Of a stretch of DNA of 64,000 bases, positions 1 through 64,000 are shown one piece after another (the stretch's first letter is position 1; each line of letters opens with the position of its first letter). Location of the stretch: positions 1-64,000 of IMG/VR virus record IMGVR_UViG_3300023179_000031. One strand, 5' to 3'. The stretch comes from a virus. The notes beneath the pieces were generated by a model. That model ran no database searches and was not told the DNA's origin. It saw nothing but the letters and a program-made list of their open reading frames with translations. A program made the translations under genes and the position numbers.

Positions 1-83
1 TGCTATATCAAGATAAATAAATCGGAATAATAACTTCTAATAAAGTAACCAATATTCCCCCAATTATAACAAGGGCAGACTAT

Positions 84-260
84 ATGAGAATTGTAACTAT
101 AAGTATGGAACTGGGATTCGAAAATCTAGATGATAGAATAGACTTTAATAACAAAGAATCCATAGCAGACTTTCTTAATGAGATGTTATATGGAGATGTT
201 GAGTTCTTTGGTGAATTCGGGCCTGAGAATATTGTAAGTATACAAACAATTGACGATTAA
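84..260 (+). CDS. Small acidic hypothetical protein (58 aa)
   Basis: ATG84 to TAA260 is open (MRIVTISMELGFENLDD...QTIDD); below the ORF-track size cutoff. Confidence 0.6.
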   Translation: MRIVTISMELGFENLDDRIDFNNKESIADFLNEMLYGDVEFFGEFGPENIVSIQTIDD

Positions 261-268
261 ACACTCGC

Positions 269-350
269 CGTAAGTCCTTGCCACCAAAGGGTTTAGGACG
301 AACGCGGCCCGCCCGCCGTGTCGTAAGTCCTTATCTAGCAACAACTTACG
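269..350. repeat. Paired 29-bp imperfect palindromes (11-7-11), cluster A
   Basis: CGTAAGTCCTT-gccacca-AAGGGTTTAGG (269-297) and CGTAAGTCCTT-atctagc-AACAACTTACG (322-350), separated by a 24-bp GC-rich linker. Confidence 0.85.
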
Positions 351-378
351 TCAAAAAGAAATTTCTAATGCTGACCCC

Positions 379-406
379 TTGACACTGCCGATACATATGG
401 TATCAT
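379..406 (+). promoter_or_regulatory. sigma70-type promoter
   Basis: TTGACA-16 nt (contains CCGAT)-TATCAT with an extended TG. Confidence 0.7.
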
Positions 407-425
407 GGTAGAAAAGGAGAGAGTC

Positions 426-647
426 ATGGTTGCGATGAATGAAGATGTTGCCGACACGGTTCTCGCGGTTCAGTGCCGTTTGTGTGCGGCAGAGCATGTC
501 ATTTTCATAAAGCTCCACGATTATATTGAGTGGAAAAATGGGGCTGGTTTTATCCAAGACCTTATGCCCTACCTTTCCGACAGTGATCGTGAACTTTTGA
601 TCAGTGGCACCTGCGGTTCATGTTTTGATTCAATGTTTCCCTCTTGA
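426..647 (+). CDS. Small Cys-containing hypothetical protein, possible Zn-binding
   Basis: CRLC and CGSC motifs; AGGAG upstream of ATG426. Confidence 0.65.
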   Translation: MVAMNEDVADTVLAVQCRLCAAEHVIFIKLHDYIEWKNGAGFIQDLMPYLSDSDRELLISGTCGSCFDSMFPS

Positions 648-671
648 CAAGCCGATAACGTATAGTATACT
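644..671 (+). promoter_or_regulatory. sigma70-type promoter
   Basis: TTGACA-16 nt (contains CCGAT)-TATACT upstream of the DUF932-like gene. Confidence 0.7.
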
Positions 672-710
672 GTTGACACGTAGTTTGATTTCCCACTAGG
701 AGTTTTAGAG

Positions 711-1910
711 ATGAGCGATTACAACAAGTTGACGATTGGTTCCGATGTTGCCGAAGGTTCGTTTGTTCGTACCCTTCAGGGTGCAACTGGCACGGGTTTC
801 CAAGAGGGAACGCATGTCCACAAGGATTGGTGGGCGAAGACCAAGACTTTCGAACAGGTAAAGCAGGACACGCAGACCGCGATTGATAACCGTGAGGATG
901 TTCTCACTGAAATCAAGAATATTTGCTGCACCAACGAGGGTGATGATTTTTATTTCAAGCTGGCAGACGGTCGCAAGTTTCGCCCGACTGACCATGCCCT
1001 TGAGCAGTTCAGCACCCGCGTGGGCGTTACGTCCTCTTCGTTCCTTCGTGAGATGAGGAACATTGAAGGCTTCGATGGTAACGATAGCAACACGATGGCA
1101 ATCGTTGGCAACAACGCTATGCGTCGAATCGATCCCGATAAGAAGTTCCGACTCCGTACCTATACGGATGGAACGTGTCGTGCGTTCGTGACTGAGCAGT
1201 ACGCTCCGGTCGATAACCGCTGGTATCTGGACGTTCTTGGGGAATTCATTCCCGGTGGACGGTTCAGCCACTGGCGTGGCGATGAGGATACCATCTATGG
1301 TAACGTCCTCATCCCCGATACCATCATGGACTATGGTGCGGATGATAGCGACTACGGTGGTATGATCAGCGTGGGCAACTGTGAGATCGGCACTCGCCGC
1401 ATCACGCAAACGCCCAGTTTGTTTCGTGCCATCTGCATGAATGGCTGCATCTGGGGTCAGACGAAGGGTGAGAAGATTCGCCGCGTTCACCGTGGCAATA
1501 TCGACCTCGACGCTCTGAAGCTGGAAATCGCCATGAATATCCAGCACCAGATTCCCTTGCTTGCTCCTAGCATCAAGAAGTTTCTGGAGACTCGCACGAT
1601 GGAACTTGGCAAGACTTCTGCCAAGGCTGTTATCGCCAGCGTGGCTTCAGATAACAAACTCAGCAAGAAGGAAGCAACGGAGTTCCTTGAGCAGTACCTG
1701 ACCTATGAGGCAGAGCAGAGCAGTCTGTTCGGAATCATCAACGGTCTGACCCGTGCTGGTCAAGTGTTCACCAATAAGGAATGGGTGCGATTCGATGAGA
1801 TCGCGGGCAACCTTGCCCAGATCGATGGTGATCGCTGGAAGAGCATCCTGCGTCGTGCGGATACGTTTACGGATAAGGATTACGAGAAGGTCTTCGCACT
1901 GACCGCTTGA
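711..1910 (+). CDS. DUF932-like phage/plasmid protein
   Basis: 399 aa; GGMISVGNCEIG...LFRAICMNGCIW...RRVHRG resembles the DUF932 core; AGGAG RBS; GC-richer codon use than its neighbours. Confidence 0.7.
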   Translation: MSDYNKLTIGSDVAEGSFVRTLQGATGTGFQEGTHVHKDWWAKTKTFEQVKQDTQTAIDNREDVLTEIKNICCTNEGDDFYFKLADGRKFRPTDHALEQFSTRVGVTSSSFLREMRNIEGFDGNDSNTMAIVGNNAMRRIDPDKKFRLRTYTDGTCRAFVTEQYAPVDNRWYLDVLGEFIPGGRFSHWRGDEDTIYGNVLIPDTIMDYGADDSDYGGMISVGNCEIGTRRITQTPSLFRAICMNGCIWGQTKGEKIRRVHRGNIDLDALKLEIAMNIQHQIPLLAPSIKKFLETRTMELGKTSAKAVIASVASDNKLSKKEATEFLEQYLTYEAEQSSLFGIINGLTRAGQVFTNKEWVRFDEIAGNLAQIDGDRWKSILRRADTFTDKDYEKVFALTA

Positions 1911-1918
1911 TATCGTAG

Positions 1919-1983
1919 TGGGAGGGGAAAGGGGCTGGCAGGCCATAATCAATAAATTTTCCTGCCAGTTCCCTACCCTTCCA
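1919..1983 (+). terminator. Long imperfect hairpin after the DUF932-like gene
   Basis: GGAGGG...GGGGCTGGCAGG pairs with CCTGCCAGTTCCCT...CCCTTCC. Confidence 0.55.
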
Positions 1984-2008
1984 ATAATCTTGGGAAGCTG
2001 GGACTCGC

Positions 2009-2140
2009 CATAAGTCCGTTGCCCGTAAGGGTTTACGGCTGGCGGGGCCGCGCCCATTTGTCATAAGTTATTTATTTTCAATATGTTACGTCAAGTCTAA
2101 TAGTGAGTAGACGTAAGTCCTTTCTTCTCAAGTACTTGTG
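2009..2140. repeat. Three 29-bp imperfect palindromes (11-7-11), cluster B
   Basis: CATAAGTCCGT-N7-AAGGGTTTACG (2009-2037), CATAAGTTATT-N7-AATATGTTACG (2062-2090), CGTAAGTCCTT-N7-AAGTACTTGTG (2112-2140). Confidence 0.85.
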
Positions 2141-2231
2141 TCGAGTGTGTCGATATGGTATGATGGGTAGTGGAATGGTTGGAATGTGGGTAATATAGAT
2201 AACACAGGTAATCTAGGCTACATGTTAAAAT

Positions 2232-2280
2232 AGGTAGTCTGGGTAATCTGGGCGGTCTAGGTAGGCTAGGCAAGTGGGGT
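2232..2280 (+). repeat. Degenerate 9-bp G-rich tandem repeat
   Basis: aggtagtct gggtaatct gggcggtct aggtaggct aggcaagtg. Confidence 0.6.
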
Positions 2281-2349
2281 TGTCTCTCCCAAAATAAACC
2301 GGTCAACTGATTGCAATACAGTCAGCGAAAATAATCAAAAGGAGAAATT

Positions 2350-2646
2350 ATGATGGCAAAAGTAAGTGGATTTGTAGCAAAGGAAGTTAGTAAGGATTGG
2401 AATCAGTCTGATAGTATATGCACTCTCTTGTTCCAACAGGTAGAGAAGCCCTCTAACTTTAAGATGTGTAAGGCTATTAACGTATACGATAACAAGTACC
2501 GCATTAATGTATATACTCACGAAGTAATCAACGATATACAAAGTCAACGCATTAGCCAATCTTATTTTGCCAAACTGGCAGGCGACGGATCATCATTAGA
2601 GATTCTTCTGAAGCCCGAACCCGTTGATCCTAAAAAGAAGAAGTGA
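2350..2646 (+). CDS. Hypothetical protein
   Basis: AAGGAG RBS; 98 aa ORF. Confidence 0.7.
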   Translation: MMAKVSGFVAKEVSKDWNQSDSICTLLFQQVEKPSNFKMCKAINVYDNKYRINVYTHEVINDIQSQRISQSYFAKLAGDGSSLEILLKPEPVDPKKKK

Positions 2647-2707
2647 GGTTTGTCTTATCTAATATATAAAGATCGCTACAATGCTGATAGTCAGCGAGGT
2701 ATAGCCC

Positions 2708-2736
2708 TTGACACAATACATACGTTGTGGTAGACT
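2708..2736 (+). promoter_or_regulatory. sigma70-type promoter
   Basis: TTGACA-17 nt-TAGACT. Confidence 0.55.
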
Positions 2737-2826
2737 ACAGTACGTACTTCCCAAATTAACAAGATCTGGCCTGTGCTGGTAGTCAGCGACATTGCCTTTT
2801 TACATATACATATAGGATACATATAA

Positions 2827-3255
2827 ATGAAACTGAAACGCGGACAAAAGCTTTGTAAGGGATGTAATAAGATTAACGGTGCTAGGGCGCACGCTTGTAA
2901 GCATTGTAATCATGAGTTCGTGCCTGCATCTATAACTAAGAAGAATAAGTTTAAAACTAAGCGCCCCAAGAAGTTTGAGGATATAGATTGGCATGATCTA
3001 GTTGATGGAGACACTATTAAAGTTATCGGGCGATCTGGTAATTATTATGTGAATGATATTGGTGAGAGACAGTATATGAGTGATGCGGGAGTATATACAG
3101 TCAAGCAAAAGGATAAGAATGGACTCGTAGTTTATAGTCATCATGGCGGTTACGGGTATATCTATATGGGGCCAGAGGTTCAATCTGATCTCATAGATAA
3201 TATGTATCGTAGCCCACACAAGATCGTAAAGGTCAATTTACCTGTTCGAACGTGA
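2827..3255 (+). CDS. Hypothetical protein with N-terminal Zn-ribbon
   Basis: CKGC...CKHC motif and a basic linker. Confidence 0.7.
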   Translation: MKLKRGQKLCKGCNKINGARAHACKHCNHEFVPASITKKNKFKTKRPKKFEDIDWHDLVDGDTIKVIGRSGNYYVNDIGERQYMSDAGVYTVKQKDKNGLVVYSHHGGYGYIYMGPEVQSDLIDNMYRSPHKIVKVNLPVRT

Positions 3256-3353
3256 TATTATAAATAAGGCCATTTGGGCTGATTTTTAACGAAATCTTAT
3301 TACTTTCTTATGATATTCGAACGAAATCGCCCCTTTTTGTAAGGGAGTATAAT

Positions 3354-3620
3354 ATGCTATCTAAACGTGAATTCTTTCTATACATGTCTACTGTATATGA
3401 AGAGAACTTCAATGATGAGGACTCTTATAAGGTCTTTAAACAAATAGTCAAAATGACTGATCAAGACCAATTATTAGAAATGAAGGAAATCACTACATTT
3501 AATAAGAGGCAAAGGGTAGCATATAGAAATGCGCTGGCTGCTAATGGTAAGGAGCTAACGCCACGCCAGCTAGACCAATACATAAGCATGATAGAGCTAG
3601 CTCTAGAACAGAGACATTAG
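3354..3620 (+). CDS. Hypothetical protein
   Basis: GGGAG RBS; followed by a hairpin at about 3651-3679. Confidence 0.6.
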   Translation: MLSKREFFLYMSTVYEENFNDEDSYKVFKQIVKMTDQDQLLEMKEITTFNKRQRVAYRNALAANGKELTPRQLDQYISMIELALEQRH

Positions 3621-3995
3621 TATACCATACATATACTATATACAGATACCGCCCCGTGGTTCCTAGTGGATCATGGGGCTTATCTATTTACCTACCTACA
3701 TACACTCTACACTCTCTACCCTAGTACCCATATACGTTGTTTCTAAGCTGAATATCGAATATTTTATTGTATTGTGAATTATCCACATTAAAAAAGGAAT
3801 ATATGCCCACACCATCCTTAGTCATTAATGTATTTATGTATGGTAGTATTATTAGTATATGTATTGTTTGTATTATAGGTCTTTCATGTATATTCAATGA
3901 TAATATATAACTATCCATTTAGCATCATTATTGGGTGTATTTATATGTAGATATATGGGTTTGTATCCCACAGAAAACCAGCGAAAGAAAGATTA

Positions 3996-4622
3996 ATGGG
4001 AAGAAAAACCACAATTAAAAAAGAAAAGAGAGAAAAAATGAGAAAACTCATAAGGCGTATATATGCCTATATTGCTCTCGGTATTATATGTGTTGGTTCA
4101 GTATTCTTAGTCAAAAATACAATCAGAAATCTAAAACGAGACGTATCATCGTTGCCAAACGGCAGCTATCAATATATAAGATACGAACTAGATATACCAA
4201 AGAATAAAAAGCTAACATTTCCACTCCTATCTAAAATTAGCGACATAAGCAAAGAAGATGTCTGGTACGGAGTAAAGCTAGACTATTGGTACATGCATAA
4301 TTATGTATGTGAAATAAAGTTTCGGGATGACTGCACAGAGACTATCCTACCAAAAGATACAAAAATAGTATTTAATGGGCGATGCGATGTGGTGGATGAA
4401 AAAAGTGGAATGAAAATGTATAGAATTTATGTAGACAGCCCATCATATATTGAGTATATAGAGTGTGGCAGTTATATTAATCACTACATAGGAATATTAG
4501 GAGATATCTGTCATACAACAGAGCAAGTATTTACAGGAATGTCTATCAAGGAATTTAATAGGGTTATGGTAATAGCAACTCAACTTCAAGTAGCCAAAAA
4601 TGGAGAAACAACCCATGAGTGA
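3996..4622 (+). CDS. Hypothetical membrane-anchored protein
   Basis: N-terminal hydrophobic segment IYAYIALGIICVGSVFLV. Confidence 0.6.
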   Translation: MGRKTTIKKEKREKMRKLIRRIYAYIALGIICVGSVFLVKNTIRNLKRDVSSLPNGSYQYIRYELDIPKNKKLTFPLLSKISDISKEDVWYGVKLDYWYMHNYVCEIKFRDDCTETILPKDTKIVFNGRCDVVDEKSGMKMYRIYVDSPSYIEYIECGSYINHYIGILGDICHTTEQVFTGMSIKEFNRVMVIATQLQVAKNGETTHE

Positions 4623-4851
4623 CATTAAACAAGAAATCAATCAAGCAATAGAACAATTAGAAGCACAGGGTATTACTAAAAATGCCCATTTGGGCGACAC
4701 AACGGGCCTTGGTGATAAGGTCGAAGAAGTTCTTAAAAGCATAGGTATTACAGAAGAGAGATTCAAGGAGTGGTTTAATCTAAAGGAATGTGGATGCTCA
4801 AAAAGAAAAGCTTGGCTAAATAGTCTATTCTCTTGGAAGAAGAATAACTAG
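4615..4851 (+). CDS. Hypothetical phage protein
   Basis: GLGDKVE...CGCSKRKAWLN motif. Confidence 0.65.
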   Translation: MSDIKQEINQAIEQLEAQGITKNAHLGDTTGLGDKVEEVLKSIGITEERFKEWFNLKECGCSKRKAWLNSLFSWKKNN

Positions 4852-4873
4852 CGGTCGATAGCAAAAATTCAAG

Positions 4874-4916
4874 TTGACAGGTGCCTTTACCGATGTATAA
4901 TAGGGTAGAGGCACCT
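4874..4916 (+). promoter_or_regulatory. sigma70-type promoter overlapped by a 13-bp inverted repeat
   Basis: TTGACA-16 nt-TATAAT (4874-4901); AGGTGCCTTTACC / GGTAGAGGCACCT (12 of 13 complementary). Confidence 0.7.
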
Positions 4917-5526
4917 ATTCTTTTGAGATTTTATCAGATTTTGATAGATTGTCTTTAGCCCATAGCGGTTGTAAGTTAGTGTAATGAAAACATTCCATTT
5001 GTTGTTGAATATCTGTTAAATCAAAACTACTACATGGAATAATGTGATCTATATGCCATTGTCCATAATTATCCCAACTCATGCTATCTATAAATTTTGA
5101 CTCCATATATTTTAAAAAATCATATAAAGAACAACCCAATAATTCCATAGTACTATTACTTTTACAATTTTTAGTTATTACTTGATTAACTCTTCTACGC
5201 AAATTCTTTTTGATTTTATATTCAATATCATTTTTACGTCTTATACGTTCATTTTCATTAATTTTATCTCTATTTTTATTGTACCAATTTTTCTTTTGAT
5301 CTATTATTTTTTTAATATTATTTTGTCTCCAATTTTTCATATATTTTGGATTATTCTTACGAAAATCTGAAGTTTTGCTTTTTAACCTAATTTTATTTTG
5401 ATTATAATATTCTCTACAATATTGAGATAAACAATCTTTGCATCTATATGTTGGTTTACCGTTTCTTTTTTCAAAACTTTCAATGGGTTTTTCAACTTGA
5501 CAAATTGAACAAACTTTGGTATACAT
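4915..5526 (-). CDS. HNH homing-type endonuclease
   Basis: N-terminal CSIC...CKDC, Lys-rich helix, and WHIDHIIPCSSF...CFHYTNLQPLWAKDNLSK HNH motif; AGGAG RBS on the minus strand. Confidence 0.85.
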   Translation of the reverse strand: MYTKVCSICQVEKPIESFEKRNGKPTYRCKDCLSQYCREYYNQNKIRLKSKTSDFRKNNPKYMKNWRQNNIKKIIDQKKNWYNKNRDKINENERIRRKNDIEYKIKKNLRRRVNQVITKNCKSNSTMELLGCSLYDFLKYMESKFIDSMSWDNYGQWHIDHIIPCSSFDLTDIQQQMECFHYTNLQPLWAKDNLSKSDKISKE

Positions 5527-5573
5527 AGTATTCTCCTAGATCACATTAAATTACACTAACTTATACACAAATT

Positions 5574-6500
5574 ATGAATAAAATTGGCCTCTGTTGTATT
5601 TCTTTAAATCTAAAAGAAATTGGATATAGTTTTCAAACAATGACATACAAAAGATTTTCATCTTTACCAAGAAACGAAGCACTTTCTATCCTTGGTGAAA
5701 GAATATATAATAACATGATAACCACAAATAAAACAATACAATACTGTGCTGACAACAACCTTAATTATAGATTAAGCAGCGATCTGTTTCCATTAATTAC
5801 CTACGATAAAGCTGACATTTATCTAGAAAATCTCCCAAATTACGACGATATTCAAGATGAATTTGACTCTATATCTGAAACAATATCAAATAACAAAGTA
5901 AGAGTGTCTCTACACCCATCTGAGTATAATAGTTTAGCAAGCACATCGACTGAGGTTGCAGACAAAACCATCACAGAACTTAACTTCTATTCTTCATTCA
6001 TGGACAGAATTGGTTGCCCAGCAGACTACCGATCTCCAATGAATATTCATATACATAATAAGTCTGGCACATATAACGAGATATTGAATAGATTTATGAC
6101 TAATTTTGATCGTCTTGACGAAAACTGCAAAAACAGAATAGTTGTAGAAAACGATGACAAAACTGGTGGCTGGAGTGTTATAGAGCTAATCCATCAGTTT
6201 CATGATATAACGGCCATACCCATCACGTTCGACTACTTGCATCATGCCTGCCATCCTAACGGCATAGACGAGGAACGGGCTATAAACGCTTGCTACAGAT
6301 CGTGGGACGGGTATACTCCACTGTTCCACTACAGTGAAAGTCGCCCCGGCAACAACCCAAGAGCGCACGCGGATTATGCCAACAATATATTTAATACATA
6401 CGGACTAGAATTTGACATTGACTTTGAGTTGAAGATGAAAGATAAAGCTATTCTAAATTTCGCTAATAAGGAGTTGATGTATGCAAGACAAACTGGTTAA
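5574..6500 (+). CDS. uvsE: UV DNA damage endonuclease
   Basis: IGLCCI, YRLSSDLFP, SLHP, IVVENDDK, ITFDYLHH, PLFHYSES and RAHADY motifs. Confidence 0.92.
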   Translation: MNKIGLCCISLNLKEIGYSFQTMTYKRFSSLPRNEALSILGERIYNNMITTNKTIQYCADNNLNYRLSSDLFPLITYDKADIYLENLPNYDDIQDEFDSISETISNNKVRVSLHPSEYNSLASTSTEVADKTITELNFYSSFMDRIGCPADYRSPMNIHIHNKSGTYNEILNRFMTNFDRLDENCKNRIVVENDDKTGGWSVIELIHQFHDITAIPITFDYLHHACHPNGIDEERAINACYRSWDGYTPLFHYSESRPGNNPRAHADYANNIFNTYGLEFDIDFELKMKDKAILNFANKELMYARQTG

Positions 6501-6828
6501 GATCAAAGATATAGATAAAATGGCTAGGCATATCAGAAAAGATATAGCAAAGCAACAAGGTGTTCCTATTAAAGAACTAAAGTTTTATATCACTCAAAAT
6601 GAGATGATATCATTAATTAGGCAATATGCTAAGGTTGATAAAGATGGACAAGCTATGGTGAATTGTGTCATACTTGACAAAATCTTCAAGGAAGCTTACA
6701 ATTGGATAGTTGGCATTGAAATCAGCAAATTAGCCTCTAATGGAACATTTGATGTATATTGGAGCGATGAAAAGAATTCTATGGTTTTTGCAGCAATAAC
6801 AGAAAAGGAAAAGGATACCAATGGCTAA
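6481..6828 (+). CDS. Hypothetical protein
   Basis: AAGGAG RBS; overlaps the end of uvsE. Confidence 0.65.
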   Translation: MQDKLVKIKDIDKMARHIRKDIAKQQGVPIKELKFYITQNEMISLIRQYAKVDKDGQAMVNCVILDKIFKEAYNWIVGIEISKLASNGTFDVYWSDEKNSMVFAAITEKEKDTNG

Positions 6829-7096
6829 GAATTATTATAAGGCACCAAAGCACTCTACTGGACACGCAGTAACAACTAAAACGCACTTTGGATCAACAGC
6901 AGATATGGTTGTTGACCACAACGCATTGTCGCTTGAAATTCCAGATAGTAGCGTAGTTTGTAAGGATGATCTTGGTTATTACATTACAAATAAAGCGATG
7001 ATAGACAGCGGGTTGGCTGATCCCAATCGATATGCTAACGCTAAAAGTCGCATCACTGTGTCAGAAACCACCAAACAAGAAAATTCAAGCTCTTGA
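6821..7096 (+). CDS. Hypothetical protein
   Basis: Translationally coupled ORF. Confidence 0.65.
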   Translation: MAKNYYKAPKHSTGHAVTTKTHFGSTADMVVDHNALSLEIPDSSVVCKDDLGYYITNKAMIDSGLADPNRYANAKSRITVSETTKQENSSS

Positions 7097-7120
7097 CACA
7101 GAGTACCGATATAGTACAAT
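7093..7120 (+). promoter_or_regulatory. sigma70-type promoter
   Basis: TTGACA-16 nt (contains CCGAT)-TACAAT. Confidence 0.7.
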
Positions 7121-7140
7121 ACCAACAAAGGAGAATACTT

Positions 7141-7350
7141 ATGGCACTTACTTGGGGCGATCTGAGAAATTACATTGCTAGTCAAGATGAAGACTTTCTT
7201 GATAGCGAAGTAAGAATATATGATTTTCAGGATGGAGAAGAGTACGACGCTGGAGTAACTGAGTTGCTTTTTGGCGAAGATGAAGATGGTGAAGGGTGGG
7301 TTCCTTACCTTACTATTAATGAGGGAGAGTCTAATGGACAAGATGAGTAG
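7141..7350 (+). CDS. Highly acidic small protein
   Basis: AAGGAG RBS before ATG7141; very D/E-rich. Confidence 0.7.
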   Translation: MALTWGDLRNYIASQDEDFLDSEVRIYDFQDGEEYDAGVTELLFGEDEDGEGWVPYLTINEGESNGQDE

Positions 7351-7630
7351 ATTTGATCTTGAAGAAAAATTGATGCAAAATCACAATATAGTAGAAGACC
7401 TAAAGGTACTGGCTAGCTATATCTTGGAGAATCCAGATTCGGTAGACAGGGATTTTATTTTTAATGCGTTAAATGGTCTAGCTTGTCTTCAGGAAGCCAG
7501 AAATGATGCAACTTGGCATACATTTTTGCAAACATTTGAACTTGATGGTTATCACACGTATTGGAAAACTTATACAAAAGACGAGGATTATAATGAAGAA
7601 GAAAATGAAAATCGTACTTCGACCAAGTAA
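7334..7630 (+). CDS. Hypothetical protein
   Basis: GGGAG RBS; overlapping ORF in an operon. Confidence 0.65.
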   Translation: MDKMSRFDLEEKLMQNHNIVEDLKVLASYILENPDSVDRDFIFNALNGLACLQEARNDATWHTFLQTFELDGYHTYWKTYTKDEDYNEEENENRTSTK

Positions 7631-7772
7631 TAATAGTCTTCATGGTGAGGCATATGAAGTTAAAAGTATTACTAATAGCATAGAATTAGTTATTGGTGAA
7701 CTAATTGATAAAGAGTATGTTAAAGATCTTATTTCTAGCAAGAACTGGAATGTTGAGATAGTAGGTAAATAA
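7593..7772 (+). CDS. Hypothetical protein
   Basis: GAGG RBS; coupled ORF. Confidence 0.55.
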   Translation: MKKKMKIVLRPSNNSLHGEAYEVKSITNSIELVIGELIDKEYVKDLISSKNWNVEIVGK

Positions 7773-7773
7773 A

Positions 7774-8214
7774 ATGGATCAAGAACTTCAAAACAAATTA
7801 TTTGAAAAATACCCCTCTCTATTTGAGAATAAAAATAAATCTATACAGGAAAGCTGTATGGGGTGGGGAATAGAATGCAATAACGGGTGGTATGAATTGC
7901 TATCTAGTGTTTGCTGGAGAATAAGTCAGCATGAGAAAAACATAGCAGATAGGATAAGAGTTAGAAATGAAGTTGGAAAAGAGAATGACCAATCAGATCT
8001 AGATTATGTTCCTGTTAAATTCGACCAGATAAAAGAAAAGTTTGGAGGAATACGAATTTATTATACTGGTGGCGACGATTATGTTGACGGTATTATTTCT
8101 TTAGCAGATGAAATGAGCTATAAGATTTGTGAAGTTTGTGGAAATGCTGGTAAACCAAATAAAGGTGGATGGATAACAGTTTTATGTGATGAACACAGGA
8201 AACTAACACAATGA
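7774..8214 (+). CDS. Conserved phage hypothetical protein
   Basis: GIECNNGW, QIKEKFGGIRIY and ICEVCG...LCDEH motifs. Confidence 0.75.
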   Translation: MDQELQNKLFEKYPSLFENKNKSIQESCMGWGIECNNGWYELLSSVCWRISQHEKNIADRIRVRNEVGKENDQSDLDYVPVKFDQIKEKFGGIRIYYTGGDDYVDGIISLADEMSYKICEVCGNAGKPNKGGWITVLCDEHRKLTQ

Positions 8215-8462
8215 AAGATATAAGCTACTGGAATTATAGAGTAATGATAAATGTTACTCCAAGAGTTCATATGGATGATGCTATAACTTATGGTATTCAC
8301 GAAGTATATTATCGTGGAAACAAACCCATCAGTTGGACAGATACGCCTGTTGAAATAGTAGAAGAATCACTCAAAGATCTTAAATCTACATTGAAATATA
8401 TGCTTGAAGCTTGTAAATTGCCAGTGCTTGATGTTATAACTGGAGAAGAGGTAAAAATATGA
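8211..8462 (+). CDS. Hypothetical protein, paralog of 10072-10326
   Basis: WNYRV...HMDDAI.YGIHEVYY...WT..P. Confidence 0.7.
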   Translation: MKDISYWNYRVMINVTPRVHMDDAITYGIHEVYYRGNKPISWTDTPVEIVEESLKDLKSTLKYMLEACKLPVLDVITGEEVKI

Positions 8463-8677
8463 AAGCCACATTAACGTTTACATTGCCAGAAGAACAAATA
8501 GAGTTTGATACTGCTATTCAGGCAAGTGCTGCTAAAAGCATGTTGTGGGATTTTAGTCAACAGCTTAGATCTTGGCGTAAATATCATAATGACTTTAAGG
8601 ACGCAAACGATGCTCTTGATAAGATAAGAGAAGAGTTTTATAGACTCATCAACGATTACAATATCAACATTGACTAA
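8459..8677 (+). CDS. Hypothetical protein
   Basis: MKATLTFTLPEEQ-type small phage protein; coupled ORF. Confidence 0.7.
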   Translation: MKATLTFTLPEEQIEFDTAIQASAAKSMLWDFSQQLRSWRKYHNDFKDANDALDKIREEFYRLINDYNINID

Positions 8678-8685
8678 AGAAACTC

Positions 8686-8714
8686 TTGACAGTGGACGAT
8701 AGATAGAGTATAAT
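8686..8714 (+). promoter_or_regulatory. sigma70-type promoter for tRNA-Leu
   Basis: TTGACA-17 nt (contains ACGAT)-TATAAT. Confidence 0.75.
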
Positions 8715-8726
8715 TGAGATATACGA

Positions 8727-8801
8727 GGCCCGGTAGCCCAATTGGCAGTAGGCACGACACTTAAAATGTCGCAAGTATCAGTTCGAATCTGATCCGGGCT
8801 A
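8727..8801 (+). tRNA. tRNA-Leu(UAA), short variable loop, CCA not encoded
   Basis: Acceptor GGCCCGG/CCGGGCT-A; anticodon arm CGACA-CTTAAAA-TGTCG; T arm ATCAG-TTCGAAT-CTGAT. Confidence 0.9.
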
Positions 8802-8955
8802 GTCTAAAAACGATAAAATAATCCGGTCAAGAAGAAATAACAGACTCAAAAACTGGAGAATAACTAATGGCAGGACTTCTATTATTTATTTTATTAGGAT
8901 ATATGGTTTGTATACGAGTTTATGATTGGTGGAATGGGTATGGAGAATTATTCTA

Positions 8956-9249
8956 ATGAAAACTTTCAAAAATAAGACCGTTAAAGTTCTTGATAAAACA
9001 TTCTGCGATTGCTGCGGCAAGCAGTGTACAGACGATTTCTACAATGAACATGAAAATGCCACATTAGAAGCCTCTTGGGGCTATAATAGTAGTAGCGATG
9101 GCCAAAGGTTCAATATTGAATTGTGCGAAGACTGTTTCTATCAGACAGTACAATTCTTGAAAGAAAAAAGATTTTCACACTTTCAAGCGGAATTTAATGA
9201 GGAATGGGGTCTTGGAGAAAATGATCCATTTGATGGAATACGATACTAA
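8956..9249 (+). CDS. Hypothetical Zn-finger-like protein
   Basis: CDCC...LCEDC; GGAG RBS. Confidence 0.65.
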   Translation: MKTFKNKTVKVLDKTFCDCCGKQCTDDFYNEHENATLEASWGYNSSSDGQRFNIELCEDCFYQTVQFLKEKRFSHFQAEFNEEWGLGENDPFDGIRY

Positions 9250-9252
9250 ATC

Positions 9253-9654
9253 ATGATTAAACATCATTCTATAACTAAAACCGACAATGTTGAAAAGCTT
9301 TTTTCTGAAAAAGATGGAGTGAAAATAAATTATGTCTGCACAACTGAATTCAATGAGACTAAAACCGTAGCTGATATTTTTTACAGAGATACTCCTCATC
9401 CAAAATTTGGAAATAGGTATTTTGCTATATTTTTTCGTGGTGCCGATCCATATATTGCTAATGCTGACGATGTTGAAAAATTAACATTCGGCATGGTAGA
9501 AAATGACAATGGCGAATTAGAATACAGTACAAGCCGCCACGACTATAAATCTTTTAACAATGGAAATATGATTGATGGAGGGCGAGATTATATTAGATCA
9601 TCACCTAACATGAAAATTTATTTTGTTCGCAATGGAATTATGACGCATGAATAA
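9253..9654 (+). CDS. Conserved phage hypothetical protein
   Basis: YSTSRHDY...IDGGRDY motif. Confidence 0.7.
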   Translation: MIKHHSITKTDNVEKLFSEKDGVKINYVCTTEFNETKTVADIFYRDTPHPKFGNRYFAIFFRGADPYIANADDVEKLTFGMVENDNGELEYSTSRHDYKSFNNGNMIDGGRDYIRSSPNMKIYFVRNGIMTHE

Positions 9655-9862
9655 CTGGAAGCAAAAACAAAAAGAAAGCATTCAAGCTGGTTATAACCGA
9701 GCCAAACAATTAGCAGAAGAAATATGGTTTGAAGGAGATCATAATGGAACTCCCAATGACTTCTACTATTTTCAATGTGGTTTTGTGGCTGGATTAAATT
9801 ACCAAAGACTGAAGTCTTTAGAAGAGTTAAACGAACTTGATCAAGAACTAGGGTTCTCTTGA
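9647..9862 (+). CDS. Hypothetical protein
   Basis: Coupled ORF. Confidence 0.6.
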   Translation: MNNWKQKQKESIQAGYNRAKQLAEEIWFEGDHNGTPNDFYYFQCGFVAGLNYQRLKSLEELNELDQELGFS

Positions 9863-9895
9863 CAAACCAAAAATTTTTGTTAAACTACACCTACC

Positions 9896-10075
9896 ATGAG
9901 TACCGATAAACAAATAAACGTAGGGAAAGAGTTGGTCACAAGACTACAAAATCTGAATAAGATGCTGGAATCTATTAGATCAGCACAGTTTGATGAGTTG
10001 GAATTGCCAGAAATAGACGAAAAGAATAAGTCTACTGTAGAACCAAAAAAGTTGCCACAAAGGAAAGAAAAATGA
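9896..10075 (+). CDS. Small hypothetical protein (59 aa)
   Basis: Follows promoter TTGACA-16-TAAACT (9859-9886); ATGA overlap with the next gene. Confidence 0.55.
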   Translation: MSTDKQINVGKELVTRLQNLNKMLESIRSAQFDELELPEIDEKNKSTVEPKKLPQRKEK

Positions 10076-10326
10076 GTTGGAATCACAGAATAATCCGACA
10101 CATAGAACCAAGAACCCATATGGATGATGCTATTTATTATGCTATCCATGAAGTTTATTATGATGAGAATGGAAAAGTAAATGGTTGGACAGAAGAACCA
10201 ATTGAAATCATGGAAGAAAGCTTAGATGATTTAAAGATTACTATAGAGAGATTAGAAAAATGTTTGAATAGTCCAGTTATTGACTATGAAACAGGAGAGG
10301 ATATAATTAATCAAGAGCGGAATTAA
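10072..10326 (+). CDS. Hypothetical protein, paralog of 8211-8462
   Basis: WNHRI...HMDDAIYYAIHEVYY...WTEEP. Confidence 0.7.
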   Translation: MSWNHRIIRHIEPRTHMDDAIYYAIHEVYYDENGKVNGWTEEPIEIMEESLDDLKITIERLEKCLNSPVIDYETGEDIINQERN

Positions 10327-10449
10327 CTGCCACCACCGACTTGATCACCGGGAGGTAATGCCCTGTTGCTCTAATATCCGTATTGTTGAGATTTCTCACG
10401 CAGGGTATTAACCAACGATGATGGGGGCATTTGCAATACAAGGAAAATT

Positions 10450-10704
10450 ATGTACAGAACACAACTAACTCAAGAAACTCAACTAGAACATCTAAAAGCC
10501 CACTATGGACTTAGTTTAAATTTTGTTGAGGTTACAGTTCCTCTTACAGAAAATGAGATGGTTGATATTTGGGGAGAATGCTGTGATGAATATGAGCATG
10601 GTTGTTCTTTATGTAGAGTATGGCATCAGTGGCAAACTAATAATTATAAAGTAACTTTAGTAGTATCAAGAGATGCTATCGTAAAGGCAGTAAAGGAAGA
10701 TTGA
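10450..10704 (+). CDS. Hypothetical protein
   Basis: AAGGA RBS; CC...CxxC. Confidence 0.6.
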   Translation: MYRTQLTQETQLEHLKAHYGLSLNFVEVTVPLTENEMVDIWGECCDEYEHGCSLCRVWHQWQTNNYKVTLVVSRDAIVKAVKED

Positions 10705-10857
10705 ATGGAAGAAACTTATGACTAAACAACAAATTAATGGACATATCGAAGAATTACCTGACAGTAAAATACCTTGGTTTGATAATGAATATGAAGGTGT
10801 GTACAGTGATGATCCAGAACATGGATACCCCTATGATATGGGAACTAAAGTACAAGA

Positions 10858-11067
10858 ATGAAAAATAAAACAAAAGATCCACGCTTTGATATAGACACAT
10901 ATATCAATAAGCTTGAATCTACAATACAGCACCAAAAATATATAATTGAATCTTTGAAGAATGAAATAAGGACTCAAAGAAAAGAAATAGGCGCATTACG
11001 TGAAGAGCGTAGACGATATTTAGATGATGATAAACCTCCATATTTTGATTATGATTTACTAAAATGA
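10858..11067 (+). CDS. Coiled-coil hypothetical protein
   Basis: Heptad-like central region; coupled to the next ORF. Confidence 0.6.
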   Translation: MKNKTKDPRFDIDTYINKLESTIQHQKYIIESLKNEIRTQRKEIGALREERRRYLDDDKPPYFDYDLLK

Positions 11068-11411
11068 TAGAAGAATATGAAAACTGGGAAGATAGTATAA
11101 GACATACATTCATAGAATTGGCAGGATATATGGAAACTAATAAAATTGCACAACCTCTTGAAGCTATTATAGATTATGCATTGGCTAATGGGGCTGATTT
11201 GTTTTTTGTAAATAATGCTAGAGACGAACTAAAGAAACTGCGTGAAGAAGTCGATAATCTTCATAATCAGCTTGACAAACCCGTTGCGTGGGCTAGAATA
11301 AACAAACGCGGAGACTTGTATGATCCTAGACTTTGTTTAAATCCATACATTAACACGCAAGAGGTAGTTCCACTTTACGCATATAGAAAAGGACACAACA
11401 ATGAAACTTGA
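11064..11411 (+). CDS. Hypothetical protein
   Basis: Coupled ORF. Confidence 0.6.
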   Translation: MIEEYENWEDSIRHTFIELAGYMETNKIAQPLEAIIDYALANGADLFFVNNARDELKKLREEVDNLHNQLDKPVAWARINKRGDLYDPRLCLNPYINTQEVVPLYAYRKGHNNET

Positions 11412-11607
11412 AGTTTATAGTGTTGGTAGCAAGGTAAAGCTAGCAGAAGATATTGAGGGTACTATAGTTAGTGTTTGTATTCATGGCGACAATAGTGTAA
11501 CTTATGAGTGCGGATGGTGGAATGGTCGATCATATGACACTAGGTGGCTTTACCCAGATCAATTTGAGATTACTGTGGCTGAAAAGACAAAGATAGGCTT
11601 TGTTTGA
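11401..11607 (+). CDS. Small SH3-like/YodC-like hypothetical protein
   Basis: VGSKVKL...YECGWWNG pattern. Confidence 0.55.
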   Translation: MKLEVYSVGSKVKLAEDIEGTIVSVCIHGDNSVTYECGWWNGRSYDTRWLYPDQFEITVAEKTKIGFV

Positions 11608-11626
11608 TTAAACAATAACAAATTAT

Positions 11627-11700
11627 GCCCCAATAGCTCAATTGCATAGAGCAGGTCACTTCTAATGACAAGGTTGCAGGTTGGAGTCCTGCTTGGGGTA
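11627..11700 (+). tRNA. tRNA-Arg(UCU), CCA not encoded
   Basis: Acceptor GCCCCAA/TTGGGGT-A; D stem GCTC/GAGC; anticodon loop CTTCTAA; T arm GCAGG-TTGGAGT-CCTGC; A20 present. Confidence 0.88.
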
Positions 11701-11759
11701 CTTTTTATTATCTACTTAGAACATCTTAATTTTAAACCAAAGAAAAAAAGAAAACACTA

Positions 11760-11942
11760 ATGAAAACTCTAGCCATTATTCTAATCATAGGACTATGTAC
11801 GGTGGCAGGATGCAAAAAACAAAAGTGTACTTGCGAATGTGTCAAGTGTGGACCAGAATGCTACAATAAATGTGAAGATAACAGATGCTATCCCGGCGTA
11901 CAGTGCTGCGATAAATGTATTTGTAGGTTTTTATCTAAGTGA
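11760..11942 (+). CDS. Cys-rich putative lipoprotein
   Basis: Signal peptide with VAGC lipobox; mature part is very Cys-rich. Confidence 0.65.
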   Translation: MKTLAIILIIGLCTVAGCKKQKCTCECVKCGPECYNKCEDNRCYPGVQCCDKCICRFLSK

Positions 11943-12229
11943 AAAACATGAAGATACGCACAACTCATACATATGAATACGATCTAGTACGAACATGTTT
12001 TGCTTGTCCAGAGCAATATGATGTATACGATAAGCGTAATAGAAAAGTTGGATACCTAAGACTCAGACATGGAGAATTTAGGGCCGATTATCCTTTTTGT
12101 GGAGGAGAAACAGTCTATGAATCACATCCAGATGGAGATGGTATATTTGAAGATTATGAAAGGATATACGAACTAACCAAAGCTATAGAAGCTATTCACG
12201 CCAAACTTGTGATAGATAATAAAATATGA
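11939..12229 (+). CDS. Conserved phage hypothetical protein
   Basis: TCFACPEQYDV...VGYLRLRHG motif. Confidence 0.7.
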   Translation: MKNMKIRTTHTYEYDLVRTCFACPEQYDVYDKRNRKVGYLRLRHGEFRADYPFCGGETVYESHPDGDGIFEDYERIYELTKAIEAIHAKLVIDNKI

Positions 12230-12536
12230 TAGCTCAAGTTGTTAATTCTATACGTCGCCCAATATGTCCAACGTTTGTTCATGATGATCAAACAAGAATA
12301 ATAATATCATTGATTGGTATATGCCTGTTATCATATATCTTGTATAGAATACTAAATTATTTTAACTCATGAGGAAATATGGATAATAAGAAACTAATAG
12401 CCACGTTGTTGATTTTTATTGCTAGTATATTAATGATTAGTCATTATAGCAATATTGGTACTTTTTTTGGAGTATTTTTACTTTTGTGGGCAAATAATAT
12501 ATCACTTGCAGAACAGCTAAAGAAAGGTAAGTAATC

Positions 12537-12794
12537 ATGTATCACATTAAGACAGTTGATGAACTTAGGCACATTGGATATAAGGTACGTGTGAGGCATT
12601 TTAGACATTTAGATAGTAATAACACTATTCTTCCACGCGGTGGAGAAACCGTAGTTACTATTACTGACGAGCATGGTCACACTGTGGAAGGAATTTCTAA
12701 GTGTTCACCAAAAGATGGATTTAATAAAAAGATTGGCGTTGCTATTGCTATTGGCAGAGCTTTGAAAAGCGAAGAGAGCTATGTAAATAGATAG
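12537..12794 (+). CDS. Phage protein, N4 gp49-like fold
   Basis: GISKCSPKDGFNKKIGVAIAIGRA motif. Confidence 0.6.
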   Translation: MYHIKTVDELRHIGYKVRVRHFRHLDSNNTILPRGGETVVTITDEHGHTVEGISKCSPKDGFNKKIGVAIAIGRALKSEESYVNR

Positions 12795-12944
12795 TGTCTT
12801 TTGTTTGTAGAAGACCTATAATATATTGGGCAGGCGTAATGCAGGCCCGTGTTTAAAGTCACTGGAGACAGTCGCCACTTTCTTTTAAATGAGGGGCGAA
12901 TGTATTCATAGGCGAAGTTTTACTTTACCCTATGGAGGTGATTT

Positions 12945-13187
12945 ATGAGTTGTTTTTTTCTTGATCGTATTGATTCAAGTAATAGGCAAGATATACAAAA
13001 TAAGTATATACATGCCATTATATCTAGCATGGATTTTATGGAGATTAGGGATGCTTTGCGTGATTATCTAACCAAAGAGAAAAATAGATATACACACAAG
13101 CACCTATATAGAGAAATCAAAAAACAAAATCCTGAAATCCTGAGAGAAATGTTTCAAGATGATTACGTAGACACTCTAACAGATTAA
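12945..13187 (+). CDS. Hypothetical protein, tandem paralog 1
   Basis: GGAGGTG RBS; aligns with the next ORF. Confidence 0.7.
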   Translation: MSCFFLDRIDSSNRQDIQNKYIHAIISSMDFMEIRDALRDYLTKEKNRYTHKHLYREIKKQNPEILREMFQDDYVDTLTD

Positions 13188-13196
13188 GGTGATATC

Positions 13197-13445
13197 ATGA
13201 AAAACATTAAAGTTACAATTGAAAACAAGGCTTATATAACAAGGCGCTATGTTGATTATATAGTTTCTCATATGGATGAAATAGATATGCTAGAAAGTAT
13301 TAAAGATTACATCTATAGAGAGAAATTTAATTATCCAAATGCCACACTTGAAGTTGAGATCGGTAGACATTGCCCAGAGCTTTTACAGGATCACACAACT
13401 GAAGAGCTAGTTGGCAAAGGAGGAGAATATGCCAAGGCTATTTAA
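13197..13445 (+). CDS. Hypothetical protein, tandem paralog 2
   Basis: Shares Y..I.S.MD...DY...EK..Y....L..EI....PE.L with the previous ORF. Confidence 0.7.
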   Translation: MKNIKVTIENKAYITRRYVDYIVSHMDEIDMLESIKDYIYREKFNYPNATLEVEIGRHCPELLQDHTTEELVGKGGEYAKAI

Positions 13446-13671
13446 AAGAGTTGTCTCTTTTGCTGTAGAGGGAGAGATATACGACAATGAAACTAAACCA
13501 GAAGATATATTGAAGAACTATGAATGGAATTTTAAGGATTACAATGATGGAAAAGATAAGTGCTTTTTAGTATTTGAGCATAAAGATAGTAAGGGCAAAA
13601 TAACAAAAATGACCAAGCTATCTAAAATAAGTAAAGCCAAAAAACCAGACACTGAATACTTTATAGTTTAA
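13429..13671 (+). CDS. Hypothetical protein
   Basis: GGAGGAG RBS. Confidence 0.65.
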   Translation: MPRLFKRVVSFAVEGEIYDNETKPEDILKNYEWNFKDYNDGKDKCFLVFEHKDSKGKITKMTKLSKISKAKKPDTEYFIV

Positions 13672-13868
13672 AGAGGTGACTTATGACTACTATACCTTTG
13701 ATTTATTGGATTGGTGGAGCAGTAGCACTTTTAACATTAGTGTCTTTGTTCTACTTATACTCACATAATTTCTTTTTCTGCAAGCATACTAAATTGTAAG
13801 TAAACAATAGATTCTTATTACCCCCAACACGATGCCGTTAGGTTGGTTCTACTAGCCTAGCGGCATTA

Positions 13869-13880
13869 GTGTATATATTA
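13869..13880 (+). promoter_or_regulatory. Candidate phage late promoter (GTGTATA motif)
   Basis: GTGTATATATTA, identical at 17320-17331; follows a hairpin at about 13832-13867. Confidence 0.45.
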
Positions 13881-13914
13881 AAGGATTAATATATTAGCCA
13901 AATAAGGGGGTTAT

Positions 13915-14259
13915 ATGAAAAATTCTAGCACAATAACTGTACTCTTAATATCCTGTTTGATATCAATTTCTTCAGTTTTAGCATTTGAAATTCAACCAAA
14001 GAAAACATTACTCATTTTTTCAGCGGATTGGTGCCATTACTGCAAAGTGGCACAAAAAGACATGACGCAAGATATAAAACTATCTGAAATGATCAAGAAC
14101 TACGACATAATCGAATTGGACTACGACGTTGACAAAGACGTTGTAAGGGGCTATAATATCAAAGTCGTGCCATCGTTCGTAATCATGCATCAAGGCAAAG
14201 AGCTTGGACGCAAAACTGGATACAACGGGGCATCATCATTGTATAACTTTCTTAAATAA
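13915..14259 (+). CDS. Secreted thioredoxin-like protein
   Basis: Signal peptide; FSADWCHYC active site; cis-Pro VVP. Confidence 0.85.
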   Translation: MKNSSTITVLLISCLISISSVLAFEIQPKKTLLIFSADWCHYCKVAQKDMTQDIKLSEMIKNYDIIELDYDVDKDVVRGYNIKVVPSFVIMHQGKELGRKTGYNGASSLYNFLK

Positions 14260-14260
14260 T

Positions 14261-14614
14261 GGGGGCGTAAAGGTATCGATTGGATATAGAAAATTACATT
14301 AGCAAGTAGTAGGTGGTATGGTGGCTACTATAAAACCATACTAAACGCTTTAACTGGCGCAAATCAGTTAGCCCTTGCTGCTTAATAACTAAGCAGTAAC
14401 AGATTGCGATTGCGATGAAGGTAGCGGTCAAAAATCTGTCGTTAAATCCTTCGGCTCCCGTTAGTGGTGACGGTTAACGGGCCAAGATGTGTCACTAGGA
14501 ATGGTGAATGTTGTTCATTCTTTATCCATATCCGAATCTTTATGAATGAAATAAACTTGTAGAAAATGTAATCGGACATATCGCAAGACGGGGATTCGAC
14601 TTCCCCCGCCTCCA
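14261..14614 (+). ncRNA. ssrA: tmRNA; tag (A)GANQLALAA
   Basis: 5' GGGGGCG pairs with 3' CGCCTCC-A (G3.U70); T arm GGGGA-TTCGACT-TCCCC; tag ORF 14356-14385 ends LALAA-TAA. Confidence 0.93.
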
Positions 14615-14710
14615 CTGGAAATTTTAAGGTTGCAAAACGGAAATGACGATACTACAATGTAGTCAGTCTATCCGTAGGAAGCGTGATAGTTTTTAACTTA
14701 AGGAGAATTT

Positions 14711-14926
14711 ATGAAGACTTTTATTACATGTGTTGCTTTGTGTCTTTGTGTTTCAACCGTCAACGCTGGTGAGTGCGTTAATGGTAGCTGCAATCTTCGC
14801 AGCCGTACTGTTACCGTAGCCCGCGAGCTTATTAGCGTTCCTGTTGAGGTAACACGACGCACGGTAGAAGCTACGCGAAATGTTGGTCGCCGCACGGTTG
14901 CCCGCGTTCGAAGTGTTGTTCGTTGA
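14711..14926 (+). CDS. Small secreted Arg-rich protein with CxNGxC motif
   Basis: Signal peptide, GECVNGSC, Arg-rich tail; own promoter TTGCAA-17-TACAAT (14630-14658); AAGGAG RBS. Confidence 0.75.
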   Translation: MKTFITCVALCLCVSTVNAGECVNGSCNLRSRTVTVARELISVPVEVTRRTVEATRNVGRRTVARVRSVVR

Positions 14927-15019
14927 TATATAAACTGGAAAAGCAAATCCCCGATGCCTCTTAGCAATGCACACTTTCGGGGATCTTTTCCACTAACTTA
15001 AAATTTCAAGGAGGAAATA

Positions 15020-15358
15020 ATGAAAACTTTTTCTATTGCAATGTTTATCAGTTTTAGTTCAATTATTAGTGTTCATGCGGCTGGTCCAAAGTATTATTAT
15101 CCAACAAAAACTTATAGCTATACCACTAGCATTAACAATGGAAATGATCAAGAACGTTGTCAAGCAGAAGCTAATTATATGGCAGCTAATAACATTACTG
15201 GCCATGTTTGGGGCGTTATTGGTAGTTTTGAAGGAGTTGGTTATGGTTCTAGTCCTAATTGTAATACTTGTACTCCCGGTAATAACATGAGGCTAACAGG
15301 AGATGCATCGGCTCAAGGACGAAATGGAATGTGGTATAGAGTTAGATCTTGGAGATAA
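15020..15358 (+). CDS. Secreted protein, reduced CAP/SCP-like
   Basis: Signal peptide; A..MA....GH...FEGVG...C...GRNGMWY pattern. Confidence 0.6.
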   Translation: MKTFSIAMFISFSSIISVHAAGPKYYYPTKTYSYTTSINNGNDQERCQAEANYMAANNITGHVWGVIGSFEGVGYGSSPNCNTCTPGNNMRLTGDASAQGRNGMWYRVRSWR

Positions 15359-15439
15359 TGTTAGTTGTGTTAACTGCTTGTATAATAATGTGGGACTTGA
15401 TATTATTTATTTTGATCATATCTTATCTGGCAAAAATCA

Positions 15440-15970
15440 ATGATAGACCACAATAAACTTGGACTAAGTATTTATCCAGACTTTATCACGGATGAAGAAC
15501 ATAGCGATTTGATAGAAGAAATACAACAAGAGCTACAAAAAGCTAAACCATCAAATAAGTATATAGATAGAAATCGTGTGCTTAGATATGGATCAACTGA
15601 AGTATGTCACAACAACTATCAAACAAATCTTTTCCCATCATATATAGATAAAATATCAGAAAAACTAGTTCAAAGCAATATTGTATCAAATAAACCAGAT
15701 GCTATTAATATAAATGAATACATTGTAAATGATTATATTGCTCCACATATAGATAGAAGGGCTAGTGGACCCGTAGTAACTATCTTAAGTGTCAATTCCT
15801 CCGCAACTATGCTATTTGAAAAGGTAGGAACAAATGACAGATTTGAGATCGAATTACTTCCAAAAATGATTGTTCAGTTAAGGAATACTATTAGATGGTC
15901 ATGGAAACATTCAATATATCCAGTAAAAGATCTTAGATACTCCATTGTTTTTAGAAACAAAAATGAGTAA
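15440..15970 (+). CDS. AlkB-like 2OG-Fe(II) dioxygenase
   Basis: INEY...IAPHID...WKHSI...RYSIVFR. Confidence 0.85.
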   Translation: MIDHNKLGLSIYPDFITDEEHSDLIEEIQQELQKAKPSNKYIDRNRVLRYGSTEVCHNNYQTNLFPSYIDKISEKLVQSNIVSNKPDAININEYIVNDYIAPHIDRRASGPVVTILSVNSSATMLFEKVGTNDRFEIELLPKMIVQLRNTIRWSWKHSIYPVKDLRYSIVFRNKNE

Positions 15971-16355
15971 AACAAGTAAAGAAACCATCAAATTTAGACA
16001 TGAGCAAGTAGATAAATACAAATTATCTGTAGGATGTTGTGTTTGTGGGTATAATAAGCATCCATCGGCATTATGTTTTGATCATTTGCCAGAGCATGAT
16101 AAATCAGAATTAACAAAGAACGGATGCTCAAAAAGGACTTGTGCTGGTGGCATGTATCGGCTATACTACAAATCTGTGGAAGCAAAAGATTTAGTAGACG
16201 AAATCAAAAAATGCAGGGTTATGTGTTCTAATTGCCATATGGAAATAACACACTCAAAAAACAGTAGAACAATAGATAATATCGAAAGCAAGATATCAAT
16301 AGAGCAACTAGAAACATCTTTAATGGAGTTTGAAAATGAGCAAATTATACGTTGA
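15963..16355 (+). CDS. HNH-like Zn-binding endonuclease
   Basis: GCCVCG...FDH...EIKKCRVMCSNCH. Confidence 0.7.
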   Translation: MSKTSKETIKFRHEQVDKYKLSVGCCVCGYNKHPSALCFDHLPEHDKSELTKNGCSKRTCAGGMYRLYYKSVEAKDLVDEIKKCRVMCSNCHMEITHSKNSRTIDNIESKISIEQLETSLMEFENEQIIR

Positions 16356-16566
16356 TCCACCTTCTGGTTGGCAATATAACTTCCCTAAGATTTGGGATAG
16401 CGAAAAATATCCAGACATGAGAAAGTGGCTTGTTGATAATGGATACTCACAATCTATGATAGACAAGATGGGAGAAAGATTTTATTGCAGATTTTGGAAC
16501 GCTGACGATGAAGAAGTCGCTCAGCATGAAAAAAACGAAAGCACAAACCCAGCAGGCGAAGTATAA
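16336..16566 (+). CDS. Conserved phage hypothetical protein
   Basis: VDPPSGWQYNFPK motif. Confidence 0.7.
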   Translation: MSKLYVDPPSGWQYNFPKIWDSEKYPDMRKWLVDNGYSQSMIDKMGERFYCRFWNADDEEVAQHEKNESTNPAGEV

Positions 16567-16601
16567 TAAGCTGTGGCCCGCTACTTGTTAAAGAGTTTTC
16601 A

Positions 16602-17060
16602 ATGACAATACATGTTTTTTATTACATTATATTGGTTTTTGTGCTAATATTAACCAATACATTAATGTGGAATAAAGTTGTCAAAGAACTCAGACGTATG
16701 AATATGCGAACAATTCATCCGTCTAATTTAAAAGCAATATTTGTTCGTTCTAAGAGAGGGGATACTAAAATGCTAGTATATAATGTTACAGCCGGTTCGG
16801 TAGTTGATAATGATGTTATTGAGAGAAGACTTGCGGTTAGTGTGAATGGAGAAGTTGTAGGTACGAGTACACATCCAAGTGATACAACTTCGTTTGGTGA
16901 ACTTGTATTTTCTGATAATGATAATGTGGTTCTTACTCTGGTTGACGTTGATGATGCTGGGAATGTTAGTTCTCCAGCCACATTTGAATTCGTGGCCGCT
17001 GACACAATTGCTCCAGCCAAGCCGGGAGAATTTGGTGTTACTTTGGTGCGTGAAGAATAA
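16602..17060 (+). CDS. Membrane-anchored protein with Ig/FN3-like beta domain
   Basis: N-terminal TM segment; VDVDDAGNVS...DTIAPAKPG; an alternative start at 16770 is possible. Confidence 0.55.
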   Translation: MTIHVFYYIILVFVLILTNTLMWNKVVKELRRMNMRTIHPSNLKAIFVRSKRGDTKMLVYNVTAGSVVDNDVIERRLAVSVNGEVVGTSTHPSDTTSFGELVFSDNDNVVLTLVDVDDAGNVSSPATFEFVAADTIAPAKPGEFGVTLVREE

Positions 17061-17086
17061 TCTTATTTATACAACTTAAACCACTT

Positions 17087-17117
17087 GGGGGATGACTAAA
17101 CATCATCCCTCATTTTA
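17087..17117 (+). terminator. Rho-independent terminator
   Basis: GGGGGATGA-ctaaaca-TCATCCCTC followed by ATTTTATT. Confidence 0.6.
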
Positions 17118-17119
17118 TT

Positions 17120-17311
17120 ATGCGTACATCTATAAAACTTGATAAAAACATAGGCTGTGAATATATCTGCAAAAATGTGCAGGAATTGATATCTAAATAT
17201 GCACAGTCTAACCAGCTAAATAGAGACTCCATACTCATTATTGAGCTTAAAAATATAGTGGATTATGAAGAAATCAAAACTCTAAATATAGGCTTTACAG
17301 AAGAGGGGTAG
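17120..17311 (+). CDS. Hypothetical protein
   Basis: 63 aa ORF. Confidence 0.5.
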   Translation: MRTSIKLDKNIGCEYICKNVQELISKYAQSNQLNRDSILIIELKNIVDYEEIKTLNIGFTEEG

Positions 17312-17364
17312 AGATAAAAGTGTATATATTATAAGGCCACCTTAACCACTAAAAAGGCTTTATA

Positions 17365-18141
17365 ATGAATACTCTCCTTAAATTTTTAGTTCTAATCTGT
17401 TTATTTTGTGGAAATAGTTTAGCTGGAACAATAGACCCAAATGTTCCAGACGAAAAATATATTGAATACGGCAAAAAACACCAGTGCGTGGTGGAGCTTG
17501 GTGGCATAGATAAAGGAAGCGGAAAGAAGTTTTTTGCTTCAGCCGTAATTATTAAGCCCAAAATTATACTAACAGCCGCCCATATTTTATCAGAAGCAGT
17601 AAATGAAAAATCGTTTATCTTACTGGATAAGGATAATAAAATTAATATTGTAGCGTCTATTTATCCAGCAGAGTACAATAAAGACACATTTGCCGTAAAA
17701 GATATAGCTATAGGATTTCTAGAAAAAGAAGCAATATTAGACTTTTATCCAGAATTGTATGGCAAAGATGATGAAGTTGGTAAAATTTGCAGTATTTCTG
17801 GAATGGGCATAACCGGAAACCATAAAAGCGGAACAACTAATCATGATGGTCATAAGCGGGCTGGCTCAAATATAGTTGATGAAACATTTAAAGAGTTGTT
17901 GATATGCTCTTTAAACAAAGGCACAAAAACAAGTTTAGAGTTTTTAATTGCCAATGGAGATAGCGGCGGTGGACTATTCATTGATAAAAAGTTAGCTGGC
18001 ATAAATTCATGCGTTATGGCTGATGATGGGTCTTTAAATTCTAATTACAATGATTGGTCTGGCCACACTAGGGTTAGTATTCATAAGCCTTGGATAGATG
18101 AAATTGTGACAATTTTAGAAAACTTTAAGTCAGAAAAATAA
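17365..18141 (+). CDS. Secreted trypsin-like (S1) serine protease
   Basis: Signal peptide; LTAAH, DIA and GDSGG catalytic triad motifs. Confidence 0.9.
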   Translation: MNTLLKFLVLICLFCGNSLAGTIDPNVPDEKYIEYGKKHQCVVELGGIDKGSGKKFFASAVIIKPKIILTAAHILSEAVNEKSFILLDKDNKINIVASIYPAEYNKDTFAVKDIAIGFLEKEAILDFYPELYGKDDEVGKICSISGMGITGNHKSGTTNHDGHKRAGSNIVDETFKELLICSLNKGTKTSLEFLIANGDSGGGLFIDKKLAGINSCVMADDGSLNSNYNDWSGHTRVSIHKPWIDEIVTILENFKSEK

Positions 18142-18207
18142 AAACGCTGTTGACAAAGAGTTTTGAGTAGGCTACAATAGGTAGACCTACATTTTGAAAG
18201 ATTGAAC

Positions 18208-18474
18208 ATGATAAACGCCAAAAAAGCTCTATATTTAGATAATAAGAAAAAAATCCAATCCATACTTAATGAGGTTGGTCATCTACATATGCTTCAATAT
18301 TTGATTGAAGAGCTAGATCAATTTGATATTAATACTAATGCTGATCTATGGATATTAAGAGCATCTGAAGGCTTAGAACATGCGTATCATGCATTTTTAG
18401 TTAGAGATAATGTTGACGAGAATAATATAGAAATGGAGTGCGACGATGAGATTGGATCAAGCCCAGTTGGTTAA
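18208..18474 (+). CDS. Hypothetical protein
   Basis: Follows promoter TTGACA-17-TACAAT (18150-18178). Confidence 0.6.
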   Translation: MINAKKALYLDNKKKIQSILNEVGHLHMLQYLIEELDQFDINTNADLWILRASEGLEHAYHAFLVRDNVDENNIEMECDDEIGSSPVG

Positions 18475-18811
18475 GATGGGTCAGAAATTGTACAACGCAT
18501 TGCTAGAAGAAGTTGTAGTAACATCTATTTTTGTCAACGTAAAGCCAGAACACAAGTGTGATGCTATTATCTTTAGCACTGTGAACACTAGGCTACACAA
18601 AGAAAGCTATTCATTCGAAGATCTTTATTTTGATCTTGATGACGTATGCGATGAAGAAAAAAGTTTTATCAGTTGGACTCAAGAGAATATAGATTTAATT
18701 CTAGCTAACGAAGAATCATTCAGAGCAATAAAGATTGCCTATATGGCTGGATTCGGAAACGGATTCGCACACAAAAGAAAGATCACACACGAAGAGGCTA
18801 TGCAAAAGTAA
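18446..18811 (+). CDS. Hypothetical protein
   Basis: GGAG RBS; overlapping ORF. Confidence 0.6.
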   Translation: MRLDQAQLVKMGQKLYNALLEEVVVTSIFVNVKPEHKCDAIIFSTVNTRLHKESYSFEDLYFDLDDVCDEEKSFISWTQENIDLILANEESFRAIKIAYMAGFGNGFAHKRKITHEEAMQK

Positions 18812-18813
18812 TC

Positions 18814-19137
18814 ATGTTTAATAAACTAATCTCGTTACTTTTTAAAACTAAAGATGACTTTGAATCAAGATCATACAAGTGGACAAAACTTAGAAAAGAA
18901 TTTTTAGAGATAAATCCAAACTGTGCTGCTTGTGGGAGAAATAAAAAATTAGAAGTACACCACATAAAGCCCTATCATTTAAATCCAGATTTAGAATTTG
19001 ACTATAATAACTTAATTGTATTATGTGATGACCCTTGCCATTTTGTGTTTGGACATTTAATGAATTATCGTAGCTGGAATGAAAGCGTAGTTGAGGACTG
19101 CAAGACATATTATGAGAAACTTAAAAATAGACCTTAG
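18814..19137 (+). CDS. HNH endonuclease
   Basis: W.KLRK.FL...CAACG...LEVHHIKP...NLIVLC..PCH. Confidence 0.85.
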   Translation: MFNKLISLLFKTKDDFESRSYKWTKLRKEFLEINPNCAACGRNKKLEVHHIKPYHLNPDLEFDYNNLIVLCDDPCHFVFGHLMNYRSWNESVVEDCKTYYEKLKNRP

Positions 19138-19215
19138 ATCTTGTTCAATAGCTATTATTGGTGGATTTTGGGTTGGATACGTATTGAGGTTTGTGCTAGA
19201 TTGTTTAGGACTATT

Positions 19216-19449
19216 ATGACAATTTCTGAAATTAAAAAGTGGGCAAAGGAAAAGAACTACGAAGTAATCAAAGACAAAGCAGATGGTCTTTATTATTGGG
19301 CTAAATTAGATGCTGGACCAGAAGCTAGCGGAGTAGCTAAAAGTGTTAGCAAAGTAGCAACTGCAATATTCAATCACTTAACTGACAATCAATGGTTAGA
19401 ACATCAAACAAAATTTCAAGAAAACAGGACATTCTATGAGCTACATTAA
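19216..19449 (+). CDS. Hypothetical protein
   Basis: AGGA RBS before ATG19216. Confidence 0.6.
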   Translation: MTISEIKKWAKEKNYEVIKDKADGLYYWAKLDAGPEASGVAKSVSKVATAIFNHLTDNQWLEHQTKFQENRTFYELH

Positions 19450-20086
19450 ATTGATAAGTCTTACGCCAGACGCAGAAAACCTAATGGCGTATTGTGCTAG
19501 AGTATCCAATCCTAGTAATCAGAACAATGAAAATTGTGAAAAGCTATTGGCTTACTGTATTAAGAATCAACACTGGAGTATATTTGAACAAGCTTTTATG
19601 ACGGTTGAAGTAAATACAACAAGAGGTATAGCCGCACAAATCCTTCGTCATAGAAGTTTTACATTTCAAGAGTTCAGCCAGAGATATGCTGACACAACAT
19701 TGCTAGCCAAAGATATTCCTCTATTTGAACTTAGACGGCAAGATACTAAGAATAGACAAAACAGTATTGATGATATATCTGATGAAATTAAAACAAAGTG
19801 GAATACACAAATACGTGAACACTTCGCTAAGTCAAAAGCTATTTATGATGGCATGGTAGCAGATGGCATTGCTAAAGAATGTGCTAGATTCGTATTACCA
19901 TTAGCCACTCCAACAAGACTATACATGAGCGGATCGATACGATCTTGGATTCACTATATAGACTTACGATCATCTCATGGAACACAGAAGGAACATATGG
20001 ACATAGCTAATAATATCAAAGAAATTTTCAAATATCAATTACCTATTGTTTCTAAATCTTTGGGGTGGACAAATGATAAAGCTTGA
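19436..20086 (+). CDS. thyX: FAD-dependent thymidylate synthase
   Basis: RHRSFTFQEFSQRY signature; HWSIFE; ECARFVLP. Confidence 0.95.
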   Translation: MSYIKLISLTPDAENLMAYCARVSNPSNQNNENCEKLLAYCIKNQHWSIFEQAFMTVEVNTTRGIAAQILRHRSFTFQEFSQRYADTTLLAKDIPLFELRRQDTKNRQNSIDDISDEIKTKWNTQIREHFAKSKAIYDGMVADGIAKECARFVLPLATPTRLYMSGSIRSWIHYIDLRSSHGTQKEHMDIANNIKEIFKYQLPIVSKSLGWTNDKA

Positions 20087-20372
20087 AATGCATGAGAGCG
20101 ACATTATTAGGGCAATCAAAAATACACAATATTCACCAATCCAATACCTAGCATCTAGATTTTTCAAACAAGATCTAAGAGATATAGATGTTGGCAGTGA
20201 TTGCGTAGTAATTTGGGAATATGAAGCAGATGATTATATCTCTTATAAGTATTGCAAAGAAGATATAGAAAATGTCAGAAATTTTATAGATGCTTGGGAA
20301 GACTTTAAGGACAATAAAACAGAAGACTTTGTAGAAAACACATTAACATTTTGCGTGGAGGAATTGCGATGA
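20073..20372 (+). CDS. Acidic hypothetical protein
   Basis: Coupled ORF. Confidence 0.6.
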   Translation: MIKLEMHESDIIRAIKNTQYSPIQYLASRFFKQDLRDIDVGSDCVVIWEYEADDYISYKYCKEDIENVRNFIDAWEDFKDNKTEDFVENTLTFCVEELR

Positions 20373-20464
20373 TACTTGATCTTATTTCTATATATGGACT
20401 GTACTCAACTCTAATTCTGATGGGTCATTCTCCAGAGGACGCAAAAAAAATTCAAGAGAGCCAC

Positions 20465-20492
20465 TTGACAGTGCCGATGAATGAAGTATAAT
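20465..20492 (+). promoter_or_regulatory. sigma70-type promoter for the rII-like operon
   Basis: TTGACA-16 nt (contains CCGAT)-TATAAT. Confidence 0.75.
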
Positions 20493-20538
20493 CACGCTGT
20501 AGTCAGTAACCTAGCACCTATTTGGAGAACAAGCAATT

Positions 20539-22644
20539 ATGAAACTGCATTCTAGCACCAACGTCATTGAGAAGTCTGGTAATTTTGAAGAGTCGAAGTT
20601 CAGTATTGAGGCTTCCTCTAAGGCATTCTTTATCCTTTCTGACGGCTTGTATTCTAACAAGATTCTTGCCGTTGTGCGTGAGCTTTCTACTAACGCATAT
20701 GACTCGCACGTTGATGCTGGCAAGGCTCATATTCCTTTTGATGTGCATTTGCCCACTGCGATTCAGCCCCACTTTTACATTCGTGACTACGGCACAAGCA
20801 TGAGTCACGACAATTGTATGCAGCTTTATACTACGTATTTCCGTAGTACTCGCAACAATAGCAACGATGCCGTTGGTTGCCTTGGTCTTGGCAGCAAGGC
20901 TCCATTTGCCTACTCCGATAGCTTTACCGTCGAAGCTTATCTTGATGGTAAGAAGCGTTTGTATACTGGCTACAAGAATGAGGATGGTAGCCCCACGTTC
21001 TCTTTGCTTGACGAAGTTGATACTACTGAGCCTAATGGCATCAAGGTTTCTATCAACGTCAAGAGCGATGACGTTTACCGATTTGTACGTGAAGCAAATA
21101 AGGTATACGAATTCTTCAAGGTTCGCCCCAACTTTATTGGCGAGAAGATCAACTATGCACAACCCGCAAAGGTTCTTGAAGGTGACAACTGGTTCTTTGA
21201 TGACAATGAATCATCTAATCTGATTATCATGGGTCAAATTGCTTACCCGCTTGATTACTCTCAGATTATGAATCAAGATACTAACAATTCTGAAGCAAAG
21301 TTCGTTGAATATTCCAGTGGCCTGCGTATCTTTGTAAATATCGGTGACGTTGACATTACTCCTAGTCGTGAGTCTTTGTCTTATAGCACCGAGACTAAGA
21401 AGAACATTCGCAACGTCGTGAGGAATATCGCTAATGATATTGCTAACAAGATTGAGCAGCAAATCAAGAATCAACCTACGCTGTTTAAGGCACGACAGAA
21501 GTATGTTCAGATTAGTGATCAGTGTTCATCCATCAAGTCTGCTGTTGATTCTCTCCAGAAGTCTATCGTATGGAATGATATCAAGCTGTTCGATAGCATT
21601 GCTGGTGAAAGTATTGATATTAAGAACAAGATTTCTTGCAAGTCTCTGTATAAGGGTGTTTATCGTAAGAAGATTGATACTGATACCCCTGAGAGAATGC
21701 ACTTTGGAAATAGTCATAAGTATGTTGTTGATGATCTGCCTCGCGGTGGCATCAGCAGGCTTAAGCAGCATATGCGAGAGTCATACGACAGTGTAACCTA
21801 TTATGTGTACAAGCTTGACTCTAATGAAACGATTGATAACTGCCTCATGTATGATGTTATGGGTGGAGCAACTAAAGAAGACGTTGTGTTTACTTCTAGC
21901 TTGCCAAAGGTAGAATATAATCGCCAGAGTAGCGGTGGATCGTCTGACGGTCCTGCAATTCAGGCTCAAGTTTTCAACGAGGAAACTGGTAAGTTTGAAG
22001 CATGTAACATGAGTGTCAAGTATGAAAATGCCCACTACTTCACTGAAGCAAAGGGTGACGTTAAGATTGGATACTCTGATATCACTGAAGAATATCTGCG
22101 TGGTGTTCTGTGTTTTATTCATGATAAGTATCCTGAAATGATTGGTGATGCCACGTTCTATATGATTAAGCCATCTGTTGTTAAAAACAGGAAGCTTAAT
22201 GAGCGTAGCAACTGGTCTGATGGTTGCAGGATGTTGGAAAAGATTTTCTCAACCGCAGTTGAGCAAAATTACGATAACATCATTAAGGTACACAGTCGCT
22301 ATGCACTGTCTCACCAAAGGAATGATAGGTGGACCGACGTTCTTAAGATGACGCAGACAAATGGTAGGGCAAAGCAAATCATGGAAGAGTATAATGAGTA
22401 TACCAGCGCTATTGACAACATTGGTAGCGACATGTATACTATTCAGACGATGGCACAGAAGTTGCACAACGTTCAGCCTGTCAACTTCAGTAACGTGAAG
22501 ATCAACAATGATAAGTTTGCTAATGAGTTTGATAAAGAGATGAAGAAGTATCCTCTGCTTAAGGTTATCTCTAGCGTATGGAGTGATACTGATCGTAAGC
22601 TTGTGGCTGAGTACATCGATAGCGTTGAAAATACTACACTGTGA
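20539..22644 (+). CDS. rIIA: rIIA-like protein with N-terminal GHKL ATPase
   Basis: LYSNKILAVVRELSTNAYDSH, RDYG, GCLGLGSKAPFAY and PSRESLSY motifs. Confidence 0.88.
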   Translation: MKLHSSTNVIEKSGNFEESKFSIEASSKAFFILSDGLYSNKILAVVRELSTNAYDSHVDAGKAHIPFDVHLPTAIQPHFYIRDYGTSMSHDNCMQLYTTYFRSTRNNSNDAVGCLGLGSKAPFAYSDSFTVEAYLDGKKRLYTGYKNEDGSPTFSLLDEVDTTEPNGIKVSINVKSDDVYRFVREANKVYEFFKVRPNFIGEKINYAQPAKVLEGDNWFFDDNESSNLIIMGQIAYPLDYSQIMNQDTNNSEAKFVEYSSGLRIFVNIGDVDITPSRESLSYSTETKKNIRNVVRNIANDIANKIEQQIKNQPTLFKARQKYVQISDQCSSIKSAVDSLQKSIVWNDIKLFDSIAGESIDIKNKISCKSLYKGVYRKKIDTDTPERMHFGNSHKYVVDDLPRGGISRLKQHMRESYDSVTYYVYKLDSNETIDNCLMYDVMGGATKEDVVFTSSLPKVEYNRQSSGGSSDGPAIQAQVFNEETGKFEACNMSVKYENAHYFTEAKGDVKIGYSDITEEYLRGVLCFIHDKYPEMIGDATFYMIKPSVVKNRKLNERSNWSDGCRMLEKIFSTAVEQNYDNIIKVHSRYALSHQRNDRWTDVLKMTQTNGRAKQIMEEYNEYTSAIDNIGSDMYTIQTMAQKLHNVQPVNFSNVKINNDKFANEFDKEMKKYPLLKVISSVWSDTDRKLVAEYIDSVENTTL

Positions 22645-22667
22645 AAGGTTTAACTAGGAGCAAAATT

Positions 22668-23540
22668 ATGAAATACATTATTACAAATGACGGTGATGTT
22701 ACTGCGGTCGTGAGTGGTGAAACATATAGCTTTGGTAAGTCTCACCCAAATTATCATAAGCTTATTAATCATCTTAAGTCTGGCAATGTTGAACACTTCG
22801 AAGCTTGCTATGATATTGTTTCTCACCTTAATGCTTATTGTGAGGGCTATGTCAACTGTGCTGACGGTGTTCTTAATTGGGATGGCATTAAGATGCCTAA
22901 TATGTTCACCAGCACAATTCTGGATATGGTTAAGCAGGGATTTCCTTTTGAGCCAATGCTTAACTTCCTTGATAATATGAGTCAGAATCCTTCTGATCAT
23001 GCTATCGTTGAATTGTTCGACTTTATGGAGAATAAGCATATGCCTATTACTATGGATGGACACTTCTTGGCATACAAGGCTGTTGGTCCAGACTTCAAGG
23101 ATATTTATTCTCGCACGTTTGATAATTCCGTAGGCAGTGTGTGTTCAGTGCCTCGTAATCAAGTTGATAATAACCGCGACAATGGTTGTGGTAGGGGGTT
23201 GCATGTTGGTGCTATTGATTATGCAAAGTCTTATGGTGGCATTAATATGGATGAGGGCGAAGATAATGATGGTGGTAATCAGCTTATGATTTGTAAGGTT
23301 AATCCACGCGACGTTGTTAGCGTTCCTACAGACCACAAGTTTCAAAAGCTTCGTACATGCCGTTATGAAGTTGTGGCAAAGTTTGACAGCGTGTTCGATA
23401 AAGTTATCCATATGACAGAGCAGGATAAGGCTTATATGGCAACTAAGAAACGTAATCGTGAATGGGTTGTTGAAGTCACCGCAAAGATGGATAAGATCAA
23501 TAATGTTCTTGCCAAAAGGCATCTCTTGATGAATGTCTGA
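22668..23540 (+). CDS. rIIB: rIIB-like protein
   Basis: NPS...LFDF...ITMDGHFLAYK...PRNQVD...CGRGLHVG...VNPRDVVSVP...RTCRYEV; directly follows rIIA. Confidence 0.88.
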   Translation: MKYIITNDGDVTAVVSGETYSFGKSHPNYHKLINHLKSGNVEHFEACYDIVSHLNAYCEGYVNCADGVLNWDGIKMPNMFTSTILDMVKQGFPFEPMLNFLDNMSQNPSDHAIVELFDFMENKHMPITMDGHFLAYKAVGPDFKDIYSRTFDNSVGSVCSVPRNQVDNNRDNGCGRGLHVGAIDYAKSYGGINMDEGEDNDGGNQLMICKVNPRDVVSVPTDHKFQKLRTCRYEVVAKFDSVFDKVIHMTEQDKAYMATKKRNREWVVEVTAKMDKINNVLAKRHLLMNV

Positions 23541-23551
23541 TTGGGCTATTT

Positions 23552-23594
23552 GAGGGTATAACGGGGATGGGGAAACCCAACCCGTTTACTCTTA
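23552..23594 (+). terminator. GAAA-capped hairpin after rIIB
   Basis: AACGGG-GAT-GGG-GAAA-CCC-AA-CCCGTT. Confidence 0.5.
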
Positions 23595-23597
23595 ATC

Positions 23598-23679
23598 GGT
23601 AGATTTCCCGAGCGGTCAAAGGGGTTTGACTGTAAATCAAATGCTATTAGCTTCGTAGGTTCGAATCCTACATCTACCA
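23598..23679 (+). tRNA. tRNA-Tyr(GUA), CCA not encoded
   Basis: Acceptor GGTAGAT/ATCTACC-A; anticodon arm TTTGA-CTGTAAA-TCAAA; long variable arm; T arm GTAGG-TTCGAAT-CCTAC. Confidence 0.93.
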
Positions 23680-23705
23680 ATAATAAAACACAAAGGAATT
23701 ACTCA

Positions 23706-24818
23706 ATGAAAATTAATAATGAACCTAAATTAGACTTTGATGATGTCTTACTCGTTCCACAAAGATCGCAAGCCGCATCGCGGGTCAATGTTTTGGTTGA
23801 TAAAAGATATTCTTTCTATCATTCCACGCAGAAATGGAGTGGCGTTCCATTAATGATAGCAAATATGGATACCACTGGAACATTCGCTATGGCTAATAGT
23901 CTTAAAAAGTTCCAAGCAATTACATGTCTGCATAAACATTATAATATAGAAGATTATGCAGAACATATGACAGATTTTCATACGTGCTGGTATAGCATGG
24001 GAATCAAAAATGAAGATATTACTAAGTTAGAACTATTAGCCACAAAGTTAATTTATATACCTAATATATGTATTGACGTTGCTAATGGTTACACAGATAA
24101 TTTTGTGAGTTTCTGTGCTAAAGTTAGACAAACATTTGGAAGTTATCCAATTATAATGGCTGGCAATGTATGCACTCCAGAAATGGTTCAAGAATTGATT
24201 CTTCACGGTGGAGTAGACATTGTTAAAGTTGGTATTGGCCCCGGTTCGGCGTGTACAACAAGATTAAAAACTGGCGTTGGATATCCACAGTTATCTGCTA
24301 TAGCTGAATGTTCTCATGCCGCTCATGGATTAAAGAGTGAAGACAAGCGTTTAGGATTGATTTGTGCAGATGGGGGATGTAGGATACCGGCAGACGTTGT
24401 AAAGGCTTTTGCAGCCAACGCAGACTTCGTTATGCTAGGTGGAATGTTCGCTGGCACAGAAGAATGCGAGGGAGAATGGGAGTATGAATATCAGTGTAAA
24501 GCGGCTGGATTAGCTGGCCCATTCTGGCAACCATTTGATCCGGGTTATGAAACATTCAAAAGAAAGAAAAGTCTTACATTTTATGGAATGAGTTCTCACA
24601 AGGCCCAAAATAAATATGGCGGAATTAAAGATTATAGGGCTAGCGAAGGACGGGTAGTTAGAGTAGAATATAAAGGGTACGCAGAAGATGTAATGAAAGA
24701 TATTCTAGGTGGAATCAGAAGTGCTTGTGCTTATGTTGGTGCAGACTCACTAAAAGATTTACCAAAGTGTGCTGAATTTATCCGTGTAAATAGAACTCAT
24801 TTTGATAAGACAATTTAA
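23706..24818 (+). CDS. guaC: GMP reductase
   Basis: LDFDDVLLVP, ANMDTTGT, CIDVANGY, KVGIGPGSACTTR, FYGMSS and YRASEG; no CBS domain. Confidence 0.92.
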   Translation: MKINNEPKLDFDDVLLVPQRSQAASRVNVLVDKRYSFYHSTQKWSGVPLMIANMDTTGTFAMANSLKKFQAITCLHKHYNIEDYAEHMTDFHTCWYSMGIKNEDITKLELLATKLIYIPNICIDVANGYTDNFVSFCAKVRQTFGSYPIIMAGNVCTPEMVQELILHGGVDIVKVGIGPGSACTTRLKTGVGYPQLSAIAECSHAAHGLKSEDKRLGLICADGGCRIPADVVKAFAANADFVMLGGMFAGTEECEGEWEYEYQCKAAGLAGPFWQPFDPGYETFKRKKSLTFYGMSSHKAQNKYGGIKDYRASEGRVVRVEYKGYAEDVMKDILGGIRSACAYVGADSLKDLPKCAEFIRVNRTHFDKTI

Positions 24819-24953
24819 TGGCAGCAATAGTTAGTATTATAATTTCGACACTGTTATACATGATTAATTCGATATCATGCTTTATACAGAAAGATTATTC
24901 TCATTCATTAATGTGGGCTGGATATTCATTTGCTAATTTAGGATTGCTGTGGT

Positions 24954-25400
24954 ATGAATTTAACAAATTGGGATAAAAGATTTTTAGATTTAGCTGAGTT
25001 TATATCATCTTGGTCTAAAGATCCATCCACTAAAGTTGGTGCAGTAGTTGTTGATCAGCAAAATATTATTGTTTCAGTTGGTTTTAATGGATTTCCAAGA
25101 GGAATTAAAGATGACGATAGGTTGAATCATAGAGACACAAAATATTCTGTGATAGTACATGCTGAAAATAACGCATTAATGTTTGCAAAGAGGCCGCTAG
25201 ATGGATGCACAATATATACTTATCCATTCATGCCGTGTCCTAAGTGTGCAGGTATGATTATTCAGTCTGGTATTAAAAGAGTTGTTTCATATCAGAACAC
25301 AATATGTAGAAATAGGTGGGAAATAGATTTCGAAATATCCAGAGGGCTATTCAATGAAGCTAACATACAACTGGAGGAATGGCCGCATGGAAGAGAATAA
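24954..25400 (+). CDS. dCMP deaminase
   Basis: WSKDPSTKVGAV, GFNG, HAENNA and PCPKC. Confidence 0.92.
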   Translation: MNLTNWDKRFLDLAEFISSWSKDPSTKVGAVVVDQQNIIVSVGFNGFPRGIKDDDRLNHRDTKYSVIVHAENNALMFAKRPLDGCTIYTYPFMPCPKCAGMIIQSGIKRVVSYQNTICRNRWEIDFEISRGLFNEANIQLEEWPHGRE

Positions 25401-25590
25401 AAAAGATGTTGAAGAAATGCTACAATTAATACAGGAATGTATTAAGAATGATAACTTAGTATTCTTAGCAACACTAATATGTAAACTTCAGAAAGATTAT
25501 GAGGATATAGCTAAATTAAGTACATATGGACAATATCTTCCAACGTGGACACACAAACAGGTTTTAGATTTTATCACTTATGAAACATGA
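25387..25590 (+). CDS. Hypothetical protein
   Basis: GGAGG RBS. Confidence 0.55.
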   Translation: MEENKKDVEEMLQLIQECIKNDNLVFLATLICKLQKDYEDIAKLSTYGQYLPTWTHKQVLDFITYET

Positions 25591-25636
25591 TGGTTGCAAG
25601 TTTTTGTTACGCACGGTATAATAAAAAGGAGGACAT

Positions 25637-25813
25637 ATGAAAGTTTTAGAGATGGCTGAAGCTCACCTTCAAACGGTGGCAAAAGCAATTGTTGATTTGA
25701 ATAATCAAAAGAATGCTATTGAACAAGAAATCAATAAGCTAAATGAGTATCTACATCTAGGTCGAGAAGAAGTTAATAAAGCTAGATCTAATGTAGCAAA
25801 TGTGGTCGAGTAA
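25637..25813 (+). CDS. Small coiled-coil protein (58 aa)
   Basis: Promoter TTGCAA-17-TATAAT (25594-25622); AAGGAGG RBS. Confidence 0.65.
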   Translation: MKVLEMAEAHLQTVAKAIVDLNNQKNAIEQEINKLNEYLHLGREEVNKARSNVANVVE

Positions 25814-25838
25814 AAGAAATCATTTTAGGAGATTAGCT

Positions 25839-26159
25839 ATGAAGTTTAATGAGTTTTATGATCGTTTGGATAATATTGCATTTTCATATCATTGGGATGT
25901 TGATAGCAACAATAAGCTAGTTGCTACAATCCAGAGTGGCCCAGCTAGGGGCTTTACTCTAAATCCAATTACAGCACTAGCACACAAGTCTGGACTTGGC
26001 TTTTTTAGGAATACGAGAGAAGATACTGAGTTTGCAGCAAGTCTTCTAGGTATTTCACGAAGGCTGGCTAGAAATATTTATAGTGCCACACTTGGTACAT
26101 ATAATCGTGGAAATACACAGGTTGTTCGTGGAAGAATTCGTAACGCACTGGAGGTATGA
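25839..26159 (+). CDS. Hypothetical protein
   Basis: AGGAG RBS. Confidence 0.65.
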   Translation: MKFNEFYDRLDNIAFSYHWDVDSNNKLVATIQSGPARGFTLNPITALAHKSGLGFFRNTREDTEFAASLLGISRRLARNIYSATLGTYNRGNTQVVRGRIRNALEV

Positions 26160-26163
26160 TAGC

Positions 26164-26505
26164 ATGAATATTAACACTTGGCTTGGTTGCGGCAGACTAA
26201 CAAAGGATGCAGAATTTAGCGTAACACAGAAGGGTACTTCTATGGCTAAGTTTCGCATGGCTGTTAATGATCGGCGTAATGATGACACTCTATATCTAAA
26301 TGTTCTTTGTTTTGGTAAGATGGCTGAAGCACTTAAGGATCATTTGAGTAAGGGTAGACTAGTTGGTGTGCAAGGTAAGATTAAGATTGATGACTACCAA
26401 GATAAGGAAGGCAATCAGCGAAATTCAGTTTGCGTAATGGCAGATGAAATTTCCCTTGGACCTTCTGGCGGTACAACTCAGGATATTAAAGAAACAGTTG
26501 CCTGA
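26164..26505 (+). CDS. ssb: Single-stranded DNA-binding protein
   Basis: GRLTKDAE...F.MAVN...FGKMAE...KGRLVGVQG...YQDKEG OB-fold pattern; no acidic DDDIPF tail. Confidence 0.9.
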   Translation: MNINTWLGCGRLTKDAEFSVTQKGTSMAKFRMAVNDRRNDDTLYLNVLCFGKMAEALKDHLSKGRLVGVQGKIKIDDYQDKEGNQRNSVCVMADEISLGPSGGTTQDIKETVA

Positions 26506-26531
26506 ATCTAACTAGCATCCCTTTTATGAAG

Positions 26532-26570
26532 TGGCCCGATAACCAACTTGGCGTATCGGGCCATTTCTAT
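26532..26570 (+). terminator. Rho-independent terminator
   Basis: TGGCCCGATA...TATCGGGCCA followed by TTTCT. Confidence 0.6.
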
Positions 26571-26631
26571 TTAAGGTTGGCTCTTGACTTTGACGATGAT
26601 CATGGTATCATACGTAAGAGGAGAAAAAACT

Positions 26632-26991
26632 ATGAATCCACAACCATCAGAAACTGTAGGACAGGTGTGGGCATTAATTTTTGTGTTTGGTATTGCAGTT
26701 TTTGCTATCAAAGCTTTCTTTGAGGCCGATGTACATAAACAGCCACTAGATTTGTTTACTCTTGGATATATTGAAGATAATGGCCCATCTGTTATCAATA
26801 ATACCACAACTAATAATTTTTATGAAAGCCCCAAGGATAACAAGATTACCAAGTTGCAGTTAGATTGTATTGACACTCTTATTGCGATTGGATACAAAAA
26901 GAGGGTTGCTAGAAAAATGGTTCTTGATTACTTTAAAAATAATACCGCGACTAGCGTACAAGAATTTATATCGGACGTACTTAAAAAATGA
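26632..26991 (+). CDS. Membrane protein with RuvA-C-like C-terminus
   Basis: TM segment; C-terminal DCIDTLIAIGYKKRVA; promoter TTGACT-16-TATCAT (26584-26611). Confidence 0.6.
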   Translation: MNPQPSETVGQVWALIFVFGIAVFAIKAFFEADVHKQPLDLFTLGYIEDNGPSVINNTTTNNFYESPKDNKITKLQLDCIDTLIAIGYKKRVARKMVLDYFKNNTATSVQEFISDVLKK

Positions 26992-27395
26992 GCATTATAG
27001 ATCAATCATTAGACATAGCGTTATCATTGTTACCAAAAGCCAAAGAGGCACGAAGTACAAAGAATAAATTCTTTCATTTTGCTTTTGGGTTTAGAAAAAG
27101 CAAGCTGTTAGCAATAGGTCAAAATAATCCAGAAAAAACCCATACTCAAGCATTGCTGTTATCTAAAAGATTTAATCTTGATACTGACTACCCATATTTT
27201 CATGCTGAGACAGATTTAATATCTAGGCTTTGGGGAAAATACTATATAGATAGCAGTATGAAAATGGTTATAATAAGGTTAAACAAGCGTGGGCAATTAA
27301 GGTGCAGCAAGCCTTGCGAAAGGTGTGATCAAATTCTTCAATCTTTAGGTATAAATAAAATCTGGTGGAGCATAGACAATGGATTCAACAAATAA
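26988..27395 (+). CDS. Divergent cytidine-deaminase-fold protein
   Basis: HAE...SKPCERC Zn motif. Confidence 0.8.
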   Translation: MSIIDQSLDIALSLLPKAKEARSTKNKFFHFAFGFRKSKLLAIGQNNPEKTHTQALLLSKRFNLDTDYPYFHAETDLISRLWGKYYIDSSMKMVIIRLNKRGQLRCSKPCERCDQILQSLGINKIWWSIDNGFNK

Positions 27396-27921
27396 CTTAA
27401 AGGGTATGCGTACTTATTTGATTGGTGCCATGGATAGAGTTCCAGATGGTGGCATTCAATGGAGACAAAAAATTACGCCAGAGCTAAAGAAAATGAATAT
27501 TGGAGTACTTGACCCATGCGATAAACCAATTCATTCAATTAAAGAAGACGAAGAAGCTAGATGGTGGATAGACTATTATAAGGAAACGAAGCAATACAAC
27601 AAGATAAGAAATATCTACGGCTCAATACGCAATGCCGATCTTCGATGCGTTGATGTTTCTGACTTTTTAATAGCACATATTGACTTGAATGTTCATGCTT
27701 GTGGTACTTATGAAGAAATAGTAACAGCTAATAGACAGAAAAAACCAATTTTGATTTGGTGCGAGCAAGGAAAAAATAATGCTCCAAACTGGTTATTTTT
27801 CATGTTAGATCATGAGCATATATTTGGATCTATGGAAGAAATTATTGGTTATTTACAGTATATTAACTCTGTAGAAGATAAAACTAAACTAAAAAGATGG
27901 TTTTTTTTTAAGGAATTGTGA
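27379..27921 (+). CDS. Nucleoside 2-deoxyribosyltransferase-like nucleotide hydrolase
   Basis: YLIGAM...WR...LDP...DLRCVDVSD...GTYEEI...KPI pattern. Confidence 0.75.
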   Translation: MDSTNNLKGMRTYLIGAMDRVPDGGIQWRQKITPELKKMNIGVLDPCDKPIHSIKEDEEARWWIDYYKETKQYNKIRNIYGSIRNADLRCVDVSDFLIAHIDLNVHACGTYEEIVTANRQKKPILIWCEQGKNNAPNWLFFMLDHEHIFGSMEEIIGYLQYINSVEDKTKLKRWFFFKEL

Positions 27922-27925
27922 TGCA

Positions 27926-28648
27926 ATGCACTTTGATAATATTACATTAGTGACTATAATGGGACTGCCAAATCATGCATATCAAACATCTTTGGCATTA
28001 AAAAAATGTTTAAGTCAAGCAAGTTTCAAAGATATAAAAATCATTTCATGCTCAGACATACCAGATTGTAAAATCCCAATTATTAAAATACCAATAACTA
28101 CTAGAGAATCTTATAGTGAATTTTTTGTTCATTACTTAAAAAATTATATTGAGACTGAATTTTGTTTAACTTTTCAACAAGATGGATTTATCATCGATGC
28201 TAATTTTTGGACAGACGAGTTTTTAAACTACGATTATATTGGTGCGCCTTGGTTAATGTCAGATTTTGATTTGCAAAATATTAGACAGAATAAGCCATTT
28301 AATCTAGTTGGTAATGGCGGATTCTCTTTACGAAGCAAAAAATACTTGCAAGATGCATCAACTATTAAGTATAATCCTAGAGTAAAATTTCAAACGCATT
28401 TAAGTGCTGGAGAATTAGCAACTCCAGAAGATTGGTTTATATGCTCATACAATTATGCTAAGACTTTGGAGATGGGAATTAAATACCCAAGCGTAAAACT
28501 GGCATATAGATTTTCTGTTGAGCATCCATCAACGCATAAGCCTTTTGATAGAAATAATATAGACACATATCAATCTTTTGGGTTTCATGGATCATTTAAT
28601 GTTGCCGCTATGAAACTATTAGAAAAGGAAATAATATGCAATCAATAA
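27926..28648 (+). CDS. DUF5672-like protein, putative glycosyltransferase fold
   Basis: QQDGF...FLNYDYIGAPW...VGNGGFSLRSKK...ED...FS.E...FGFH. Confidence 0.8.
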   Translation: MHFDNITLVTIMGLPNHAYQTSLALKKCLSQASFKDIKIISCSDIPDCKIPIIKIPITTRESYSEFFVHYLKNYIETEFCLTFQQDGFIIDANFWTDEFLNYDYIGAPWLMSDFDLQNIRQNKPFNLVGNGGFSLRSKKYLQDASTIKYNPRVKFQTHLSAGELATPEDWFICSYNYAKTLEMGIKYPSVKLAYRFSVEHPSTHKPFDRNNIDTYQSFGFHGSFNVAAMKLLEKEIICNQ

Positions 28649-29709
28649 ATATCGTATCTCCTATTAACCAGCTAGGATATGGTGTTGCATCGCTAAACAT
28701 TGTAAAGCGAATGGCAGCAAAAAGATATACATCATTATGGTGCCTTGGTCAACCTCAAGTTACTAATCAAGAAGATGCCAATATTATATCTCAATGCCTT
28801 AAAAATGCTAGTTTCTTAGACTTTAATGCGCCATGTATTAAGATATGGCATCAGCATGATATGGCTCAATTCGCTGGAAAAGGACGCAGGATTGGATTTC
28901 CAATCTTTGAGTTGGACGAGTTTAGTAAACTAGAAAAACATCACTTAAATTCAGTAGATGATATGTTTGTTTGTTCAAATTGGGCTAAAAATGTGGCAAT
29001 CAATAATCTTAATCTACCTAAAGATAATATACATGTAATACCACTAGGTGTAGATTTGTCTATTTTCAAACCAGAAAACCCTAATAACACTGGTAAAACA
29101 ATCTTTTTCAACTGCGGCAAGTGGGAAATTAGGAAAGGACACGATGTTATACCGGAAATCTTTTCTAAAGCTTTTAATGAAGATGATGATGTTGAACTAT
29201 GGATGATGTGCCAAAACCCATTTCTAAAACCAGATGATGAAATGGCTTGGAAGAATCTATATCTAAAATCTAAATTAGCTAGTAAAATTAGGTTTATAGA
29301 TAGAGTTAATACCCAAGAAGAAGTGTATAATATAATGCGTCAAACCGATTGCGGGATATTTCCAGCAAGAGCGGAGGGATGGAATTTGGAGTTATTGGAA
29401 ATGATGGCTTGCGGTAAACACACGATAGCCACAAGCTACGCTGCCCACACAGAATTCTGTAATACAGACAATTGTAATCTTATAAGTGTTGATAATTACG
29501 AAACTGCATATGACGGCCAGTGGTTTCATGGCGCTCACGGCAAGTGGGCAACGCTGGGTAAAAACCAAATAGATCAAGCTATAGAACATTGTAGAGCTAT
29601 CCATTCTTTAAAACAATCTGGCAATCTTGGCCAAAACACTGCTGGAATTACCACATCTTCCGATTTTACTTGGGATAACTCTATAAATAATATACTACAA
29701 CATGTTTGA
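28636..29709 (+). CDS. GT-B (GT4-like) glycosyltransferase
   Basis: VIPLGVD, GKWEIRKG and EGWNLELLEMMACG (E-x7-E). Confidence 0.88.
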   Translation: MQSINIVSPINQLGYGVASLNIVKRMAAKRYTSLWCLGQPQVTNQEDANIISQCLKNASFLDFNAPCIKIWHQHDMAQFAGKGRRIGFPIFELDEFSKLEKHHLNSVDDMFVCSNWAKNVAINNLNLPKDNIHVIPLGVDLSIFKPENPNNTGKTIFFNCGKWEIRKGHDVIPEIFSKAFNEDDDVELWMMCQNPFLKPDDEMAWKNLYLKSKLASKIRFIDRVNTQEEVYNIMRQTDCGIFPARAEGWNLELLEMMACGKHTIATSYAAHTEFCNTDNCNLISVDNYETAYDGQWFHGAHGKWATLGKNQIDQAIEHCRAIHSLKQSGNLGQNTAGITTSSDFTWDNSINNILQHV

Positions 29710-30082
29710 TTTCTTATTCAAAAAAGATAAACAAGAACCAATTGAACCTCCACAAGAAGAGGATAATAATATATTGGCATCTATTACATATCATATTCTA
29801 GATGACGCAAATGAAACGCCTATGATAGATATAGCATTAAGCGATTATGATTCAAAATCACTTAACGCTCTATGCAAAATCTTAGACATATTAAGTCAAG
29901 ATTCAAGCTATTTAGAAACACTAGAGATGGTAAAAAATGGACTTATTAAAGAGGGACAAGAAGAAGCACTCATTAAAGTATTTACACACATTAGTGAGCA
30001 GGCTGGAAAAAAAATAATGCGCAGTAGTAAGGAGAGTATGAAGGACGAACCTTGTATCAAGCCTTCCGATATGCTAAGATAG
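29702..30082 (+). CDS. Hypothetical protein
   Basis: Coupled ORF. Confidence 0.65.
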   Translation: MFDFLFKKDKQEPIEPPQEEDNNILASITYHILDDANETPMIDIALSDYDSKSLNALCKILDILSQDSSYLETLEMVKNGLIKEGQEEALIKVFTHISEQAGKKIMRSSKESMKDEPCIKPSDMLR

Positions 30083-30096
30083 CAAAGGAGTCTGCT

Positions 30097-30552
30097 GTGA
30101 AGAAAAAACTGAAGATTGGCTGGCAAAAGTACGAAGATCTTATAGAAAAACAAATTTCTTCTCCGCTCATTCACACACTTATGGAAAACATAATGAGTCA
30201 AATGATTGACTCTATTCCTACAGATGAAGGTGTAGATGAAGATGATGAAATTAGTGAAAAGACTCATAACATGATGCCTCCACCAATGATGATCCCAATG
30301 TCGCAACAACTCATAGAAGACATATCAATGTTGTCTAACTTTGATTGTTGGATTGGACATACAAATTTTGATATTACACATAGAATCAAAGATAAGCTAA
30401 ATGAAATAGATGGTGTTGAGATATTGAAAATCTGTAGTCGTTACAGATTCTTTATAGGCATCGGGCAAATGTTTAATTTTGCAGATGTAAGAAAAAGTAT
30501 TGAAAATGAACTAATTACTAAAGGGGAAACTTATGATAGAGGAAAAGATTGA
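30097..30552 (+). CDS. Hypothetical protein
   Basis: AAGGAG before GTG30097; WIGHTNFDIT...GVE.L...SRYRF motif. Confidence 0.65.
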   Translation: MKKKLKIGWQKYEDLIEKQISSPLIHTLMENIMSQMIDSIPTDEGVDEDDEISEKTHNMMPPPMMIPMSQQLIEDISMLSNFDCWIGHTNFDITHRIKDKLNEIDGVEILKICSRYRFFIGIGQMFNFADVRKSIENELITKGETYDRGKD

Positions 30553-31012
30553 TGTTAAAATTGAAAAGGCTCTACAGGACAAAGATATTACTAATATCAT
30601 GCATAAGGCAGCTAGAAGATTCAGAAATCAGCTAGATAAAGATACTATTTATACATGCCAGCTTAATGCTTTGTGGAAGGCTTTTTTGAATTTTAAGCCA
30701 GAGAAGAATACGAAATTTACTACATATTTATTCAATGGGGTATTTATTGAGTGCCTAAAAGAGATTAAGTTTAAGAATAAGTCTAGTAAATGTAAGCATA
30801 AACTACATGATAATATGGCTCAAAATAATGAGCGATATTTGATGATAGACATACTAGATGAGATTACCAATGATGAAGATAGACAGTTGCTACTTGATAA
30901 AATTAGCAATATGACTATTCAAGAAATGGCAAATAAAAGGAATATTAGCCGTGAAACGGTAAGAAAGAAGCTTAAAAAATTGACCAAAAACTTCCAGCGA
31001 AAATTCCTTTAA
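30533..31012 (+). CDS. Compact sigma70-family factor (regions 2 and 4)
   Basis: ALWKA..NFKPEKNTKFTTY (region 2.3-like); MTIQEMANKRNISRETVRK (region 4 HTH). Confidence 0.8.
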   Translation: MIEEKIDVKIEKALQDKDITNIMHKAARRFRNQLDKDTIYTCQLNALWKAFLNFKPEKNTKFTTYLFNGVFIECLKEIKFKNKSSKCKHKLHDNMAQNNERYLMIDILDEITNDEDRQLLLDKISNMTIQEMANKRNISRETVRKKLKKLTKNFQRKFL

Positions 31013-31013
31013 A

Positions 31014-31025
31014 GTGTATAATTTA
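31014..31025 (+). promoter_or_regulatory. Candidate late promoter
   Basis: GTGTATAATTTA at the head of the structural module; no good -35 element. Confidence 0.45.
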
Positions 31026-31089
31026 TTAGGACTAGGACTTTTACAGGATGCGGACTCACCATTTCGTTTTAATTTAGGGAGAATATACA

Positions 31090-31725
31090 ATGGCAAGTAC
31101 AACTGTAAAAGGTTCTGGTAAGAAAAACAACGGTGGAACAATAGTCAATGCTGGCAACGTAGCCTCCAACAGTCCCGTTACTAGTGTAATCGGTTTAAAT
31201 GAGCTTCACGCCAATGCAGACTATGGTTCTAAGGTAGTAGCCAATGATGGCACAGGTGGCTCCACAAGCGATCCTTGGGGTGTTACTAAGGCTCTTTCAA
31301 GCGGTACTTTAGCTTATTTCCCCAGCGCAGCCGCTGGCGAAAGAAACTTTATTGTTAAGTGTGCTGGCGACAGTGCAGCCAAGATTAACAACATAGCAAC
31401 AGATATGCTCAACGTTCCCGGCGCTGAGTATGACGGTGTTAATCGCTCATCTATTCATAAGCTAGTTAAGACTCGTAGACTTGGTTCTGATGCCGATGCT
31501 ACATTTAATATCCTAGCTAGACCATCTACACAGGTTGTTCCCGGCAGAACAAAGGGTACTGGCGCTGGTAGTGCAAGCAATTTCGTTCAAATCGACGGTT
31601 CTACCGCCGCTGTGGACGGTGCAGCAACACTAACCAGATCAGTTCCCGGCGAGCTTACATACATGTTTGGAGCAATTAAGCCAGTTAATGTGGCTTACAA
31701 GGCCAAAGATAGCTACGAAGCTTAA
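31090..31725 (+). CDS. Putative virion structural protein
   Basis: G/A/S/T-rich composition; GGGAG RBS; followed by a terminator. Confidence 0.55.
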   Translation: MASTTVKGSGKKNNGGTIVNAGNVASNSPVTSVIGLNELHANADYGSKVVANDGTGGSTSDPWGVTKALSSGTLAYFPSAAAGERNFIVKCAGDSAAKINNIATDMLNVPGAEYDGVNRSSIHKLVKTRRLGSDADATFNILARPSTQVVPGRTKGTGAGSASNFVQIDGSTAAVDGAATLTRSVPGELTYMFGAIKPVNVAYKAKDSYEA

Positions 31726-31750
31726 TTTGTTTCTTTATCAGCACTTATTG

Positions 31751-31783
31751 GGGATAGACGCTCTTTTTGGGCGTCTATCTTCC
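31751..31783 (+). terminator. Hairpin terminator
   Basis: GATAGACGCTC / GGGCGTCTATC. Confidence 0.55.
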
Positions 31784-31803
31784 AGTACCACAAAGGGTAA
31801 AAA

Positions 31804-32406
31804 ATGCTAGATCACTTGCTCAAAGTAGATCCAGAATTGTTAACATTTCTTGTTAGTATCTTTGGCGCTGTGGGAACTTTTTTAAGTTTGGTTTGGGTTA
31901 GACTAATCAAACCAGTTATTAAAGTAGTAAATACTCATGAGCAAGTAGTCCAATCTATGGAAGTAATTCGTAAAGAATTAACTACCAATGGTGGAAATAG
32001 CATAAAAGACGCAATAATTGATTTGCGTACTACTTGTCATAGGATGGAAACAAGGCAAAAAGTTATAGAACAACGAACAAAAGCATCTCTACATTATAGC
32101 CAAGCCGCCCTATTTGAAACTGACAATGAGGGGCGTTTAGTTTGGAGTAATGTTAATTTTTGTGAATTTATGAAAGATATCTCCTCTAATTTAGAGGGTT
32201 ATGATTGGTTGAATTGCATAGACGAAGAAGACAGAGAAGACCTTTTACAAGAATTCAAATCTTGCCTACATCTTAATCGTAAATTCGTCAGAATAACCAA
32301 AATGCAGAATGGTATGGTAATAAGGATGACGGGATATCCATATAGGATAAATGAAGAAAAACAAGATGGGTTTTTAGTTAGCGTTTCAGAACAAAAAGAG
32401 GTATAA
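31804..32406 (+). CDS. Membrane protein: TM, coiled coil, C-terminal PAS domain
   Basis: TM at about aa 12-35; ELTTNGGNSIKD; PAS pattern LFETDNEGRLVWSN..F...LEGYDWLNCIDEEDRE. Confidence 0.8.
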   Translation: MLDHLLKVDPELLTFLVSIFGAVGTFLSLVWVRLIKPVIKVVNTHEQVVQSMEVIRKELTTNGGNSIKDAIIDLRTTCHRMETRQKVIEQRTKASLHYSQAALFETDNEGRLVWSNVNFCEFMKDISSNLEGYDWLNCIDEEDREDLLQEFKSCLHLNRKFVRITKMQNGMVIRMTGYPYRINEEKQDGFLVSVSEQKEV

Positions 32407-32408
32407 CT

Positions 32409-32624
32409 ATGTCAGCCAAATATTCTTTAGATAGAAAAGATGCTCTTGGTTTAGTAAAGAATGCAGTTTTAGTCGGTTTAGCCGCTGTTTTAACCTATGT
32501 TGGTGAACATTTAAGTTCACTAGACTTGGGTGCAAATGGCGTACTATTAGTACCTGTGGTAACAATTGTTATCGACAGTGTTGTTAAATGGGCTAAAGGC
32601 AATGTAAAAGAGGAAGTAAAGTAA
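32409..32624 (+). CDS. Holin-like small membrane protein
   Basis: 71 aa, two hydrophobic segments, charged C-terminus. Confidence 0.55.
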   Translation: MSAKYSLDRKDALGLVKNAVLVGLAAVLTYVGEHLSSLDLGANGVLLVPVVTIVIDSVVKWAKGNVKEEVK

Positions 32625-33541
32625 TGTTTAAAACACCAAATGAGCTATTAAAAGCTTATAGAGATGGATTTAATGGCTCTTGGTGCGATCCAGAGGATGT
32701 GGCAAAACTCTTAGGGGAATTGCCACATCCATTGTTTGGAGCCGCAGCATATGGGCTATTTGGTACTGGCGAAGGCAAAATTGCTCTTCCATTCAAAAAT
32801 CTACTAAAATTCGATCCAACATTTGGACCTTCAGAAAGACAAGTTCAGGGAGACTGTGTTTCCCATGCAACACGTAATAGCGTAGACGTTACACGTAGTT
32901 GCGAAATAATAGGTGGTCAGCGAGAAGATTTCGTAGCCCGTGGAGCTACTGAGGCTATTTATGGCTCTCGCGGACACGGAGGTGAAGGTATGTCCTGTTC
33001 TGGTGCGGCGAGGTTCGTTCACCAAACTGGCGGTATTCTTCTTCGTAAAAAATATGATAAGTATGACTTGTCAGCATATAGTGCTATAGGTGGATCATGG
33101 GGCAGAAGTGGAGTTCCAGATGATCTAGTCAAAGAAGCTGTTAAACATCAAGTTAAAACAATTAGTCTAATTAATACCGTAGCCCAAGCTAGAGATGCTT
33201 TAGCTAATGGTTACTCTATTAGCGTATGTAGTAATGTTGGATTTAGTTCTCGTAGAGATAAATATGGTATAGCAAAAAGAAGTGGCTCTTGGGGTCACGC
33301 GATGGCTTGGATAGGAATGGATGATTCTCATGAAATATATAATGAAACATTATTTTTAGTCCAAAATTCGTGGGGTGTATGGAATGGCGGCGAAAAACGA
33401 CTTGATCAACCAGATGGAAGTTTTTGGATTCGACAAAGCGATGCCGAAGATATGCTATCACAAAATGGCTCTTGGGTATTTAGTGATGTAGATGGATTCC
33501 CACCACGCAAGGTTGATTGGACCATTGACGAGGTATTTTAA
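32624..33541 (+). CDS. Papain-like (C1) cysteine peptidase
   Basis: QVQGDCVSH (Gln/Cys), WGHAM (His), VQNSWG (Asn); no signal peptide. Confidence 0.85.
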   Translation: MFKTPNELLKAYRDGFNGSWCDPEDVAKLLGELPHPLFGAAAYGLFGTGEGKIALPFKNLLKFDPTFGPSERQVQGDCVSHATRNSVDVTRSCEIIGGQREDFVARGATEAIYGSRGHGGEGMSCSGAARFVHQTGGILLRKKYDKYDLSAYSAIGGSWGRSGVPDDLVKEAVKHQVKTISLINTVAQARDALANGYSISVCSNVGFSSRRDKYGIAKRSGSWGHAMAWIGMDDSHEIYNETLFLVQNSWGVWNGGEKRLDQPDGSFWIRQSDAEDMLSQNGSWVFSDVDGFPPRKVDWTIDEVF

Positions 33542-36500
33542 GTGGCATCACATTATCAAAATATGTTGTTAAGAAGAGGCGAGCTAACAGAACTAAACGC
33601 CTCTAATCCTATTCTGGCATCTGGTGAGCCAGCTTTCGCAGTAGACAGTAATACATTTAAAATTGGTAATGGTGTTGACTCTTGGCAGACTTTAGATAGG
33701 TTTGTAACAACTGGAGATATTAAAGCTACTATAGCTACTATCTCTATTCCAAGCATTGCTATAAATCAATCTCATACTATCGTTATTGATTTTGAAGGAG
33801 TAAATTTAGATGAAAAATATGCTATATTTGCATCTCCAGTATCATCTCTTCCAGACGGTTTAGTTGTTGCTTATTCTTTTGTAAATGATACAGACAAGGT
33901 GTCAATTAATATACGAAATACATCATTAGATTATATTGACGCTGGAAACGCTAATGATTCTGGAAACGCCCCATCGTCTCAATCAGTACCTAATATTGAT
34001 TTTTATGTTGTAGCATACCTAGTGCAATCTACAACGACAACAACTACAACGACAACAACTTTACCACCAGTATCAGATTCTGTATTTAGTTTTGGATACA
34101 ATGAATTTGGTCAACTTGGAGTAAATAATACAATCTCAAGAGCAGAGCCAGAACAAGTGGTTGGAAATCATACTTGGAAAACATTGTCTGCTGGTCATTA
34201 TCATAGTCTTGGTATTGATATAAATGATGATTTATATTCCTTTGGTTACAACTACTATGGTCAACTTGGACTTGGAAATTCTGGAGCTAGTACAAATAGA
34301 AAAGTTCCAACCAAAGTCTCAAGCAACTATATAGAAAATAATGTATATAGCTCTGGAGCAAAGTGGAATAAAGTTTCTGCTGGAGCTTACCACTCATTAG
34401 CAATAGATTCTGGAAATAAACTATTTGCTTTTGGGTCTAATGCTCATGGAAGTTTAGGACTTGGAGATTTATCGCCAAGAACAATTCCAACTATGGTTGG
34501 TACTAACGTTAATTATCTACCATTATCAACAGAAACTCCAGAAGAAATATCAATTATAAACAATGAGTATGTTTTTTCTGGAATTAAACAAGATTATGCT
34601 GGACAAGTAAGATATCTATTACCAAGTGGCCAATACATTATCAGCGGAGTACCAATTGAGTATCCAATCGCTGTATTAAACGCTGGTAAAACAAATCTTA
34701 TATCATATTCTGGTGAAAGTTTTGCTGGATCATCAATACTTGCTGGAACAACAGCAGATGGTATGTATAATTTCTATTATGGAAATATTTATGTTAATGT
34801 AAGTGGAAATTATGATAAGGTTAGCACTCATACTATATCTGACGGATATATGGGTGGAGAAAACATATTTTATTACGCTGATCCAGATATTGGTTGGCAA
34901 GATGTTTCCGCTGGAAACTATCACTCATTAGCTATTAAAAATGGTGAACTATATTCATTTGGACATAATACATTTGGTCAATTAGGCACCGGAGATAATG
35001 AGAATAAATATCTACCAACCAAAGTAGGAACAAAGACAAACTGGACAAAGGTTTATGCTGGTAATTATCACTCTTTAGCTATTGATAGCAGTGGAGCCTT
35101 GTGGTCTTTTGGTTCTAATAATCATGGACAATTAGGGCTTGGGGATAGTCTCAATAGAAACGTTCCCACAAAAGTAAGCGGCGTATGGCAAGCATTTGAA
35201 GATTTTAACTTCTCTAATTTATCTTCATCTAGCTCTGTGGGATTTGATGATGAGAAATTTGTCTTTAACTACTCAAATAATAAACAATATTCATACGAAG
35301 ATAGATATTTATTATCAAATGGCACGTATGTTATCAGTGGAGTTCCTAGCGGACTACCACTTGCTATTTTAAATGACGGAAAGCAGCAGCAAATTAGTTA
35401 TTCTGGCACAAATTATTATGGATCTAAAACGCTAACTGGCACAACTAACAACGGAACATACAATTTTTATTATGGCACATTAACAGTGCGTGTTAGTGGA
35501 GACTTTGAAAAAGTTAGCACACATACATATAATAGCGGATATATGGGTGGTGAAAACATATTCTACTATAATAGGCAGTTAAATTCTTGGTCAGATGCTT
35601 CTGCTGGTGTTGATTTTTCTATAGCTTTAGATCATAACAATAATCTATGGTCATTTGGTAAAAACGATCATGGCCAACTAGGTTTAAATGATGATACATC
35701 TCGTAATCTACCAGCTAAACTTCCGCTATCAAATTGGCAAAGCGTTGATGCTGGAGCAAACCACGTTCTAACTGTAAATTCAAATAAAGAGTTGTGGTCA
35801 TTTGGTGGTAATAATAATGGGCAATTGGGCCTTGGTGATCGCACAGATAGATATGAACCAACAAAAGTCAATAGTGAAATACGTTGGAGCAAACCAAAAG
35901 CTGGTGGTAATCATTCTTTAGTAACTGTATTTTCATATTATCCTTCAGCCCCAACAAATATTACAGTTAAAAATGGATCTGATGTTTCATCCGCCGGAAC
36001 AAAAGAGTTAGAAGTTTCTTGGACACTAACAACATCAGAAGAAGAAGGAATTACAAATTATATAGTTCAATATTCAACTGACGGTGGATCTCACTGGGTA
36101 ACTGTAACAAAACCAGTTTCTACAAATAAATATTTCACAGTAACCGGCCTAGAAAATGGCACAAATTATATTTTCAAAATTGCGGCAGTAAATTATTTTG
36201 GACAAGGCGCATTTAGTGTGAATAGCTCACCAAAAGCTCCTAGCGAAGTTGTTGATGCTGATTTTTGCAACGTTCTATTTCTATCACATCTAGATGGCAA
36301 TAATAATTCAGAAGTGTTTACAGATATATCTAAATATCACTGGACAGCAACAAAAGAAGGATCTGCTAAGATATCTACCAATGATAGTAAATTTGGTGGA
36401 TCTAGCGCACTATTTGATGGTATAGGTGGCTTAACGTTTGGTAGTGGTTCAGAATTTAACTTATCTGGTAATTTCACTATAGAATGCTTCTTCAGACCAG

Positions 36501-36949
36501 TATCTTACTCATACGCCAATCCACAAGCGTTATTACATGGTAATAAATTACTATCTACAAATACTGCTGAAAATGGTTGGGGAATTTACTCAGATCATGG
36601 CGTTATTAGCATACAACATAAAGTAAATGGCGCAACTGTAGAAATATTAAGATCTAATATAACTCTACCATTAAATACTTGGAGTCATATTGCTTGGGTT
36701 AGAAATGGTCTAACAAATTCGTTATATATTAATGGCACAAAGAGATCTGCCGACTCAATATCTGCCGGATCAGCACCTCAATATCATGATACATCACTAG
36801 ATATTGGGACTAGAATTAGTACTGGCAGTCTAGATCACAGAAATATCTATGGATATATAGATGAAGTTAGGGTAAGTAAACTAGCAAGATACTCATCAGC
36901 AAATTACACGGTGCCGAGTAGGTCATTTGGTGTAAATACTTGTGAATAA
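33542..36949 (+). CDS. Tail fiber/adhesin: Mtd-N-like, Thr linker, RCC1 repeats, FN3, LamG-like
   Basis: NPILASGEP...FKIGNG; repeated SFG.N..GQLG...SAG..HSL; FN3 pattern Y.VQYS...TGLENGTNY.F; W.HIA.VR...GYIDEVRVS. Confidence 0.85.
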   Translation: MASHYQNMLLRRGELTELNASNPILASGEPAFAVDSNTFKIGNGVDSWQTLDRFVTTGDIKATIATISIPSIAINQSHTIVIDFEGVNLDEKYAIFASPVSSLPDGLVVAYSFVNDTDKVSINIRNTSLDYIDAGNANDSGNAPSSQSVPNIDFYVVAYLVQSTTTTTTTTTTLPPVSDSVFSFGYNEFGQLGVNNTISRAEPEQVVGNHTWKTLSAGHYHSLGIDINDDLYSFGYNYYGQLGLGNSGASTNRKVPTKVSSNYIENNVYSSGAKWNKVSAGAYHSLAIDSGNKLFAFGSNAHGSLGLGDLSPRTIPTMVGTNVNYLPLSTETPEEISIINNEYVFSGIKQDYAGQVRYLLPSGQYIISGVPIEYPIAVLNAGKTNLISYSGESFAGSSILAGTTADGMYNFYYGNIYVNVSGNYDKVSTHTISDGYMGGENIFYYADPDIGWQDVSAGNYHSLAIKNGELYSFGHNTFGQLGTGDNENKYLPTKVGTKTNWTKVYAGNYHSLAIDSSGALWSFGSNNHGQLGLGDSLNRNVPTKVSGVWQAFEDFNFSNLSSSSSVGFDDEKFVFNYSNNKQYSYEDRYLLSNGTYVISGVPSGLPLAILNDGKQQQISYSGTNYYGSKTLTGTTNNGTYNFYYGTLTVRVSGDFEKVSTHTYNSGYMGGENIFYYNRQLNSWSDASAGVDFSIALDHNNNLWSFGKNDHGQLGLNDDTSRNLPAKLPLSNWQSVDAGANHVLTVNSNKELWSFGGNNNGQLGLGDRTDRYEPTKVNSEIRWSKPKAGGNHSLVTVFSYYPSAPTNITVKNGSDVSSAGTKELEVSWTLTTSEEEGITNYIVQYSTDGGSHWVTVTKPVSTNKYFTVTGLENGTNYIFKIAAVNYFGQGAFSVNSSPKAPSEVVDADFCNVLFLSHLDGNNNSEVFTDISKYHWTATKEGSAKISTNDSKFGGSSALFDGIGGLTFGSGSEFNLSGNFTIECFFRPVSYSYANPQALLHGNKLLSTNTAENGWGIYSDHGVISIQHKVNGATVEILRSNITLPLNTWSHIAWVRNGLTNSLYINGTKRSADSISAGSAPQYHDTSLDIGTRISTGSLDHRNIYGYIDEVRVSKLARYSSANYTVPSRSFGVNTCE

Positions 36950-36975
36950 TATCATCAGTCAAATTAGGAGTTTTT

Positions 36976-37293
36976 ATGGGCGCTAAATATCCAAAAGTAC
37001 AGTTTAAAAAAGCAACAGAGGCTGAATTTATAGCCGCTGGCACAGTTTTAGCGTCTGGAGAACCCGGATGGGCAACAGATTCTAAAACTTTCAAAATTGG
37101 TGATGGTTCAACATCTTGGGCATCATTAAGTGGTATTGGAACATATGGTGGCACACCAGCTAATATGGTATTTAGCACAACAACGGGGATTACTGGAGCA
37201 TCTGGTATTCTAAACATTGTGCAAATAAGTCAAGCAAATTTTAATGCTCTTGGATCATACAGTCCCAATACAGCTTATTTGATTGTAGGTTAA
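36976..37293 (+). CDS. Short tail-fiber-associated protein with Mtd-N-like domain
   Basis: VLASGEPGWATDSKTFKIGDG, homologous to the N-terminus of the previous gene. Confidence 0.7.
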   Translation: MGAKYPKVQFKKATEAEFIAAGTVLASGEPGWATDSKTFKIGDGSTSWASLSGIGTYGGTPANMVFSTTTGITGASGILNIVQISQANFNALGSYSPNTAYLIVG

Positions 37294-37294
37294 C

Positions 37295-39937
37295 ATGCCA
37301 ATTAAATTTGGAAATGTTGGCATTAGCGGTATAGTATGTGCTAATGCTAGCTCAACTCTTTCTGACGTTTCTGGAGTAGCTATAACAAATAGCTCTGGTC
37401 AGCTTGTTGGGATAATAAGCCTACCAAATAACTTTACTAAGTTAAAGTCAGAAGGTTCTAGAATTGCTGGATTTACTATTACTGGTATTAGAGATGATTT
37501 ATTAATACCATTTAATAAAAGCACATCTGGCGAAGATCTTACATTCAATAGATCCGATGTAATTGATTTTATTTCTTACGAACCAGACGGATTAGTAATA
37601 GAGAGTAATGAATATTCTATTGATTTAGATTCTAATGAGCAAGTCAATTTCAAATTCTATTACCCATTCAATCAAAATAAGTTTGTTCCAGATAGAACGC
37701 TTATAGCTTCTAATATCTCTTCTTTGCTTTACTTTTTGCAACAACAAGATGCGGATGTTACAACTACAATACAAAATGCATTCAATTTTAACATAAATGA
37801 TTTTATTAGTCCTAGCGGAAATGATTCAACGGTAGCATTTAGTGAAATTACTCAAGCGGTTGAAGCTAGTAAAAGAATAGCAGTATTAGTACAAGCAACA
37901 ACGTCTGCTGTTCAAGGGGTAAGTGAAGCAGACTGTTTTCAAGCTTTAGCTATAAATGTTGCTACTGAAACAACGGCTAGGTCTGGAGTTCAAACATTTT
38001 TTGAAGAAAAATCATCTGGTATTATTCTTTCAACTATAGCCAATTCTTCTGGATTGACTAGCATTGCAGAATTACCAGAAGAAGTAGTTAATCAAACTAT
38101 CAATCTAGCAACTAATATTAATTATATTTCAAACAAGGATATAGAAAATTATGATAGAGGAAATCAAATTTCTTCTATTGTTCTAATAAAAAATATATTA
38201 CAACAGGGTATTGACTTAAGAGAAAGCAACGAAACGGTAGCAAATACTATAAGCCAAAAAGTTGAAACTATAGCCAGCGGAATACTTGGCGAAAATTATA
38301 TTCAAAGCTGTGATATAACAATTACTGGAAATATTCCAAACACTACTAGCACAACAACTTCGACTACTACAACAACCACATCTGCTCCACAAAATAATGA
38401 TATATATTGGGACAATGTTACGCTATTGATGCATGGCGATGATTCATTTAACGATTATAGTAAATATTCTCGCCCAATAAGCGCTTCGAATGCTACTATT
38501 ACATCTAATTCTAAGTTTGGAAACGGAGCAATGTTATTTTCTGCCAGCAACTCCGACGTTGGAACACAAAGCTGGACTCCATTTGGAACAGGTGATTTCA
38601 CAGTTGAGTGCTGGATCAATCCTAGCAATATGGGGGAAGCGTACATGTACATACTCCATGCTGGATACAATGAATCTAATACTTGTGGATTTAATGTGAC
38701 GGGAGGTTCTACTGGCAATTATCTGCGAGTAGATGGACCAATTTCTGGATATGGATTCGGACCAAACCACGGAATAACAACTAATCAATGGTATCATATA
38801 GCATATTGTCGCCAAAATGGGTATATGCGAGCATTTGTAAATGGTAATCCATTAGGTTCTGCGCCTATTTTTGTTCCAGATAATTTTGCAAATACAAAGT
38901 TGTATATAGGCAATGCTTTTAATGGAGAAAGTTATTTCCGTGGAATTATAGATGAATTACGAATAACTTCTGGTATATCTCGTTATGATTTGAATTCCAG
39001 CTTCACGCCACCTGAATATGCTTTTGGTTCTAGTACTACTAGTACAACAACGACTACTACCACCACCACAACTACCACCCTTCCACCTACAACAACCACC
39101 ACCACCACAACTACCACCCTTCCACCTACAACTACCACTACAACAACTACCACCACAACGACTACTACCACCACCACAACTACCACCCTTCCACCTACAA
39201 CTACCACTATAACAACTACCACCACAACGACTACTACCACCACCACAACTACCACCCTTCCACCTACAACTACCACTATAACAACAACCACAACTGCCAA
39301 TCCATTCACACCAAGAGCAGTTTTATTAACAAGTGGATCGTCATCATATGTTGTTCCCTCTGGAGCTACCACAATGAAAGCGTGGGCTATTGGCTCTGGA
39401 GGAAATAGTTATTTTTCAGGATCTCAACCATGTGGAGCAGGTGGATGTTCATATAAAACATGGTCTGTCTCAGGTGGTCAGTCTGTTACATATAGCGTAG
39501 GAAGTTACCCAAGCGCTGGTAACGGAAATCAATCTACAATAACTTTTGGGGGAGTAACAATTAGCGGAGGCGGTGGCGGTCAATTTGGTAGTGGTGGTTC
39601 TTATTCTGGCGGTGACGGGGGAGCTATTGGTGGAAGCGGTGTTGTTTTTGGTGATGGGTCAAGAGCAGGATTTGGCTCTGCTAGCGGCGCTGTTGGTGGA
39701 AACGGAATAAGAAAATCATGTGGACGTTTTGCTGCTACAGATGTTAGCGGATTAATTGCGGCAGTTTCATTAGCTGGAGGTAAAACTGTGGAAGATTGCG
39801 GAACAGTTGCGGCATTTGGGTCTGGTGGATATAATGATAAATATACAAATAAAAACGCAGGCATAGGCGGTGGCTTTGTCGGCGGATGGGCTAACTCTCA
39901 AGGAGGAGGCGGGGCTGTAATCCTGTATTTTACATGA
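37295..39937 (+). CDS. Adhesin-like protein: LamG-like domain, long poly-Thr stalk, Gly-rich C-terminal domain
   Basis: VTLLMHGD...DFTVECWI...GIIDELRIT; long Thr/Pro tract; C-terminal GGGGAVILYF. Confidence 0.8.
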   Translation: MPIKFGNVGISGIVCANASSTLSDVSGVAITNSSGQLVGIISLPNNFTKLKSEGSRIAGFTITGIRDDLLIPFNKSTSGEDLTFNRSDVIDFISYEPDGLVIESNEYSIDLDSNEQVNFKFYYPFNQNKFVPDRTLIASNISSLLYFLQQQDADVTTTIQNAFNFNINDFISPSGNDSTVAFSEITQAVEASKRIAVLVQATTSAVQGVSEADCFQALAINVATETTARSGVQTFFEEKSSGIILSTIANSSGLTSIAELPEEVVNQTINLATNINYISNKDIENYDRGNQISSIVLIKNILQQGIDLRESNETVANTISQKVETIASGILGENYIQSCDITITGNIPNTTSTTTSTTTTTTSAPQNNDIYWDNVTLLMHGDDSFNDYSKYSRPISASNATITSNSKFGNGAMLFSASNSDVGTQSWTPFGTGDFTVECWINPSNMGEAYMYILHAGYNESNTCGFNVTGGSTGNYLRVDGPISGYGFGPNHGITTNQWYHIAYCRQNGYMRAFVNGNPLGSAPIFVPDNFANTKLYIGNAFNGESYFRGIIDELRITSGISRYDLNSSFTPPEYAFGSSTTSTTTTTTTTTTTTLPPTTTTTTTTTTLPPTTTTTTTTTTTTTTTTTTTTLPPTTTTITTTTTTTTTTTTTTTLPPTTTTITTTTTANPFTPRAVLLTSGSSSYVVPSGATTMKAWAIGSGGNSYFSGSQPCGAGGCSYKTWSVSGGQSVTYSVGSYPSAGNGNQSTITFGGVTISGGGGGQFGSGGSYSGGDGGAIGGSGVVFGDGSRAGFGSASGAVGGNGIRKSCGRFAATDVSGLIAAVSLAGGKTVEDCGTVAAFGSGGYNDKYTNKNAGIGGGFVGGWANSQGGGGAVILYFT
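39031..39296 (+). repeat. Thr-coding tandem repeat (39-bp and 69-bp periods)
   Basis: CTACCACCCTTCCACCTACAAC at 39072, 39111, 39180 and 39249. Confidence 0.9.
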
Positions 39938-40434
39938 GCGAAATTTTACGATCACCAATAACAAATAATGCAGTTATGCTAATTCCCAGAAATGGTTCTC
40001 ATTCTTTGGCTATTTCAGCTATGAGAACTTTTTGGCCAGATATTGCAATTTCTGACGAATCACATCCCGCCACATTTTTTGGAGAAGAAGAGTGGTGGAA
40101 TGGCGCTAATCAAAATGTCGCCATCGTTGTTCGAAATCCTATAGAGAGATTTCGTTCAATGTGTGCGCATAGACCACAAAAAACATTAGAAGAACATCTT
40201 GATAACCCCGTATATGGACCACTTCCAAGCGGTAATTTTGTTAGATATTTTAGATTTGAAGATCAATTAAATGAAGCTGCGACATGGCTTGGTCTTCCTA
40301 CTCCACTTCCTAAAGAAGATGCCACGGATGAAGCGAATAAACCCATCCTTACAATAGAGCAAGAAATTAAAGTTCGTGAAATTTATGCAAATGATATTAA
40401 ACTTTGGGAAAGTCTTCAAATAAATAATCCATAA
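39934..40434 (+). CDS. Sulfotransferase-like protein
   Basis: LIPRNGSHSL (5'-PSB-like) and VVRNPIERFRS (3'-PB-like); C-terminal IYANDIKLW. Confidence 0.6.
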   Translation: MSEILRSPITNNAVMLIPRNGSHSLAISAMRTFWPDIAISDESHPATFFGEEEWWNGANQNVAIVVRNPIERFRSMCAHRPQKTLEEHLDNPVYGPLPSGNFVRYFRFEDQLNEAATWLGLPTPLPKEDATDEANKPILTIEQEIKVREIYANDIKLWESLQINNP

Positions 40435-40445
40435 AGGAAAATATA

Positions 40446-41558
<1,113 letters not shown>

Positions 41559-41632
41559 TCTGCGGAACCTAAATTAGAATTAGAAAAAATACACTTATAC
41601 ACTCACAATATATAATATCAAGAGACAATTAA

Positions 41633-44284
41633 ATGTCAACATCGGACGTAGTAATAAATATAGTTCCAAATAAATCAGACGTTGCTAACAACAATGTTGT
41701 AGTAAGTTGTCAAAAAACAGGTAATTATAAAATTGTAGATAATAGTAAAAATAAAAAAACAGAAACAGTAAGAGCTATAGAATTAGAATACACAGACCGG
41801 TTTAACAAGAAACGTCCAAGTTTTGGTATAATTCCAGTTGTGGCCGCGTTACCAACAACGACAACAACTACCACCACAACACCAACTACTACGACCACCC
41901 CTACACCCGGAGTATCAACAACTCTTGCTCCTACAACTACAACCACAACTACTACCACAACATTACCACCAAATCCATTTATATATGGTGTCGATATTAT
42001 TGGAGATATATGGGAAATCGATGTTGTAAACAAATCATTCCAACTTGTTTCAAAAACTGAAAAACCATATTTAGATTATAATGCGACATGTTATGATCAA
42101 GCTAGAGATCAAATATTTTATTTTTCTAATGAAGCTGGATATTGCATAAATGAAAATGGTATAAAAGATATAATATTTTCGCAACAAGACTTTTCAGGAG
42201 TAACCCCATCTTGTGCAGCTTATTACAATGATGCTATATGGTTCTTTGATCCAAATAATCCAATAATATTACAAAAATTCGCACTAAATTACGTAAAAAA
42301 CGCCCCAGTATTAGCATCACATGATGGTGCTACAGCAGACTATTTTATAAATTATTTTGCTGATAAAGGGCAACAAACTAGTATATCCATTGATGTAAAC
42401 ACCGGAATATTATATGGTATATCACGGGATGTATTTTTTTCTATCGATTTAAATGATCCAGATCCAGCAAGTACTTTCACAATCATAAAAGAATTTTTTA
42501 ATTTGGATGAGAATGGAGTACCAATAATAGCAATAACAAATTTTAATGGATCTATATATGAGTCTGGATTCATTGCGCCAGATGGAAACTGTTCGCCTCA
42601 ATTGGCTTTTAATACAAATTGCAGCATTTTGTATTTACACGTTTCAGAAACTGGAGCTTGGTTCACAATAGATAAGACAAATGGCGATATAACATCTTTA
42701 AATTTTAGCTCATCTTTTGTATTAACAGATGGAAATTATGGATTAGTAGACATATGTGGATCTAGAGTATCTTCAAGAATACCAAATCCACCAACAGAAC
42801 AAAATTGGGAAATATCAGCACAAACGACTGATTCTAACCAAGGTTTTGATATAGATTTTACATCTTCCATAGTTGGTGCATTATTAACAAATATTTTTAT
42901 AGATTGGGGAGATGGCAGAAAATGTATATACAAAAGTGGTGGTAGAAAATCAATCAATTATCGTAATGCTGGAACTTATAATATTAAAATTAGAGGAACT
43001 ATCAAAAATATTCAATTTGCCAATGCTGTTTCAAAAGTAAGATTAAAATCAGTAGGTGTCATACCTGCAAATTTTGGAATTACAACATTTTACAACATGT
43101 TTGCTGGATGTACTGGATTAACAAATATTCCAGAAGATATATTTATTAATTATCCAAATCTAACAACAAATGTTTTTGGAAATACTTTCTCTGGTTGTAC
43201 TGGGCTAACAAGTATACCAGAAAAATTATTCAAAAATCAAATTAGTCTTGGTAATGGAAGTTTTTATGCTACATTCATTAACTGCACAGGGTTAACTAGT
43301 ATACCGGATAATTTATTTAGATATAATACATCTGTTGGTGCAGGTTCTTTTAGTTATACTTTTTCTGGTTGCACATCACTTACAACTGTGCCAGCAGATA
43401 TTTTTAGATATAATACTAAAGTTGATATATCATCATTTATTGGTGTATTTGACAAAGTGACTTTATCAACAACATCATACAACAATCTACTAGCTTCACT
43501 AAATACATATCTAGGATCAAAAACTGGTATGCAATTTAATGCTGGCAATTCAAAGCATAGCGGAAATGGAACAACAGCCAGAACATCATTGATTTCTAAA
43601 GGCTGGAAAATGATAGATGGATCAGACATAGTTTTACATTTAGATTCTCAAAATTCTACAAGCTGGACAGGATCTGGAATTTGGTATGATATAAGTGGAT
43701 TCAAGCATGATGCTAAATTATACAATGGCGCATATTATGATAGCGGGTTTATCGTGTTCGATGGAAGTAATGATTATGCAGAAGTATTACATACAGCATC
43801 TTCTGCTCCATATATAAATGAATGTCTTGCATCCGATTTTGCTTTTGATATATGGGTATATATGTATGTACCGCAAGTGAGGCCATTTGGTAAAATAGTA
43901 TCTAAAGGTAGATTTGCATATCCCGGATTCAATGGTATTACCTTGCAAACAAATAATAATGTGGTAACATCATACATTAACTACAAAACATCTTCAGGCG
44001 TGTCGGTTGGAGGTCTAGGAGCTTCTCTAACTTCAAACGGGTGGACCAATATAGTTTATACAAGAACAAACGGTACTATGTCAGTGTATAAAAATGGACA
44101 ATTCCTTTCGTCCAAACAAGATTCTTATGATTTAAGATCGAATTATAACATAAGAATAGGAAGCAATTACGAGCCAGACAATCAATCTAAACAAAAAATA
44201 GCAGTATTAAAACAATACAGAAGAGGTCTTACATCTCAAGAAATAGCAGCAAGTTATGCTGAATACGCAAGCAGATTTGTGTAA
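41633..44284 (+). CDS. Adhesin-like protein: Thr linker, beta-propeller-like, PKD-like, BspA-type LRR, LamG-like
   Basis: IDWGDG; repeats F.GCTGLTSIP..LF; LHLDS...WYDISG...FDGSNDY. Confidence 0.8.
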   Translation: MSTSDVVINIVPNKSDVANNNVVVSCQKTGNYKIVDNSKNKKTETVRAIELEYTDRFNKKRPSFGIIPVVAALPTTTTTTTTTPTTTTTPTPGVSTTLAPTTTTTTTTTTLPPNPFIYGVDIIGDIWEIDVVNKSFQLVSKTEKPYLDYNATCYDQARDQIFYFSNEAGYCINENGIKDIIFSQQDFSGVTPSCAAYYNDAIWFFDPNNPIILQKFALNYVKNAPVLASHDGATADYFINYFADKGQQTSISIDVNTGILYGISRDVFFSIDLNDPDPASTFTIIKEFFNLDENGVPIIAITNFNGSIYESGFIAPDGNCSPQLAFNTNCSILYLHVSETGAWFTIDKTNGDITSLNFSSSFVLTDGNYGLVDICGSRVSSRIPNPPTEQNWEISAQTTDSNQGFDIDFTSSIVGALLTNIFIDWGDGRKCIYKSGGRKSINYRNAGTYNIKIRGTIKNIQFANAVSKVRLKSVGVIPANFGITTFYNMFAGCTGLTNIPEDIFINYPNLTTNVFGNTFSGCTGLTSIPEKLFKNQISLGNGSFYATFINCTGLTSIPDNLFRYNTSVGAGSFSYTFSGCTSLTTVPADIFRYNTKVDISSFIGVFDKVTLSTTSYNNLLASLNTYLGSKTGMQFNAGNSKHSGNGTTARTSLISKGWKMIDGSDIVLHLDSQNSTSWTGSGIWYDISGFKHDAKLYNGAYYDSGFIVFDGSNDYAEVLHTASSAPYINECLASDFAFDIWVYMYVPQVRPFGKIVSKGRFAYPGFNGITLQTNNNVVTSYINYKTSSGVSVGGLGASLTSNGWTNIVYTRTNGTMSVYKNGQFLSSKQDSYDLRSNYNIRIGSNYEPDNQSKQKIAVLKQYRRGLTSQEIAASYAEYASRFV

Positions 44285-44336
44285 TCTAGATTGCAGCTAT
44301 GGTTGTACACCGGTATAATAACTAAAGGAGTCAAAT

Positions 44337-44549
44337 ATGTCAACAGTAGATGTAGTTACAAACGTAGTCCCAAATAATGAGACAATTAAGAATGCCACGA
44401 CTGTAGTCAATTGCTATAGAACTGGCGCTTTTAATCTTTCAAACGCAACCTATCAAAAATCTATTACATATAACGCGATGGAATCAAAGTATACTAGTAG
44501 ATTTGATGATCTTGGATATTATCACTCAGTAGATGGCGGGAACCCATGA
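44337..44549 (+). CDS. Stand-alone homolog of the N-terminal domain of 41633-44284
   Basis: MSTVDVVTNVVPN...C..TG vs MSTSDVVINIVPN...C..TG; promoter TTGCAG-17-TATAAT (44291-44319). Confidence 0.75.
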   Translation: MSTVDVVTNVVPNNETIKNATTVVNCYRTGAFNLSNATYQKSITYNAMESKYTSRFDDLGYYHSVDGGNP

Positions 44550-44899
44550 AATATTTAGTTGGCTTAATATTGCTATTAGCTTTAGCTGGATGCTCTGCTA
44601 TTAACTGTTGCTATTTGCCAACAGCCGACATAACAGACATGTACGCACAATATATTGACGAATGGAAGAGTCAAGCAAAAGTAGCTTTTGAGGAAGCAGA
44701 AGCAAAAGTTTTTGTTGTCGCTCCAAAACCAGACGTTGTTGGTCCAGATGAAGATCCAGCAAAATGCGTTTGCAAAGGAACTGGGATAATTATTCATGGA
44801 GATGGTCACAAAACACCGTGTCCATTCCACAGCAAAAGCTCGTCAAGGATGAAAGCGATAGTAGAACAAAAAGGCTTGATAATTCAACAATCAAATTAG
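44546..44899 (+). CDS. Putative lipoprotein
   Basis: LAGC lipobox; CVCKGTG...GDGH...CPFH. Confidence 0.7.
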   Translation: MKYLVGLILLLALAGCSAINCCYLPTADITDMYAQYIDEWKSQAKVAFEEAEAKVFVVAPKPDVVGPDEDPAKCVCKGTGIIIHGDGHKTPCPFHSKSSSRMKAIVEQKGLIIQQSN

Positions 44900-44913
44900 T
44901 TACTGGAGAAAAG

Positions 44914-45201
44914 ATGGAAATTGAAACAATACTCAAGATAGTTGCACTATCTATTGGCGCTCTTATTATTTTATCTAACTTTGTAAGGTTTGATACTCTA
45001 CTTGCTAGACTACTTCCTAAAAAGAAAGTGCCTCAAGTAGTTGTTCAAGAAAATAAAGAAGATGAGAAATTTTTGCATATTATTAATCTATGGTATCAAC
45101 TAAAAGATAATTGTGATTCTTATGGTTTGCAATTAGCTGTTGAGAAATTAGACGAAGTGTTCCCATTGCTAAATAGCAGGAAAGACGAGAGTGCGAAATG
45201 A
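44914..45201 (+). CDS. Membrane protein
   Basis: N-terminal TM segment; GGAG RBS. Confidence 0.65.
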   Translation: MEIETILKIVALSIGALIILSNFVRFDTLLARLLPKKKVPQVVVQENKEDEKFLHIINLWYQLKDNCDSYGLQLAVEKLDEVFPLLNSRKDESAK

Positions 45202-45662
45202 CTAAAAACGCTATAGCCGTACTACTAATTATGTACGGCATTTTTGGTAATAGTTTATTCTATAATCCAGATAAGCCAACGCCACCATCTCCCTCTCCAT
45301 CTGTAGCTATTTTAAACATTGATAAGCCTACAGAAGCCGTTTTGGCTAAAGTACAAAAGTTTTCAGATCTTGTTGAAGATCCAACAGATAGAGCAAAGCT
45401 AGCAATATTTAACCATCAGTTTGCAACTAGAGTAGTTGCCTATGATACTAATTTACAGCAACTAAATGATGTTTACGTATTGGCTGGTAAAAATTTCTTC
45501 AAAGATTCTATTCATGGAAAATATAAAGCTTTACCAGACATGATCATTAGTCTAATTCAAGACACTACAACAGATGAAAATCACGTATTAACATCTGATG
45601 AGAAAAACAAAATAAGCGAAAATTTTATGGGAGTTGCTTGGGTGCTTATCCAGAAAAAGTGA
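45198..45662 (+). CDS. Membrane-anchored/secreted protein
   Basis: N-terminal hydrophobic segment and Pro-rich linker. Confidence 0.65.
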   Translation: MTKNAIAVLLIMYGIFGNSLFYNPDKPTPPSPSPSVAILNIDKPTEAVLAKVQKFSDLVEDPTDRAKLAIFNHQFATRVVAYDTNLQQLNDVYVLAGKNFFKDSIHGKYKALPDMIISLIQDTTTDENHVLTSDEKNKISENFMGVAWVLIQKK

Positions 45663-45664
45663 TT

Positions 45665-46390
45665 ATGACAAAAGTTGCATTAGTATGTATTGCAAAAAAT
45701 GAAGATAATTATATAGACGAGTGGATAAGTTACAATTTTAAGTTAGGCTTTGATGATATTCACGTTTATGCTAACGATTGGAATTTTAAATCTAGTAGCC
45801 CAAACGTTATAGTAAAACACATTCCGGGATCAGAGCAGCAAGTACCAGCTTACAATGATTTTGTACATTGTAACAATTCAAAGTATAATTGGGCTGCTTT
45901 TTTTGATGTAGATGAATTTTTAGTTCTTAAGAAACATAAAAACATTAAACATTTACTATCAGAGTATTCTGAATTTCCAGCTATAGGCATTAATTGGTAT
46001 TTTTTTGGAAGCAATGGTCACGATAAAATCAATGGCAATTATTCCGTTATTGACAGATTTACAAAAAGGCAAAGTATAGCAAATAAACATGTTAAAACAA
46101 TAGCAAGATTACCATGCTATCACACCGTTGGAATACATGATTTAATGAATTGCACTTGGGTTGACACAAATAAAAAACCTCACCGTGGGCCATTTAATGA
46201 AGATTTAGTAGTAGATGTTGCTCATATAAATCACTACTTTACAAAAAGCAAAGAAGAATTTATAACAAAGGTAAATCGGGGCAGGGCAGATACAACGCAA
46301 TACAAAAGACAACTATCAGAATATGACGAAAATAAAAACTGGAACGAAGTAGAAGATCTAATGGCATATAACTTTTATCACAATCTATAG
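45665..46390 (+). CDS. GT-A glycosyltransferase (GT2/GT92-like)
   Basis: CIAKNE..YI.EW, FFDVDEFL, INW..FG and INHYFTKS.EEF. Confidence 0.85.
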   Translation: MTKVALVCIAKNEDNYIDEWISYNFKLGFDDIHVYANDWNFKSSSPNVIVKHIPGSEQQVPAYNDFVHCNNSKYNWAAFFDVDEFLVLKKHKNIKHLLSEYSEFPAIGINWYFFGSNGHDKINGNYSVIDRFTKRQSIANKHVKTIARLPCYHTVGIHDLMNCTWVDTNKKPHRGPFNEDLVVDVAHINHYFTKSKEEFITKVNRGRADTTQYKRQLSEYDENKNWNEVEDLMAYNFYHNL

Positions 46391-46398
46391 GTGTTATT

Positions 46399-47034
46399 AT
46401 GATAGAGCTTACTCAAATAGAAACAATCTTAAATAGCATATTCAAGGGTGGCTTTGATCTTAATGGCACTAAAATTGCTTGTCAGTCACCGGCACGTATT
46501 ACAGTAAATGCTATAGACAATGATAATATAGCTATAGATTTTCATGACAATTTACCAAAAGCTACAGTCAAAAAATTAATAGCAATAACTTTACAGGTAG
46601 AGGGAGTTGTATTTAAAAAAGATTCTGGAACAATTAGAATCAAACATTTTCCAGATATTAATTTCGATTACGCAAAAGAAAGTAAAGCTATAGGAGCTTA
46701 TGAGATAGATAATGTTGATTTTCTAGAAATTGAATCAGAAATATCTAAAGAATACGATGACGAGAACAGAAAAAAATTGGCAGACAAGTGCTTGCAATAC
46801 GCCAAAGAGTGGGCTACAATAGCTAGTTATGGAGGCGTGTTGTTTAAGGATTGCGATTTTGACAAGCAGCAAGATCTAAAAGCACAATGCAGAAGCTTCG
46901 TCAAAGAAAGCGTCATGAAAGATGAAGAAGTGCGCTATGGATCAGTGATTCTTACATTTATTTTGATTCAAATCATATTGCCGATTATCATTAAATGGAT
47001 TGTTGAAAGGCTCTTCAAGAGACTTTTTAGTTGA
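46399..47034 (+). CDS. Hypothetical protein with C-terminal hydrophobic helix
   Basis: 211 aa; ends VILTFILIQIILPIIIKWIV. Confidence 0.6.
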   Translation: MIELTQIETILNSIFKGGFDLNGTKIACQSPARITVNAIDNDNIAIDFHDNLPKATVKKLIAITLQVEGVVFKKDSGTIRIKHFPDINFDYAKESKAIGAYEIDNVDFLEIESEISKEYDDENRKKLADKCLQYAKEWATIASYGGVLFKDCDFDKQQDLKAQCRSFVKESVMKDEEVRYGSVILTFILIQIILPIIIKWIVERLFKRLFS

Positions 47035-47076
47035 AATTATACAATTCAACCCTGAAATACTACAAGGAAAATATTT

Positions 47077-49305
47077 ATGCGTGTTACGAAGAGAAATGGA
47101 AATTCAGAGCATTACAATGTAGAAAAGATACATAAGGTTGTTGAGTGGGCTATTAAGGACATTAATAATGTATCATTGTCTAATATAGAGATGAATGCTA
47201 ACCTATCTCTTCACGATGGAATCACAACTAAAGAAATACATCAGATCTTAATCAAGTCAGCCAATGACTTAACTTCTACGTCTCATCCTAACTATCAATA
47301 TGTTGCGTCGAGACTGTTGAATATGTCTCTTAGAAAAGATTTGTGGGATAGATATGATAGTCCACCATCTTTAACTAAGCACATTAAAACAAATATAGAT
47401 AAGGGTGTATATGACCCATCTATGTTTGAAAAGTGGTCTAAGGAAGATATCAAAGAAATAGAATCGGCCATTGATCATGACAGAGATTATCTATTCACAT
47501 ATGCTGGACTACAGCAAATGATAGATAAGTATCTTGTGCGTAACAGAGCAACTGGGGAAATCTATGAAACTCCACAGTTTGCATACATGGCAATAGCTAT
47601 GGCTCTTTTTAATGTTGTTGATGAAGTAAAGGATGCATACGAATGCTTCTCTACTTTTAAAATCAATCTTCCAACACCAATCATGGCTGGAGTGAGAACT
47701 AAAATCAAACAATTCGCTAGCTGCGTACTTGTAGATGTTAACGATGATTTATCTTCTATTTTCTCTAGCGTACATGCCGTTGGCAAATATACTGCCCGTC
47801 GTGCCGGTATAGGTCTAAACATAGGTAGAATCAGACCTATTAATTCTAGCATTCGCGGTGGTGAAGTTATCCACACCGGCCTTATTCCATACCTTAAGAT
47901 TTTTGAATCAACCGTAAAGGCCACAAGTCAGAATGGCATACGCGGCGGCTCTGCTACTGTGCATGTGCCATTTTGGCACTATGAGATTGAAGACATTGTT
48001 TGTCTCAAGAATAATGCTGGAACTGACGATAATCGTGTTAGAAAGCTAGATTATTCTGTTCAGTTCTCCAAACTGTTTTACGAAAGACTCATAAAAAACG
48101 AAGATATTACTTTGTTCAGCCCAAACGAGGCAGAAGGTCTGTACGAAGCTTTTGGCAACAACGAAGAATTCAATGCTCTGTATGAAAAATACGAGAAGTC
48201 TCGCAACATCAAATTTAAAAAGAAGATTAGTGCTAGAAAGCTAGCAGAGATATTTACAAAAGAAAGACTAGAAACTGGCAGAATTTATGTTATGAACATA
48301 GACAATGCCAACGAGCATGGGTCTTGGAATATTCCAGTTTATATGTCTAATCTGTGCCAAGAGATTATTCATCCAACCAAGCCTATTTCATCAATAGATG
48401 ATAAAGAAGCCGAAATTGGTATTTGTATTTTGTCGGCACTAAATCTAACCGAACTAGATAATGATGATGATATTTCTAATGCTTGTAGAATAGCAGTTAG
48501 AACATTAGAATCAGTCATTGATTATCAAGACTATCCTGTAGCTGCTGGTGAAAATTTCACAAAAAACCGCAGATCTCTTGGTATTGGTATCACAAACCTT
48601 GCAGGATTTTTAGCAAAGAATAAGCTAAAATACAACGATCCAGAAACTCTAAAGCTCGTTCATGCTACTATGGAAAAAATACAGTGGCATTTGCTAAATG
48701 AGTCATGCAGGCTATCCGCTGAACGTGGACCATGCACAAAGTTTAATGAGACAAAATATGCAGATGGGCTGCTTCCTGTAGATTGGTATAAAAAGACGGT
48801 TGACGAACTGGTTAGTCCAGAGTATACTATGGATTGGGAGAGCTTGAGAGCTAGAATTAAAGAGTACGGACTAAGACACTCTACTCTAACAGCTATCATG
48901 CCCTGTGAGTCATCTAGCGTCATCCAGAACAGCACTAATGGAATTGAGCCTGTCAGAAGCCTACTTTCTTACAAGAAGGCTAAAAACGGCATCCTGAAGC
49001 AATTAGTGCCAAACTATGCATCAAGAAAGAATTATTACACACTAGCTTGGGATATGCAAGACAACAAGGCTATTCTCAATATTTGTGCAATTTTACAGAA
49101 ATTTGTAGACATGAGTATTAGCGTGAATCTTTACTATAATTATGCACATTTTCCAGAAGGAAATATTCCATTAAGTGTGTTGATTAAAGACCAAATTTAT
49201 GGGTATAGATATGGTGTAAAGAACTTCTATTACTGCAATACGCCAGACGGAGATGGTAACACAGAAAAGTCTTCTGGTTGTGAATCTGGCTCATGCTCAA
49301 TATAA
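47077..49305 (+). CDS. nrdA: Ribonucleotide reductase class Ia, alpha subunit
   Basis: ATP cone VTKRNG; QFASCVL; SNLCQEI; C-terminal CESGSC. Confidence 0.96.
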   Translation: MRVTKRNGNSEHYNVEKIHKVVEWAIKDINNVSLSNIEMNANLSLHDGITTKEIHQILIKSANDLTSTSHPNYQYVASRLLNMSLRKDLWDRYDSPPSLTKHIKTNIDKGVYDPSMFEKWSKEDIKEIESAIDHDRDYLFTYAGLQQMIDKYLVRNRATGEIYETPQFAYMAIAMALFNVVDEVKDAYECFSTFKINLPTPIMAGVRTKIKQFASCVLVDVNDDLSSIFSSVHAVGKYTARRAGIGLNIGRIRPINSSIRGGEVIHTGLIPYLKIFESTVKATSQNGIRGGSATVHVPFWHYEIEDIVCLKNNAGTDDNRVRKLDYSVQFSKLFYERLIKNEDITLFSPNEAEGLYEAFGNNEEFNALYEKYEKSRNIKFKKKISARKLAEIFTKERLETGRIYVMNIDNANEHGSWNIPVYMSNLCQEIIHPTKPISSIDDKEAEIGICILSALNLTELDNDDDISNACRIAVRTLESVIDYQDYPVAAGENFTKNRRSLGIGITNLAGFLAKNKLKYNDPETLKLVHATMEKIQWHLLNESCRLSAERGPCTKFNETKYADGLLPVDWYKKTVDELVSPEYTMDWESLRARIKEYGLRHSTLTAIMPCESSSVIQNSTNGIEPVRSLLSYKKAKNGILKQLVPNYASRKNYYTLAWDMQDNKAILNICAILQKFVDMSISVNLYYNYAHFPEGNIPLSVLIKDQIYGYRYGVKNFYYCNTPDGDGNTEKSSGCESGSCSI

Positions 49306-49314
49306 AGGTGTATT

Positions 49315-49722
49315 ATGAAACCCGATCTTTTTTCTAAAGTAAAGTCTAAAATCGAATGTCCTCCAGCAACTCAGGATATTGAACTAAATCTAGAGAATAG
49401 ACAAAAATGTATTGATATTGCTCACTACGGGCCAGCTAATCCAGCGTTAGATAATGATGAGTATTGGCAGCGTAAAGCTGATCAATTTAAAACATCTATT
49501 GAAGAAGCAAAGACCATGAGATGCAGTAATTGTGCAGCATTTGTGGTAAAACAAAAAATGCTAGATTGCATTTCTGTTGGTATCGATCCAGATGAAGAAG
49601 GAGAGGCTTTAGAGATTATCGACCTAGCCAACCTTGGATATTGTGAATTATTTGATTTTAAGTGTGCGGGCGACAGAACTTGTGACGCATGGATTGTAAA
49701 TGGGCCACTCAAGGATAAATAA
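49315..49722 (+). CDS. Cys-motif protein between nrdA and nrdB
   Basis: CSNCAAF...GYCELFDFKCAGDRTCDAW. Confidence 0.7.
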   Translation: MKPDLFSKVKSKIECPPATQDIELNLENRQKCIDIAHYGPANPALDNDEYWQRKADQFKTSIEEAKTMRCSNCAAFVVKQKMLDCISVGIDPDEEGEALEIIDLANLGYCELFDFKCAGDRTCDAWIVNGPLKDK

Positions 49723-49902
49723 TGTCAAGAGATTATCATAAAATTTGTCAGTCAATTCAAGCATCGAGCGATAAAATATACGCTGGTGAACACCACATTC
49801 TTAGCGAATTACAATCTATTAGGAGTGAATTAAAGATTATATCAAAAAAACTAGATAAAGTATTAGACATGGTAATAAGAATTATTAAGGAGTCAAACTA
49901 GC

Positions 49903-50979
49903 ATGAAAACTATATTAAACAAAGCAAACGTAGATTACATGTCTCAACCTTTATTTTTGGGCGAAGATCTATCTCTACAACGATATGACAAATTTAAGTA
50001 TCCGGTATTTTTTGATCTATACAAGAAGCAGATTGAGTTTTTCTGGCGACCAGAAGAAATAGAACTTAAAAAAGACAGAAATGACTTCAAGAATAGCGAT
50101 ATAATGTCTGAGAATGAACGTTTCATTTTTACATCAAATTTGAAGTATCAGACAATGATGGATAGCGTGATTTGCAGGGGCGTTCCAACCCTTGTGGAAT
50201 ACGTATCTAATCCAGAGCTAGAAGCCTGCATGAATGTGTGGCAATTTTTTGAGCAAATTCATAGTTATAGTTACACATATATCATTAAAAATGTGTACAG
50301 TAATCCAAGCGAAATTTTAGACAGTTGCCTCACAGATAAGGAAATTTTGAAGAGAGCAAACGTCGCAATTAAAGAATATAATGCTTTACGAGAAATTGGA
50401 AATGGAACAACAAAAGACATAAAAAAGCAGATATATCTAACGCTAATTAGTGTAAATATATTAGAAGCGGTGCGTTTTTACGTATCGTTTATATGCGCCT
50501 TCGCTTTTGCGGAGAACAAAAAGATGATTGGTAACGCAGACATAATTAAGCTCATTAAGCGTGACGAAGCGTTACATCTATATAACACTCAAGAAATCAT
50601 CAAAATCTTACGCACCGTTCCAGAAGAGGGATTTATTAAGATTGCAGAAGAGTGCGAAGAAGACGCTGTTAAAATGTTTGAGTCTGCCGCAGCAGAAGAA
50701 AAGGCTTGGGCAGAGTATCTATTTAAAGATGGGTCAATTATTGGCCTCAATGAAAGAGTTATGGCAGAATACATAGATTGGCTATGTATGACCAGAAGAA
50801 AAAATATCGGCTTGCCATATGATAAAGGTTGTAAAAATCCTATTGCTGGTTGGACAGACCCTTGGATGAATAGCGAAGCTGTTCAAGTAGCACCACAAGA
50901 ACATGAAATTACTTCATATAAAATTGGTGCAAGCAAGAATGATCTTGAAGAAATTGATTTAGGAGGATTTGACCTATGA
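49903..50979 (+). CDS. nrdB: Ribonucleotide reductase class Ia, beta subunit
   Basis: FFWRPEE, EQIHSYSY, LEAVRFYVSF, RDEALH and VAPQE. Confidence 0.96.
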   Translation: MKTILNKANVDYMSQPLFLGEDLSLQRYDKFKYPVFFDLYKKQIEFFWRPEEIELKKDRNDFKNSDIMSENERFIFTSNLKYQTMMDSVICRGVPTLVEYVSNPELEACMNVWQFFEQIHSYSYTYIIKNVYSNPSEILDSCLTDKEILKRANVAIKEYNALREIGNGTTKDIKKQIYLTLISVNILEAVRFYVSFICAFAFAENKKMIGNADIIKLIKRDEALHLYNTQEIIKILRTVPEEGFIKIAEECEEDAVKMFESAAAEEKAWAEYLFKDGSIIGLNERVMAEYIDWLCMTRRKNIGLPYDKGCKNPIAGWTDPWMNSEAVQVAPQEHEITSYKIGASKNDLEEIDLGGFDL

Positions 50980-51401
50980 ATAATATTAACGTAAAACTTC
51001 TTGAAGAATTTGCAAAAATTCCAACTAGAGCCAATCAAAATGATGCTGGATGGGATCTCTATTCTACTATAGATACCATAATACCACCAAAACAACGCAA
51101 AACTGTCAAAACGGGGATAGCACTAGAGATGCCAGAACATATGGCTGGATTAATTTGGCCGCGTTCTGGACTATCTGTGAAACAAGGGATAGACGTACTA
51201 GCTGGGGTTGTAGACTCTGGTTATAGAGGAGAAATCATGGTTTGTTTATACAATACCTCTGATGATAATGTATCAATAAATCGTGGGGATAGAATCGCTC
51301 AGATTATATTCCAAGAGGTGCCTCGCGTCATGATGCTTCATCAAGAAGGGCTGGGTTCCTCGCAACGAGGAGACAATGGCTTTGGCAGCAGCGGCAAATA
51401 A
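50976..51401 (+). CDS. dut: Trimeric dUTPase
   Basis: AGWDL, PRSG, GVVDSGYRGEI, RIAQ and RGDNGFGSSG. Confidence 0.96.
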   Translation: MNNINVKLLEEFAKIPTRANQNDAGWDLYSTIDTIIPPKQRKTVKTGIALEMPEHMAGLIWPRSGLSVKQGIDVLAGVVDSGYRGEIMVCLYNTSDDNVSINRGDRIAQIIFQEVPRVMMLHQEGLGSSQRGDNGFGSSGK

Positions 51402-52074
51402 CAATAACGGCAGACACAATAAAAAATCTAAAAAAGAAAAGCAGACTCCTAAACAAAATGTACTAGAAGCTAAAACTGAAAACCAAAGAAATTACATCAG
51501 ATCTATTATAGAAAATGATGTGACTTTCTGTACTGGACCATCTGGTACTGGAAAATCTTTTATAGCTGCTGGCATTGCAGCTTCTCGCTTGCTAAAGGAT
51601 GAAGTTGAAACAATTATAGTCACTAGACCACTAGTGTGTACTGGAAAAGACATAGGATCTTTACCCGGAGAATTGAATGATAAAATTAAACCATATTTAG
51701 CACCAATGGAAGAAAATTTAAAATACTTCCTAGGACGCGACAAGTTTGGTTTATATTTTAATACTAGAAGAATTAGATTTGAACCACTTGAAACAATGCG
51801 TGGTGCTACATTTCATAATGCTTATATGATCCTTGACGAAGCTCAAAATTGCACTATGGAACAGATTAAAATGTTTATAACAAGAATGGGAGATCATTCT
51901 AAAGTTATTATAAATGGTGATACAAAACAGACAGATTTATATAGAGATAGCGGACTATATTATTGCCTAGAAAAGCTTGATAAAGTTCAGGGTGTTGGTA
52001 TATGCTCTTTAGGCTATAATGATATACAGAGAAATGGTATTCTTGGAAGGATTTTAAACGCTTTAGAATCGTAG
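51376..52074 (+). CDS. phoH: PhoH-family ATPase
   Basis: GPSGTGKS, MRGATF, ILDEAQN and GDTKQTD. Confidence 0.93.
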   Translation: MALAAAANNNNGRHNKKSKKEKQTPKQNVLEAKTENQRNYIRSIIENDVTFCTGPSGTGKSFIAAGIAASRLLKDEVETIIVTRPLVCTGKDIGSLPGELNDKIKPYLAPMEENLKYFLGRDKFGLYFNTRRIRFEPLETMRGATFHNAYMILDEAQNCTMEQIKMFITRMGDHSKVIINGDTKQTDLYRDSGLYYCLEKLDKVQGVGICSLGYNDIQRNGILGRILNALES

Positions 52075-52081
52075 GAATTTT

Positions 52082-52441
52082 ATGTTGTATGATTATATTT
52101 GTGCAGAATGTCATAATGAAATGATCGATGTTCATCAATCAATCAAGGATGATGCTCTAGTAACTTGTCCACAGTGTGGTCAAGATGCCCTACAGAGAGT
52201 AGTATATGGTGGACTCGGAGCTTTCGTGAAAGACGTTAAGACCATTGGACAGCTAGCGGACAATAACTGGAAAAAGCTAGGACATTATAAAAGGTCTGAA
52301 GAAGAAGCAAAAGCCAAGCAGAAAGAGCAGGAGCAACAAGGTTCTTCTGTCCTTTCTGCTTTTGGCTCTGCTTCAAAAAAAGAAATTAATAAAATGACTC
52401 CAGAACAAAAGAAGAAATATATTATCACAGGTGACAAATGA
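52082..52441 (+). CDS. FmdB-like Zn-ribbon protein
   Basis: YDYICAEC...CPQCG. Confidence 0.75.
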   Translation: MLYDYICAECHNEMIDVHQSIKDDALVTCPQCGQDALQRVVYGGLGAFVKDVKTIGQLADNNWKKLGHYKRSEEEAKAKQKEQEQQGSSVLSAFGSASKKEINKMTPEQKKKYIITGDK

Positions 52442-52779
52442 AATTTGTAGAATCATTCTCAAAAGATGACTTTGTTTTAAAAACACAAGAAGATCTCTTT
52501 AACAAGCTAGGTGAAACACCGGCTGGAGAAAAAGACAAAGTATTTGCAAAATATACAAAAGCAGAACTTGGCAACGGTGCTTTTCAGAAGAAGTATTATG
52601 TACTAACATATAATAATGCTCCTTATGATCCAACAGGTATTGATAGCCACAGAGAATCTACTTTAAATATGAAACTTAAGAGCGTATCTCAAACAACGTT
52701 TGATAATTACGTTCTATATCTTAAGACTAGAAATCCTATCTATATGACAAAAGCACAAAGGAGTTTTATTAATGGTTAA
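52438..52779 (+). CDS. Hypothetical protein
   Basis: Coupled ORF. Confidence 0.65.
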   Translation: MKFVESFSKDDFVLKTQEDLFNKLGETPAGEKDKVFAKYTKAELGNGAFQKKYYVLTYNNAPYDPTGIDSHRESTLNMKLKSVSQTTFDNYVLYLKTRNPIYMTKAQRSFING

Positions 52780-53077
52780 AAAAGGACCAATAGGAAAGGT
52801 GGAAGGCTTTTATATAGAGCAGAACTACAAAAATATGGACATTGCAGAAATAGCAACAGATTTGAATCGACCAATTACGTCTGTTGAAAACTATATCAAG
52901 AAACATATTGTAAAAGCTACGCAAACTGTAGCAACATCATCTGGATTAAAAGCCGGTGATCAGTTCATAAGACAAGATGGCATTACAATTATGTCAGAAA
53001 ATGCATCTACTCTAGGCGATGCTAAAAAAGCTAAGTCAACAAGAAGCAATCCTTGCATAACAAAGATTAAACCATGA
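52772..53077 (+). CDS. Putative HTH protein
   Basis: IAEIATDLNRPITSVENYI. Confidence 0.6.
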   Translation: MVKKGPIGKVEGFYIEQNYKNMDIAEIATDLNRPITSVENYIKKHIVKATQTVATSSGLKAGDQFIRQDGITIMSENASTLGDAKKAKSTRSNPCITKIKP

Positions 53078-53520
53078 GCTATATATTTGGAATTGATAAT
53101 TGGCGTAAGCACTACGCCGCTTGCGATGATACAAAGAAAATTTGGATAGTTGTTGAAACTTCTGATAACGTTTCAGCATATTTAGAAAAGTATGATCAGT
53201 GGCTAACATTCAAGGATTATTGTTCCCAAAATAATCTAAAGATAAATAGCGTTGGGTTGCAATATCGATCTAACGTTGTTACAACTGATACAAAGAATGC
53301 CGATGCCGTTTACGTTATACGATCTGTAAAAGGGCAAATGGGCGGCACAAGCCGCGATTGCTATACAATTGGCGTAATAAACGGCGATAAAGCTAAAAAG
53401 ACGATGTGGTTGACTCCAGAACTAATTGAAGACAGTTCTTATGAAGATGATCTAAACAGTTGCTTTGAGGAAGCGTTGATTTACAATGACAGAACAGCAA
53501 AACAGACCAGAACTATTTAA
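53074..53520 (+). CDS. Hypothetical protein
   Basis: Coupled ORF. Confidence 0.65.
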   Translation: MSYIFGIDNWRKHYAACDDTKKIWIVVETSDNVSAYLEKYDQWLTFKDYCSQNNLKINSVGLQYRSNVVTTDTKNADAVYVIRSVKGQMGGTSRDCYTIGVINGDKAKKTMWLTPELIEDSSYEDDLNSCFEEALIYNDRTAKQTRTI

Positions 53521-54007
53521 TCAAGATTACCAGAAGCAATGGTCTGAAACACACAAGTACAAGCATATCCATACTGGAGAATACTGTACTTTTGAAGCTT
53601 ATGTTGCAGAATACATTGTTATTCGCAGATCAGAAAAGCTAAACCTTGGTAAACCATCATATAAATTTTGGACCAAGGGTGATCCACTCCATTGGCTTTG
53701 GAAAAAGCAGTTTGGTGCGGCAGTGCAGCTTAAAAAGAAATACAGCGAAGAAGCGATATTAGCTGCTATAAAGTCAAAAGAATTTGATAATCTGCTAGTG
53801 CTAGGTGTCCAGAATGGCAGAGGCTACAAAATTAATCCGCTTGCGGAAAAGGTTGTTGCCCTGTATCATAGAAAAATAGAGGATGCCAAGACCAACAAGC
53901 CAGAAGTCAACTATGATGTTGAGGCTCCAAAAGAAGAAGTGCAAGTCAGAAAAACACAGTCATATTCAAAGAAGAAGACAACTATTAATCAATTGAGGAA
54001 TCTATGA
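53486..54007 (+). CDS. Hypothetical protein
   Basis: Coupled ORF upstream of the recombinase. Confidence 0.65.
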   Translation: MTEQQNRPELFNQDYQKQWSETHKYKHIHTGEYCTFEAYVAEYIVIRRSEKLNLGKPSYKFWTKGDPLHWLWKKQFGAAVQLKKKYSEEAILAAIKSKEFDNLLVLGVQNGRGYKINPLAEKVVALYHRKIEDAKTNKPEVNYDVEAPKEEVQVRKTQSYSKKKTTINQLRNL

Positions 54008-55107
54008 GCAAAGTCAAGAAAGCAAGTAAGTTTACAGAAGACTTGGTAAGTAATAACATTGTTAGCAAGTATGGCGACGTTGTTAGGAGCGGCACAGAAG
54101 TATTAGAGAACATCAATAATCTTAATGTGATTGGCGTATCTCCAGCACTTGATATTGCACTTGGTGGCGGTCTACGCGAAGGCTCAGTTGTAGTAATGAC
54201 CGGAGATCCAAAGAGCGGAAAGACAACTACCGCATTGCATTTTGCAGCTAAGTGTCAACAGAAAAACAAGAGAGTAATTTATGTAAATACTGAGGGTAGA
54301 CTGTCTAAGCAGAACTTTCTAGGTATAAAAGGTCTTAATCCAGATAACATTCTTATTGTAGAGTCTACAGATGAAAGAGTTTTGTCGGCAGAAGACTTTC
54401 TTAACATTATAGAGAATTATATCAATAATGATCCCGGATGTTTAATAATTGCAGACTCTTTATCTAACATGGTTCCAGCCGTTGAGCTAGAGGGCGAAGT
54501 TAGAACTGGTGTAAGAAATGCCTTGCCACGACTACTATCCATGTTCTTCAAGAGAATCAGTGGTACTCTTATGAAGAATAAGACTATTCTAGTATGCATT
54601 ACGCACAATATTGCAAACACTGGCGGCTCTCCATATGCTCCGCAGAAGATGGCAGACTGTGGAAACATGTTGCAATATCAAGCTGGAACCAACATGGTAA
54701 TTACTCATAGAGGCAAGTGGCAAGTTCCAAAGGATACTGGTCCTCATGTTGGTCAAATTGCTAACTGGTCTATTAAGACTTCTTGTGCTGGTGGTAGACC
54801 AAACAGCACAGCAGAAAGCTGGATTAAATATGGTATTGGCATTGATGAGGTTCAAGAGATTATTCATATCGCATGTGAGTTTCGATTGATTAAGGCTGCT
54901 GGAGCTTGGTATACAATACAATGCGCAGTAGATGATTTAAATAATCCCATGATAAATGAGATTCTTGAAGAAAATAAGATTGCTAGAACTCCAGAAGATA
55001 TTGAAAGGTTCTTCAAGTTTCAGGGTGTAAATGCTGTGGCTGACTTCTTAAATAATAATCAAAAGATGGCAGCTTTTGTTTACGAAAAGATTAAGGAGCT
55101 ACATTGA
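54004..55107 (+). CDS. RecA/UvsX-like recombinase
   Basis: LDIALGGG, GDPKSGKTT, YVNTE, IIADSL and AGAWY. Confidence 0.9.
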   Translation: MSKVKKASKFTEDLVSNNIVSKYGDVVRSGTEVLENINNLNVIGVSPALDIALGGGLREGSVVVMTGDPKSGKTTTALHFAAKCQQKNKRVIYVNTEGRLSKQNFLGIKGLNPDNILIVESTDERVLSAEDFLNIIENYINNDPGCLIIADSLSNMVPAVELEGEVRTGVRNALPRLLSMFFKRISGTLMKNKTILVCITHNIANTGGSPYAPQKMADCGNMLQYQAGTNMVITHRGKWQVPKDTGPHVGQIANWSIKTSCAGGRPNSTAESWIKYGIGIDEVQEIIHIACEFRLIKAAGAWYTIQCAVDDLNNPMINEILEENKIARTPEDIERFFKFQGVNAVADFLNNNQKMAAFVYEKIKELH

Positions 55108-55526
55108 AAGTCAAAGGGATCAATGGTAAAGAATATATTTGGAATCTAACCAAATATGATATCTTTTATGATGATACCCGTAAGAGATCAAAGTATCATT
55201 TACGTGCAAGAAATTTGTTAAAGGAAATATTTCATAGTTATAGAATACTTGAAGAAGTAAAGCTACCGGGAAGCACAGCATTAAACAGAAAATCTGTACT
55301 CTACCTTGACTTCTACATTCCATCGCTTAAGATGGCTTTTGAGGTACATGGAGAACAGCACTATGAATACTGCCCATTCTTCCATAAGAACAAAGCAGAT
55401 TTTTTAAAGGCAAAAGCCAGAGATGAAGATAAAATAGAGTGGTGTAACCTCAACGATATAAAAATTGTAGTCCTAAATTTTAAAGAAAGCGACGATGAGT
55501 GGCGAAAACACATTAAAGGCGGCTGA
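55104..55526 (+). CDS. Vsr/DUF559-like PD-(D/E)XK endonuclease
   Basis: LDFYIP...AFEVHGEQHY...RD..K..WC. Confidence 0.75.
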   Translation: MKVKGINGKEYIWNLTKYDIFYDDTRKRSKYHLRARNLLKEIFHSYRILEEVKLPGSTALNRKSVLYLDFYIPSLKMAFEVHGEQHYEYCPFFHKNKADFLKAKARDEDKIEWCNLNDIKIVVLNFKESDDEWRKHIKGG

Positions 55527-55971
55527 TAAATTATCTGAGCATATCAGTTTAATTTCATCATATATTGAGATTAGTAATACTAAATTCTCATCATTTCGTG
55601 AGGAATATTTACTTGCTGCAAACCTGTCTTCTGAGCAGCTTAAGAAGCTAACACAGCAAGAAGCTTTTGATACAGCTTACTTATTATATGCTTATGCTAC
55701 ATATATACAGGATGAGATAAATAAGAATAAAATAGCACTAAACTGGTGCAATGACCAGCTAGAAAAGCTAGTGGTTGCTCACAATGATGAGTTTAGTCAA
55801 TACACTAAGCATGAAGTTAAGCGGCAGATTATAATAAGAGACAACAACTATGCTGCATCTGTTGATAAGATGCGTGAAGTTGCTGAAGGTAGACTTCAGG
55901 CATTAGATGGTAAAGTTTATGAACTGAAACGCAAAGCTGACATTCTATTAGAAAAAGCTAAGAGGTTATGA
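55495..55971 (+). CDS. Coiled-coil protein, possibly a UvsY-like mediator
   Basis: Helical composition; position between the recombinase and the helicase. Confidence 0.45.
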   Translation: MSGENTLKAADKLSEHISLISSYIEISNTKFSSFREEYLLAANLSSEQLKKLTQQEAFDTAYLLYAYATYIQDEINKNKIALNWCNDQLEKLVVAHNDEFSQYTKHEVKRQIIIRDNNYAASVDKMREVAEGRLQALDGKVYELKRKADILLEKAKRL

Positions 55972-56387
55972 TGGATTTGAACAATTTTTTCAACTCGTTA
56001 ACAGACGAGCAAAAACTACAATTAGCGAACGCTTTAATGAATTCCACTTCTAAACAGCCAAGCGAGAAGAAAGAAGAAGACTTTGTAGTTAAAACAACTC
56101 AGCCACCCAAAAAGACTGCCTCTGTTGGGGAGGATTTTATTGTTAAGAAGGCAGAACAACACCCAGCTAGGAGAAAAGAATCCGTGAAAGCTAGACATAA
56201 CCAGTGGGAAGACACTGGGGAATTTAAAGATGTGCATACTCCAGAATACGAAAGGACTCCACGACGCAGAGAGGCTCCACGCAAAGAGGATGTAGAGTGC
56301 CATGTTTGTGGAAAATCATTCAAGATAGATCCACGTTTTAGTTATGGTGAATACTATCGATGCAACAGGTGTACAGGCAAGAAATAA
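55968..56387 (+). CDS. Hypothetical protein with C-terminal Zn-ribbon
   Basis: CHVCG...CNRC. Confidence 0.65.
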   Translation: MMDLNNFFNSLTDEQKLQLANALMNSTSKQPSEKKEEDFVVKTTQPPKKTASVGEDFIVKKAEQHPARRKESVKARHNQWEDTGEFKDVHTPEYERTPRRREAPRKEDVECHVCGKSFKIDPRFSYGEYYRCNRCTGKK

Positions 56388-56389
56388 TT

Positions 56390-57868
56390 ATGGAAGAAAA
56401 ACTAGTTGATATAGGTGCCGAAAGAGCGGTACTAGCTGGACTATTACAGCATGGAATTGATGGATATGTCACGGTGGCTGATCTTATTAGCCCCGAAACA
56501 TTTGGCAATTCCAATAATCAGATTCTATTTAAGTGTGTAGAAAAGATTATTAGCAATGATCAGACTGTTGATATTGCATCTATATTATCTTCAGCGAGTC
56601 AATTAGGATTTTCTGATATAATCAATACTAACCAAGAGCTTAAGTACATTAAGTCTCTTTTTGATTTTCCTGTAAATAAAGAGAATATTCTTAGTTTTGC
56701 AGTTCAAATTAAAAAGTTTGAGTTTGCTAGGAAGATCAAGAAACTTACATCTAAAATCCATAAGGATATTGATGGTGTAACTGGAACAGAAACCATTAAT
56801 GAAATCATACAAATTCTAGAGAATCCCGTAACAGATTTTCTTAGAGAAGATGATGGTGGCGATGTTCCCCAAAAAATAGGTAACGGAGTTAGTGATTATG
56901 TACAATTCTTGGGAGAAAACAAGTGCGATATTATTGGTATTCCAACGGGATTTGCAAAATACGATCAAGCCATTGGTGGCGGTCTTAGACGCAAATGCGT
57001 TGACCTTATTTCTGCACGACCAAAAGTTGGTAAATCTGTATTCGCTGATAACGTTGCATTAAATGTATCATCTCTAAACATTCCAGTTCTGGTATTAGAT
57101 ACTGAAATGTCCAAGGAAGATCATCTCAATAGACTTATTGCTAATATTAGCGGTGTGCCAATTAATGAAATAGCTACTGGCAAGTTTGTTGACGATGAAG
57201 AAAAGCATGAGAAAGTATTAGACGCTGTTAAGAAGCTAGAATCTATTCCATATAGCTATATCAGTGTTGCTGGTAAACCATTTGAGCAAATCTTAAATCT
57301 CATTAAGAGATGGATAGTGCAAGAAGTTAAGAGTGATTACACTGGTAAGACAAATGATTGCTTAGTGATATACGATTACTTGAAGCTTATGTCATCTAGT
57401 TCTATCACAAATAATATTCAGGAATATCAAGCTCTTGGTTTTCAGATTACATCATTGCATAATCTTTGCGTTAAGCTAGATATTCCATGTTTGTCATTTG
57501 TGCAATTGAACAGGGATGGTATAACTAAGGAAAGCACAGACGCTGTATCGGGTTCAGATAGATTAATTTGGCTATGTACATCATTCTCAATCTTCAAGGC
57601 TAAATCTCCAGAAGAGCTAGCAGAAGATGGACCAAATGCTGGAAACAGGAAGCTTGTTCCGATTGTTTCAAGACATGGTGGCGGACTAGACGATGGTGAT
57701 TATATCAACATGTTGATGCAAGGATCTCATGCGAAATTGACAGAGCTTAGAACAAGAAATGAATTTAAGAATCAGCCAGTAGGAGATACTGGCTTGGTAA
57801 ATAATGAGTCACTAATTAAAATTAAGATTGCAGATGGACTTACAGCAAATCAAGAAGAAGCTGAATGA
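56390..57868 (+). CDS. dnaB: Replicative DNA helicase
   Basis: AERAVL, GIPTGF, ARPKVGKS, DTEM, IYDYL and VQLNR. Confidence 0.92.
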   Translation: MEEKLVDIGAERAVLAGLLQHGIDGYVTVADLISPETFGNSNNQILFKCVEKIISNDQTVDIASILSSASQLGFSDIINTNQELKYIKSLFDFPVNKENILSFAVQIKKFEFARKIKKLTSKIHKDIDGVTGTETINEIIQILENPVTDFLREDDGGDVPQKIGNGVSDYVQFLGENKCDIIGIPTGFAKYDQAIGGGLRRKCVDLISARPKVGKSVFADNVALNVSSLNIPVLVLDTEMSKEDHLNRLIANISGVPINEIATGKFVDDEEKHEKVLDAVKKLESIPYSYISVAGKPFEQILNLIKRWIVQEVKSDYTGKTNDCLVIYDYLKLMSSSSITNNIQEYQALGFQITSLHNLCVKLDIPCLSFVQLNRDGITKESTDAVSGSDRLIWLCTSFSIFKAKSPEELAEDGPNAGNRKLVPIVSRHGGGLDDGDYINMLMQGSHAKLTELRTRNEFKNQPVGDTGLVNNESLIKIKIADGLTANQEEAE

Positions 57869-58865
57869 TAACTGGGAACTAGTTTTCAAAGAACTAGGGA
57901 TGCAGTACGAGAACTTTGGGGATAATATCTACTCAACATGTCCAATACATGAGGGTAGTGATAATCCAAGAGCTTTTTCGTATTCAGTTAGCAAAGGTAT
58001 ATGGAAATGCTGGACTAGAGATTGTCAGCACTCACATAAAAATGACATATTTGGATTAATAATAGGGGCTTTATCTGCTAAAGAGAATATAGATATTGAC
58101 TTCTCTCAAGCCCTGAAGTGGTCATGCAAACTACTAAAAATAGATAAGTCTTATAGTCAAAATAAAAAACAAGATGTAGAACTAAAAGAAGAAGATGAAG
58201 ATTTTTTCAATGTTATTAATATCTTTAAGTCAGACGTTGAAGAATATAGGCATAAAAAAGTTGACATAAAATGCGATGTATGCTGTCCTTCAAAATATTT
58301 TATAAGTCGAGGCTTTTCTGAAGAGACGCTAGAACATTTTGGTGTTGGAGACTGTTATGATGGTGGTTCAAAACTACGTGACAGAGCTATAATACCAATA
58401 CATGATGATGGTGGTAATGATATTGTTGGAATCATTGGTAGGGCTGTTAAAGATTACATATCACCTAAGTTTTTATTGCACCCAAAAGGTTTTGACAAGA
58501 GGTATTTTTTCTATAATTACCATAGAGCTATAGAAAAAGCCAAAGAAACATCATGTTTATTTATAGTTGAAGGTCAGGGAGATGTTTGGAGATTGTATGA
58601 GGCTGGAGTGATTAATGTTGTTAGCATTTTTGGGAAAACCATTAGTAAACAACAAGAAGAAAAGTTACAAAAGCTTCCAATTACACATCTTATAATATTG
58701 ACAGATAATGATCAAGCTGGAAGAGAAGCTAAGGTTCAGATTAAAAGACAACTAAGCAGAATGTATAAATTAACATTTCCAAAAATGTCTACCAAAGATG
58801 TTGGCGACATGACAACAGAACAAATCAAAAGTAAGATACTGCAAAACTTGAAAGGAACATTTTAA
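57834..58865 (+). CDS. dnaG: DNA primase
   Basis: CPIH...C..C Zn finger; IVEGQGDV; TDNDQAG TOPRIM motif. Confidence 0.92.
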   Translation: MDLQQIKKKLNDNWELVFKELGMQYENFGDNIYSTCPIHEGSDNPRAFSYSVSKGIWKCWTRDCQHSHKNDIFGLIIGALSAKENIDIDFSQALKWSCKLLKIDKSYSQNKKQDVELKEEDEDFFNVINIFKSDVEEYRHKKVDIKCDVCCPSKYFISRGFSEETLEHFGVGDCYDGGSKLRDRAIIPIHDDGGNDIVGIIGRAVKDYISPKFLLHPKGFDKRYFFYNYHRAIEKAKETSCLFIVEGQGDVWRLYEAGVINVVSIFGKTISKQQEEKLQKLPITHLIILTDNDQAGREAKVQIKRQLSRMYKLTFPKMSTKDVGDMTTEQIKSKILQNLKGTF

Positions 58866-59608
58866 TGGCTAAGATAATTGGTATTTCTGGTAAGAAGCAG
58901 TCTGGTAAAAATACTGCTGCAAACTACATCAATGGAACTATTTTAAAGTCAAAGGGGATGGTTGAAAATTTTTACATTGATGATGAAGGAAATCTTGGTA
59001 TTAAAACAACTGATCAACTTGGTCAAGCTGGTTATGGCATACTAGATGTAACTAGAAAAGATGCGGAATTCGTTGAGTATGCTGAGAAGGAAATGTGGCC
59101 TTTTATTAAGGTGTACCATTTTGCAGACGCTCTTAAGGAAATATCGGCCTCTTTATTTGGTTTGAATTTACAGCAGTTATATGGCACGGACAAGCAGAAG
59201 AATATGAAAACAAATCTTCTGTGGGAAGACTTGCCAACACCAGAGGGTAAAACTGGAAAGATGACAAATAGAGAATTTTTAGAATACTTTGGTACAAAGA
59301 TTGTTCGTAAGATCAGATCAGACGCTTGGGTAAAGGCCACTATTAACAAAATAGTAGCTGAAAGTTCTGAGATTGCTATTATACCAGATGTTAGGTTTCC
59401 AAATGAGGTGGAAGCAATTAAGGATAATGGTGGAATTGTTATCAGATTGCAAAGAGATATATTTAAGTCTACAATAGAGTGTGAAACTGCACTTGATGAA
59501 GATAAATTTGATTGGTCAGTTTTTGATCATGTAATTGATAACCGTGATATAAGTATGACCGATTTTTGCTCTAAGCTAGAGTCTATTAACACAGTTTGGA
59601 GCATATAA
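58865..59608 (+). CDS. Deoxynucleoside monophosphate kinase
   Basis: GISGKKQSGK, FADALKE, REFL..FGT and DVRFPNE. Confidence 0.88.
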   Translation: MAKIIGISGKKQSGKNTAANYINGTILKSKGMVENFYIDDEGNLGIKTTDQLGQAGYGILDVTRKDAEFVEYAEKEMWPFIKVYHFADALKEISASLFGLNLQQLYGTDKQKNMKTNLLWEDLPTPEGKTGKMTNREFLEYFGTKIVRKIRSDAWVKATINKIVAESSEIAIIPDVRFPNEVEAIKDNGGIVIRLQRDIFKSTIECETALDEDKFDWSVFDHVIDNRDISMTDFCSKLESINTVWSI

Positions 59609-60630
59609 TGCTAGTAACATATATAAGATCATCTAGTTACAACAATTATTCATATTGCCAAATGCAATATTTTATTACGTATGTTCTTGGTCATCAACCA
59701 GCTAGTGGGAAAAAGGCTGAACTAGGAACTATAGTACATAAAGTAATGGAAGTTCTTGCCAAACTAAAAAAGGAGATGCAAGATAATCCTAAAAAACTAA
59801 AGCTTGTAGTTGAAGATGATGCCGTAGGGAAAATAGACATCAAAAAAACAGAGTTGTTTACAAAGGCATTAGTTGATGATTTAATCAAAAGAAGCTTTCA
59901 TTTCTACACCAAAGACTCTGCACATTCATTTTCTAAAGCAGATAATGGCAACTGTGGCGAATTAGTTTGGAATACATTGAAATATAATGATGGACAGTTT
60001 GACCCTAGAAATAGAAAGATTATTGCAGCAGAGCCACATTTCGATATACCAATTGAAGAAGATTGGGCTAAGTATACTTATAAAATGCCAGATGGAAACA
60101 TTGTAAACGGTCAGCTTGCTATCAAGGGAACAATAGACCTAGTAACTGAAACGCAAGAGGGTATTATTGAAGTAATAGATTGGAAGACAGGTAAAAGACT
60201 AGATTGGGCCACCGGAGAAGAAAAAACGTATGAAAAGCTATGCTCAGACCCCCAGTTGCTACTATATAACTATGCTATATCAAAGCTATTTCCACAGTAT
60301 CACCAAACTATTATGTCTATATTTTTCATTAAGGATGGAGGACCATTCTCCATGTGTTTTGATAAATCAGACCATACAAAGTTTCTTAACATGCTGAAAG
60401 AGAAATATCAACATATTAAGCAAAATGATACTCCAAAACCCATTTCTGTTGACAGAAGTAGCTGGAAATGCACCAAATTGTGCCACTATTGCAAAAATAA
60501 GTGGCCCGATACTGATACTAATATGTGTATGTACATAGAGGACCACCTTAAGAAGAATGGTATGGAAAAGACCATTGAGCATTGTACTAGGGATGGTTTT
60601 GATATCGGTTTTTATTCTGCTCCGGGTTAA
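59608..60630 (+). CDS. Cas4-like PD-(D/E)XK exonuclease
   Basis: C..QY, GTIVH, GTIDL, IDWKTG, QL..Y and C-terminal C..LC.YC. Confidence 0.85.
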   Translation: MLVTYIRSSSYNNYSYCQMQYFITYVLGHQPASGKKAELGTIVHKVMEVLAKLKKEMQDNPKKLKLVVEDDAVGKIDIKKTELFTKALVDDLIKRSFHFYTKDSAHSFSKADNGNCGELVWNTLKYNDGQFDPRNRKIIAAEPHFDIPIEEDWAKYTYKMPDGNIVNGQLAIKGTIDLVTETQEGIIEVIDWKTGKRLDWATGEEKTYEKLCSDPQLLLYNYAISKLFPQYHQTIMSIFFIKDGGPFSMCFDKSDHTKFLNMLKEKYQHIKQNDTPKPISVDRSSWKCTKLCHYCKNKWPDTDTNMCMYIEDHLKKNGMEKTIEHCTRDGFDIGFYSAPG

Positions 60631-60644
60631 AAAAGGACATTAAT

Positions 60645-61502
60645 ATGAACGACAAATTGTTAACTATTGGCATGGCGACATATGACGATTATGATGGTGT
60701 TTATTTTACAACACAAGCATTAATGCTATATCATGATATTCTTAAAAATATAGATTACGAAATATTGATTATAGATAACAATCCACATGGTCAACACGCT
60801 TCTTTAGTTCGTGATTTGACCCATTGGATGAGCGGCAGAGGTAGATATATCCCATATGAAAACAAAACAAGCACAGCAGTAAGAAATGAAATTTTTGTAA
60901 ATGCGAATGGCAAATATACAATATCATTAGATTGCCACGTTCTTTTAGCTCCAAATAGCATAAATGCTCTATTGGATTATTATTCACAAAATCCAGACTG
61001 TAAGGATATAGTGCAGGGTCCAATGTTGTATGATGATCAAATTAATTATTCTACGCAGTTTGATCCCGTGTGGCGTGGAGATATGTATGGCATTTGGGGT
61101 TCTAATAAAGAGGCATACGAGTTAGGAAAACCATTTGAGATCCCAATGATGGGTCTTGGTACGTTTTCTTGTGAAACCAAGAACTGGAGAGGATTTAATA
61201 AGAGCTTCAAGGGTTTTGGTGGCGAAGAAGGATATATACATGAAAAATTCAGACTCAATGGTGGTAAAGCTATATGCTTGCCACAATTTAAGTGGACGCA
61301 CAGATTTGGTAGACCAAATGGTGTAAAATATCCACTTGTGTTAGAAGATAGAATTTGGAACTATTTTGTTGGATGGCTAGAGCTAACACAAGATCCAGAA
61401 CATAAAATGATTCGTGATACTTACGAACATTTTAAGAATAAGATACCACCAAATAGTATAGATAATATTTTACATCTAGCTATTAATGAGGTTTTGTCAT
61501 GA
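60645..61502 (+). CDS. GT2-like glycosyltransferase
   Basis: LTIGMATY, IIDN, SLDCH and GFGGEE. Confidence 0.85.
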   Translation: MNDKLLTIGMATYDDYDGVYFTTQALMLYHDILKNIDYEILIIDNNPHGQHASLVRDLTHWMSGRGRYIPYENKTSTAVRNEIFVNANGKYTISLDCHVLLAPNSINALLDYYSQNPDCKDIVQGPMLYDDQINYSTQFDPVWRGDMYGIWGSNKEAYELGKPFEIPMMGLGTFSCETKNWRGFNKSFKGFGGEEGYIHEKFRLNGGKAICLPQFKWTHRFGRPNGVKYPLVLEDRIWNYFVGWLELTQDPEHKMIRDTYEHFKNKIPPNSIDNILHLAINEVLS

Positions 61503-62485
61503 TTGATTTGTTGCCAATCATCAAAGATTCTTTTTCTAAATATAAGATCAGAGATATGCAACTAGACCCCAATGGTCTATGTAATGCTGGATGCTGGTTT
61601 TGCCCAGTTAAATATTTAGGAAACCCAAAAGAATCTCAAGGGCAAATGCCAGTAGATCTTCTTGAGAAAATATTTGCAAATATTGTATCTGAAAGAAGAC
61701 CAGACGGTTTAGTTGATATGGGTTTCAACGGATTCTATACAGCGCATTATAATGAAATACTTATGTACAAGTATTTTGAGGATTTGCTAAAACTGTGTAG
61801 AAAATACAATTTTATTTTTATGGTATTATCCAATGGAACAACTCTAACACCAAAAAAAACAGATTTATTAGTAGAATATCAAGATGTTCTTTCTGGCGTT
61901 TGTTTAAATGTTCCATGTTTTGAGCCTGAATTATGGTCAAAACGTGTTAACCTATCTGAAAAACTATTTCCACAGTTAGTGACCAATATAAAATACTTTA
62001 TAGATCATCATCCAATGAAACTATCTATTCAAGTAAATGGGTGGAATAAAGAAAATAATTGGCTTGACAAAGGTCCAAATTTTCCAGAAGACTTAACAGA
62101 TGAAGAAAATGATAGGCAAGTAGAAATAGCAAAGTCTATGTTTCCACAAGCAAATGTATTTAAAGTATTCCATTTAATTGATCGTGCTGGATATATTGCA
62201 GACGTAATTACTAATAAAAATGCAATAGATCGATATAACGGAAATAAACAAGTTATTGGATGTATGAACTCATATGAAACTGGCGGAAGACCAGTTGGTT
62301 GGGTACATGTCAATGCTCACGGTGAATGTTTTCTGTGTTGCAATGACTACACTATGGAAATAAAGTTTGGAGATTTCAAAACACAAGAATTAAAAGATTT
62401 TTGGGGTAAAGAAGATCATATAAATAAAATCAAAGAGTCTTATGAGACTATTTGTAAAAAATGTGCGTCAGCAAAATACTTATAG
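61499..62485 (+). CDS. Radical SAM protein with SPASM/Twitch domain
   Basis: CNAGCWFC; C-terminal C...GECFLCCND...CKKC. Confidence 0.88.
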   Translation: MIDLLPIIKDSFSKYKIRDMQLDPNGLCNAGCWFCPVKYLGNPKESQGQMPVDLLEKIFANIVSERRPDGLVDMGFNGFYTAHYNEILMYKYFEDLLKLCRKYNFIFMVLSNGTTLTPKKTDLLVEYQDVLSGVCLNVPCFEPELWSKRVNLSEKLFPQLVTNIKYFIDHHPMKLSIQVNGWNKENNWLDKGPNFPEDLTDEENDRQVEIAKSMFPQANVFKVFHLIDRAGYIADVITNKNAIDRYNGNKQVIGCMNSYETGGRPVGWVHVNAHGECFLCCNDYTMEIKFGDFKTQELKDFWGKEDHINKIKESYETICKKCASAKYL

Positions 62486-62494
62486 GAGAATATA

Positions 62495-63355
62495 ATGCCA
62501 ATTCCATCAAGAGATAAAAATGAAGATAAAAACTCATTCATGAGTAGATGCATGAGTGACGCAAAAATGCGTGATGAATATAAGAGTGAACAACAAAGAG
62601 CGGCTATTTGTATGCAGCAGGCAACATCAGAGTGCGATTGCGTAGAAGCTGCTGATTTCAAAATGCAAGTAGAAGTCTATGGATATGAAGAAGATATTAA
62701 TGAGGATAATTTTTACATCCCAACACAAGCAGAATATGAAGATTTTGGCGAAGAAACGGAGGAATGGGATGTTGCTGGAGAGAAACCGGGGTTGTGGGAA
62801 AACATCAGAAAGAAGAAGGAACGAGAAGGCAAAAACTATAAGCCAGCAAAGCCGGGAGATCCAGATAGACCAGATAAAGATGCATTTAAAAAAGCTCAGT
62901 CTGGTGATAGCGAAATGGCTATTGAACAAATAATGAAAATGCACGACCAGCTTATGGAAGTAGTTGCTAAAATGCAAACAATGCAAATACCTGTAGAATT
63001 TCAGGATTGGACAAAAGACATGATCTCCAAGGCTGAAATATATGTTCAGAATGTATACGACTTTGTTAAGTATTATGAGCCGGGTAAATATGAAGAAGAT
63101 AGTGCAGATGCTTCTGAATATCAAGGTCGCAAAGTAACTTTGAATAAGCCATTTAGAACATCAAATGGCCCAAAGAAGTTTGCAGTATATGTTAAGAATG
63201 AAAGCGGAAATGTTGTTATTGTTCGATTTGGTGATCCAAATATGAAGATCAAAAAGAACATTCCAGAGCGAAGAAAGAGCTTTAGAGCTAGGCATAACTG
63301 TGACAATCCCGGTCCAAAGTGGAAGGCTAGATATTGGGCCTGCAAGAGTTGGTAA
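62495..63355 (+). CDS. Modular phage protein, C-terminal DUF6321-like
   Basis: MPIP...FMSRCM; KPGLWENIR; YQGRKVTLNKPFR...FGDPNM...RRKSFRARHNC...ARYWAC. Confidence 0.7.
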   Translation: MPIPSRDKNEDKNSFMSRCMSDAKMRDEYKSEQQRAAICMQQATSECDCVEAADFKMQVEVYGYEEDINEDNFYIPTQAEYEDFGEETEEWDVAGEKPGLWENIRKKKEREGKNYKPAKPGDPDRPDKDAFKKAQSGDSEMAIEQIMKMHDQLMEVVAKMQTMQIPVEFQDWTKDMISKAEIYVQNVYDFVKYYEPGKYEEDSADASEYQGRKVTLNKPFRTSNGPKKFAVYVKNESGNVVIVRFGDPNMKIKKNIPERRKSFRARHNCDNPGPKWKARYWACKSW

Positions 63356-63382
63356 ACATAATTCAAATAAGGAATAAATAAC

Positions 63383-63904
63383 ATGACAAAACAATCAATA
63401 GAAAGTTTATTACAATCGCAGTCTCAAGATGTTGCTGGATATTCTAGCGATACCGTAATTGAGCTACTTAAAAAATCACTAAACATTCACTGGCAGCAAA
63501 CAACCGTTATGTCTGCACAAGCTGTACATCTTGATCGCTGGGGCTATAAGAAGCTTGCGGCAATTTTTAAAGAAGATGCACTACAAGAGCATCAACATGC
63601 TATGATTAATCTTGGTAGATTAGAGTTTTTCGACGCTGACTATCAACCGCTAACAGTATCGCCGCCAGTATGGACTAGGCATGATATTTTAGCAATGATT
63701 AACTACAACCTTGATTCGGTTCGCCAAGCCTCTGCTGCTGAAAGAGCTACAATCGTGGCAGCTAGGAGCGTTGGCGATGAATTAACGGCTAACGTAATGA
63801 TTACTTTGCTACAAGGCTCAGAGGATGGAATTGAGCTTTATGAAGGAATGTTGAAGCTTATTGAGCAAATGGGTCTTGACAACTTCCTAACGCTACAGGT
63901 ATAA
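63383..63904 (+). CDS. Bacterioferritin-like protein
   Basis: H..RWGY.KLA...E..H...RLEF...D..TA...IEQMGLDNFL four-helix pattern. Confidence 0.75.
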   Translation: MTKQSIESLLQSQSQDVAGYSSDTVIELLKKSLNIHWQQTTVMSAQAVHLDRWGYKKLAAIFKEDALQEHQHAMINLGRLEFFDADYQPLTVSPPVWTRHDILAMINYNLDSVRQASAAERATIVAARSVGDELTANVMITLLQGSEDGIELYEGMLKLIEQMGLDNFLTLQV

Positions 63905-64000
63905 TTGCCTGTCGGCATTTTTGTTGGTTGGACGGTATAATAGTTTGATAGCTACTGCATACACATTGAATTGACAAGGAAAGTATATGTTGAACTGGTT

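Follow-up and report, generated by a model that had tools for sequence, protein, structure and literature searches.

Can a papain-family protease take the place of an endolysin in phage lysis? Three genes at positions 31804 to 33541 of the viral DNA analyzed here, a stretch of 64,000 nucleotides (the window) within a 122,466-bp contig, raise this question. Endolysins are regarded as muralytic enzymes that share a small number of folds. A sequence-only reading of the window had described the three genes as tightly coupled, and we found that they are plus-strand ORFs that follow one another at tight junctions. Gene 1 (31804 to 32406) encodes a 200-residue protein with one transmembrane (TM) segment, a long helix, and a PAS fold. 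Gene 2 (32409 to 32624) encodes a 71-residue protein with two TM segments that is a holin candidate, and gene 3 (32624 to 33541) encodes a 305-residue xylellain-type C1A cysteine peptidase, the candidate endolysin equivalent. The junction of genes 1 and 2 reads TAA-ct-ATG, the stop and start codons of genes 2 and 3 overlap in TAATG, and the TAA of gene 3 runs without a gap into the GTG of the next gene, which encodes a fiber-like protein of 1135 residues.

We have moderate confidence that the trio is best read as a lysis cassette and, to about the same degree, that genes 1 to 3 belong, as its first half, to a larger conserved module for envelope disruption (lysis) in an uncultured lineage of freshwater/aquatic phages. 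The phages of this lineage have genomes of about 150 to 170 kb and long tape-measure proteins. A papain-family protease would probably act in place of the usual cell-wall-cutting enzyme when the host bursts. What we established are folds, catalytic residues, charge-based topologies, gene linkage, fusions, and a search in which no recognizable muralytic domain was found; from these we infer the lysis role, the substrate, and the export route. A blastn search with positions 31000 to 37000 returned nothing beyond one 58-nt RCC1 match, genes 1 and 3 had no tblastn match among 50,697 phage records, and PDB searches with the single sequences of these two genes gave nothing significant.

We found that gene 3 carries the catalytic set Gln73/Cys78/His225/Asn248, which aligns to the QGxC, H, and NSWG of caricain. 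Across 55 diverse relatives, Q73, C78, and H225 never vary, and N248 is retained in at least 90%. The AF2 model (pLDDT 94.9) has the papain fold with its L and R domains, and all of the matches listed, 50 from Foldseek and 50 from VIA, are C1 peptidases. The best of them is xylellain of Xylella fastidiosa (PDB 3ois; Foldseek, 6.8e-11; VIA Z 21.6, rmsd 2.9, 231 residues). The N-terminus is short, resembles a pro-region, and is not hydrophobic. These results bear out the earlier description of a C1 cysteine peptidase with intact Gln/Cys/His/Asn and no signal peptide. The Pfam Peptidase_C1 profile (PF00112) scored 18.7 bits, slightly below the cutoff of 20.7; it was matched at an E value of ≤0.01 by 5 of the 55 relatives, and Peptidase_C39_2 was matched by 3. 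Fold and residues place gene 3, a predicted protease, in a divergent branch of C1A. Its homologs make up 1,477 representative clusters at an E value of ≤1e-3, and an Atlas search returned only the family's own viral clusters.

Xylellain has the same Gln/Cys/His/Asn set and matches the gene 3 profile over residues 60 to 281, with an identity of only 17 to 18%. The short N-terminal segment of the model superposes on pro-regions; zymogens align from about model residue 4 and mature papains from about residues 48 to 50. In contrast to xylellain, gene 3 is phage encoded, lies amid membrane and lipoprotein genes, and is fused to these in some phages. Xylellain-type C1A genes have been acquired by Myoviridae and Siphoviridae, according to one study (PMC10380794), and we found no published function for the phage forms in the searchable literature. 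If our reading is true, these peptidases, already known in tailed phages, would gain a function.

Cys-His catalysis on a papain-like core, as predicted for gene 3, is shared by CHAP, NlpC/P60, Amidase_5, and the C39-like domain of mycobacteriophage LysA, all of which are in use as endolysin domains. LysA and Gordonia endolysin models in BFVD match gene 3 weakly (E values of 6e-3 to 1e-2). Gene 3 gave no lysozyme, SLT, amidase, M15, M23, CHAP, or NlpC match, and the fold search instead places it squarely among the cathepsins and papain. PMC10318531 assigns papain-like peptidoglycan cutters (NlpC/P60, CHAP, and amidases) to a cluster other than C1A, whose enzymes are known as proteases; both points count against the lysis reading. 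Other BFVD look-alikes are phage proteins with the C1 fold that bear the names "Peptidoglycan binding-like," "N acetylmuramidase (fragment)," and "Copper amine oxidase"; judged by these names alone, some may be fused to domains that bind the cell wall. An N-terminal TM segment, as in signal-anchored endolysins, is present in two distant homologs from MAG contigs (L096 and L099). Stand-alone homologs also occur amid ordinary chromosomal genes of Balneolaceae and Mucilaginibacter, and the gene 3 family as a whole is therefore not tied to lysis. The MAG labels of distant homologs are not evidence of the phage host.

The sequence-only reading had seen no muramidase or amidase endolysin in the window, and our scans agree: the ORFs of the window and of the rest of the contig matched none of the muralytic families in Pfam or PHROG. 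Nor did ORF scans of a complete 161-kb relative, G001, find a canonical muralytic family; they covered its 100 ORFs without a counterpart in the contig. In a less sensitive genome search, eleven muralytic Pfam families were found in none of five relatives that are at least 94% complete. The same search also missed PF00112 in all five, though all five encode the peptidase, and a divergent endolysin could escape it; the controls for PF00182 and PF05838 were silent, so these two absences carry no weight.

An endolysin that the libraries do not recognize is part of an alternative that we consider unlikely, namely, that the peptidase module acts on the envelope for remodeling, superinfection exclusion, or the processing of host or phage proteins in the periplasm and has no part in lysis. 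Many ORFs are without an assignment, and the insensitivity of the genome search to divergent members leaves room for such an enzyme. The precedents among C1A enzymes are proteases. Exclusion is another task of phage lipoproteins and of periplasmic proteins with a TM anchor, and T5 Llp and T4 Imm/Sp are examples of exclusion by phage envelope proteins. Against this explanation, the window enzyme has no export signal and stands directly behind a holin-like gene, and neither the contig nor the additional G001 ORFs yielded a muralytic domain in our scans. In addition, inteins occur at catalytic residues in the gene 3 family and mark a strongly conserved gene.

The sequence-only reading had treated the trio as the cassette. 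We found that the peptidase in relatives adjoins a Zn-ribbon lipoprotein and two single-TM proteins, which in the window lie on the plus strand at 44546 to 45662. The lipoprotein (44546 to 44899; 117 residues) has an LLALAGC lipobox, a Pro-rich linker, and the Zn-ribbon-like motif C-x-C-x-G-x-G...HGDGH...CP-x-H. The 95-residue protein (44914 to 45201, with an internal ATG picked by eye as its start) has a single TM segment and is N-out/C-in by charge. The 154-residue protein (45198 to 45662) has an N-terminal TM segment, a Pro-rich linker, and a helical domain; its flank charges are ambiguous, and its topology is taken from the fusions described below. All three are conserved. On the same strand, orf70 (44337 to 44549; 70 residues) resembles the N-terminus of an 883-residue fiber-block protein and directly follows the peptidase in relatives, and a 211-residue protein with a C-terminal TM segment (46399 to 47034) is a conserved neighbor between the module and nrdA. 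None of these five proteins matched a Pfam or PHROG family.

The lipoprotein and 95-residue TM genes lie near the peptidase, within the flanks fetched, in 60 of 79 loci, including those of the most distant class, with 56 to 57% identity and a different gene order. The linkage of peptidase, membrane, and lipoprotein genes is thus conserved, but the trio is not a closed unit. The peptidase occurs without genes 1 and 2 in 20/79 loci, and the pair of gene 1 and a two-TM gene occurs without a nearby peptidase in 14/78.

We also found that these proteins are joined to the peptidase itself in some phages. A single N-terminal TM segment, a module like that of the 154-residue protein, and the peptidase are fused in 14 of the best 150 representatives. 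Pfam found nothing in the first 240 residues of the longer homologs; the module was recognized by comparison with the 154-residue family (hhalign probability, 99.3%; E value, 1.9e-20; 145 columns). A C-terminal Zn-ribbon is present on three longer fusions: P0163 and P0191, which are both among the 14, and P0194, which has no N-terminal TM segment. No fusion has a TM segment beyond the N-terminal one. Since the Zn-ribbon protein carries a signal or lipobox when it stands alone, the enzyme fused to it would be extracytoplasmic. Together, the fused and signal-anchored forms argue for work of the enzyme outside the cytoplasm. If this is true, the fusions are also a map of which module proteins should touch.

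The lipobox of the partner and this topology argument fit an ordinary diderm envelope. The sequence-only reading had proposed a protein-rich envelope and a planctomycete-type host, and nothing in our analysis speaks for either. The presence of sigma-70-type, DnaB, DnaG, and DnaE genes is consistent with a bacterial host.

The module resembles holin-endolysin-spanin cassettes in several respects. As in lambda S/R/Rz/Rz1 and the pinholin/SAR endolysin cassette of phage 21, a small two-TM protein is encoded directly upstream of a signal-less hydrolase, and the module includes a lipoprotein and proteins with a TM anchor. Like the enzymes of these two cassettes, the peptidase family includes members without a signal and members with an N-terminal anchor. 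In contrast to lambda-type cassettes, the enzyme has a C1A fold and is not a lysozyme, transglycosylase, amidase, M15, M23, CHAP, or NlpC enzyme. Neither gene 2 nor any accessory protein could be matched to a family of holins or spanins, which we count against the lysis reading. The lipoprotein differs from a lambda-type o-spanin in its Zn-ribbon motif, and its relatives often have no lipobox; because a strict lipobox was found in only 9 of 43 distinct homologs (a few more are lipobox-like by eye), it does not look like a typical o-spanin. Whereas an i-spanin is N-in/C-out with a periplasmic coiled coil, the 95-residue protein looks N-out/C-in by charge.

A further difference from lambda-type cassettes is that the module is split here by 10.7 kb of fiber genes. 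This fiber/adhesin-like block (33542 to 44284, plus strand) encodes proteins of 1135, 105, 880, 166, 370, and 883 residues with Mtd_N, RCC1, FN3, LamG, and Phage_tail_C domains, and it is missing at the corresponding place in G001. Its position raises the possibility of another role for gene 3, that of a virion or fiber maturation protease, which would explain the place of the peptidase before fiber genes in this genome. Gene 3 abuts the first fiber-like gene (TAA and then GTG), and fiber-like cargo is often inserted beside the peptidase. However, G001 and most loci have no adjoining fiber gene; the distance from peptidase to lipoprotein ranges from −15 to 3449 bp, and among the 60 loci with both genes, 45 have a distance below 410 bp. 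The fused and signal-anchored peptidases are membrane proteins, which also speaks against maturation, and in G001, a ClpP-like protease encoded next to the terminase accounts for head maturation. We therefore regard a maturation protease as very improbable.

The trio had been placed at the start of the late module, which holds for this genome only. In G001, it does not: the trio lies between a sigma-like gene and nrdA in the replication/nucleotide arm, far from the structural arm. This early/middle position favors the envelope role without lysis considered above. Overall, the linkage in 60/79 loci, the fused and anchored forms, the lack of an endolysin among our search results, and the ClpP-like protease of G001 favor the lysis-cassette reading.

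Two hydrophobic segments (residues ~13 to 31 and ~41 to 59) confirm that gene 2 encodes a two-TM protein. The flank charges are +1, −2, and +2, that is, net-positive ends and a negative loop, which predict an N-in/C-in topology with a charged C-terminus. This architecture is kept in 18 relatives. Gene 2 therefore looks like a class II-like holin (small, two TM segments, N-in/C-in, and a charged C-terminus) and is a candidate by topology. It belongs to no described holin family and matched no Pfam or PHROG family at all, and 17 relatives likewise gave no match to the holin families of these two libraries.

Of the 72 loci that have enough upstream DNA, 67 have a small two-TM gene next to the peptidase. 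In 47 of these 67 loci it is of the gene 2 type, and in 20 it is an unrelated 58-residue two-TM protein, hol58 (hhalign probability with gene 2, 1.8%). Among the 47 gene 2-type loci, 39 have gene 1 and 5 do not (1 of the 5 also has hol58), and in 2 the gene is downstream of the lipoprotein. The hol58 proteins have weak PHROG holin matches (in L065, to families 4712 at 5.2e-4 and 9987 at 4e-3), which supports the lysis-cassette reading and argues against an envelope function apart from lysis.

According to the lysis model, gene 3, a xylellain-type C1A peptidase, would be produced in the cytoplasm and keep itself in check there, and gene 2 would permeabilize the inner membrane late in infection, allowing the enzyme to escape. 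In the periplasm, the enzyme would act with the Zn-ribbon lipoprotein and the membrane-anchored 154-residue protein and would cut wall peptide bonds or the wall's protein tethers, replacing a muralytic endolysin. If this is true, a C1A protease serving as endolysin with its own periplasmic partners would be a new class of enzyme in phage lysis.

Gene 1 would be an accessory of this system. We found that its hydrophobic segment (residues ~13 to 36) has a negative N flank and a positive C flank, predicting a single-pass N-out/C-in protein with a cytoplasmic PAS domain and no output domain. The AF2 model has a continuous helix over residues 10 to 97, which includes ELTTNGGNSIKD, and then a beta-beta-alpha-alpha-alpha-beta-beta-beta domain over residues 102 to 196 (block-mean pLDDT, 76 to 94), with a five-stranded antiparallel sheet and flanking helices. 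All 50 Foldseek matches listed are PAS/LOV type (best E value, 5e-6), one of them an integrative model. The TM helix and C-terminal PAS domain of the sequence-only reading therefore stand; where it had a coiled coil, the AF2 model shows a long helix. Gene 1 itself is below the Pfam threshold for PAS (PAS_9, 13.5 bits versus 27), and 20 of 30 relatives match PAS_9 at an E value of ≤0.05 (best, 8.4e-6). The motif E58-L-T-T-N-G-G-N-S-I-K-D69 is present, and E58, G63, G64, K68, and D69 do not vary in the 30 relatives. The idea that such NGGxSxxD proteins are tied to actinophage holins came down here to a weak match of the motif region to the holin family phrog_15431 (E value, 0.0022; 4/30 members), and we set it aside. 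A Pfam 8xMP match (E value, 0.017) was rejected as below threshold, and a literature search gave nothing relevant to it. A search for shorter proteins with the first 100 residues of gene 1 gave no candidate.

Upstream of gene 1 are a 159-residue sigma-70-like factor (30533 to 31012; phrog_351, E value of 1.1e-7; weak Pfam Sigma70_r4/r2/HTH matches), which has a homolog in relatives and is conserved upstream of g211, and g211 itself (31090 to 31725), both on the plus strand. The g211 protein (211 residues) is conserved in 44/79 loci by tblastn, is always ahead of gene 1 or a positional analogue, and had no match in Pfam, PHROG, PDB, or Atlas. The spacer at 31726 to 31803 contains a strong plus-strand stem-loop (31746 to 31787; minimum free energy of the spacer, −28.3 kcal/mol; z, −5.7; 0/200 shuffles equally stable), which could serve as terminator or attenuator or could stabilize the transcript. 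A stable stem-loop was found there in 8/8 relatives tested, with differing sequences, and in 9/9 loci when the window is included.

This neighborhood raises the possibility, which we take seriously though we think it the less probable account, that gene 1 is not a holin gate. It could be a membrane sensor of the sigma/g211 neighborhood, acting on the sigma factor or g211, or its PAS domain could be merely a dimerization module; PAS domains frequently serve protein contacts only. Single-pass TM proteins with a long helix and no PAS domain follow g211 in three other classes, so the place of gene 1 may be inherited from the g211 neighborhood. In the G002 class, this positional counterpart is away from holin and peptidase, and 2 of 30 gene 1 members match the Srd anti-sigma factor PHROG family (E value, 0.019). 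However, the proteins that follow g211 in the three other classes are homologous neither to gene 1 nor to one another, and the hairpin parts g211 from gene 1 in all 9 loci. A two-TM gene follows gene 1 at 0 to 41 nt in 80/80 gene 1 loci, 79 of the gene 2 type and 1 of the hol58 type. This constancy, kept through one family swap, supports gene 1 as a holin regulator. The pair in L156 ends at a stem followed by a T-run that resembles a terminator when read by eye. In five contigs with gene 1 and a two-TM gene but no adjacent peptidase (10 to 63% complete), we found no peptidase, no 154-residue homolog, and no PF00959, PF01510, or PF01464.

It is thus plausible that the PAS protein regulates the holin through a predicted contact of the gene 1 and gene 2 products. 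Gene 1 would be a clade-specific accessory, with its PAS domain in the cytoplasm, that is cotranscribed with the holin-like gene; its most likely task would be to tune the time of holin firing. T4 has a periplasmic antiholin, RI, and a cytoplasmic one, RIII. Each is a separate product that sets lysis time via the holin, as gene 1 could, and RIII is the cytoplasmic precedent; neither is related in sequence or fold to gene 1, which is membrane anchored and has a PAS domain. A literature search for PAS domains with phage holins or antiholins found nothing related. If true, a holin-wired PAS protein would be the first candidate lysis clock that senses a ligand or redox state. We give little credence to the full proposal, in which a large and abundant aquatic phage clade uses a zymogen-like xylellain-type C1A protease instead of a muralytic endolysin, with the membrane-anchored 154-residue protein and the Zn-ribbon lipoprotein as dedicated periplasmic partners, and in which a sub-clade has a holin PAS-gated by redox, energy, or ligand state. 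In the 30 relatives of gene 1, C154 does not vary and H97 is kept in at least 90%, a pattern that indicates no particular cofactor. Gene 1 members also match phrog_1009 and phrog_9869, two families without an annotated function, in 12/30 cases each.

The sequence-only reading had proposed a protease-based lysis cassette made of a TM-PAS protein (gene 1; 31804-32406, + strand, 200 aa), a 71-aa two-TM protein (gene 2; 32409-32624, +), and a papain-like protease (gene 3, here the peptidase; 32624-33541, +, 305 aa). We found that these three ORFs are real and tightly coupled. The peptidase family comprised 1,911 relatives in a word-indexed search and 1,477 representative clusters at an E value of ≤1e-3 in an exhaustive search. 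Q73, C78, H225, and W250 are invariant across 55 diverse members, and N248 and S249 are nearly so, which bears out the catalytic Gln/Cys/His/Asn set proposed earlier; aligned with caricain, the conserved residues fall on its QGxC, H, and NSWG motifs. The AF2 model is confident (pLDDT, 94.9), and its top match was xylellain both in Foldseek (6.8e-11) and in VIA-align (Z, 21.6; rmsd, 2.9; 231 residues), with cathepsins and papains ranking after it. Gene 3 is a genuine though divergent C1A member that scores slightly below the Pfam threshold. Zymogens align to the model from about residue 4 and mature enzymes from about residues 48 to 50, so the N terminus may behave like a short pro-region. Tailed phages have acquired xylellain-type C1A genes, which are presented without a function in the part of the report available to us (PMC10380794).

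Inteins (Intein_splicing, Hint, and LAGLIDADG domains) lengthen many peptidase homologs to 440 to 1040 aa (representatives P0121, P0123, P0127, P0144, P0153, P0227, and P0255; locus L107:3307-5349). One intein site is immediately N-terminal to the catalytic Cys78, which is the +1 residue, and a second is directly past His225-Ala-Met. Three matched stretches in some homologs suggest two inteins. Stand-alone homologs with 38 to 43% identity (L093:2890-3825 and L094:2848-3810) lie in a Balneolaceae chromosome and in Mucilaginibacter genomes, where their neighbours are ordinary metabolic genes and no phage genes are in view.

We sorted 79 viral loci, chosen by their peptidase, by gene order. The full order of gene 1, gene 2, and peptidase was present in 39 loci, and 5 had gene 2 and the peptidase without gene 1. 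The peptidase was followed by a lipoprotein and gene 2 in 2 loci and by the lipoprotein and hol58, an unrelated 58-aa two-TM protein, in 20. Five loci had a 95-aa TM protein, a 154-aa TM protein, the peptidase, and the lipoprotein, in that order; one was arranged otherwise, and in 7 the upstream DNA was too short for a call. In 60/79 loci, the fetched flanks of the peptidase encoded the 95-aa TM protein and a Cys-rich protein, either secreted or a lipoprotein, usually accompanied by the 154-aa TM protein.

The window's copies of these three genes lie at 44546-45662 (117-aa Zn-ribbon lipoprotein, 44546-44899; 95-aa TM, 44914-45201; 154-aa TM, 45198-45662; all +), and 10.7 kb of fibre-like genes part them from gene 3. 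In a complete 161-kb relative (G001), the order is a sigma-70-like gene, g211 (a conserved 211-aa protein), gene 1, gene 2, peptidase, orf78, lipoprotein, TM, TM, a 211-aa protein, and nrdA, with no fibre genes between peptidase and lipoprotein. Across relatives, this gap is -15 to 3449 bp. This position evidently receives fibre cargo.

The fibre/adhesin-like block inside the module (window 33542-44549) encodes Mtd_N, RCC1, FN3, and LamG domains, and the 70-aa ORF after it, at 44337-44549, repeats the N-terminal domain of an 883-aa protein (41633-44284). Relatives carry other cargo here, from 0 to 3.4 kb, and the site therefore looks like a hot spot at which receptor-binding genes are exchanged. 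A 75- to 83-aa three-TM glycine-zipper protein, which we take to resemble the GlsB/YeaQ/YmgE type, adjoins the peptidase module in the most distant phage relatives (L075:5834-6082 and L078:5817-6068) and in a Limnocylindrus MAG contig (L096:4017-4244).

An N-terminal hydrophobic segment is present in 16 of the best 150 peptidase representatives. Fourteen of these are longer, with one N-terminal TM and a module homologous to the 154-aa protein (hhalign, 99.3%; E, 1.9e-20; 145 columns) before the peptidase. The lipoprotein's CxxCxGxG...GDGH...C motif is C-terminal in P0163 and P0191, both among the 14, and in P0194, which has no N-terminal TM; we found no further TM in any of the three. Because the stand-alone motif protein in the window bears a lipoprotein signal, the simplest topology would place all three modules, and the working peptidase with them, outside the cytoplasm. 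Two distant homologs from MAG contigs have an N-terminal TM of their own. In its mix of signal-less and anchored forms beside small membrane proteins, the family resembles endolysins.

The contig (122,466 bp, 36% G+C), a single piece that begins with the 64 kb of the window, belongs to a large tailed phage. Its genes include those for rIIA/rIIB, thymidylate synthase, class Ia RNR, PhoH, a DnaB-type helicase, primase, and a split DnaE-type polymerase, along with many for glycosyltransferases and one for a tape-measure protein of 2401 aa; its largest proteins reach 3875 aa. We found no close isolate in the phage collection. Relatives reach 145 to 174 kb, two having terminal repeats and being rated complete, and matching DNA came from lake and freshwater metagenomes. 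The two polymerase ORFs (534 and 536 aa; L001:88-4664, contig 63987-68563) are separated by genes for an HNH endonuclease and an exonuclease-subunit-like protein. The early region encodes a 258-aa trypsin-family serine protease (window 17365-18141; Pfam Trypsin, 1.4e-13), also in G001. Window 1-2000 has 48% G+C versus 31 to 42% across the remaining window and encodes a 399-aa DUF932/phrog_1362 protein kept in G001.

The earlier reading saw no canonical endolysin in the window, and this held beyond it. We found no muralytic families among the contig's ORFs (Pfam and PHROG) or in the 100 G001 ORFs of at least 70 aa without a counterpart in the contig. A genome family search for 11 muralytic Pfam families gave 0/5 relatives at least 94% complete, with controls silent in two of the searches; it sees typical members only, since PF00112 was likewise 0/5 though all five encode the peptidase. 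Pfam scans of the individual ORFs carry more weight. In G001, a ClpP-like protease adjoins the terminase and covers head maturation. Virion maturation is a very improbable role for the peptidase.

We lean slightly toward genes 1 to 3 and their partners being a lysis module. Lysis would explain why a signal-less enzyme is encoded 3' of a holin-like gene, why its partners are exported and fused forms occur, why holins are swapped, and why no muralytic gene was found. The proposal of a protein-rich envelope and a planctomycete-type host gained nothing in support. One weakness of the lysis reading is that the precedent for C1A enzymes is proteolysis, whereas peptidoglycan-cutting papain-like enzymes form another cluster (PMC10318531). 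Further weaknesses are the stand-alone chromosomal homologs in Bacteroidota and Balneolota and the partner proteins, which match no spanin definition. A non-lytic envelope role for the module is an unlikely alternative reading of these genes. By BFVD names alone, there is a hint that other phages' C1-fold domains are fused to wall-binding domains. The earlier interpretation is partly supported. The module would be of the holin-endolysin type, with a C1A protease at its core, partner proteins dedicated to that enzyme, and a PAS protein whose gene is coupled to that of the holin.

Gene 1 was described as a PAS protein without an output domain, and we agree. Charges flanking its hydrophobic segment follow an N-out/C-in pattern, and its model has one helix up to residue 97 with the PAS fold after it and no output domain. 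PAS_9 was reached by 20/30 relatives, and several relatives are annotated 'PAS domain S-box' by their sources. Its ELTTNGGNSIKD motif is conserved, and comparison with known families established no tie. Gene 2, also conserved, encodes a protein with two TM segments, an N-in/C-in charge pattern, and a charged tail; it matched no known family.

Gene 1 may have a role other than holin gating, which we regard as possible but doubtful. In three other classes, g211 is followed by TM-plus-helix proteins without a PAS domain, which counts against specific gating, as does the position of such a protein away from the module in another relative (G002); a literature search for a PAS domain tied to a holin or antiholin also gave nothing relevant. 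These TM-plus-helix proteins have no homology to gene 1.

We also sampled 80 loci chosen by gene 1, which are mutually related, partly the same contigs as the peptidase-sampled set, and not independent events. A two-TM gene was 0 to 41 nt 3' of gene 1 in 80/80 loci (79 of the gene 2 type and 1, L155, of the hol58 type). Of the 78 loci with sufficient downstream sequence, 64 had the peptidase next. In the remaining 14, these two genes were followed by an open frame reaching the locus end (four inspected); in L156, this frame begins NrdA-like, behind a terminator-like stem with a T-run identified by eye. A strong stem-loop lies between g211 and gene 1 in 9/9 loci tested (window 31746-31787 and the equivalent spacer in L006, L007, L009, L027, L042, L058, L069, and L077; z, -3.3 to -6.2). 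The stems are all different and of unrelated sequence, and only some have a T-run. Given the gene 1-sampled loci and the spacer stem-loop, gene 1 and the two-TM gene are the tightest unit of all within these related loci.
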